Source of the DNA: Octopus bimaculoides
Lineage: Eukaryota
DNA length: 41,238 bases
Assembly (NCBI RefSeq): GCF_001194135.2
Contig: NC_068988.1
Location: 71,780,693 to 71,821,930, forward strand
Direction of reading: 5' to 3'
Every line of letters starts with the position of its first letter. The stretch's first letter is position 1. Of this stretch, positions 1 to 41,238 are shown piece by piece. Both the position numbers and the translations under genes were made by a program. The notes below the pieces were generated by a model that saw only the letters and a list, made by a program, of their open reading frames with translations, was not told where the DNA came from and did no database searches.

Positions 1-42
1 TGTGTGTGTGTGTGTGTGTGTGTCTGTGTGTGTGTGTGTGTG
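1..42. repeat. (TG)n microsatellite
   Basis: Directly visible; probably the internal TG tract of the SINE interrupted by the transposon at 45. Confidence 0.95.
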
Positions 43-44
43 TA

Positions 45-1267
45 TAAGGTGCGTAAGGCATTTGAGGACATACCTCTTTTGGGTCATTGGTGCATTTTTT
101 GCTAACTCTGTATAATTTTTGTTTCAGAAAATAATAATGGCAGATCCTAACCTTCCTCAAGAAATGAAGAGGCATGCTGTTATTGTGGTTATAGAGACCG
201 AGCATAGCAATTTAGAAATATCCTGATTTTTAAAAGTCTACAAAGTCTGTAATGAGCTAAGGACTGAAGATGGAAACGTATCATCAGTATCAAAGCATAA
301 AAAGCATTCTAAACACTCTGAAATCATCAGAACACCTGAATTTATCCAACAAGTTCAACAGACCATTGATTGCAATTCCAGAAAGTCCATGAGGTCAATT
401 GCAAAAGATCTCCATGTGTCAGAAGGAACAGTCAAAAATGTTGTCCACGAAGACATCAGATATAAGTCTTATACGATGAGAAAAGGTCAATTTGTCAGAA
501 AAAGGAAAAGAAAATCACTACATCAGATCTAAAAGACTCTTAAACAAACTGAAACATCCAGCAGAAGATTTGATTTGTTTTTACTCGGACGAGAAATGTT
601 AATAGAAGAAATGACAGATGGTTATGTGCAGACCCTTCTCAAGTTCCAAGTGTTATGCAGACAAAATTTCCTGCAACTGTCATAGTTTTAGGGGTTGTCA
701 GCAACGAAGGACATGTGATACCTCCTTATTTCTTTCCACAAGGATTTAGAGTAAACTCTGCCGCCTACATTGAGATCCTGAAAATAATTATTAAGCCCTG
801 GATGGATAGTGTATGCAATGGAAAGCCACATATGTTTCAGTAAGACTCTGCACTATCATACATGGCTCTAGTAACACAGGAATGGATGGCTGAAAATTTT
901 GATGATCACATAACCCCTAACATTTGGCCTCCTAATTCTCCAGATCTCGATCCATTGGACTATTACATGTGGAGCGTTGTTGAGAGAGAGGTCAATGAAC
1001 ACAGCCATAACACCAAAGATTCTTTGAAATCTGCCATACTCAGAGTAATGTCCAAAATAAATCTGGACCACTCGATTCGAGCATGTGGATGATTTAGATC
1101 TCGTATAGAAACAGTTGTTGAAGCTGAAGGTGACTTTGTTGAATATTATGATAGAAAAAAGGTTTATCTTTATTCCCACAGCATTTTTTTATTAATAAAG
1201 TTATCTGTTATTAAATATCTGTTATTTTATAAACATAAATCTGTCCTCAAATATCGTACGCACCTTG
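45..1267 (+). mobile_element. Tc1/mariner-superfamily DNA transposon, DD37D (maT-like), full-length but inactivated
   Basis: Imperfect TIRs of about 26 bp (taaggtgcgtaaggcatttgaggaca / RC caaggtgcgtacgatatttgaggaca), TA at 43-44 and 1268-1269. Transposase remnant from ATG 137 with FYSDEK, *DSA and WPPNSPDLDPLD; 37 residues between the 2nd and 3rd catalytic D; stops and frameshifts present. Confidence 0.9.
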
Positions 1268-1269
1268 TA

Positions 1270-1470
1270 TTTGTGTGTCTGTGTTTGTGCAATCACCACC
1301 ACTTGACAGCCTATGTTGGTGTGTTTACGTCCCCGTAACTTAGCGGTTTGGCAAAAGAAACCAATAGGCTTAGTACAAGGCTTACAAAGAATCAGTCTTG
1401 GGAGTCGATTTTTTTTACTAAAGGCGGTGGTGCAACATGACTGAAACAAGTAAAAGAGTAAAAGAATAAA
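1270..1470 (+). mobile_element. 3' part of tRNA-derived SINE (family 1)
   Basis: Matches the ...cttgacaaccga...gtaacttagcgg...aaaaga...gactgaaacaagtaaaaga tail seen in other copies in the window (3520-3555; reverse at 25300-25400 and 30535-30760). Confidence 0.75.
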
Positions 1471-1483
1471 GGAATAAAAGAAC

Positions 1484-1494
1484 ACACATGTATG

Positions 1495-1539
<45 letters not shown>

Positions 1540-1703
1540 ACCTACATACACACACAAACATACATATATGTATATATGTATATGTATATATGTAGGTGTA
1601 TCTGTGTGTGTGCACGCGTATGTGTGTGTGTGTGCACGCGTATGTGTGTGTCTATGTGTGTGTGTGTGTGTGTGTGTTTGTGTGTGTGTGAGTGTGTGTG
1701 TGT

Positions 1704-1742
<39 letters not shown>

Positions 1743-1744
1743 TA
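1484..1744. repeat. compound (TG)n/(TA)n microsatellite
   Basis: Directly visible. Confidence 0.95.
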
Positions 1745-1749
1745 TTCTA

Positions 1750-2273
1750 CGATGGTGAGATGAAACGTTCATAGACTCACTATAAAGAAGTGATTCTAAA
1801 TAACTGTATTGGTTCTTAGTTGATATGATAGATAGCAGTACAACGGGTGTAAATGATACCAACCCTTTCCAGTCCCTATTCTTCAATCCATGAGATATAT
1901 CATATGATATGAGCCTTATTTATCGACAACCCTACCCTTCAACAAAAGAGTTTGCATCCCTCAACAGACAAATGACGAAAAAGAAGCACGCTTCACCATA
2001 GCCGGCACTAAAATTCTCCTGATTTGGCCCCATATGACTATCATCTGTTCCCCCAACACCTGGCTGGGACCCAGTGAGGATGACATCATATCTGATGTTG
2101 ATGACTTTTTTTACCAACACGATGAAAGCTTGTTCACCAATGGGATTAAAGCACTGCAACACCGATGGATGAAGTGTGTGGACCGCAAAGGTGACTATGT
2201 TTAAAAATAAACCTCATTTGGTCACATTCATCACTGTACCTTTTCGGCCTATGAACTTCCTAACCGACCCTCG
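1750..2273 (+). mobile_element. internally deleted mariner (DD34D-type) remnant in intron 1 of peptide gene copy A
   Basis: Degenerate TIRs (cgatggtgagatgaaacgttcatag / RC cgagggtcggttaggaagttcatag) and a C-terminal transposase remnant SPDLAPYDYHLFP...RWMKCVDRKGDY at about 2015-2205. The same remnant lies at the same position upstream of exon 2 in copy B. Confidence 0.75.
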
Positions 2274-2345
2274 AATACTATATTTTTTTTTTTTTTTTAC
2301 TAACAGTTCTTAAAATTAATTATTTTCTTTTTTCATATTTCTTAG

Positions 2346-2460
2346 TGTCCGATCTTCTTGACAAGCTCCGTAACTTAGATTTATCTAACGGCTGTGAAAA
2401 GGTATGCTCAGCAATTACCGGAGGATTTTGGGAGTTTCTCTGTCCTACAGCCTGCGGCTT
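2346..2460 (+). CDS. secreted Cys-rich peptide gene copy A, coding exon 2: SDLLDKLRNLDLSNGCEKVCSAITGGFWEFLCPTACG
   Basis: Polypyrimidine tract + ag acceptor at 2344-2345, gtaagt donor at 2461, 115-nt open exon, CX3C-X11-CX3C. Collinear paralog at 32171-32285 has identical length, phases and cysteines. Confidence 0.88.
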
Positions 2461-3156
2461 GTAAGTAGAATCATTTATAAACGTCATACTCTTCTATTAT
2501 TACTAAATATATACCAACCTAACGAAAAATTGCATATTATTAAGTAGAAGGAATGAATGGAAACCTAATGAATTAAAGTTTACTTCAAAAAATTCCGAAA
2601 TTTCCAACTATCCGGAAATTAGAATTATAGTACAATGTCTGACATTTATTTCTGTTAGAGACTGTTGAAAAAAGTTAATTCGCAACGGCTTAGATGCTAT
2701 AGCATATTTGATATAAATGTGTAGAAGATAGAATGTTTAACAACTTTATTATTTGATAACACGCAAATACGAAAGCACAACGTGAAGATGGCAGAAGAGG
2801 AAATAATAGTATACTGAGAGAAAGGGATCACTATTCCTATTTTCGATGGGGTTTGTGATCTCCCGTTTCGGCTTTTGTTGTAATATTCTACCTCTGAGTA
2901 TAGGTAAATACTAATGGTGCCTTTTCAAATTTATTCTTTTATCTCTTCGTCAATATAACTGATGGTAATGGTTGTTGAATATAATTATTTAACTTCAATT
3001 TGGAAATGCTTCTCAGAAAGAATATTAAATGAATATCTGTTGAATAAAATGTTTTCAACGCAAAGATAGCTTTAAATTATTTCGATATTATTTCATTAAT
3101 TATATTTAATTCATTTAAAATTGGTTTTATTATTACATTTTCTTTTATCATTGCAG

Positions 3157-3172
3157 GCTTGTTGGTAATTAA
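3157..3172 (+). CDS. peptide gene copy A, terminal coding exon (L)LVGN-stop
   Basis: ttttcttttatcattgcag acceptor; completes the split codon TT|G; TAA at 3170-3172; paralog has (I)VLGD-stop at the equivalent position. Confidence 0.82.
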
Positions 3173-3203
3173 TGCAGTATGTAAACATATCCTATGTATC
3201 GAA

Positions 3204-3209
3204 AATAAA
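3204..3209 (+). terminator. candidate polyadenylation signal AATAAA for copy A
   Basis: Canonical hexamer about 30 nt after the stop codon, followed by T-rich sequence. Confidence 0.5.
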
Positions 3210-3300
3210 CGATGAGGAGTTATTCGTTTTAATTGTTTTGTTTTCTAATGTCAGCATTATTATTTGTATGTGACCATTATAAATATTTTCACTAACCACT

Positions 3301-3459
3301 TCGTAGGCGTGACTGTGTAGTAAGAAGCTTGCATCGCAACCATATGGTTCCGAGTTCAATCTCATTGCGTGTCACCTTGAACAAGTGTCTTTTACTGTAG
3401 CCTCGGGCCGACCAAAGCTTTGTGAGTGGATTTTGTAGAGAGAAACATGAAGAAGCCCG

Positions 3460-3493
<34 letters not shown>

Positions 3494-3555
3494 ATATGTC
3501 TCTGTGCGTGTGTTTGTCCCTCTACCATCGCTTGACAACCGACGCTGGTGTGTCC
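3301..3555 (+). mobile_element. tRNA-derived SINE (family 1), 3'-truncated by the following insertion
   Basis: Degenerate Pol III A/B boxes, core ...aagtgtcttttactgtagcctcgggccgaccaaagc...gaagaagcccgtcg, internal (TG)n; multiple copies in the window. Confidence 0.8.
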
Positions 3556-3565
3556 CCCCCCCCAG

Positions 3566-4942
3566 CGTTTACCAAATCTTATTTGATATATATTATAATT
3601 AAAATTAGATTGTTCATATTACTAAACTTATTGTTATATTAATCTTTGCATGAGTGTAGCCATACTAGGTCTACCACAGTATTTCACTTCTATTCATACA
3701 CAATAAGCCTAAGAGTAATAATATCTCATGGGAAGTCATCTTCCCCAGTGCCCAAATACGAACTTATACAATATAGAGAGGGGATCAGTTAATATTAAGT
3801 TATTACATTTATGTTCTACAGTGGGGTTGTGTTGTTCCTAAGTAGGTAGGACTAATAGGGTCCATTATAAGTGGAGGTAGACCAGTATGCTGGTTGAAAA
3901 ATTAAATCCAGATTGAAACTAGCACAAACAAGCTTACCCATGGTATAAAAAGTACATAAAAATAAAATTAGCTGCCAGGGAGTTTTAGCATTGGGGTTAG
4001 CCATCATGCCCTCTGTATTCCAAATTAGGTTCATGATTGAAAGAGCTGGCGTTTGTTACAGGGGATGAGTAGTTTATATTAAGGAGGAATGGCTTAATAA
4101 GTATATAATGTAGTTGGTTGTTTTGGGTTGGAGTCGAAGTTAAACTCGGATATGCTGGTGAAGGGATAGAGGTACTGTTATTGGAACACCTGTAAGGGAC
4201 TCAGGTATGTAATACTATTAAACTAGCTTTAATTTAGGAGTTTATATATGCCTTCATTTAATATCAAGGGCTACTATTTCTGTGGTTAGGGCATCTTGGT
4301 GCTATTTTGGGGGATGGTGCAAGGGTTTCTAATGTTATTTATATTTAGCGAAAGTAAACTTCCACTTGTGCAGGCAGGCTGTGTTTCTCTTTAGCCTCAA
4401 GTTCAGTAGTGGGTGTTGTGCCACTAGCATGAAAAAAATTTAATTGATGCAAAGATAACATTTCCTGTTTTTCACATTGTACGAAGGTGCGAAGGCGAGG
4501 ATTTTCCATTCAAACGCGAAACTAGTATACTTATCTTTGAGTTCCCAAATATATTTACTTAATCCGGTCGAATTAATCCTATTTCTATTTCTGAAAGAGA
4601 GTTGGTGTGCGGCTAGTCTACGTTTCATTTCATTTTTGGTAACTCCGATGTATATCTTTTTACTAAACTGTGTTGTGACTGTGCACTGGTAAATTACATC
4701 TTTACTTTTACAGGAATTTCCGAGGGCACAGTTATCCTTATCCCTACAGTCGCATAGATTGTGCTGTGAAGAGAATTACTTTCTGGGGGGATAGTGCTAG
4801 GTCTATTAAGATTAATAGGGTTAATATGGTTCCGAGAGTTCCCTTTACTAAAATCGGGATGGTTATGGAGTTTATTGCTTTCATTCTTACTATTACTGCT
4901 GTCGTTGTTATTGTTGCTTCTATTTAAATAGAAAGTGTCTAG

Positions 4943-5014
<72 letters not shown>

Positions 5015-5670
5015 GGAAATTATGCTGGCTGAGTTGTGCTATGCGTGAGACTATAACCTATCTTTATTGCTCTACTATTAATAAGTTTCGAATACATGCT
5101 ATTCTTATCAAAGCGTTTATTTATAATGTTAAATATTAGCTTAGCTAAATATGCCTTTATTTGCATCGCATATGGGAGTATGAGCCAGTTAATATCTCTT
5201 GATTTACCGGTAATCTTGCCGAACGGCACATGTTTATAGCTGTTAGAGTATTGCGTGTGAGGTATATGCTTATTATAATTAGTTTTATCTAGGCTATGCG
5301 CATTAATACCGCCATTAGTGGTGCTAGTTCTTGGTTTTCGCGGGTAATATTTTGAGTTGTTACCGTGGTTTTCGTGATTAGTGGGTTTATTGGCATCATG
5401 CATCCCTCGTCTAGTTCCCCTCGCTATTCCACTTCTTGTATTTCTGATATTACTATAGTTCTCCTTAGTGTTGTTAATTCCGATCCTGTTAGTGTCGTGA
5501 GCTATAGTTTTCTGTGCTTTATTTCTTAGTTTCGGTGTAATATTGTGGTAGATTCAGTATGGCTACACCCACGCAAGGGTTAATGTAACAATAAGTTTAG
5601 TAATATGAACAATCTAATTTTAATCATAATATAATGTATATTAAGTAAGATTTAGTAAACTGTGGTAGGA
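3566..5670 (-). mobile_element. Penelope-like retroelement derivative (linker + GIY-YIG, no visible RT) bounded by inverted repeats
   Basis: Minus-strand CDCRDKDNCALGNSCKSKDVIYQCTVTTQFSKKIYIGVTKNEMKRRLAAHQLSFRNRNRINSTGLSKYIWELK...CYLC (about 4345-4770); linker WLILPY...KIGYS (5020-5403); inverted repeat of about 110 bp at 3575-3690 / 5540-5660. Confidence 0.75.
4944..5008. repeat. (TAT)n microsatellite
   Basis: Directly visible. Confidence 0.95.
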
Positions 5671-5813
5671 CCCGGAGTTTGTAATCATGTTTGTACTTAG
5701 CAAGTGATTTAACTTATATTCGTTGAACTGTTTGGGTTTTTTGTACTTTTGGCCAGAATGCAGCCAGGAACGTGTAGACATTTACTCGTTCGTCTAGTAT
5801 TACCACTACTTCG

Positions 5814-6692
5814 GGATCTTTTTTAAAACGGGGGCCACATTTTTCATTAACGAAACACTTTGAAACTTGGAACACTGGTAGAATGTGTCATATAAAGCAT
5901 CTTTTTCTCTTAGTCTTCTTTAAAAAAAAAGAAATCCATAAGTTATTCCATGTTAAAGTTGTCGTATTTCTGTAATTTCAACCAATCACTGACGTCCATT
6001 CAGCCGATATACATTAAGTGCCGACTACATAAACAAACGATTCTGAAACAATTAACCCTAACCCTAACCCTAACCCTAACCCTAACCGTAGGGTTAGGGT
6101 TAGGGTTAAAGCAAATTTAAAATGAAAAAAGCAAATAAAACGAAGGTATGGAGATTAAATACGCTTTACATCGCTTAATCAGCCAAAGGAGTAAATATAA
6201 ACAACTGAATACTTGTCAGTGATTGGTTGAAATTAACGAAATAAGACANNNNNNNNNNATTTCTGTAATTTCAACCAATCACTGACGTCCATTCAGCCGA
6301 TATACATTAAGTGCCGACTACATAAACAAACGATTCTGAAACAATTAACCCTAACCCTAACCCTAACCCTAACCCTAACCGTAGGGTTAGGGTTAGGGTT
6401 AAAGCAAATTTAAAATGAAAAAAGCAAATAAAACGAAGGTATGGAGATTAAATACGCTTTACATCGCTTAATCAGCCAAAGGAGTAAATATAAACAACTG
6501 AATACTTGTCAGTGATTGGTTGAAATTAACGAAATAAGACAATTTTTTACATGAAATAAATTCGAATACAAAAATATTTTTCTGTTCTATAACACAAAAT
6601 AGATAAGTATACGAAGTTTGAAAGTCTTTCCGTACCAAAAACACTACGTAAAACATTAATGAAAAATGTGGCCCCCGTTTTAAAATAGATCC
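5814..6692. mobile_element. non-autonomous TIR element (MITE) with internal telomere-type repeats
   Basis: TIRs of about 37 bp (ggatcttttttaaaacgggggccacatttttcattaa vs RC ggatctattttaaaacgggggccacatttttcattaa); 8-bp target duplication CTACTTCG at 5806-5813 and 6693-6700; internal inverted subrepeat aatttcaaccaatcactgac; (TAACCC)5...(GGGTTA)3. About 290 bp is duplicated across a 10-N gap. Confidence 0.85.
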
Positions 6693-7727
6693 CTACTTCG
6701 AAGTATGCTGCCTGTTTAAGCTGTCAGATTTAGCAGTGTATTTCAAAGGTAATTTCTTCTATTATTCACCTCCCCTATCAGTAGTCTCGCCTTAACTGTA
6801 AAAAAAAGTTTATAGACCTATTGGTTGCTAGTATTTATCTTATTTTTATTTTTATTTTGTTATGTTGAGATGGTGTAGAAGGGCATAAGCGACCTCGTGC
6901 TACTTATGACAGCGTCTTCTCCCTAACACCTTTTATTTACTGGTTCATTTTCTTCTTTATTTACGTCTTCACTTGTAACGGTCTAAACTTGCTCTTCATT
7001 TAAATATAACTGACTAATTGTAGAGATGGCTGGACTTTGGTCAGTTCCATTACGGATGACAAGTGGTTGGTCTCTAGAATATCTCAGTAAAAACTTTACG
7101 GGTTTGGTTTGGTTTGGGGTAAATATAATTAGCTCTATTTACGAAATCATAAGTACAATTCTTTTTCTAGACATATTGGCGATTCCTGTTTTACTTTAGC
7201 ACTAGTTTTATTTTACTACTATTTATAGACCTTGGTACCCCTATATAAAGAGATAACCCATAAATCATTTCCCTAGTTCGTTTGTTAGTTCACTCTTTTG
7301 CCTATTGACATAAAGATTCACATTGCAAAATGGTATGATTTTAATATATTGAGCCTTCTGGTTTCTTCTCGAGGTCCTGTTCTGTCCTATTCACTCTCCC
7401 CTCTTCCCTTCGTTTATTTTATTTTACCAATTTGTATTCACTCTGATGAAGCTCCACGTACTAGATGGAATGTGGTATAAAGATGGCGNNNNNNNNNNNN
7501 NNNNNNNNNNNNNNNNNNNNNNNNNNNNNNNNNNNNNNNNNNNNNNNNNNNNNNNNNNNNNNNNNNNNNNNNNNNNNNNNNNNATTATTAAAGCTGCAAA
7601 AACATCACCAGAATATTACCAAAATACCACAAAAATCACAAAAATCTACCTCTGGTATTCGAGTACTAATTTTTCTCACATTGTTTCACATTTATGTACT
7701 TACTCTGATATATAAATAATTTAAAAG

Positions 7728-7783
<56 letters not shown>

Positions 7784-7905
7784 TCGATATGTGCATTTAT
7801 ATGTATATATATGTATATGTATATATATATATGTGTATATATGTATGTGTGTATATATGCATGCGTGTATGTACATGTATATATATATATACATACATAT
7901 GCATA
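7728..7905. repeat. (GATA)n plus (TA/TG)n compound microsatellite
   Basis: Directly visible. Confidence 0.95.
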
Positions 7906-7962
7906 CATGATAGATCGCTGACCACAACATTCAAATTTTTTTCTCCGTGTTTTTCTCCTTAT

Positions 7963-8000
7963 TCTTTCTGTTGAAGAGCGTAGCTCGAAACGTTAAAGAC
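7963..8000 (+). ncRNA. minimal type I hammerhead ribozyme-like motif (variant core CUGUUGA)
   Basis: TCTTT-CTGTTGA-A-GAGC-GTA-GCTC-GAAA-C-GTT-AAAGA: 5-bp stem I, 4-bp stem II, palindromic minimal stem III (AACGTT). A6 is changed to U in the core. Confidence 0.5.
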
Positions 8001-8251
8001 TTTCTCTATTCTCAAGCGTTAAACTAATACATCCTTTTGTTGTTTACACCACCTGTACTCGTCTGTTTTTTTTTCGTAAATTCTCCCATATATATATTTT
8101 AAGCCATAATACATGGGGTCATGTAACTCGTAGTGCTCATAAAAAAAGTTTCTTAATGTACCACCCTACAAAACATGTAGCATATAAAATGCGAAACGAG
8201 AAAACCATAAAGAATGTATAAAGTTATAAATGACAGAGAAATTCTTTGATA

Positions 8252-8282
<31 letters not shown>

Positions 8283-8861
8283 AGAAATAATTTTAGAATC
8301 AGGTATACACATTGTAGTGTACTGTTTAAAGCTCTTTCACAATATCCGGTTACTTGATGTCAACATCCTTATGGGTGTATATGCCACTGGATTTACTTCA
8401 AGAATTGCTTTATTTTATGAGAAAAAAATGGAAATTTATGAGTCTTTTTTTTTCGGAACCATTACGATCGTTTCAACCCATCATGCGCCGGTACCTTGCT
8501 GGCGAGATGTTGTACAAACAGTTGTGATACATCTTATGCCTGGAAGCGTCTCCCCTGATGACTTATCTAAAAGTACTTCGTCTTCTATTTGCGCTTCTCT
8601 TATTTGTGTAACAATATATTTTGATAAGTGTAGCGTACTGTACGTCCTCATAAAGAACTGAGATATAATTAAAAAAATTCTTCTCAATAAAATAAAGTAT
8701 ATGTGTATAAAGAAAATAAGGAATCAAATATACATTGTATCAAAGAAAATGTGACACTCATTTAAAACAAAATATTCATCGATCAGAATAGAACAAAAAT
8801 AGCATCGGACATTTATACTGACGTTTACATTTTCTCAAAACAAATATTGTAGCGTATTCTC

Positions 8862-8872
8862 GTATGTGTATG

Positions 8873-8906
<34 letters not shown>

Positions 8907-9000
8907 TGTACGTATGCATGCATGCATGCATGCATGTATGTACGTATGTATGTATGTATGTATGTATGTATAAGATGTGTGTGTGTGCTCGTGTGTGTGT
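8862..9000. repeat. (TATG)n/(TG)n microsatellite
   Basis: Directly visible. Confidence 0.95.
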
Positions 9001-9019
9001 ATACTAAAGTAATAAAAGC

Positions 9020-10535
9020 GATGGCTGGTCCTAGAGTGACCAATGGTTTCGCATCCACGAAGCAGTAGCCTTGCGGACGATTCATCAGACTCTAATCCGG
9101 TGACAAATTTAACTCTTCACCTCAGGGAGGCAGAAATATGTTACAGTCATTGGCCATTTGGTCATCGAAGGATAAATAGTCCCGCGTCAGTGAGGACGGC
9201 TTATCTCCCTTAGATCAGCTATTTGTAGGCTGGGAGACGGGGAACAAGGGATTCGCTGCTTTTGGTTCGTAAGTACCCTTCCGGGCTTAGTCAGAGAACG
9301 GGGTATCACATGCTTGTGGTAGGTAGCGCTGGAAATGGGTGCATGATGTGAAAATTCCTTGGCGAGTTTTCACTGATCCAGGTTTCAGGGAGTCTTTGAA
9401 TATCGCTCGGTTTTGCAACGCTGGGTCCTGGCCACTCTAAGATCTTCTACTTGTTATCGTATGGGATCCCTTCATCTTTGAGGTGCTACATTTTGCTGGC
9501 CAGGAATGTGATTAATCGTCTTTCCCGGATCCTGAAAGAGAACTTGTGATTGTACAGGCATCGCTTGATGACCGTCCCGGATGACCCGATATATTTCCAG
9601 GTTTGGGTATTGGTTGCGTTCACATTACTGGTGCATCTTCGGTTGGCTCCAGGCTTAGTGATGTTGTTGTTGGCATCGGTGTTGTTGGGGTTGCCGTCAG
9701 TGCTGTTATCATTACGATGCGTGGGTCCGGCGATGACGCTGTGGCTGTTATCACTGTGGTTGTCGTCCCTCGCCGTACCGTTGGCGCTGTTGTCTCCGGT
9801 GGTGATGTGGGTACCGTCGGCGATGTGGGTGCCGTCATTGGTAATGTTGGGTGAGGGGCCAATAACCTCACTGGTGCTACTGGTGTCGGCATGGTCATCT
9901 TCTCCGGCCATAGCACTGGTAGAAGGGTTGTTGACGTCAGTGCTGGTTTTTCTGCCGCTGTCACTGCCTCCGATGCCGTCGATGTTGTTGGATGATCCAT
10001 TGCTGCTATTACTGTGGTCAATAGGCCTGGGTATCACCACAGACTCATAGTGACTCCCTCGGCCTCGCATTGGCCTCCCCTGGACAGTCATTCTACACCC
10101 TACAAAAGCAGCCTGCCTCTTCCCGTGTGTTATGGGTGTTAGCTAATATACTTTTCATGTTGGGTGCATAAGTAAAGAAGACCCTTAGGTTGTGCCTGTT
10201 GAATAAACGTCCGTATCTGTGACTGTGAGAAGTTTTTGTCAATTAACCTGAAGAATATCCTTCCCACACTGGTCTTGATGTTGAGTGAGAAGGCTGAGGC
10301 AAGCTAAACTACGTTTCATCGGCGCCTCCTTTTATGGGTGCTAGAGCCTGGCATGTAGGAGATGCGGTCCTTAACCCCGCTGTACGCCTCGTTGTAGTAG
10401 GGGTGGCGGCGTCAAAGATGTCTTGACTAGAAGATAGATTCGAGATCCTCATGATGATAGCCTTCACTAGGTTCTTGAATATGATAGGGGGTGGCAGGAG
10501 GCTGTGTTGATATAAGACAGTCGCCATGCCAGAAA
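9020..10535 (-). mobile_element. 5'-truncated Penelope-like element (RT thumb, linker, GIY-YIG with large insertion)
   Basis: Minus strand: PPPIIFKNLVKAIIMRISNLSSSQDIFDAATP (thumb), FSLNIKTSVGRIFFRLIDKNF and FNRHNLRVFFTYAPNMKSIL (linker), CFCRV*NDCP, then HYESVV...WKYIGSSGTVIKRCLYNHKFSF; hammerhead motif at the 3' end. Confidence 0.85.
9032..9094 (-). ncRNA. type I hammerhead ribozyme motif
   Basis: RC reads TAGAGT-CTGATGA-at-CGTCCGC...GTGGATG-c-GAAA-CCA-T-TG-GTC-ACTCTA: perfect 6-bp stem I, 7-bp stem II with G-U pairs, self-complementary stem III, GUC cleavage triplet. Confidence 0.75.
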
Positions 10536-11179
10536 AGACAAAACGTATACCTATACATTGTATCACAAAATAAGGATCAAGTTAAAAGAAATACAATAAG
10601 TTGATAAAATAAGCATCTTCAAAATTTATTGATGACTCACTTAATTTAGTCAACTGCGTAGCATTTTCTTTGTAAACTCTAATATTTTCCTAGACAATCT
10701 AATTTGCGAAAAGCAAAAGTTAACTGCTTACGAAAGGAAAGTCCATGACGCAGTACACCAAGTTGTCCAAGGGAGTGAACTCTATAAATAATTATCTCCC
10801 TCGAGTCTGATTAATTACATTTATTTCTGATAAAATATTTTAAGCGATAATATTGCAGTACAAAGTTCTGTTAACTATTCTCTATGCTCGTAAGAAAGAA
10901 AAGCTGTATGAAGACAAAGAAAGATGGCTTCAAATGCAATGTCAGTGAAATCCTAAGGAAGTTCTAAATGAATTCTCTTTCATTAAAAATACTGTTTCTC
11001 AAAATTTGCAAAACATGATTGCAAAAATAGCAAACGGAGCAACTTAGTTATTCGTACTAATATGGTTTCAAAACAAAACACATATATTACATATAATATA
11101 ATATAATAGAATAGAATATATAATAACATGAAATATAATAATCAGGCTTTCAGTAATAGGCACATGCACGCAAACATAC

Positions 11180-11427
11180 CTAATTGGTTAAGAAGTACGC
11201 TTCGCAACCAAATGGTTTCGGGTTCAAGTTACACAGCACAACATCTTCCTGCAGCGTAAGGGAGATAACCGTTATTTAAGAACTTGTTTTCATTATAAAG
11301 GCACATCGAGGACTTTTAAAGATAATTACCCTAATAACAAGGTATGTCCAAGGTATGCGCCCATCCCGCCCGATTAATGCATTCAGAGTTCATTTGGTAA
11401 ACGGAAACTGTACGAAAGTCTGTTGTA

Positions 11428-11450
<23 letters not shown>
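11180..11450 (+). mobile_element. 5' half of SINE (family 1) shared with the copy B unit, split by nested PLE insertions; 3' half at about 20020-20390
   Basis: Collinear with the uninterrupted SINE at about 36430-36780; breakpoint in its (CTAT)n tract. Confidence 0.7.
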
Positions 11451-11477
<27 letters not shown>

Positions 11478-11491
11478 GATAAAATATAATC

Positions 11492-11520
<29 letters not shown>

Positions 11521-11522
<2 letters not shown>

Positions 11523-12800
11523 GGAGTTAAAAGATAATGGTATTAATTTTAGCCGTAAATGGGAAATTATAAGAAAAGCTCAACCTTATAGAAATAATAG
11601 ATATGGATGTGAATTGTGTTCTATGGAAATATATGAAATTTTTAAACTTAGAAATAATCCTAATCTAATCAATAATAGATTAGACCTTAGGGTATCATGT
11701 GTACACTGCTCTACTCGCACTTTTAAATTTTTTAAAAAATAGGTCTTTATAAAGTAGCTAAAGTTATCAAATTATAGTACTTTACTTCTACCATGGTCAA
11801 CTAGGACTATCAATTAGCACATAATTTTAAATTGGTAATTGAACCTTTATGACATATATTCCTGATCTCTCACCTTAACATTTAATCTACTTAAATCAAT
11901 CATCAGGTTCCTGTATTGAATATCCTTGTTATTTCCTAGCATCTTTTCTTTTTTCAGTCCCTTAAACCTTAGTAAGCACATTATTATAAACTAATATAAA
12001 TCCGATAATAATTTTTATTCACATTATAAAAATAAAGCTTACCTATGTGTCTCCTAAATAGTATCATTATTTTATTTTCAGCTAAAATTTTTTTAAGATA
12101 ATTCAAAATAGTTCTCATGAACCCAATATACTTAATATCCTTAAACTTTACACCCTATTTATAGCCCCTGAATTCAATAATGACATTATTTCATGATTTT
12201 TGTATAAAATAATTACATCTCTTTTTATCTATTTTATTAACATACCTCTTATTGTGAAAATATTGGTTAAACTAATATTGTTATCTGTATAACTATACTG
12301 ATACTCTATTTAGACTAAAAGAAAAAAAACTATTTGACCCATATACCTAAGGTTTTAATTCCTCAACGTTTTGATAGTAGTAAAATGACCTGGTACTACT
12401 CTGACCAGGGATACATTTATAATCTAATACATTTATAGCCTTGTCCATGCATACTGCTTACACCTTCCCTTTCCTTAGAAGTAATTGTCCCTTATGCTAT
12501 CACCACTAGATAAGAGACAAACAAAATCAGAGACAGAACTTTTGTCTAGAATCAATTACTAGCCTGATAGACTCGGCTATGTCAAGACGGATTCATGTAT
12601 TCTTCCTCCCACTTGGATGTTTATGTATTCTTTCTCCCACTTGGATTTGAAATGCTGCCACAATTATAATATGTCTATTCTACTGTAATTTTCTGCATTT
12701 TCGTGCAGCTGAAGATTGCTGTTCATATTGCATTTAATGTAATGCTCGCATTACTTAAATAAATGGAGTAGCATGAAACGTGCGTACTGCAATCATCTTT
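11521..12800 (+). mobile_element. 5'-truncated Penelope-like element (C-terminal GIY-YIG remnant + long 3' region)
   Basis: RELKDNGINFSRKWEIIRKAQPYRNNRYGCELCSMEIYEIFKLRNNPNLINNRLDLRVSCVH from 11521 to about 11740; hammerhead motif at 12704-12791. Confidence 0.7.
12704..12791 (+). ncRNA. type I hammerhead ribozyme motif
   Basis: TGCAG-CTGAAGA-t-TGCTG...TAGCA-t-GAAA-CG-TG-C-GTA-CTGCA: 5-bp stem I, stem II, stem III with 2-nt loop, GUA triplet. Confidence 0.7.
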
Positions 12801-13787
12801 GAAATCNNNNNNNNNNNNNNNNNNNNNNNNNNNNNNNNNNNNNNNNNNNNNNNNNNNNNNNNNNNNNNNNNNNNNNNNNNNNNNNNNNNNNNNNNNNNNN
12901 NNNNNNNNNNNNNNNNNNNNNNNNNNNNNNNNNNNNNNNNNNNNNNNNNNNNNNNNNNNNNNNNNNNNNNNNNNNNNNNNNNNNNNNNNNNNNNNNNNNN
13001 NNNNNNNNNNNNNNNNNNNNNNNNNNNNNNNNNNNNNNNNNNNNNNNNNNNNNNNNNNNNNNNNNNNNNNNNNNNNNNNNNNNNNNNNNNNNNNNNNNNN
13101 NNNNNNNNNNNNNNNNNNNNNNNNNNNNNNNNNNNNNNNNNNNNNNNNNNNNNNNNNNNNNNNNNNNNNNNNNNNNNNNNNNNNNNNNNNNNNNNNNNNN
13201 NNNNNNNNNNNNNNNNNNNNNNNNNNNNNNNNNNNNNNNNNNNNNNNNNNNNNNNNNNNNNNNNNNNNNNNNNNNNNNNNNNNNNNNNNNNNNNNNNNNN
13301 NNNNNNNNNNNNNNNNNNNNNNNNNNNNNNNNNNNNNNNNNNNNNNNNNNNNNNNNNNNNNNNNNNNNNNNNNNNNNNNNNNNNNNNNNNNNNNNNNNNN
13401 NNNNNNNNNNNNNNNNNNNNNNNNNNNNNNNNNNNNNNNNNNNNNNNNNNNNNNNNNNNNNNNNNNNNNNNNNNNNNNNNNNNNNNNNNNNNNNNNNNNN
13501 NNNNNNNNNNNNNNNNNNNNNNNNNNNNNNNNNNNNNNNNNNNNNNNNNNNNNNNNNNNNNNNNNNNNNNNNNNNNNNNNNNNNNNNNNNNNNNNNNNNN
13601 NNNNNNNNNNNNNNNNNNNNNNNNNNNNNNNNNNNNNNNNNNNNNNNNNNNNNNNNNNNNNNNNNNNNNNNNNNNNNNNNNNNNNNNNNNNNNNNNNNNN
13701 NNNNNNNNNNNNNNNNNNNNNNNNNNNNNNNNNNNNNNNNNNNNNNNNNNNNNNNNNNNNNNNNNNNNNNNNNNNNNNNNNNNNNNN

Positions 13788-13836
<49 letters not shown>

Positions 13837-13873
13837 ATGGAGTTAAGCGCAGGTGTTATTCAAATTATTTTAC

Positions 13874-13957
13874 TTCCGACATGTTTCGAAGACGACATTG
13901 GTATTAATCCAGAAGAAATAAAATGGTGTAAAACAATGCAAGCTTCTCATCAGGTAA
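13874..13957 (-). ncRNA. type I hammerhead ribozyme motif in the 3' pLTR
   Basis: RC: CTGATGA-GAAG...CTTC-GAAA-C-AT-GTC-GGAAG. Core intact, stem I degenerate. Same family as the motif at 40621-40704. Confidence 0.6.
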
Positions 13958-14299
13958 TGAAAGAAACCAAACACATCAGTAAGACATTTTAACAGAATGT
14001 GATGTCTGCATATATAATGAAGGGAACGCTATCAAGTTGTTTTTATTAAAAAAAAAACTGTTAGTATATATAACGTCAAAGGTAGTTTATAGAAAGAGAA
14101 GGAGGAGAAAGAAAGAAATTAACTGAAAATTAATAGTGGAGAGATATAGAGCGATAGGTGAATTAGAATAAATCTTAAAGAAATGGAAGTAGATATATTT
14201 AGTGGAAGTGCAATGTAAGAAGATAGTCAAAGGTAGAATTATATAGAATGGAAGAAATCACTTATAGGAACAAAGGGTATGTTTCTGCCATGTTTGCAA

Positions 14300-16530
14300 C
14301 GATAAACGCGTTCTATAAAAGTGAGCTATTACAAAGGGAGCTAAAAGACTTACTGTTGTCATAAGGTAAAGAAATAGTGAGAATATTATGATCTTTTAGA
14401 TACCAGATTAATTTACTAAGCCCCGTATTGTTACGTTTATTGATATGCCTAACTGTAGAGTAATGATTAGATATTCTTTTGGACAGCTGAGATGAAGAAC
14501 TACCTATATAAAAAAAAGACGTCGGAACCCGAAGTAATTTTACATTGATAAATAGAATTTCTAGTCTTCGAATTGCTGCTAAGAAAACGAATACGATTGG
14601 AATTGACTTCAGAAACAGTGACCCCGCTGTTAATATTATTTAAAGAATGGTTAGTGTTAACAAAATTAATGTTAGTATTTTCATTTAGTAGATTTGTATT
14701 TAACAACTTATAATTATGCGAAGAGATGATTTATGAAAGTTTTTTTATGTTAGAAAAACCTATCCTAATTCGGTGTGAGTTAATAATCGAATAGTATCTT
14801 GAATTTCTTGGGAAATTCTTTTCTATAGCTTCACAAAACTGGTAATGGAGGTTAGATTCGATATCTGCTAACCATATGGAATTATTAACCAAACAGTTTT
14901 GCTTGGACATACCTTGTTATTAGGGTAATTATCTTTAAAAGTCCTCGATGTACCTTTATAATAAAAAAGGGTCTTAAATAACGGTTATCTCCCTTACGCT
15001 GCAGGAATACATTACTCGATTTGGTGTTGTTATTCGAAATAAAATTAAAATTGTTAATATCGTTACAACTTGATTTCATGTCCTGATTAATAGAGGTAGA
15101 ATTAATGTCTATACGGTTAATATAGGTAATTTTATATAATCTTTATAGCCTGTAAGGCAGAGTTATAAAATACAGCTTTATCATTGAACATTAGCAGATA
15201 AACTAGAAAGTCTAAGTGAAATATTCCTAACTAAATTCTTTGTAATAGCCTTAGAGTGATTACTGAAAGAGCTAATATATTTTAAATTAGTTGAGGATTT
15301 ATGGTATGGGAAATACGAAGCATTATGCAAGTTAAGGGTAATATCCAAAAAGTTGGCTTTAGTTACATCATCGTCAAAAACAATGCTTAAGCTCATGTTT
15401 CGGAAAAATTTAACTAAGCTATTCTTAGTCCTTTGTAATTTTTGGTTAGAAGCATTTTGAAGGTAGAGTAGGCAATCATCACGATATAGACCTCCACTGA
15501 TGTTTGGGAATTGGTCAGCCATCTCATAAAGGATACATATATACCGACCAATTAAGCGATTTGCGCTGATTCAGAACTTCCCATCGTGACATCAAAACTG
15601 TCGGATGTATCTTTACGGACCTACAGCTTGTTATCAAATTTAATAATAGATTTTCTGGCGGCCAACACGATATTAATTTCATCCCTGGTGAGACCTGCTT
15701 TGTTGTGAGCGAGCCAGAGTGCATTGTTAAGTACGATTGGGTTGATAGAAGAAAAGAAACTAGAAATGTCAAATTGGATAAACTTAGTGCACTTCTTGTT
15801 ATTAGAAGAACTAAACCAATCGACCACTTGGAACGAATTAAATCATAAATTAAGCTTTAATTTTTTAACTAAGGTAGGAATATATTTATCTAGAATATTT
15901 TTGCTAAGTACACCGATGTCAGAGATAGAAGGACAAATAAGTCGTAAGGATGGGTTATTAAAAAAATTTTGTTTGTGATATTTCAAGATAAAACGAGGTT
16001 GCTTAGGATCAAGGGGTTCTGTCTTCATCTGTAAGTCATATTTCTCCATAATTTTCTTAGCCTCAAGATTGGCTTTACTGATTGCATTTTTACCGGGAAT
16101 CCTATAATTCTTCTGCATTTCTTTTCTAAGCAATTTTAGGTAATAGTCCTTGGTAAGCCCGTACAAGTTTCCTATTTTATCCTATTGAACCAGTGTCCCA
16201 TCCATGCTCTGAATTTCTTTGGTGATATTGTGATGATACCTCAGATGTTTATTCCTTAAGGCTAAACGGTGGAATTTCACATTCCTCACGATAGACCAGA
16301 GATCGTCTTCAAACTGTTTCAATCTTGGGTTAGGTGGAGGACTGTTTTTAGATTTAAACAATTTTTTGAATATAGAAGCTGGATCGTTAGAGGGCTATTT
16401 AATATCTTTATTGTCGAAGAAAAACGCAAGCCATCTAATACGGTTAATAAAGGAGTTTGTCTTACTAATGAGTTGTTTAAGGAAAACTTTCTTGGGGGAA
16501 TGGGTATATCCTTAAGAGATGCGTTTATAT
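14300..16530 (-). pseudogene. PLE reverse transcriptase + GIY-YIG endonuclease pseudogene
   Basis: Fragments 15843-16166, 15621-15827 and 15181-15522 of the ORF track join across in-frame stops; YRDD catalytic motif. Confidence 0.9.
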
Positions 16531-17417
16531 CAAACAGCTCCGTATGCAGAAACTATTTTATTAGCTGGTTATATGGACACCTGGTTGAAGTGTGTATAAA
16601 TGTTTGTGTGTTTTTACAGTGTTTACAATTAACACGGAATAAAATGAATAAACAGTTACCAGAGTAGCAAATATTCACGCAAGTAACAAGGATGTAACAG
16701 CCTATTTATAAAATTAGAAACTCCAGGTTTAGGTGAAATATTTTGTATAATATTGATAAATAAATGGAGTTAAACGCAGGTTTTATTCGAATTCTATTAC
16801 TTCCGACATATGTTTCGAAGACAACATTGGTATTATTTCAGAAGGAATAAAATGATATAAAACGATGCAACCAAACATCAATAAGACATTTTAATACAAT
16901 GTGATGACGGCGAATATGATGAAGGGAACGCTATAAATTTTGTTTTAAAAAACCGTTTTATACATATATATATATATANNNNNNNNNNNNNNNNNNNNNN
17001 NNNNNNNNNNNNNNNNNNNNNNNNNNNNNNNNNNNNNNNNNNNNNNNNNNNNNNNNNNNNNNNNNNNNNNNNNNNNNNNNNNNNNNNNNNNNNNNNNNNN
17101 NNNNNNNNNNNNNNNNNNNNNNNNNNNNNNNNNNNNNNNNNNNNNNNNNNNNNNNNNNNNNNNNNNNNNNNNNNNNNNNNNNNNNNNNNNNNNNNNNNNN
17201 NNNNNNNNNNNNNNNNNNNNNNNNNNNNNNNNNNNNNNNNNNNNNNNNNNNNNNNNNNNNNNNNNNNNNNNNNNNNNNNNNNNNNNNNNNNNNNNNNNNN
17301 NNNNNNNNNNNNNNNNNNNNNNNNNNNNNNNNNNNNNNNNNNNNNNNNNNNNNNNNNNNNNNNNNNNNNNNNNNNNNNNNNNNNNNNNNNNNNNTATGGT
17401 ATTCTTCGATGTTGTTG

Positions 17418-17484
<67 letters not shown>

Positions 17485-17485
17485 A

Positions 17486-17573
17486 TGCCCGTGGGCATTT
17501 GGCGTAGTGGTTAAGGCTGCGGGCTACTAACCCCAAGATTCCGAGTTCGATTCCAAGCAGTGACCTGAACAAC

Positions 17574-17632
<59 letters not shown>

Positions 17633-17815
17633 CAACAAAAACAACAACAACAACAACAACAACAACATCGAAGAATACCTTAGGAATGTGAACCCAGGTT
17701 CGAAATTTCCCCAAGACACCTGAAGAAGGTTGGAGGGTATATCAGCCGAAACGTTGTATTAACAACAAACAAGATGAAGACAAATATCCATCGTATGTAA
17801 ATAATGTAAATAATG
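17486..17815 (+). mobile_element. tRNA-headed SINE with (AAT/AAC)n core and hammerhead-bearing tail
   Basis: A box TGGCGTAGTGG (17500-17510), B box GAGTTCGATTCC (17543-17554), microsatellite, hammerhead motif at 17715-17760, 3' tandem tgtaaataa repeats. Confidence 0.75.
17715..17760 (+). ncRNA. minimal type I hammerhead ribozyme motif
   Basis: GACAC-CTGAAGA-A-GGTTG...CAGCC-GAAA-C-GTT-GTATT; palindromic AACGTT stem III; one mismatch in stem I. Confidence 0.6.
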
Positions 17816-17829
17816 AAGTAAATGGTATA

Positions 17830-20000
17830 AAATGACTACGCACGTTTCGTGGCTATATTTTCAAATAGATAACTACTAAAGCCAATTCAATTAATAATTC
17901 TATTAATAATCAAATCGATCTACTGTTAAATCTATTCAAAACTATAGTCACTCGTCAGGTCTAAAATAAAGTAAAAATAATGATAAAAAATCAATGTACT
18001 TATTGTAACTTATACCAAATATCTGAATATCTAAAAAGAATACCTGTTTTAAAAATAAATAAATAATCGAAAAACATTTAACAATATTTCTTATAGTAAA
18101 AACACAACTTATCTTATCGAAGAATTGCTGTAAACTAAAATTTTAAACGTAAATTTTAAACGTAATACTTAGAACTTAGCGTTTATACGAAATATATCGC
18201 GTGAAAATATGGCGTAAATAAAAAATTATGGAATAATGAGATAGAAATGTATTTAAACCGTTGAGATGACTTATTGTATTTTTGATGTGAGAATAAGGAA
18301 AAAACTAACTGTAGTATATCATTTGCTTAAAATAGTAAAGTCTAAATAACCTAAATCTAAAATACCTAAAATACATTATATATTATATACAAAATGAAGC
18401 TAAATTACAATAATACAATCTATTTACATTAATTAATTAATTAATTTATTTATTTATTTTATAAACATCTTAGTTTAATGTTATTCTAAATATGTAATAT
18501 ATCCTTTATAATTTCGTGCTAATTTATACACATTCTACTACTACAAATCATAACTAGAACAATTAGTAACATAAACTAGGATTCATATAAATGCACAACT
18601 CAACTAAACTTATTATATAAATAATTTAACTTATGACTGCATTTAATTTTTCGTTCATCTAGGGAATTAAACAATTTTTTATTATTAGTTAATAATATCT
18701 TAAATTCATTAGTACATAATAGACAAGAAGCACTACTTATTCAATAAGATTTAGTTTTACAAACTATCTCCCAATTTAAATTGTACATAATATTTTTAGA
18801 TTTTAGTTCCATATATATTTACTAAGGCCAGTAGAATTAATGAAATTTCTATTCTTAAAAGAATTCATATGTTGAGCCACACGTAATTTAATTTTGTTAG
18901 AAGTCGACCCTATGTAAATAGTATTTAAATCAATGCCATTCATACTATTATCATCAAGCAAAGTCACTACACATTTATATACTACATCATCCAAGTTACA
19001 GTTATTATTAAATTTACATTTATTTTTATCTCTACATGTACAATTAATTATGTTCTGGTCTGTATTATTATTATTGGAATAATTACTTGATTTGCTTTTG
19101 TAAAACTTATTCAGCTTAAATTTATTAAAAGAAGAAATAATATTATCAGCATTATCAGTAGTAGAGTAACCAACTCCAAAATTATCACTAGAAAATATGT
19201 TATTATATTTTTTATTATCTCTAATGAATACCTCAATTATATTTAAAATCTCTTTAATAATTTTTGTTTTAACTTGAGCTCCATAAGGAATAATTAGCCA
19301 AGTTTTGTTCATATTATTTATATTATTACATTTATTTTTCATATTATAAAATTTATTATTATCAATAAAAGAATAAAATCTAATCTTATTTTTTAGTCTA
19401 CTATTATTATATTTATGTTTTGTATTATCATAATCCCTATTACTAATTCTATAATTACCTAAATAAAACTTATCATAGTTATTTATGTTAGGTTTATTAT
19501 TATAAAAAATCATAGGAATCATTGAAAATATAATCTTTTATAGTATAATTATATTTAGAATTATTAAAGAATTTAATATTATTATTATATCCCACCTCCC
19601 CCCAGGGCGTCATTATAATAGGGTGCGTGTTTTTGGAAAATATCAAAATTAGAAGAAAGCAGCGATATTCTTTTACCTATATTATCTGTCAACGATTTCT
19701 TAATCGGGGGTGGATGATTACTATTAGCATTAATATATCTAATGTTTTCATTAATTTTGTAGAATAGTTGGGTCTTACCTGTTATTAAATTCAAATTAGC
19801 ATCTAAGTAATTAACATTATAGTTCTCATTATATATATTTATGCTTAATCCATATCTTTTTTAAAAACTATATAGTTTCTTATATAATTCTAATGTTCTA
19901 TTGGTGCAATCGTTAGTTGTTAATAAAAGGTCATCCCTATATAAACCACCCTCCAACTTTAATTTTTCTAATTGAAGTTCTGATAATAAATAAATTCCCA
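17830..20000 (-). mobile_element. 5'-truncated AT-rich Penelope-like element (thumb, linker, GIY-YIG)
   Basis: YINANSNHPPPIKKSL...RISLLSS (19585-19794); WLIIPY, CTCRDKNKCKFNNNC, VVYKCVVT...IYIGSTS...RVAQHMNSF...STGLSKYIW (18803-19522); CLLC...KCSHK downstream; hammerhead at the 3' end. Confidence 0.85.
17834..17961 (-). ncRNA. type I hammerhead ribozyme motif
   Basis: RC: GAC-CTGACGA-GTGACTATA...TATAGCCAC-GAAA-CG-TG-C-GTA-GTC. Stem II pairs at 8 of 9 positions, stem I is 3 bp, GUA triplet. Confidence 0.75.
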
Positions 20001-20031
20001 CTATCTGTCTATCAATCTGTCCGCCTGTCTA

Positions 20032-20082
<51 letters not shown>

Positions 20083-21660
20083 ATCTATCTCTTTATCTAT
20101 CTAGCCAGCTATATATCTACCAATTTATCTATGTATTTGCCTGTCTGTGTGTCTGTGTATCTATTTGTGTTTGTGTTTATCTCTCACCGTTTGACGACCG
20201 GTGTTGCATTGTTTATGTTTCCGTAACTTAGCAGGCTAGTAAAAAGTGGGTGATAAAAATAAGTACCAGGTAGAAGATAGGTACTAGTCTATATTTGATC
20301 GATTAATGCTTTGAAGGCAGTGTCACTTGTATGGTCTCAGTCCAATGGATGAAACATGTGAAAGGAATAAAAATGGTATAAATAAGTATATGAGAGTTGT
20401 CAAATGTACATATTTCTCTTCAGAAGTTTATATCACCTACGTTTATTAATCGTTATAAAAAAGATTAGTCTGTGTGGAGTCTACTGTCACACGAGGCTGA
20501 AACTTATCTGGATAATTGAGACATCTAGGCAACCAGCAGTGCAACATTCGCTTCTGATTAAGAAGCAAATCTGTCACTCTTCTGTTTCATTTATGGCTAT
20601 ATGGAGCAACATGAATAATGTACCTTTCTCAAAGACTCAGTACGCCAGCTAGTCTAAGAAGCGAACCAATCACCTAATGATTGTGAGACCAACACTCGAC
20701 ACATTAGGCCACTATCTTCATCTAAAACAGTATCTCAAAGAAGAAATGAAAAGCAATGAAACGCCAATGTTTGAAATATACGCACAGAGAATTTGACTAA
20801 TAGTCCACAAATTTATGACTTTAAAATGAGGACGAGTGTGAATCAAACTTTATAACTCGAGTTTGAAAAATGGGCAGTTTTCTGGAAGTTTCAGCCACAA
20901 AATTTGTCTTTCAAAATAATGTAAATTTTCGTCCCTGTTTTGTTCTCTGTTGTGTTTGTATTGAAGTTTTTATGTAGAATATCTCGGGAAAATACATAGT
21001 GTTAAAGTTTGTATATGCATTTTTCTATTATGCTTATACAATATCCGTCATAGCAAATCTTCCTTTCTATGTATAGCCTTAATTAAAACAGATTTGCAAT
21101 GATAGTTTATGGACATTCTGTTAATAGGTGGTGGCGTAATACTTATATAACTCCCACTGATTTATGAAAGTGATTTTGCCTTCTGTATGTGGTTGTCATC
21201 CTCTATATAGGATGCAGATGGTATATTTCAACTGATTATATTCAAGTGATAAATATTTATTACCAGTATATCTAGAATTAAGGCAATTTATTCATTAGGA
21301 ATTTAATTCATTAAAACCAATGATTATACGAATAAATTTTTATCACCATTGCTGTGTATATACACGTTGTAATTACTTCTCTGTTTACCGATAAGCATTC
21401 TATATCAAAAACAATTTTTCCAAATCATAAATTGATTTGGAAGGTAAATTTACGACCCGAATGTGAGTTGCTAGACTTTTATCATCCGCTTTGCCATTAT
21501 CCCAATTTTATCTCTTACTGTTGTCCGTAACTTTATACACTTTTCGTATACTCAACACTACAATTGTTTGCTTTAGCTGTTGGTGAATGCATTAAGACGG
21601 TTGTTGTTTTCGTCACCATCATTACTACTATTATAACTATGCTGTCGTACTTAATTTTTA

Positions 21661-21875
<215 letters not shown>

Positions 21876-23509
21876 TGTCCTTGAATATGGCGATTGAATT
21901 TATAACGCGTAGGATATAGGCGGTTAATGAGCAATCCGTTACTGTGACCTAAACTCAATGGACTCGTGCCGGGCATCTTAGCACACTGTTAATTACAGAG
22001 TTATTTCCAACCTGGTGAATTCTAGCGATAGGTAATCATGACAGCATCAGTATGGAGAAATAATACCCACACGTCTCTCTCATGGAGGTACCAACGCTTA
22101 CCAAGCAACATTATCTTCAGTTGTTGCTGTTCACGACGAATTCTCATATTTTGAGTATGAGATGGTGAATATGAAAGATGAAGAATCAGTCGTAAGACCA
22201 AGAGAATAATGGTTTATGTGGTTTAACTACCTACAAGAATCTACCCCATAACCTACTAGAGGAGAACTTCAAAGTTTAATGGAAGACCTATTGAAGATAT
22301 AGTAATACTTCTGATGAGGTGGAAAATTATCCATAAATATCATAATAAGCAAATGTCAAAGTTATATGTTGATAGGACAAATGAAACGTTATACCAGGAA
22401 ATATTCGATTTTCTATTTCAGCCATCTCTTTTCAAATTAGATATATTCATTAGATCATACTGGTCTGGCAGGTCTCTTGATCGGAGTTGGTGCTTTAAAA
22501 TAAAAATAACTACATTAATGAAAAGCCATATCACTTTTTAAACGTGGTCAAATGTTAATTAAACATCCGTTAATTTATAAATGAACTCGTATATATATAT
22601 ATTTATAGGTAAGGTATTATGAATCCGAGAAAATACTCCATAAGCTCTCTGCTGGCACACCAGGCTAACAATATTGTTTACATTAGTAAAAAGAACTCCA
22701 AGTGTTCTTCTGGCAGGATCCGAGGTTATAGTTCATCACCATTCTATATAGTAAATCCGTGGCTGCGCTTCAATCAAATTCATTGTTACATAGAGTGATA
22801 CACAAGGCAATGTATAAATAATAGTCATTACATATTTTTCCTTGATTGGAGTAAATTTGGCTTTCAACAGTTTCCAGTAGTCATTATAGGCTCGTTACTG
22901 ACAGGTTTCTCAATTGGAGGAGGGAAAAAGAAAAGAAAAGAGGCAAGTGGGAAAGAGATAAAGAGGAAAGTCCAAGATGAGTAATGATTTGGAAGGGAAG
23001 GACTAAAGTGAAGAGAAAGAAAGGAAGAAAAGAAGAGAGGAAGGGAAGCACTCGATAGAAGAAGGAAGATAGGACAGTCACAAAACATTAGTGTTTGTAA
23101 TCAGGTCAACACATATGAATATATTTGCATTGTTTTTATGTTAGATATTCTCCAAATATTGCGTTAAAATTTGATATGGGCCATTTACACACATGGTCAA
23201 CTCAAGTCTTTAATATTTGGTCATTTTTATTATCATGCATAGTAGGGGAATTGTATTAGAAAATGAATGAAATAGCCATAATATTCATATTATGATGTAG
23301 ATGATGAGAAAGCTTTGGTTAGCTAGGATCTAAACTAAAATAATTTTTAAATTTTAACCATTAGGAATAAAAATTTCAACTACAATTAAATTTTATAAAA
23401 TTAACATCAAAACAAACTAAAAATTATAAGAATTAAAAGAATTCTACAAAATAGAAAGTAATATTCTTATATTCTTTCTAGCGCTTTTTTTTTTTTTTTN
23501 NNNNNNNNN

Positions 23510-23665
23510 CACACACATATCTATACGACGGGTTTTTTTTCAGTTTCCCTCTCTATCAAGTTCACTTACACGGTTTTAGTCAGCCCAAGGCTATAATAGA
23601 AGACACTAGTAGAAGACTGGACCTAGAATCATGTGGCTGGGGAGCAAACTTCTTACCACACACAC
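23510..23665 (-). mobile_element. SINE family 1, 5' part
   Basis: Reverse complement of the tRNA head and core (aagtgtcttctattatagccttggg). Confidence 0.65.
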
Positions 23666-24029
23666 ACGCTTACTTTGTAAAACATTTAATCAATGCAGAG
23701 AGTATTTTTGCTTCCTTCTTAAGACCGGAATTCAGTCATCTGACCCCAGGGTTTTCTTGACTATTTCAGACAGAGCGAAAAGAAGAAACGGGGAATTGTG
23801 TGCGCGTATGTGCGCGCGCGAGCGTCTGTGTGTGTGTGTGTGTGTGTGTGATGAAAAAGTAAAGTTTCATCCATTCTTTAAAGTTGTTTAAGAAAGGTTA
23901 CGTAAAAAAGTAAACGAGCACCTAAATTATCTATTAGCATAAAGCTTCGATTCATATAAAAAAAATAATAATAACCCAGTAGAATTTCTCATGTCTTCAG
24001 TTACCCCCAGGATGACAAAAGGGCCAATT

Positions 24030-24570
24030 AGTTCAGTTTTCTCTCTACTTTCCCCAAATTTGAAACAGATAAGAAGAATATTATCATTCTCGGAAAAGAG
24101 GAACCAAAGCTTAAGCTGAAAATCAAAACCGAAGTGGTTAACAATGAATGTTTTCGTTACTTTGACTGAAAGTATCATGAATAGTCTGAGTGAAGGATGA
24201 GATGACCCAATCTGAACAAATTATTCTGTTTTCCATGTTTGTTATTTTGTCAGTATAAGAGCACATCTTCTCAGCTTTGAAGTGATATTGAAAACGAATA
24301 TCACTTTCATGTGAAATTGAAAACGAAATCATTTAATTGCATAGCTGTTACAAATGAAGGTGTAATTAAGCCAATGATCGAAAAAAATAGCATTTGTTGC
24401 TGTTATGCTTAGTGAGACTACAGACCTTCACATGAAATCTTAACTGTAACACGTTTTTCGATTTGTTGATGAGAAGGGAAGGCTTCAAGAAAGATTTATG
24501 GGATCATCAGATGACAATAAAGAGAGAAAAGCTGCAATACTGACTGAAGTTGTACATTGATATACACATT
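24030..24570 (+). pseudogene. hAT-superfamily (ZMYM1/TTF-zinc-finger type) transposase remnant
   Basis: NKLFCFPCLLF at 24215-24247; NEII.CIA; AFVAVMLSETTD; RFVDEKGRLQERFMG, in shifting frames. These match typical hAT motifs (LFCFPCLLF; FS.M.DETTD; RYV...ERFLGF). Confidence 0.7.
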
Positions 24571-25299
24571 CACTTAATTTGCGATTCTCTCAATCAGCTT
24601 CAAGAGTTCGTAAATGTCAAATTTTCTTCTAAACCTTAAAAAGAATTTCGATTTTTTTCTCAATGTGGACGACTTGAATAGCCCCTACGGGATGAAATCG
24701 TTGGAAGGTGATTTCCAAAGTTATATGTACGTTTCTCGTCACTTACTAACTACTTCAAAACGTTGCATCGCAGGTGGGGGGGGGATTAGTTTCCTTTTCA
24801 GGCTCCCCATATCACAAAGCACTTTTCGCGGAAAACGGGGGACGGTGGAACATTCGGAACCCCACCCGAAACCTCAGTTGGCGGGTTGGGTATGGACTGC
24901 ATGCTCTAGCTTACTAACCACTTTTCGCCACTGATAGTATTCTAAGTTACTAGAGTTCGCATATGATGCCTTCAATGTTTACCTGTAAAAATATTTATGG
25001 TATTCATTGGATTTTGGAAAATATCTATCCACTGCTGTAAAGAATTATTTACCACTTTTAGATGATATTTAATATCCGTAGACAGAATTGTACCATAGAA
25101 CATCAGATTTCTTACTTTTTGAGGGCGGTTTATTGTTGCTAATATACGATTTGGAAGTGTCACTATTCAATGGGTTATATTTAAACATCATATTTTGGTA
25201 TTCCTTATTTTCAGTTCCTATATTATTTCTAATATCTATATTTCTTATTCGTAGTTTAGTCGAACGAATCTAACCCCACCCCACCCATACAGTTTTTTA

Positions 25300-25400
25300 A
25301 AAATCAGGTACTTATTGTATCGGTCTCTTTTGCCGAATCATTAATGTTACGGGGATGTAAAAAAAAAAAAAAAACACAGGTCGTCAAGCGATCTTGGGAG
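25300..25400 (-). mobile_element. SINE family 1, 3' part, interrupted by a mariner; 5' part at about 26433-26605
   Basis: Reverse complement of the tail (tcggtctcttttgccgaa...gttacgggg) and of the head (gtgggaccgaactcg...aagcttcttaccac). Confidence 0.7.
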
Positions 25401-25409
25401 ATGTACACA

Positions 25410-26430
25410 GGAGGTGGTATCAAAAAGTTCCCGGACTAGTTCTGTAGCGCACCAGCAGATGGCAGCACATGGCTGCGTGTACAGTGCGAGCTAGCAGTGA
25501 CTTTCATGAGGCAGTATGCCGAGTGACATCGCTGTGTTTACTTCGAAAACTGTGAAATTTGTGTATTTGTGATCTCATATATGCTGTAGTCTGCAATTTT
25601 GTCATGAACAGAAACAAAGAGTCAACGTGAAATTTTGCGCTAAACTTGGGAAGTCTGCTACAGAGACATTGATCATGCTTCTACAAGCCTGCAGCGACGA
25701 GGAGATGGGTTGTACACAGTGTTTCGAGTGGCACGGGCGCTTCAAAAGTGGAAGAACGTCCATGGAAGATGATGAGCGATCTGGAAGACCTGCCACAAGC
25801 GTCAGCCCTGGAAATGTGGAGAAAATTCATCAGCTTGTGCACGAGGATCGTCGGAGAAAAATCAACGACATTGTTGTTGTTGTTCATCTGTTGTATGGGT
25901 CCGTGCAGGCAATCCTAACGTTTGAATTGAACCTGAAGCGTGTCTCTGTCAAGTTTGTCCCTGCCTGCTGACCACTGAGCAGAAAAAAACATCGCGTCGA
26001 AATCTGTCAAGATCTCCGTCAGCGTGCCGCTGATGATCTATGCTTTATGTCGAAGATCATCACCGGTTACGAGAGTTGGGTCTATGGGTATGGCCCTGAG
26101 ACCAAGCAGCAGTCGTCACGATGGAAGAGCCATTCATTTCTACGACCGAGTCGCAGCTCAATCAAGAGCGTGCTCGTTGTTTTTTTTTGTTTTTTTTCGA
26201 CATACGCGATATTGTACGTCGAGAATTCTTCCCCCAGAGCCAGAGAGTTCTACTGCGAAGTTTTGAAGCATCTGAGGGAGGACATTGACAAATGTAGCAG
26301 GATCACTGGGACCGGTGTGTTGCTGCGCAAGGTGACTATTTCGAAGGAGATGATGTTAAAACTTTGGTAAATAAGTTTTTTTTTTTTTTATTAAATATAA
26401 CAAGTCTGGGAACTTTTTGATACCACATCA
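25410..26430 (+). mobile_element. mariner transposon with internal deletion
   Basis: TIRs gaggtggtatcaaaaagttcccggact / RC gatgtggtatcaaaaagttcccagact. N-terminal HTH region KFCAKLGKSATET...FEWHGRFKSGRTSMEDDERSGRP, KFVP, IITGYESWVYGY, then a jump to the GDYFEG C-terminus. Confidence 0.9.
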
Positions 26431-26872
26431 TACACAAAGATACACTCACATATACACTCAATGAGCTTCTTTCAGTTTTTGTCTACCAAATCCTGTCACA
26501 TCGCTTTGATCATTCCGATGGTATAGCAGAAGATACTTGCCAAATGTATCACGCAGTGGGACCGAACTCGAAATCATGTCCTTGGAAAGCAAGCTTCTTA
26601 CCACTAAAGAAGTGAGCCAACAGGATAGCTCCTACATAGTTGCTCAGCAAATTAAAAGTAGCTACTTTGTCGCACTAAACCGTTATAAAAATAAAGGTAG
26701 GACATATTGAATACGTAGACTTTCTAATACTCAAAACCATCCCACGTTAGAATTATCACACACAAGACTTCTTGCACTTCATGATGATCACCGGCCACGA
26801 TCATCTTGATAATAATACAAACAATAACATATCTTAATATATATGTAGTAAGTAAGGCGTAGAGTTGACAGG

Positions 26873-27062
26873 ATCAAGAATCGTTAGCACGCGGGGCAAA
26901 ATGTTTAGTAGTATTTCGTTCGTGTCTACGTTCAGAGTTCAAATTCCGCTGCGGTCGTTTTGCTTTTTATCATTTCTGGGTCGATAAAATATGTACCAGT
27001 TAAACACTGGGATCAGTGTAATCCACTAATATCTTCCCTTGAAATTGCTGCCAAAATTTGAG
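26873..27062 (+). mobile_element. tRNA-derived SINE (family 2)
   Basis: aatcgttagcacgc...gagttcaaattccgc...ggtcgataaaat...gtaccag; second copy at 29050-29290. Confidence 0.7.
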
Positions 27063-27974
27063 ACTACTTTATATGTGATTAACTATAGTGCATGTGTCCT
27101 TGTTTGGTTAACTCGGGTTTAGGTAATTGTTGAATAAATTATTACTCTGTCTAAAGATGATTAGCACTTTTAAACGCTTTTACGAAAGACAAATAAATTC
27201 ACCTATTTTATGATAACTTCATATTCTTTATCACATTTAGATATTTCTGAACGATAAAGCATGCCCTAAGGGAAAAGTGCCATCTGTGAAGATTCAATAA
27301 ATAGGTTTAAGGAAGCAAAGGTCGGCACTTCAAAATTGGAAGCCCTGCATCAAACAAGGTAAAGAATTTATTTCTGCGGAATATTGTCCTTTTGTCGATG
27401 CCAACTTATTGAACTTATTGCACATGATTCACTAATTCAAAAGAGAAACACTAATTTGTGTTGTGTAACTTCAGAAATTTTAATCAGTTTGACCTGAAAA
27501 ATGTTATCTTGAACCCTTATACTGAGAATTAAATTCCGTTATAGGGACTTGATTAAATCGCTTGGGAGGAAATTTAGTTTTAAATAATCCCATTCGACCT
27601 AAAATGTAAATAGCGATACTGCGACATTCTGGTAAAGATATCTACAATAGGTTAGCATCTTATTCATTGGTTGATATGTCTCTCACCCGTCTAGTTCTGT
27701 GAAAAGCAATACTGCGTTGCTATGGAACTCCATGATTCGTAAAAGAATTAACTTTATGGATGGGGTTGGTGATTTTCCGTTTTGACTTTAGTTGTAATAT
27801 TCTGTCTCTGAGAAAGACATAAGTATATACCGATCGTGCCTTCTCCAATTTATTATTTCTGTGTTGAAATGAGATATTTCACCACAGAATATTAGCTTTT
27901 CAATTATCCTTCAGTATAAATGAAGGTGGTGGAATTAACTGAAACATCAAACTTATTTAGTAATCCAGGATTTC

Positions 27975-27982
27975 TATAAATA
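27975..27982 (+). promoter_or_regulatory. candidate TATA box upstream of peptide gene copy B
   Basis: TATAAATA just before the 690-N gap preceding exon 1; a second TATAAAT at 27915. The AT-rich background makes chance matches likely. Confidence 0.2.
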
Positions 27983-28704
27983 ACAAAGCTTACGAAATAT
28001 TATNNNNNNNNNNNNNNNNNNNNNNNNNNNNNNNNNNNNNNNNNNNNNNNNNNNNNNNNNNNNNNNNNNNNNNNNNNNNNNNNNNNNNNNNNNNNNNNNN
28101 NNNNNNNNNNNNNNNNNNNNNNNNNNNNNNNNNNNNNNNNNNNNNNNNNNNNNNNNNNNNNNNNNNNNNNNNNNNNNNNNNNNNNNNNNNNNNNNNNNNN
28201 NNNNNNNNNNNNNNNNNNNNNNNNNNNNNNNNNNNNNNNNNNNNNNNNNNNNNNNNNNNNNNNNNNNNNNNNNNNNNNNNNNNNNNNNNNNNNNNNNNNN
28301 NNNNNNNNNNNNNNNNNNNNNNNNNNNNNNNNNNNNNNNNNNNNNNNNNNNNNNNNNNNNNNNNNNNNNNNNNNNNNNNNNNNNNNNNNNNNNNNNNNNN
28401 NNNNNNNNNNNNNNNNNNNNNNNNNNNNNNNNNNNNNNNNNNNNNNNNNNNNNNNNNNNNNNNNNNNNNNNNNNNNNNNNNNNNNNNNNNNNNNNNNNNN
28501 NNNNNNNNNNNNNNNNNNNNNNNNNNNNNNNNNNNNNNNNNNNNNNNNNNNNNNNNNNNNNNNNNNNNNNNNNNNNNNNNNNNNNNNNNNNNNNNNNNNN
28601 NNNNNNNNNNNNNNNNNNNNNNNNNNNNNNNNNNNNNNNNNNNNNNNNNNNNNNNNNNNNNNNNNNNNNNNNNNNNNNNNNNNNNNNNNNNNNCAGAAAC
28701 AATA

Positions 28705-28798
28705 ATGAAGGTCGTGTATGTATTTTTGCTGGTTTTGTTGCCATTGGCAATGGCAGCTGTGTCCCAATACGACGAGGATGTTGATAAGAGATTTTCTT
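28705..28798 (+). CDS. secreted Cys-rich peptide gene copy B, coding exon 1: signal peptide + acidic propeptide + KR (MKVVYVFLLVLLPLAMAAVSQYDEDVDKRFS)
   Basis: ATG in A-rich context (A at -3), MK + hydrophobic core + AMA-A cleavage-like site, DKR dibasic site. Phase-1 gtaagt donor at 28799 is in frame with exon 2 (T|TG = Leu). Confidence 0.85.
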
Positions 28799-29049
28799 GT
28801 AAGTTGTTGTCATTTCATTACATTTGAACATATTTCTATTTAAAGTTATCTACAGGTGAACGAATCTACAAGGATGACTTCTTTTGTAAATCTTTATTCT
28901 GCAAGTACCCTTGAAAAGTTCCAAACACCACCTTTTGTTATCGACAATTCACCTAAACATCTATGTTCATCAAATTAATGGGAATTAAAACAAAACATTG
29001 CATGTCTTTCCTTAGCTGGCTTCTACTTTACGTTCTTAAATATTGATGA

Positions 29050-29290
29050 CAAAGCTGGCGAGGTTGCAAATTGTTAGCGCGCCAGGCAAAATTCTTAGCG
29101 ACATTTCGTCCGTCTTCACGTTCTGAGTTAAAATGCCACTGAGGTCGACTTTGTCTTTCACCCTTTCTAGATCGGTAAAATATGTGCCAGTAGAACATTG
29201 TGATCGATGTAATCGATTTACCCACCGCACCCCTTCCCCACACCACCCGAACTTGCTGGACTTGTGCCAACATTTGAAACCAAATACTGC
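29050..29290 (+). mobile_element. tRNA-derived SINE (family 2) in intron 1 of copy B
   Basis: Similar to 26873-27062. Confidence 0.7.
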
Positions 29291-29689
29291 TGACAAACAC
29301 CGAGTAATAAAAGGTACAGCCATCCAATTTATTCACACCATAAATGTTTTTGAACACTCAAAATAAACATGAACTAATGTTTTCCAATTCTAAAATTCAG
29401 GTGACTCATCCGCAAATAGCATGTTATCTGATATCAGGATCAATGTAGCTTAAAATCACAAAAATTATGTAACGCAAATCCCCCAGATCTCAGATAAGAT
29501 TAAATTTATAACCATTTTGAGTCACTAGGCAATTATTGAAGAAATTTTGGCTAAGTATTCGGTTTGCTATCATTAGTGTCATCATTGTCATTGCTTGCTT
29601 AAGTATTAATAAGGGCAATCGAACTCCGATCAATACAAGTATTTATACAATGAGTAAAGAGACATTTAATATGCTATTTTCATGCGTTC

Positions 29690-29885
<196 letters not shown>

Positions 29886-30534
29886 AACAGAGTAATTAGT
29901 GAGGGATTATCACATCTGGGCAAAATTCTTCATAAGCCCTCTGTTAGTACTCCATACTAACACTATTGCTAGTAAAGAACTCCGTGTATTCGTGTGGCAG
30001 GGACCAAGGTTATAGTTCATCACCATTTTATATTGTAAATCCATTGTTGTATTCCGCTGGTTTTTACACAATGATATACAAGACAACGCATAACTAGTTT
30101 TTACAATTTTTTTTCAATCTTTTGAATTTTTTTATGCTTTTAATATTTTTTTATTTTTAATTTTTTAATTGTAATCTTTAATCCTTAACTCCTTTAATGT
30201 TTTAATTTTTTGAAAATTTTTTAAACTTAATTCAAAATTATATTTCGCCATCATTTTTATTCAGTCTTATATTTGGTTTTATTTTTAACCTCACATTTTC
30301 CCTTCTATCTCTATTTAATATCCACTCTTACGAAAGCTTTCTCTGCCTGCCTTATAGTTATTGCTAAGTTTTCATTCATTTTTTCACTAATACAATTCAC
30401 TCTCAATGTGAGATGGTCCGAATGACCAAATATTAAAGATTTAAGTTGATCCTGAAAGTCAGTGGCCTGTATGAAATTTCAATACAATATCTGGATAGTG
30501 AATGACCTGAAAACAATTGTTTCTTTTCTGTTAT

Positions 30535-31290
30535 TCTTTTTCTTGTTTCAGTCATCTGACTGAACCCACGATGGAACACCGCTTTGGAGGGTTTCAGTCG
30601 ATCAAGATTACTCTAGGACTTATTTTTTAAGGATTGCACTTATTGTATCTTTCTCTTTTGCAGAACCCTAAGTTACGGGGACATAAACACACCAACAGCG
30701 GTTGTCAAGCGGTGATGTAGGGGATAAACATAGAAAAACACATGCACACACACACATGCATACACGAAAACACACATGAACGCACACCCACGCCCACCCA
30801 TCCACATACCCATCAGACTGCCTCACTCAACTCCAACTCACTATTGACCATTCCATCTATACACACGTGCTAAAACACACATACATATACACACACACAC
30901 TGCCACACCCACCCATACTCACACCTGTCACTATAGCTGCTGATTTCTCACTACATTACAAACGCAGTGGACTCCTATATGCTAGAAATAGATGCCGAAT
31001 CATCTAACCACGAAAAATATGTTACTGAGAACATATTTTTCGTGGTTAGATGATTCGGCATCTATTTCTAGCATATAGGAGTCCACTTTTGCTGGTCATT
31101 CCACTTATTTTTGTATATATATATACATGTATATGGAAAGAAGAAGTGTATTTCCTCGCAGAAAAAAAATGTAGCAGAATTTATACGCAAGGATTTGGTC
31201 GACCCGAGGCTATATTAGAAGATACCTGCCCAAGGTACCGTGCAGTGAGACTGAACCATGCCTTTGGGAAGCAGCCTTCTTACCACACAA
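30535..31290 (-). mobile_element. degenerate SINE family 1 with expanded CA-rich interior
   Basis: 3' tail RC at 30535-30760 and head/core RC at 31150-31290. Confidence 0.6.
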
Positions 31291-31469
31291 CCATTTCTGC
31301 ACGAAATAAATGTTTTTGTGAGATGAACCAATTACAAAAACTATCTTTATGATTATCCCTTCCTCAATTTCGGCCATTTTCTTTCCATTCTTCTATCGAA
31401 TGCCTCTCCTCCTCTAATCTTTCTCATCTGTCATTGTTTGAAGCAGATCCATTTGGTTTCGTTGGACGT

Positions 31470-32100
31470 TTTCTAATCCAGGATGAATGTTAAGTTCAGC
31501 ACTTTGAGCCAGAAAAGGGAGACAATCCATGTAGTGGAAACACTCCTCCTCACCTGTTCCAACGAAGACCAAAGTCATTTCATCTGCAGGAAAGGGGATG
31601 GCCTCAGTTTTTTAGAATGCAAAAATTATTGTGTTTACTGAATATCTCCAAAATTGCCATGCCATCGATGGAGAGTACTATGCCAGCTTGCTGAGGCAGT
31701 TGCGAAGAGATGTCAAGACCAAATACCCAGGGAAACTGACGAAAGGAGTGTTGTTTTATTAGAACAATGCTTCAGCACACAAGTCTTTGGCTTCAATGGC
31801 TGTTGTGCGTGACTGTGGCTTTAAACTGGTTGATTACCCTCCCTGTTCTCCTGATTTGGCCCCATTTGATTATCACCTATTCCCCAACATGAAAAAACAC
31901 TTGGCTGGGAACCAGTATGGCAGTGAGGATGATATCATATCTGCTGTTAATGACTTTTTTTTTTTTACCAACAAGATAAAAGCTTGCTCATCTATGTGAT
32001 CGAAGCACTGCAACACCAATGGAAGAAGTGTGTGGAGCGCAAGGGTGACTATGTTGAAGAATAAACCTCATTTGGTCACATTCAATGACTGAACCTCCGA
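31470..32100 (+). mobile_element. mariner (DD34D) transposase remnant in intron 1 of copy B
   Basis: RFLIQDE..V.HFEPE, MASVF, YYASLLRQL, NASAH, PPCSPDLAPFDYHLFP, WKKCVERKGDYVE; collinear with 2010-2273. Confidence 0.85.
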
Positions 32101-32170
32101 ATACTGCATCTTTTATTCATTTACTAACAATTCTTAAAATTAATTATTTTCCTTTTTTCATATTTTTAAG

Positions 32171-32285
32171 TGTCCGAACTTGTTAACATGCTTCGGGAAT
32201 TAGATTTATCTGCCGGTTGTGTAAATGTATGCCAAACACATGTCAATGGAATATGGGAATTTCTCTGTTCTGGAGCCTGCCGCAT
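32171..32285 (+). CDS. peptide gene copy B, coding exon 2: (L)SELVNMLRELDLSAGCVNVCQTHVNGIWEFLCSGACR
   Basis: aag acceptor after a T-rich tract, gtgagt donor at 32286, 115 nt, four Cys at the same positions as copy A. Confidence 0.88.
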
Positions 32286-32966
32286 GTGAGTAAAATCATT
32301 TACAAGCATCACACTTTTCTATTATTACTAATATACAACAACCTAACGAATAATGGCATATTATTAAGTAAAGGGAAACGAATGGAAACCTAATGAATTA
32401 AAGTTTACTTCAAAAAACTCCAAAATATTCGGGAATTAGAATTAGAGTGCAATGGCTGATATATCGATATATCTTTTAGACACTGTTGAAGTTAATTCGC
32501 AATGGCTTAAATGCTGCAGTATATTTGGGATAAAGGTGTAGAAGATTGAATGTTTAACAACTTTATTATCATTTGATAACACGCAAATACGAAAGCACAA
32601 CGTGAAGATGGCAGAAGAGGAAATAATAGTATACTGAGAGAAAGGGATCATTATTCCTATTTCCGATGGTGTTTGTGATCTCCCGTTTCGGCTTTTGTTG
32701 TAATATTCTACCTCTGAGTATAGGTAAATACTAATGGTGCCTTTTCAAATATTTTTTTTTTTATCTCTTCGTCAATATAACTGATGGTAATGGTTGTTGA
32801 ATATAATTATTTAACTTCAACTTCGAAATGCTTCTCAGACAGAATATTAAATGAAATTCTGTTCTCATTGCAATGATAGCTTTAAATTATTTCGATATCA
32901 TTTCATTAATTATATTTGATTTATTTAAAATTGATTTTATTATTATATTTTCGTTTGTCATTACAG

Positions 32967-32982
32967 TGTTCTTGGTGATTAA
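32967..32982 (+). CDS. peptide gene copy B, terminal coding exon (I)VLGD-stop
   Basis: tttgtcattacag acceptor, AT|T = Ile, TAA at 32980-32982; AATAAA at 33119-33124. Confidence 0.82.
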
Positions 32983-33429
32983 TGCCGTATGTAGTAAATA
33001 TTTCCGAAGTATCGAAAATGAGCAATGAGAATTTATTCGTTTTCCTGCTTTTGTTTTCTAATGTCAATATTATTATTTGAATATGACTATTATAAATATT
33101 TTCACTCACTACCTCTGAAATAAACTTTAAAAAACAGTCGAACATATTTCAGTGATCATTAGTATTTTCTTACAATTCAAAATCTGTTCATAAGAAAAAA
33201 TTATTGTTTCATGTTTTCTAAATTTGACTTAACAGGAGAGAAGATTTTATAAATTATTGACTAGAAACTTAACCCTGAAAAATTTACTTTTCCCTATAGC
33301 AATCTATTAGGCAGACGCACACGCATGCGCACACAAGCACACGCACGCATGCACACACACACACTACATACATACACGCACACACACACAAACACGCACA
33401 CCAATACACGCATGATATATATAGATACA

Positions 33430-33720
33430 GGCATGGCTGTGGTTAAGGAATTCGCTTAGGAATTTGGTTCAGTCCGACTATATCTTCTGCATGATTCCGG
33501 CCGACCAATATATTCTTAATGAATTTGGCAGAGGGAAATTGTGCGGAAATTTATTGAAAATATGCATATAGGCATGTATTTCCCCACCGACTACTCTCCA
33601 GGCGTTGTTGGCTTGTTTAAATTAGCGGTTCCGCAAAAGAATGCGATTGAACGAGTGTCAGTAGTGGGGTTCACTTCTTTGACCATACGATTCAAAGCAG
33701 TGTCCCGGCTAAAAGAATAA
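33430..33720 (+). mobile_element. highly degenerate SINE family 1
   Basis: ggcatggctgtggttaagga...ggttcagtcc head and ...gcggttccgcaaaaga tail. Confidence 0.5.
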
Positions 33721-33750
33721 ACGAAAATAGACATACGTGCATACATACGC

Positions 33751-33799
<49 letters not shown>

Positions 33800-34500
33800 C
33801 GTGTATGTATAAGGAATGTATAAAGTCATAAATGACGGAGAAATACCTTGATGAAATAAAGATATATANNNNNNNNNNNNNNNNNNNNNNNNNNNNNNNN
33901 NNNNNNNNNNNNNNNNNNNNNNNNNNNNNNNNNNNNNNNNNNNNNNNNNNNNNNNNNNNNNNNNNNNNNNNNNNNNNNNNNNNNNNNNNNNNNNNNNNNN
34001 NNNNNNNNNNNNNNNNNNNNNNNNNNNNNNNNNNNNNNNNNNNNNNNNNNNNNNNNNNNNNNNNNNNNNNNNNNNNNNNNNNNNNNNNNNNNNNNNNNNN
34101 NNNNNNNNNNNNNNNNNNNNNNNNNNNNNNNNNNNNNNNNNNNNNNNNNNNNNNNNNNNNNNNNNNNNNNNNNNNNNNNNNNNNNNNNNNNNNNNNNNNN
34201 NNNNNNNNNNNNNNNNNNNNNNNNNNNNNNNNNNNNNNNNNNNNNNNNNNNNNNNNNNNNNNNNNNNNNNNNNNNNNNNNNNNNNNNNNNNNNNNNNNNN
34301 NNNNNNNNNNNNNNNNNNNNNNNNNNNNNNNNNNNNNNNNNNNNNNNNNNNNNNNNNNNNNNNNNNNNNNNNNNNNNNNNNNNNNNNNNNNNNNNNNNNN
34401 NNNNNNNNNNNNNNNNNNNNNNNNNNNNNNNNNNNNNNNNNNNNNNNNNNNNNNNNNNNNNNNNNNNNNNNNNNNNNNNNNNNNNNNNNNNNNNNNNNNN

Positions 34501-34567
<67 letters not shown>

Positions 34568-35127
34568 CACAATTTTATATTCAGGTATACACATTGTAGT
34601 GTGCTGTTTAAAGCCCGTTCACAGTATTCGGTTACCTGTGTCAAATACAGTATGGATGCATATGCCACTGGATTTACTTATGTATGAAAGAAAGAAAATG
34701 GAGTTCACGTGACTTTTTATTCACTGGGATCGTTTCGACCTATCATGCATCGCTACCTTGCGGATGAGATGCTGGACAATTAGCTGTGTTGCATCGTAGA
34801 TGCAGATGCGTCTCCATTAGGAACTAAAGAGTGATGAAGATTTCTTTTCATATAAGCAAGAAAATAAAGTATTTAGGAATGAAAGAATAAAAAATAGACC
34901 GATATAATGTAATAAGACCGAGCAGAATAGCACAAAACAAAGAAAAACATTGGGCATTTATATTGACCGTTACAGTTCATCAAAACAAAATATTTTAGTA
35001 TATTCATGTGTGTGTGCGTATGTGTCTGCGTGTGTGTGTGTGTACTTACACCTCCATATATATTTCTACATACATTTAACTATATCCAATACACAAATAC
35101 AAACACACATACACACACATACATACA

Positions 35128-35190
<63 letters not shown>

Positions 35191-38100
35191 ATATATATAC
35201 ATGTATATATATGATTCTACTTAGAGATAAGACGGCAGACAGATAGTGTAGAGACGCAGACAACAGCTGGCCCAAATTGACAGAAGCTGAACAATGAAAG
35301 AATGGTGACAGCAACACCAGCGCCGGCTAACCCCATTTTGACTGCTGCTACAGTCCCACCAAATCAAGAATAATTATCTCTAAACTCTATCGTTGTTTTT
35401 TCGTTCGTAACAACATTTTCTTTGTTTAAGCAAAGAATAAACGTATTATTTATCAAAATTTTCGGGGAACAAAATGAAAATCAATATTCTTATGTACAAC
35501 ATCGAGGTCCACTAAAAACAACTTCTGCCCGTCAATGCGGATATTTGATGTTATCCATACCTTTAATATTCTCTCTTGGAAATTATATGAATTCCATGGC
35601 ATCATATTAACGTGTCCCTCATAATATAATACCTTAAAAATGGGGAAGAAAATTTCAAGCAAAAGTTCCGTAGTAAAGAGTTCAGCTCTCCACTGTTTGA
35701 TTTTAGATTACATCAGTTCACTTATATCACAGAGTTACAATAAACGCATGAATTGCACAACGTCTCATTTCTCCCTTCTCAGCCGATTGTTTTCCTCATG
35801 TCAAAAAGAAAATTATACATGGTACAACAAAATAACGATCAAGTTAATAGAAATACAATGAGGTAAAATAAGCCTCTTTAAAATTTCATATATTACTCAC
35901 TTGATTTGGTCGACTGCGCAGCATTTTCTTTGTAAACTCTAATATTTTTCTAGCCAATCTAATTTAGGAAAGACAAGTGTAAACTTTGTTTAGTAAAAGG
36001 AAATTGTAGGCGAAATACACCAAGTTATGGAAGGGAGAGAACTCTGTAAATGATAATTATCTCCCTTGAGTCTGATTAATTACATTTAAATCTGATATTA
36101 ACTATCAAGTATTACAAGCGATAATATTATTCTACAAAGTTCTGTTAATTATTCTCTATGCTTCTAAGAAAGAATTTTTTTATGAAGATAATGAAAGTTG
36201 ACTTCAAATAGAATGTCAGTGAAATCCTTTTGTTGAATTAAAAATACTGTTTCTCAAAGTTTGTAAAACATGCTTGCAAAAAATAGCAAACGGTGCAAGT
36301 TTGTAATTCGTACTAATATGGTTTCAAAACAAAGACAAATATGTTACATATAATATAACATAACATAATATAATATAATGTAATATGATATAATAATCAG
36401 GCACTCAGTAATAGACACATGCACACAGACATACCTCTTTTGTTAAGAAGTACGCTTGGCAACCACATGGTTTCGGGTTCAAGTTCCATAGCACAGCATT
36501 TTAGGCAAATCTCTCTCTCTGTGACCCACGCCCGGCTAATGCCTTCAGAGATTACGTGGTAAATGGAAACTGTACGAAATCCTGTAGCATATCTATCTAT
36601 TTATCTATTTCTTTCTTTCACACTCGCTCTCTTAGCGGGCTAATGAAAAGAGGGCGATAAAACAATGCACCAGATAGAAAATAAGTACCAGTCTGTATAT
36701 GATCGATTAATGTTTTGAACGCAGTATCCCTATATGGAACCAGTCCAATTGCTGAAACAAGGAAGAGGAATAAAACATGATATAAATGAGTATAGGCGCG
36801 TATATGAGAGTTGTCAAATGTACATATTTTTCTTCAGAAGATTAAATCGCTTACGTTTGTTAATCGTTACAAAACAGATAAATCTGCCTGGAGTCTACTG
36901 TCACACGAAGCTGGAATTTATCTGGATAATCGAGACAACCAGCAATGCAACACTCACTCCTGATTGAGAAGCATATTTGTCGCTCATCCATTTCATTTAC
37001 GCCATATGGAGGAGCGTGAATAATGTACCTTTCTCAAGGACTCAGCACACCAACTGGTTTGAGAATTGAACCAATTACCTAATGATTGTGAGACGAACAC
37101 TCTACACATTAAGCCACGTACTTCCACCTAAAGCAGTGAGAATTTAGCCTCACGTCGCAACTACCTCACAGAAGAAATGAAAACCAATGAAACGCCAATG
37201 TTTGAAATATACGCACAGAGAATTTTACTTTAAAGATGTTACTGCTCTTTATACGTAATTTAATAACGAAGAATGTTTCCAAAAATGTATTTAAGTGCTT
37301 TGCATTAGAATAAAATAATCGTTCTTTCTTGTTTGAGTCGAAGTCCTAGAAAATCGAATTTCTTTATATCTGTTGTGTATGTATGCGTGCATGTATGCAT
37401 GCGTGAAGCTGGCAGATGTTTTACTAGGAGAATAAAACGCAAGTTTTATTCATCTTCCCACATCCTCAGCGCTTTAGCAATAAAAGGAACTTAAAACTAA
37501 AAGTAAATTTTCTACTCCCTGCACTTCAAAGTGTCTATACTAAAATCCCTCCATTTATGACTGTAAAACTCAAGTTTGAAAAATGGTCAGTTTTTTGGAT
37601 GTTTGAACTACTCATTCACTTCTACAAAATTCGTCTTTTAAAATAATGTAAATTTTGTTCCTTCTTTTGTTCTCTGTTGTGTTTGTATTGAAATTTTTAC
37701 GTTGAATATTTCAGGAAAATATATAGTTTTAAAGTTTATATATACCATTTTTCTATACAATATCCGTCATGGCAAACATTCCTTTCTGTGTATAATAGCT
37801 TTAATTAAAACAGATTTTGCAATAATGGTAATGTTTATAGACATTCTGTTAACAGGTGATGGCGTAATAGTTATATAACTCCCACTGATATACGAAAACG
37901 GTTTTGCCCTCTGTATGTGGCTGTCATCCTCTATATTGGATGCGGATCGAACAGGTCAACTGATTATACTCAAGTGATAAATCTTTATTACCAGGATATC
38001 AAGAATTAAGGCAATTTATTCATTAGGAATTTAATTAATTAAAACTATTGAGTATACGAATAAATTTAAATTTCCCTTATTATGTACATACGCGTTGTAA

Positions 38101-38424
38101 TTACTTCTCCCTTTGCCGATAAGTGTTCTATATCTAAAAGCATTTTTTCAAGTCATAAATTGATTTGGAAGGTAAATTTACGACCCGAATATGACTTGTT
38201 AAACTTTTATCATCCGCTTTGCCATAATCCTAACTTCATCTCTTACTGTTGTCCGTATCTTTATACACTTTTCGTATACCATACACCACAAATGTTTGCT
38301 TTTGCTGTTGGTGAATGCATTAAGACGACTGTTATTTCCGTCACCATCATTACTACTGTTATAACTAAGCTGTCGTACTTTATTTTTAGATTTCTCACCC
38401 TCTCTTACTCTTTCTCTTTCACTT

Positions 38425-38504
<80 letters not shown>

Positions 38505-38532
38505 TGTATGTATGTATATATANNNNNNNNNN

Positions 38533-39550
38533 TTTAAAGGTTTAATAAAAAATAACAACTAATTAATCAATAATATATTCACCCTTGTTGTTTACAAATT
38601 CTTCCCAACGTTCAACAAGATTTTCAATACCTCGTTGGTAGAAATCTCCCGATTTCGACTCGAAAAATTGATCAACCCAAGTGCTCAATTCTGCATCAGT
38701 ATTGAACAAAACTCCGCGCATAGCATTTGAAAGAGATCGAAATAACTGGAAATCCCTTGGTGCCAAATCAGGAGAGTACGGCGGGTGTGGAAGCTCTTCC
38801 CAGCCATTCGTTTGAATGGCTTTCTCGGTCATATTGGTGATATGAGGGTGGGCGTTGTCGTGCAGCAGAAGAACTCCATGCTGCCAATTAGGTTTTTTTC
38901 TCTTGAATAGCCGTGCTGAGTCGTTCAATCTGTTGAATATAAAGTTCCGCGTTGACCGTTTGGTTCCGTTCAAGCAATTTGCAATGGATAATCCCTTCCC
39001 AGTCCCACCATACGCACAGCATCGTTTTACGTGGATGAAGATCTTGTTTCACGCGCTGTGTCGCTTGTTTACCGGGGCTAAGCCATTCCTTACGCTGCTT
39101 TTTATTGATGTACAGGCACCATTTTTCGTCGCCAGTAACGATTCGATAAAGACATCGTTGCTTGTGTCCATGAGTTAAGCGGTGACAAGCAAGCAAACCA
39201 GCGGAGATTGTGGCTCGTTGATCTTTGCTGTTGTCACTTAAAGCATGCAGAACTCATGCTCCATACTTCTGAACCTTTCCCATCGAGTGAAGATGCTTCT
39301 CTATAGCAGTGTGGGAGCATTCCATTTTCTCTACCAGTTCTCTTGTTGTTTGATGAGAATTTTCGTGCAAAAGTTGGTTTGATCGCTCTTCATCGAACTC
39401 AACTGGACGGCCAGAATGAGGTGCGTCTTTGAGGTCAAAATTTCCATTTTTGAACTTGGCATACCAATCACGAGCGGCTGTTTCAGCTATGGCACCCTCT
39501 CCATACACAGCACAAATGTCGCGAGCATCTTTTGCGGCCTTAGAACATTG
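38533..39550 (-). mobile_element. mariner (DD34D) transposase pseudogene, both ends in gaps
   Basis: SGRP, IVTGDEKW, HPRKTMLCVWWDWEG, LLHDNAHPH, HPPYSPDLAPRDFQLF, ERWEEFVNNKGEY; two frameshifts. Confidence 0.92.
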
Positions 39551-40496
39551 NNNNNNNNNNNNNNNNNNNNNNNNNNNNNNNNNNNNNNNNNNNNNNNNNN
39601 NNNNNNNNNNNNNNNNNNNNNNNNNNNNNNNNNNNNNNNNNNNNNNNNNNNNNNNNNNNNNNNNNNNNNNNNNNNNNNNNNNNNNNNNNNNNNNNNNNNN
39701 NNNNNNNNNNNNNNNNNNNNNNNNNNNNNNNNNNNNNNNNNNNNNNNNNNNNNNNNNNNNNNNNNNNNNNNNNNNNNNNNNNNNNNNNNNNNNNNNNNNN
39801 NNNNNNNNNNNNNNNNNNNNNNNNNNNNNNNNNNNNNNNNNNNNNNNNNNNNNNNNNNNNNNNNNNNNNNNNNNNNNNNNNNNNNNNNNNNNNNNNNNNN
39901 NNNNNNNNNNNNNNNNNNNNNNNNNNNNNNNNNNNNNNNNNNNNNNNNNNNNNNNNNNNNNNNNNNNNNNNNNNNNNNNNNNNNNNNNNNNNNNNNNNNN
40001 NNNNNNNNNNNNNNNNNNNNNNNNNNNNNNNNNNNNNNNNNNNNNNNNNNNNNNNNNNNNNNNNNNNNNNNNNNNNNNNNNNNNNNNNNNNNNNNNNNNN
40101 NNNNNNNNNNNNNNNNNNNNNNNNNNNNNNNNNNNNNNNNNNNNNNNNNNNNNNNNNNNNNNNNNNNNNNNNNNNNNNNNNNNNNNNNNNNNNNNNNNNN
40201 NNNNNNNNNNNNNNNNNNNNNNNNNNNNNNNNNNNNNNNNNNNNNNNNNNNNNNNNNNNNNNNNNNNNNNNNNNNNNNNNNNNNNNNNNNNNNNNNNNNN
40301 NNNNNNNNNNNNNNNNNNNNNNNNNNNNNNNNNNNNNNNNNNNNNNNNNNNNNNNNNNNNNNNNNNNNNNNNNNNNNNNNNNNNNNNNNNNNNNNNNNNN
40401 NNNNNNNNNNNNNNNNNNNNNNNNNNNNNNNNNNNNNNNNNNNNNNNNNNNNNNNNNNNNNNNNNNNNNNNNNNNNNNNNNNNNNNNNNNNNNNNN

Positions 40497-40658
40497 ATCG
40501 GCGATGTTAAAAATATAAACTTCTCCTCAGGGAAAAGTATGAGAACCAGCTTAAACGTAAGACATTATAATCGAATATAATCGATTATAATGTCTTACGT
40601 TTAAGCTGGTTCTCATACTTTTCCCTGAGGAGAAGTTTACATTTTTAACATCGCCGAT
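40497..40658. repeat. near-perfect inverted repeat (78-bp arms, 6-nt spacer, 1 mismatch)
   Basis: 40497-40574 is the reverse complement of 40581-40658. Confidence 0.9.
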
Positions 40659-40704
40659 TCCTATGGATCGCAAAAATTGTAATTCTTCGAAACATATGTC
40701 GGAA
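40621..40704 (+). ncRNA. type I hammerhead ribozyme motif in a PLE pLTR fragment
   Basis: TTCC-CTGAGGA-GAAG...CTTC-GAAA-CA-TA-T-GTC-GGAA: all three stems pair, GUC triplet. The downstream flank resembles the RC of the pLTR at 13830/16757. Confidence 0.8.
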
Positions 40705-40884
40705 TAAAAGTATGCAGTTATAATATGCGTTTACTCCATTCTTTAAATTTATATATACTCAAATACCCAAAATATCAAGGAGTTTCTACCTCATAAACAG
40801 GAGTTACACCACGGTTATTTTGTGATCTTTGCTACCCCGGTACCTATTAACCAATTTATTTAATCCGAGTTATTTTTTACTTGG

Positions 40885-41167
40885 AGAAAATAAATACATA
40901 TAATAAAATATAAATGTACATATATATATATATAAACATATATATATACCTATGAGTACATATCCACACAAATATGCACACATACATAGATACATACACG
41001 TATATATACTCCGCAGGGACGCACAAAACACTCGGACACACACAGTGAGGGACACCCACATGATCGTATAGGTATATCAGTACATCCATATAGACACGTG
41101 TATACGTACATACATACACATGAACATAAACACTTACAAATATATACATATATATATTCGTACACAA

Positions 41168-41238
<71 letters not shown>
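40885..41238. repeat. degenerate (TA)n/(CA)n microsatellite
   Basis: Directly visible. Confidence 0.9.

Follow-up and report, generated by a model that had tools for sequence, protein, structure and literature searches.

Tandem octopus genes for small cysteine-stapled peptides: probable diversifying selection on the mature-peptide exon next to a likely gene-conversion tract in intron 2

Two tandem genes and their peptide family

The analysed window, a 41,238-nt stretch of Octopus bimaculoides DNA, carries two tandem paralogues (copies A and B) approximately 30 kb apart, both representing the same three-exon gene. The predicted products are precursors of 74-80 aa in which a signal peptide and an acidic, KR-terminated propeptide precede a peptide of roughly 45 aa. 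Specifically, exon 1 covers the signal peptide and the acidic propeptide down to the Lys-Arg, and exon 2 together with five codons of exon 3 encodes the ~45-residue peptide, in which the cysteine motif of both copies is CxxxC-x11-CxxxC.

In copy A (all features on the forward strand) exon 2 comprises 115 nt (2346-2460), starts in phase 1, ends in phase 2 and is identical to the corresponding part of P0013; its product, (L)SDLLDKLRNLDLSNGCEKVCSAITGGFWEFLCPTACG(L), is the mature-peptide core with CxxxC-x11-CxxxC. It is followed by intron 2 (2461-3156; 696 nt, GTAAGT...CAG), the coding part of exon 3 (3157-3172), which gives (L)LVGN plus TAA and has the same C-terminus as O. vulgaris P0001, and an AATAAA signal (3204-3209). 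Because exon 3 begins at 3157, intron 2 ends at 3156, which is a small correction. Copy B (also forward strand) has the coding part of exon 1 at 28705-28798 (MKVVYVFLLVLLPLAMAAVSQYDEDVDKRFS plus 1 nt, then the donor GTAAGT), beginning 11 nt past an assembly gap (28004-28693). Its exon 2 maps to 32171-32285, (L)SELVNMLRELDLSAGCVNVCQTHVNGIWEFLCSGACR(I), intron 2 to 32286-32966 (GTGAGT...CAG), which holds the putatively converted tract at 32548-32820 discussed below, and the exon 3 coding part to 32967-32982, (I)VLGD plus TAA. Exon 2 is bordered by tcttAG and GTAAGT in A, and by tttaAG and GTGAGT in B.

The original prediction of an exon 2, an intron and a short exon 3 proved right: splice-exact CDS models, obtained for copy B and for O. 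vulgaris P0001, P0011 and P0012, and the annotated proteins agree with it. Exon 2 was also considered as a terminal exon and discarded, the spliced form with exon 3 being confirmed by P0001, P0013 and P0009. Left unspliced, the phase-2 donor (GTAAGT or GTGAGT) gives an in-frame TAA or TGA after exon 2, and this read-through form is found only as gene models or as an intron-retaining transcript (P0006, P0007 and L004).

A three-way alignment placed a degenerate Tc1/mariner transposase tail at the 3' end of intron 1 of copy A (2014-2270, forward strand), and the tail is common to copy B (31846-32096) and O. vulgaris (L001, 14324-14597). A remnant ORF in copy B (31763-31996) has a weak DDE_3 match (E=0.0036). 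The insertion predates the A/B duplication as well as the divergence of the two Octopus species.

A word-indexed protein search using the copy A peptide returned no match, despite the identity to P0013 over 43 aa, and the relatives came to light by exhaustive profile search. The profile of both exon-2 peptides matched seven proteins of 68-99 aa at residues ~33-70 (E=1e-14 to 7e-4), and the family search gave 13 proteins (E=1e-31 to 2e-16). The relatives comprise proteins of O. bimaculoides, O. vulgaris and Argonauta hians, and a Sepia esculenta RNA-seq contig; the transcript evidence for the family consists solely of this one contig, from a juvenile run. P0013 corresponds to A0A0L8IA49_OCTBM and is identical to copy A across exons 2 and 3. 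Since annotated proteins of four cephalopod species match exon 2, we conclude that it is real. Moreover, exon 2 is exactly 115 nt long in 7/7 genes examined (Octopus, Argonauta and Sepia), and the family shares the three-exon structure with a phase-1 followed by a phase-2 intron. The precursors have four invariant Cys, preceded by a signal peptide and by an acidic propeptide that closes with K-R (or K-K), where cleavage is predicted; across the alignments C, C, F, C, A and C are invariant, and M, K, L, P and K(R) near-invariant.

With respect to known domains and structures, the peptide has no Pfam match at E≤1 and no PDB relative was found by sequence. Our literature searches with the family's UniProt accessions and 12 of its peptide motifs returned nothing, and those on octopus neuropeptide precursors nothing relevant. 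The AlphaFold2 model, which is of low confidence (mean pLDDT 61), shows a helix-loop-helix (helices 54-62 and 64-78) with each CxxxC in a predicted helix, and Foldseek with this model gave no PDB match. The A and B peptides would thus be cleaved at the KR, secreted and folded as a two-disulfide helical hairpin, a processing and fold that we infer from the precursor layout and the model. Twin CX3C hairpins are known from the scorpion kappa-KTx (hefutoxin-type), plant alpha-hairpinins and the small Tim proteins. The octopus peptides resemble these in having CxxxC-x(n)-CxxxC, where n=11, with each CxxxC predicted to be helical; the likeness is confined to the motif, however, with no sequence relationship, no fold match in the PDB and a low-confidence model, and unlike the small Tims the octopus precursor has a signal peptide and a KR site.

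Together this makes the family a candidate for an uncharacterised, coleoid-wide group of small secreted Cys-stapled peptides that could act in venom or saliva, as pheromones, in defence or in signalling. Cephalopod bioactive peptides are poorly catalogued, and the compact scaffold (45 residues, two predicted disulfides) would be useful for structural work.

Divergence of exon 2 and selection on the mature peptide

Comparing exon 2 of A and B (2346-2460 vs 32171-32285), we reproduced exactly the 31 differences in 115 nt (73% identity) that the original prediction had counted by hand. Our recount of the 37 codons was also the same, with 17 amino-acid changing and four silent. The four Cys codons (TGT/TGC/TGT/TGC) are confirmed to be the same in the two copies, as is the replacement within the inter-cysteine loop, SAITGGF in A and QTHVNGI in B. 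The flanks had been put at 80-85% identity, which is roughly so: we measured 78-87% in other paralogous non-coding DNA, and the flanking non-coding divergence between A and B is about 13.5%. Exon 2 has thus changed at roughly double the pace of the non-coding DNA around it, a contrast beyond chance (p=4e-4). With O. vulgaris as third sequence, 26 of the 31 differences are B-specific.

Diversifying selection on the peptide had been suggested, and our data support it with moderate strength: dN/dS is above 1 throughout, dN exceeds the non-coding divergence and the codon-model omega is above 1. For the mature region every pairwise comparison gave a dN/dS >1 (2.1-6.5; NG86), with no single value significantly different from 1 because there are few synonymous sites (~29). 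The mature-region pN is 0.31 for A-B and 0.375 for B-O (O being the O. vulgaris orthologue of A), to be compared with non-coding divergences of 0.135 and 0.141; the non-synonymous rate is thereby 2.7-3.3 times the non-coding divergence (p=4e-5 for A-B and 2e-7 for B-O), and pS is close to the non-coding rate. The codon-based check that had been called for gave the same direction, with a GY94 maximum likelihood omega of 3.7-5.5 (3.7-4.3 for A/B/O, and 4.5-5.5 when an independent O. vulgaris pair was added) and p=0.0009-0.012 in the test against omega=1. When codons with two or three changed bases were dropped, omega fell to 1.9 and was not significant (p=0.32), and part of the omega signal could stem from mutations that alter several nucleotides at once.

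For the signal peptide plus propeptide the pairwise dN/dS is 0.5-0.8, and omega 0.5-0.9 once the codon model is included. Between B and O this part is 79% identical at the protein level, and the mature part 47%; the respective figures are 76% and 78% for the A-O orthologues, and 79% and 85% for the P0003-P0012 orthologues. The picture of a conserved signal and a hypervariable toxin is clear for B only.

Could the exon excess have arisen without positive selection, from a relaxed or dying copy B or from a mutationally hot exon 2? Several observations point that way. Copy B is unannotated and no transcript of it was found, the AATAAA signal present in A and in O. vulgaris is mutated in B, and the great majority of the exon 2 differences lie, as stated above, on the B side; furthermore, omega loses significance without the multi-nucleotide codons, and across the whole family the precursors change at about neutral speed between species. 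The promoter of copy B falls in the assembly gap. Relaxation, however, is unable to lift dN beyond the neutral rate, and dN is here well above it. That the synonymous divergence of the exon equals the non-coding rate argues against a local mutation hot spot, and dN/dS is above 1 also in the A-O pair and in the independent P0011/P0012 pair. Moreover, B retains the ORF, the four Cys, all six splice signals and the exact exon lengths. Under neutral drift the probability of keeping the ORF and the four Cys is ~0.01 and that of acquiring no indel 0.03-0.14, and the joint probability is ~1e-3 or less. Copy B is not decaying, and we regard relaxation or a hot exon as unlikely. Import of exon 2 of B from another paralogue by conversion was considered separately and ruled out, since its identity to the others is at most 61%.

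Positive or diversifying selection is thus the probable cause of the exon divergence: the replacements have left the four Cys and the frame intact, and with them the length and splice sites of the exon, which suggests diversifying selection on a constrained scaffold. The duplication took place before O. bimaculoides and O. vulgaris diverged, and the mature exon has since gained replacements faster than neutral DNA.

Conotoxins and snake toxins had been named as systems with a similar pattern; the analogy is apt as far as the pattern goes and does not extend to homology. In cone snails the mature-toxin exons of the conotoxin gene superfamilies reportedly evolve at an accelerated rate. Like these, A and B encode small prepropeptides with a signal and a propeptide up to a basic site followed by a short C-terminal peptide with a Cys framework, their loop residues change around frozen Cys codons, divergence is higher in the mature exon than in the intron beside it, and they belong to a tandem multigene family with dN/dS >1. 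The octopus peptides differ in that they have no detected sequence similarity (no Pfam and no PDB relative), come from a cephalopod and not a gastropod, have a twin CxxxC framework with two predicted disulfides, and are known here from sequence and not by venom-gland expression or toxicity; between orthologues their signal and propeptide are, moreover, not markedly more conserved than the mature peptide. In snake venoms, the genes for PLA2 and for three-finger toxins are said to conserve their introns and UTRs better than their coding exons. The octopus genes are alike in that paralogues differ more in the coding exon than in the introns, a sign taken to mean positive Darwinian selection on a secreted protein, and unlike in that the intron is mostly neutral, with a single patch of 270 bp being near-identical, probably via conversion, and in that the proteins are unrelated.

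With omega above 1, a coleoid family of this kind could plausibly have a role in immunity, in catching prey, or in mate or egg signalling.

The near-identical block in intron 2

Most of intron 2 behaves as neutral DNA, with ~86% identity between A and B. For the block at 2731-2930 (32548-32752 in B) the original prediction had listed three substitutions and one 3-nt indel, and both are there: the substitutions are clustered at 2831, 2843 and 2850, and the indel is a B-specific 3-nt insertion. To these is added a 2-nt difference in the length of a T-run, located at the 3' edge of the block, which is 98.5% identical. The stretch of high identity is also longer than had been claimed, 2717-3035 being 96.2% identical. 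Compared with a background of 13.3%, three differences per 200 nt (12/319 for the longer stretch) is a marked deficit (p≤9e-7; p=2.5e-4 for the block when the variable sites are permuted), and the sliding identity check that had been proposed revealed no other 60-nt window above 95% in ~3 kb of further A/B alignment.

One explanation for this near-identity is an artefact, that is, a short-read assembly in which one paralogue was built, or its gaps closed, with reads belonging to the other. The assembly is indeed short-read with gaps, nine N-gaps lie in the window, and an exact 283-nt duplicate flanks a 10-N gap (5966-6248 = 6259-6541), which shows that local assembly errors exist. The block is, however, uninterrupted and over 1 kb away from the nearest gap, its two copies still differ by the substitutions, the insertion and the T-run, and identity falls off gradually into copy-specific flanks. 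Taken together, we consider an assembly artefact very unlikely.

To resolve the topology along the locus we added O, the orthologue of A in O. vulgaris, to the comparison, and conversion was inferred from the three sequences A, B and O. The O. vulgaris locus (L001) matches 2013-4131 of the window at 87% and is collinear over ~20 kb. The tree is ((A,O),B) everywhere else and ((A,B),O) within the block. Specifically, the block (2731-2930) has 13 sites where A=B differ from O, two where A=O differ from B, and none where B=O differ from A. Outside the block the numbers of sites with A=O, A=B and B=O against the third sequence are 73, 28 and 24, respectively, and three distant non-coding blocks give 69/23/29, 42/10/11 and 26/5/4 in the same order. 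The switch, 13 vs 2 inside and 28 vs 73 outside, is significant (Fisher p=1.9e-5). A conversion model predicts ~14 sites with A=B differing from O, from changes on the O and A branches, close to the 13 observed.

Two alternatives had been offered for the intron, recent ectopic conversion being the first, and it is this one that the grouping of A with B confined to the block supports. The block hence appears to be a gene-conversion tract rather than a conserved element. Its outer bounds in intron 2 of A would be 2731-2998 on the forward strand (~270 bp), with 32548-32820 as the partner in B; sites shared by A and B and unlike O. vulgaris span 2750-2966 within the tract. After the species split, a piece of intron 2 of this length was probably copied by ectopic (interlocus) gene conversion, with A as the presumed donor and B as the recipient, which would have wiped out a divergence of ~14% in the tract; the block would require no function of its own. 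Among the other paralogues, P0011 and P0012 of O. vulgaris show 95-99% identity over the promoter, exon 1 and the beginning of intron 1, compared with 85% in their remaining sequence.

The second alternative, that purifying selection holds the block alike because it has a function (for instance as an enhancer, a small RNA encoded in the intron, or an exon that is hidden or alternatively used), is unsupported: between species the block is not conserved beyond the non-coding DNA around it. The A-O divergence in the block is 6.3-7.0%, as expected for neutral sequence, and differs significantly neither from the 7.6% of non-coding DNA elsewhere (p=0.52) nor from the 5.2% of the remaining intron 2 (p=0.44). 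In favour of an element, the block is by far the stretch most similar between A and B, and a diverged copy (78%) of ~100 nt of its core (2845-2939) is present at 27759-27858 on the forward strand, ~0.95 kb upstream of exon 1 of B, with the same upstream arrangement in O. vulgaris (L001, 8960-9064). In the O. bimaculoides block, moreover, an ATG opens a hydrophobic ORF with GTAAAT behind it in the right phase, the 3-nt indel is in frame, and the minus strand has an ORF of 75-100 codons. Against it, intron 2 of P0011, P0012 and the Argonauta gene has no copy of the block, and constraint in A and B alone predicts ~7 sites with A=B differing from O, fewer than the 13 seen; this reading also requires that O. 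vulgaris has lost the constraint. We therefore judge a constrained element to be highly improbable.

Searches for specific elements point in the same direction. A hidden exon, in which the hydrophobic ORF MGFVISRFGFCCNILPLSI would start at an ATG (2846) and be followed by a phase-1 GTAAAT and perhaps a mini-exon of 24 nt, was ruled out, since the putative GT donor is GC in O. vulgaris, no ATG is present in the upstream copy and the substitutions are without a coding pattern. The minus-strand ORF (75 and 100 codons) was rejected because it has no Pfam match and changes at a neutral rate between species. The Rfam check suggested for the block gave no match in it even at E≤10, nor a gathering-score match in the whole window; a tRNA search found none, folding of the block revealed no significant structure (z-scores -1.4 and 0.0), and nothing resembling a snoRNA, a miRNA or another RNA family was found in the block.

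Tandem paralogues with diversifying selection on the mature-peptide exon, and a later interlocus conversion of a patch of intron 2, is accordingly the reading that we consider probable. More tentatively, and with a somewhat less than even chance of being right in full, A and B may belong to an undescribed coleoid family (octopus, argonaut and cuttlefish) of fast-evolving, disulfide-stapled helical-hairpin peptides that act outside the cell, as salivary or venom components, waterborne or contact signals, or in defence, where the exon of the tandem copies is kept different by selection while the neighbouring non-coding DNA is homogenised by recombination. Accelerated evolution of a mature exon and patchy conversion between tandem duplicates are textbook phenomena, and the interest therefore lies in the gene family and not in the mechanism; a pattern well known from venom genes appears here in a peptide family that seems to be undescribed. 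The locus also illustrates that an apparently "ultra-conserved" intron patch next to a hypervariable exon can be a recent conversion tract, and one orthologous sequence was enough here to separate conversion from constraint.

Finally, the human G-gamma and A-gamma globin genes are reportedly older duplicates with a near-identical patch that includes part of IVS2. As in that case, the near-identity tract in octopus is short and sharply limited, lies in older tandem duplicates, and groups paralogues inside and orthologues outside; unlike the globin patch it lies wholly within the intron without reaching either exon, and the adjacent exon is the most divergent part.

Gene structure and the peptide family

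The main interest of this case is an undescribed coleoid peptide family represented by two tandem copies, A (upstream) and B (downstream), of a three-exon gene. The exon/intron model of the original prediction was right, and splice-exact models were recovered for both copies and for three Octopus vulgaris genes. Exon 2 of copy A (2346-2460) is flanked by tcttAG and GTAAGT and that of copy B (32171-32285) by tttaAG and GTGAGT; the coding parts of exon 3 are 3157-3172 (A) and 32967-32982 (B), and that of exon 1 of copy B is 28705-28798. Exons 2 and 3 of copy A are identical to P0013 (A0A0L8IA49_OCTBM), which identifies the window as Octopus bimaculoides DNA and places exon 1 of copy A upstream of the window. 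The O. vulgaris models comprise coding exon 1, exon 2 and coding exon 3 at 10001-10094, 14677-14791 and 15445-15460 (protein P0001, locus L001), 10001-10091, 11845-11959 and 16613-16634 (P0011, L002), and 10001-10091, 12757-12871 and 14235-14256 (P0012, L003). The seven genes examined, which range from octopus to cuttlefish, all have an exon 2 of exactly 115 nt. Because intron 2 is a phase-2 intron, its donor (GTAAGT at 2458-2463, GTGAGT at 32283-32288) always creates an in-frame TAA or TGA; retention of the intron gives a peptide 4-5 residues shorter, as in the gene models P0006 and P0007, and in the Sepia RNA-seq contig L004 (616-834) intron 1 is spliced out and intron 2 retained.

A word-indexed protein search with the copy A peptide gave no match, and since it missed P0013, which is in the database and whose C-terminal 43 residues are identical to the 43-aa query, such short-query negatives are unreliable. 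When a profile of the two exon-2 peptides was searched exhaustively, seven proteins (68-99 aa) matched at residues ~33-70, and a family-profile search raised the membership to 13; their sources name them uncharacterised proteins of Octopus bimaculoides, O. vulgaris and Argonauta hians. Two additional members are present in a Logan contig from run SRR19578103 (Sepia esculenta juvenile RNA-seq). In all members a signal peptide (MKxxLxxLVLLPLAxA) is followed by an acidic propeptide with a KR end, typically YDEDIDKR, and then by a C-terminal ~45-residue peptide with an invariant CxxxC-x11-CxxxC. Pfam has no family for the exon-2 peptide, and the searchable literature holds no mention of the family accessions or peptide sequences.

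The 74-aa precursor of copy B is intact and is annotated by no source. An assembly gap (28004-28693) stops 11 nt 5' of its ATG (28705), and the resulting absence of the promoter and 5' UTR may explain the missing annotation. At the observed divergence, drift would preserve an open frame and all four cysteines with a probability of ~0.01, and avoid any indel with one of 0.03-0.14; together with the intact splice signals (6/6) this argues against copy B being a pseudogene in decay. Import of its exon 2 from another paralogue was ruled out, with identity to the others ≤61%. An AATAAA 3' of exon 3 (3204-3209 in A) is kept in A and O. vulgaris and reads AATGAG in B (33017-33022), where a further AATAAA lies ~100 nt beyond.

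Divergence of the mature-peptide exon

Self-comparison revealed a tandem segmental duplication with 82% identity over 1325 columns (2014-3302 vs 31846-33115), continued by collinear blocks pairing 8252-8553 with 34533-34815, 10552-11247 with 35814-36502, 20227-20798 with 36631-37229 and 20847-21793 with 37560-38521; identities of the duplicated blocks were 78-87%, counting substitutions only. The copy A locus is 87% identical to L001 (OX597821.1) over 2013-4131, with collinearity over ~20 kb, and on these alignments L001 is the O. vulgaris orthologue of copy A (O below). Non-coding divergence outside the near-identical intron-2 block discussed below is 13.5% for A-B, 14.1% for B-O and 7.6% for A-O, which makes the duplication roughly twice as old as the species split.

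Between A and B exon 2 differs at 31 of 115 nt, and 17 of its 37 full codons carry replacement and four silent changes, exactly as first counted; A and B share all four Cys codons (TGT/TGC/TGT/TGC), and in the loop between cysteines A has SAITGGF where B has QTHVNGI, also as stated then. Exon 2 is more divergent than the surrounding non-coding DNA (13.3%; p=4e-4). Nei-Gojobori dN/dS for the mature region (codons 33-74) was 2.1 (A-B), 2.9 (B-O), 6.5 (A-O) and 3.1 for the independent O. vulgaris pair P0011-P0012, none of these being individually significant with only ~29 synonymous sites. Non-coding DNA provided a much larger neutral yardstick: pN was 0.31 vs 0.135 for A-B and 0.375 vs 0.141 for B-O, a 2.7-3.3-fold excess of corrected dN (p=4e-5 and 2e-7), and the A-O excess was 1.9-fold (p=0.07). 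Synonymous divergence (0.16-0.17) equals the non-coding rate, showing that exon 2 is no mutation hot spot. Omega from a GY94 likelihood model written for this analysis was 3.7-4.3 for A/B/O, rising to 4.5-5.5 when P0011/P0012 were added (likelihood-ratio p 0.012 to 0.0009 against omega=1, depending on the codon-frequency model), but 1.9, not significant, without the 15 codons having multi-nucleotide differences. Our data thus lend moderate support to the diversifying selection originally proposed, and to the mature-peptide exon evolving faster than neutral. Omega was about 0.5-0.9 for signal plus propeptide; at the protein level this part is about as divergent between orthologues as the mature peptide, so the whole small precursor is fast-evolving.

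Probable gene conversion in intron 2

The 3 substitutions and the 3-nt indel reported between 2731-2930 and its partner (32548-32752) were recovered, with an additional 2-nt T-run difference at the edge, and the high-identity stretch is longer than first described (2717-3035, 96.2%). The block is less divergent than the 13.3% background (p≤9e-7), and in ~3 kb of further A/B alignment no other 60-nt window stayed >95%. In a three-way alignment, sites were sorted into A=O≠B, A=B≠O and B=O≠A. The first class is the largest in non-coding DNA around the gene (73, 28 and 24 sites, respectively) and in the distant blocks 10552-11247 (69, 23, 29), 8252-8553 (42, 10, 11) and 20227-20426 (26, 5, 4), and the pattern is inverted within 2731-2930 (2, 13, 0; Fisher p=1.9e-5). 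Permutation of variable sites gave p=2.5e-4, with tract limits 2731-2998 (partner 32548-32820) and shared sites at 2750-2966.

From background rates, recent conversion of B by A predicts ~14 A=B≠O sites per 200 nt (O-branch plus A-branch changes) and 13 were observed, which strongly supports the ectopic conversion that had been suggested. Constraint confined to A and B would also keep the block alike, but predicts ~7 such sites and needs a loss of constraint in O. vulgaris. The other suggestion, a functional element, found no support: A-O divergence in the block (6.3-7.0%) is similar to that of other non-coding DNA (7.6%, p=0.5) and of the rest of intron 2 (5.2%), hence it shows no extra conservation between species; the block had no Rfam match, no tRNA and fold z-scores of -1.4 and 0.0, and three other genes of the family lack it in intron 2. 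An ATG-ORF-GT "exon" inside it was rejected, being broken in O. vulgaris. Under recent conversion, copy A is most likely the donor, since the A-O distance of the tract is at the orthologous and not the paralogous level.

About 100 nt of the block core recur, 73-78% identical, ~0.95 kb 5' of exon 1 in the same arrangement in copy B (27759-27858) and O. vulgaris (L001, 8960-9064); no further copies were found in ~140 kb, nor any sign of constraint, and this copy may be a low-copy repeat or a relic of an old internal duplication. The P0011/P0012 pair, ~34 kb apart, is mosaic too, with promoter and exon 1 95% identical, an intron-1 piece 99.4% and the remainder 85% (high-identity pieces L002 9723-10154 and 10644-10816 vs L003 9717-10154 and 10156-10328); its exon-2 changes are nearly all replacements, in inter-Cys loops. 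Conversion may be recurrent in the family.

Proposed working of the peptide and mobile elements

The precursor would be secreted and then cleaved after KR to a ~45-residue peptide. An AlphaFold2 model with a pLDDT of only 61 has helices at 54-62 and 64-78, each of which would carry one CxxxC motif, and two disulfides could staple them into a hairpin. Selection would preserve the scaffold (Cys, LDLS-GC, F-C, AC) and promote change at exposed positions. The intron patch would be a by-product of ectopic recombination between the tandem copies, the neighbouring exon having been spared by chance or through selection against homogenised exons. Conotoxin and snake-toxin genes follow the same established pattern as A/B, and the intron tract resembles classical interlocus conversion in the fetal globin genes. 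Pfam and PDB sequence and fold searches found no homology to toxin families, and the likeness to cystine-stabilised alpha-hairpins (kappa-KTx peptides, plant alpha-hairpinins, twin-CX3C small Tims) is confined to the Cys motif. The net acidic charge of the A peptide speaks against a classical cationic antimicrobial peptide; candidate roles are those of a component of venom or saliva, a chemical signal or some other extracellular ligand.

The window is AT-rich eukaryotic DNA with transposon debris, microsatellites and nine N-gaps throughout. Two 283-nt stretches directly flanking a 10-N gap (5966-6248 and 6259-6541) are 100% identical and look like an unmerged scaffold overlap, an assembly artefact. 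A degenerate Tc1/mariner transposase tail in intron 1 (A 2014-2270; B 31640-32096, start approximate; L001 14324-14597) stops ~75 nt upstream of the exon-2 acceptor in A, B and O. vulgaris, and thus was inserted before the duplication and the species split; its site pattern is unusually balanced vs other flanks (A=B≠O 14, A=O≠B 15, B=O≠A 9), possibly reflecting an older, eroded conversion. Other mobile-element remains (38566-39253, 4443-4775, 18806-19537 and 15184-16181, all minus strand; 227-1150, plus strand) include a mariner transposase (Pfam Transposase_1, E=1e-25) and a DDE_3-type transposase fragment. Two ORFs have a GIY-YIG-like motif, with a weak Pfam match (GIY-YIG, E=2e-4) in 4443-4775 only; they lie near reverse-transcriptase-like ORFs, themselves without a Pfam match, and this proximity suggests Penelope-like elements.

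Follow-up and report, generated by a model that had tools for sequence, protein, structure and literature searches.

An expressed gene for a putative secreted twin-CX3C peptide, and its unannotated tandem sister, in Octopus bimaculoides

We have identified, at the start of a 41,238-nucleotide stretch of the Octopus bimaculoides genome (hereafter the window), the second and third exons of a transcribed, spliced and polyadenylated gene, copy A, that encodes a small four-cysteine peptide. Taken as a whole, the data are probably best explained by a functional three-exon secreted-peptide gene of which copy A represents the 3' two-thirds and whose mature product is under diversifying selection. Its anatomy, its transcription and its membership of a peptide family we regard as close to settled. 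For copy A itself the outcome is mostly tidy annotation, as the expressed gene had already been modelled and its missing exon lies just off the window edge. New here are the recognition of an undescribed, apparently octopod-restricted and fast-evolving family of putatively secreted twin-CX3C peptides, the size and structure of a ~30-kb duplication, and a sister gene, copy B, that has so far gone unannotated.

Gene structure and transcripts of copy A

A first-pass annotation, made from the letters alone, had described exons 2 and 3 of copy A as intact, and we agree: the splice sites are canonical and the open reading frame is free of disabling mutations. The bulk of the mature peptide, with LDLSNGC and the full set of four cysteines, comes from exon 2, which lies between ...TTCTTAG on its 5' side and GTAAGT on its 3' side; TTGCAG precedes exon 3. 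Translated together, the two exons read (L)SDLLDKLRNLDLSNGCEKVCSAITGGFWEFLCPTACG(L)LVGN followed by a stop, where both bracketed leucines are split codons and the phase is set by copy B. Additionally, every resemblance that had been listed between the two copies is borne out, as they have exon lengths, phases, splice dinucleotides, the four cysteines, LDLS and WEFLC in common. The features of both copies are collected in Table 1.

Table 1. Features of copies A and B and of the duplicated units, in window positions
Feature	Positions	Counterpart in unit B	Strand	A versus B identity	Remarks
Copy A intron 1, 3' part	1..2345		+	86% (where shared with copy B)	collinear with O. vulgaris intron 1 from 572
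Copy A exon 2	2346..2460		+	73%	115 nt, entered in phase 1; RNA contigs match exactly
Copy A intron 2	2461..3156		+	91.5%	696 nt, GT..AG
Copy A exon 3, coding part	3157..3172		+	75%	16 nt including TAA stop, ...LVGN
Copy A 3'UTR	3173..3222		+		AATAAA 3204-3209; poly(A) addition site 3222
Copy B exon 1	28705..28798		+	93%	ATG, signal peptide, acidic propeptide, KR, FS; counterpart of the off-window exon 1 of copy A
Copy B exon 2	32171..32285		+		115 nt
Copy B exon 3, coding part	32967..32982		+		...VLGD, TAA stop
Duplication unit A, in-window part	2014..21793		+		shares blocks with unit B
Duplication unit B	26712..38521		+		upstream region, 3 exons, ~5.5 kb downstream
Collinear block 1	2014-3302	31846-33115		82% over 1325 columns	
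Collinear block 2	8252-8553	34533-34815			
Collinear block 3	10552-11247	35814-36502			
Collinear block 4	20227-20798	36631-37229			
Collinear block 5	20847-21793	37560-38521			

Transcription is directly evident from public data, for which 24 runs are listed for the region and contigs from four RNA runs were aligned. Across five RNA runs, about 14% of sampled words of 2200-3400 were present, which is roughly the exonic share. Each of the four aligned runs yielded one contig (329-338 nt) that reproduces 2346-2460 joined to 3157-3222 with 0 mismatches, and all four show the same splice from 2460 to 3157 (GT..AG), skipping 2461-3156, and the same poly(A) after 3222, 13 nt beyond AATAAA. The contigs continue 124-131 nt 5' of 2346, in an extension that ends ...GATGTCGATAAGAGATTTTCTT; a search of the whole window with the end of that extension, ...ATGACGAGGATGTCGATAAGAGATTTTCTT, returned no match. 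Under relaxed stringency the extension aligns to copy B exon 1, with 97 of 104 bases identical over 28695-28798. The contigs leave that alignment exactly at the donor site and then run into copy A exon 2. Since exon 1-like sequence is joined to copy A exon 2 in these molecules, we conclude that copy A uses a signal-peptide exon of its own, which is spliced in cis and located outside the window.

That exon carries the 5'UTR, the signal peptide and the acidic propeptide YDEDVDKR, and it also encodes residues 1 and 2 of the mature peptide. Its absence from the window, which had been noted at first reading, holds under exact-string, tblastn and six-frame family HMM searches, none of which finds it in 1-2345. 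Over the whole window the same three methods recover only copy B exon 1 and the two exon 2 copies, with copy A exon 2 found by the family HMM at E 1e-19. The earlier suggestion that exon 1 lies upstream of position 1 is likewise upheld, as spliced RNA contigs, the existing protein model and synteny with O. vulgaris all agree. Intron 1 of the O. vulgaris orthologue is 4582 nt long, and projection from that collinearity predicts copy A exon 1 at ~2.2 kb upstream of window position 1. Outside 2014-2345, the sequence of 1-2345 consists of a Tc1/mariner remnant and (TG)n. The window at large is AT-rich and interrupted by nine runs of N; (TG)n microsatellites occur in it, as do remnants of mariner/Tc1 elements.

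Copy A is the gene already modelled in databases as A0A0L8IA49_OCTBM (80 aa, Octopus bimaculoides), where its name is only 'uncharacterized protein'. This protein consists of MKQETIMKVVCIFLLVLLPLAMATVSLYDEDVDKRFS followed by LSDLLDK...LLVGN and matches copy A exons 2-3 exactly, with its residues 38-75 identical to exon 2. In its exon 1 it differs from copy B by Y5C, V6I, A18T and Q21L, and the seven differences between the RNA contigs and copy B exon 1 are accounted for by those four residue changes, two silent changes and one UTR change. The database model takes as its start an in-frame ATG that precedes, by 18 nt, the one from which the rest of the family begins. The RNA contigs begin only ~7 nt before that upstream ATG, and from these 5' ends we suggest that the family-conserved ATG is probably the one used.

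An octopod peptide family and its predicted processing

A profile built from the aligned exon 2 translations of copies A and B, searched exhaustively with HMMER against 1.84 billion representative proteins, retrieved 6 proteins (E 2e-14 to 8.5e-05), and a search with a family profile retrieved 13 (E 3e-33 to 8.5e-16). Every family match comes from Octopus or Argonauta and carries no name beyond uncharacterised or hypothetical; no relative from outside the octopods was found among the 1.84 billion representative proteins. The O. bimaculoides members are A0A0L8IA49, FGZ6, GWF1, GVS8, GWF6, GV61, GV66 and LOC106874479; O. vulgaris contributes CAI9726847 and three others, and Argonauta hians two. 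A word-indexed protein search with spliced copy B gave no match, which is a false negative, as the family was recovered by HMMER and profile search. Judged by these profile matches, the family is octopod-only and comprises at least 13 database proteins plus the unannotated copy B. In the literature searched we found no description of an octopod LDLSxGC or twin-CX3C family.

Gene architecture and a small set of residues unite the members. Copies A and B and the five database members modelled, from two species, are all built of three exons, the second exactly 115 nt long and entered in phase 1 and the third short. Cysteines occupy mature positions 19, 23, 35 and 39 (C-x3-C-x11-C-x3-C) in 10/10 members analysed, and in those ten the mature peptide is 45-52 aa long with a net charge of -2 to -5. 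An L, a G and three of the four cysteines are invariant across 15/15 aligned sequences, and in the same alignment little or no variation is seen in the remainder of LDLSxGC, in the F that precedes the third cysteine, or in the final AC. The remaining members show 36-62% identity and map to other chromosomes, and some end in glycine.

Database members and copy B alike begin with MK and a hydrophobic core; an A-x-A-type cleavage site comes next, and then a short acidic propeptide with KR at its end (KK in one member). The same succession of signal peptide, acidic propeptide and dibasic site is found in the copy A mRNA contigs and in A0A0L8IA49, with the signal-peptide hydropathy profile taken from the homologous copy B exon 1. 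On this layout, the copy A precursor would enter the endoplasmic reticulum (ER), its signal peptide would be cleaved after AMA, and an enzyme of the furin/prohormone-convertase type would cut after KR, releasing a 45-residue anionic peptide, FSLSDLLDKLRNLDLSNGCEKVCSAITGGFWEFLCPTACGLLVGN, whose predicted mass is ~4.8 kDa, less 4 Da for two disulfides.

Structure prediction and the representative-protein queries used the contiguous exon 2 translations and A0A0L8IA49 (P0011). AlphaFold2 places helices over SDLLDKL, CEKVCSAIT and FWEFLCPTACGLLVG, with one CX3C on each of the latter two, a loop over NLDLSNG and disorder in the KR region (pLDDT 70-79 in the mature part, pTM 0.38-0.39). Thus a disulfide-stapled helical hairpin is predicted at moderate confidence, in which the two CX3C motifs would sit on antiparallel helices joined by two disulfides, with an extra amphipathic helix at the N terminus of the copy A mature peptide. 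We modestly favour this account of precursor processing and fold. A Foldseek search of both AlphaFold models against the PDB gave no match, probably owing to the small size of the peptides and the moderate quality of the models. In Pfam no family was matched at E <= 10 except a sub-threshold EF-hand. The best PDB sequence match was the EGF module of the LDL receptor, which at E 1.7 we dismissed as chance.

The tandem duplication and rates of change within it

Copies A and B share five collinear blocks (Table 1) and are arranged head to tail with a period of ~29.8 kb. As a reference we used locus L001 on O. vulgaris chromosome OX597821.1, which encodes the closest protein, CAI9726847. Window 572-20426 is collinear with L001 12758-25458 at 85-91%, and window 26712-36842 with L001 4370-25460 at 78-83%. 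The duplicated unit takes in at least ~2 kb of sequence 5' of exon 1, a stretch of ~5.6 kb in O. vulgaris coordinates, and extends on the A side to ~18 kb past exon 3. On this collinearity, A and B are two units of a ~30-kb tandem segmental duplication. Only 2014-2345 of copy A intron 1 is homologous to copy B intron 1, and the homology begins inside an old mariner-like remnant; its start at 2014 reflects later insertions and deletions in intron 1 rather than the edge of the duplication.

Noncoding distances are 0.080 between A and O. vulgaris, 0.112 between A and B, and 0.132 between B and O. vulgaris, and we therefore take copy A to be the orthologue of CAI9726847. Either the duplication would be slightly older than the split between O. 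bimaculoides and O. vulgaris, or copy B would be the faster-evolving of the two copies.

The first-pass annotation had placed the end of the B unit at about 38520, and homology does stop at 38521, adjoining a 10-N gap. It had also proposed a tandem array reaching past the window, of which the two tandem units stand and the further copies find no support. When the window was translated in six frames, the family HMM picked out the two exon 2 copies and nothing else, and protein searches returned no third close paralogue. Additionally, the 2.7 kb after unit B, of which one third is N, does not resemble the sequence that precedes copy B exon 1, and no second copy lies within 10 kb on either side of the O. 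vulgaris orthologue. Elsewhere in that species the family forms at least one further tandem cluster, in which three members fall within ~87 kb of OX597831.1; two of these share a strand and are separated by 34 kb.

Copy B encodes a precursor of 74 aa that is absent from the protein databases searched. Its exon 1 has no matching contig of its own in the four RNA runs; as contigs show presence and not absence, this is only a hint that copy B may be weakly expressed or silent in those runs. The poly(A) signal of copy A is lost in copy B. An odd history of copy B, with no transcript of it seen in four runs and its poly(A) signal gone, could account for part of the exon divergence between the copies. 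Copy A had initially been labelled the second paralogue, an order that we reverse: it is A that is annotated and transcribed and that is orthologous to the O. vulgaris gene, and B is the unannotated and more diverged copy.

Within the duplication, the rate of divergence in the exons of the mature peptide is three to four times that in the introns, and the signal exon is conserved. With introns as the neutral yardstick, on which the strong selection statistics depend, nonsynonymous sites exceed intron 2 between A and B (Fisher p = 6e-07) and exceed the intron between A and its O. vulgaris orthologue (p = 0.005). Estimates of dN/dS are 1.7-2.1 for A-B, 6.5 for A and O. vulgaris, 2.3 for B and O. 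vulgaris, and 2.3 for the O. vulgaris paralogues V9-V10, whose mature region is likewise accelerated. In exon 2, the comparison of A with O. vulgaris comprises 13.3 nonsynonymous versus 0.7 synonymous changes (dN 0.169, dS 0.026, intron 0.058). Exon 1 shows the opposite pattern, with dN 0.087 below dS 0.169 between B and O. vulgaris. Single-pair N-versus-S tests of dN/dS > 1 were under-powered and not significant (p = 0.17-0.18), and a pooled test over three comparisons gave p = 0.04, although all three share the O. vulgaris sequence and hence are not independent.

Relaxed constraint or neutral decay alone would be insufficient to produce this pattern, since neither can exceed the intron rate. 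As change faster than in introns coincides with retention of the cysteine framework, LDLS and the open reading frame, the simplest reading of these sequence comparisons is that diversifying selection acts on the mature peptide.

What the peptide may do

We weighed a functional secreted-peptide gene against several alternatives, of which two concern whether copy A encodes a secreted peptide at all. That copy A might be a truncated, unexpressed pseudogene, a partial duplicate lacking its signal exon, was suggested by A-B homology that starts only 332 bp before exon 2 and within a transposon remnant, and by the 2345 bp preceding exon 2 in which no exon 1 occurs. The earlier annotation had named a missing signal exon and missing transcripts as what would make it one, and both exon and transcripts are present: spliced polyadenylated mRNA with the signal-peptide exon occurs in 4/4 RNA runs, the full-length model A0A0L8IA49 matches, and a 4.6-kb intron 1 in O. 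vulgaris puts exon 1 of copy A off the window. The intact reading frame and splice sites, the retained cysteines and amino-acid change above, not equal to, the intron rate also argue against decay, and we consider a pseudogene very improbable. Small Tim proteins of the mitochondrial intermembrane space have a twin-CX3C spacing range that covers CX3C-X11-CX3C, so that the 'signal peptide' might have been misread. Against a small-Tim-like protein speak the hydrophobic signal, the A-x-A-type site, the acidic propeptide and KR (KK in one member), a Pfam search that included the Tim10 family and gave no match, and an octopod-restricted, fast-evolving distribution; together these leave it the least credible of the readings, with next to no chance of being right.

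The remaining alternatives accept secretion and differ in the target. In the precursor a signal peptide is followed by an acidic spacer, the dibasic KR and one single peptide, which is the classic layout, some members carry a C-terminal glycine that is a possible amidation signal, the non-cysteine motif LDLSxGC is invariant or nearly so, and mRNA was present in every RNA sample of one study, all of which would suit the precursor of a neuropeptide or peptide hormone that neurosecretory cells cleave at KR and that acts on a conserved endogenous receptor. However, neuropeptides are usually under strong purifying selection, and here the mature peptide outpaces the introns, dN exceeds dS even between orthologues, and the family is restricted to octopods with many tandem paralogues; we think this reading unlikely, though by no means negligible. 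Anionic charge is unusual among membrane-active antimicrobial peptides, and the -2 to -5 of the ten members analysed, unlike the charge of typical cationic antimicrobial peptides, together with the lack of sequence homology to any such family in Pfam or the PDB, makes host-defence peptides of alpha-hairpinin type, directed at microbial membranes or targets, rather improbable. What does recommend them is a cysteine motif and predicted helix-loop-helix as in plant alpha-hairpinins (PMC7191063), and a conserved pre-pro and hypervariable mature pattern as in molluscan cysteine-rich families, MgCRP-I among them (PMC4558851).

A functional gene for a secreted peptide under diversifying selection thus remains our preferred reading of copy A. 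As the mature exons change faster than introns while the signal/pro exon, the cysteine framework and LDLSxGC stay fixed, we tentatively suggest that the product may be an extracellular ligand or effector acting on a changing or foreign target, as in saliva or venom, defence or mate recognition, and not a conserved neuropeptide. It is also conceivable, if somewhat doubtful, that the family represents a previously undescribed, octopod-specific class of secreted, disulfide-stapled helical hairpins in which a CX3C...CX3C scaffold evolved independently of that in plant alpha-hairpinins, scorpion kappa-toxins and cone-snail framework XIV peptides, and which diversifies under positive selection as an externally acting effector, be it a component of saliva or venom, a defence molecule or a chemical signal exchanged by individuals. 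If true, the twin-CX3C hairpin would be another independent invention of a scaffold used by channel blockers and antimicrobial peptides. Where the genes of octopod-specific, putatively secreted peptides conserve their introns better than their coding exons, they make good candidates for biology particular to the lineage, including saliva or venom, chemical communication and defence.

In cystine-stabilised alpha-helical hairpins, the disulfides join C1-C4 and C2-C3. The class is defined by a cysteine motif XnC1X3C2XnC3X3C4Xn and a helix-loop-helix, and includes plant alpha-hairpinins, scorpion kappa-hefutoxin/OmTx and the cone-snail framework XIV peptides flf14a-c and vil14a; the animal toxins of this type are 22-27 aa long (PMC7191063). 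The octopod peptide has the same motif (C-EKV-C-x11-C-PTA-C in copy A), is putatively secreted and is predicted at moderate confidence to form a helix-loop-helix, but it differs in its length of 45-52 aa, an extra predicted N-terminal helix, LDLSxGC and its anionic charge. Pfam and PDB searches found no sequence or profile similarity to alpha-hairpin peptides, and Foldseek against the PDB no structural match. The resemblance would thus be analogy rather than membership, and convergent at best.

Comparable evolutionary patterns are found among other molluscan peptides. MgCRP-I of Mytilus combines a conserved pre-pro region with a hypervariable mature region (PMC4558851); its cysteines number six. 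Like MgCRP-I and the conotoxin superfamilies, the octopod family pairs a conserved signal/pro exon and a fixed cysteine framework with an accelerated mature peptide and tandem duplication; unlike them, it has a different cysteine framework, and it shares no homology with them. No similarity search result ties the family to the water-borne pheromones of the Aplysia attractin type. These are mollusc-specific, secreted, disulfide-stapled helical peptides that also evolve quickly, and they have six cysteines and a different conserved motif.

Transcript ends and expression of the two paralogues

The 5' untranslated region of copy A, which encodes a secreted four-cysteine peptide, lies upstream of window position 1 and is known solely from the RNA contigs (spliced, polyadenylated transcripts, one from each of four RNA runs) and the database protein A0A0L8IA49 (P0011). 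In this mRNA, an in-frame ATG is located 18 nt 5' of the start conserved across the family (MKQETI-MKVV...). The 5' end is instead a different one, SINE-like (GAGCAAATCGACCCCAGGACTTATTCTTT), in two of the four contigs, and could reflect the use of another first exon or a chimera made during assembly.

At the 3' end, the AATAAA used for polyadenylation of A (3204-3209) is gone in copy B, the tandem paralogue, where the homologous site (~33017) reads AATGAG and the next AATAAA (33119-33124) lies ~100 nt beyond it. No B contigs were present in the four RNA runs. Together, the lost signal and the lack of B contigs in these runs prompt the question whether there is any expression of B.

An O. vulgaris gene model and the sensitivity of protein searches

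The O. vulgaris gene model CAI9736015 spans 34 kb, and a signal exon of the family type is found just 843 nt 5' of its exon 2. Thus, the upstream exons of this model look spurious. Word-indexed search with one 74-aa query overlooked a database protein of 66% identity, which did come up in the exhaustive HMMER search; with short peptides, a negative outcome of the word-indexed method is not to be relied on.

Repeats, transposon remnants and assembly

The 283-bp repeat, whose copies are 100% identical and flank a 10-N gap, almost certainly arose as an artefact of scaffolding or gap closing and is no true duplication. Decayed transposase remnants of mariner/Tc1 type occur at several positions in the window, and one in intron 1 is common to A, B and O. 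vulgaris, indicating that it is older than the A/B duplication.

Features of the window and of the O. vulgaris locus L005 (OX597831.1:42,002,655-42,056,700)
Feature	Position	Strand
mariner/Tc1-type remnant	~100-1200	+
mariner/Tc1-type remnants	2014-2215 and ~31450-32065	
283-bp repeat	5966-6248 and 6259-6541	
10-N gap	6249-6258	
mariner/Tc1-type remnant	25627-26370	+
~100-bp element	27759-27858	
mariner/Tc1-type remnant	38563-39196	-
CAI9736015, 115-aa model	L005	
Family-type signal exon	L005 40960-41053	

The ~100-bp element, ~0.9 kb 5' of B exon 1, is 78% alike to a piece of A intron 2 (2845-2939) and 73% alike to a piece of intron 2 of the O. vulgaris orthologue of A (L001 15131-15225). It may represent a small mobile element or else an internal repeat of old age.
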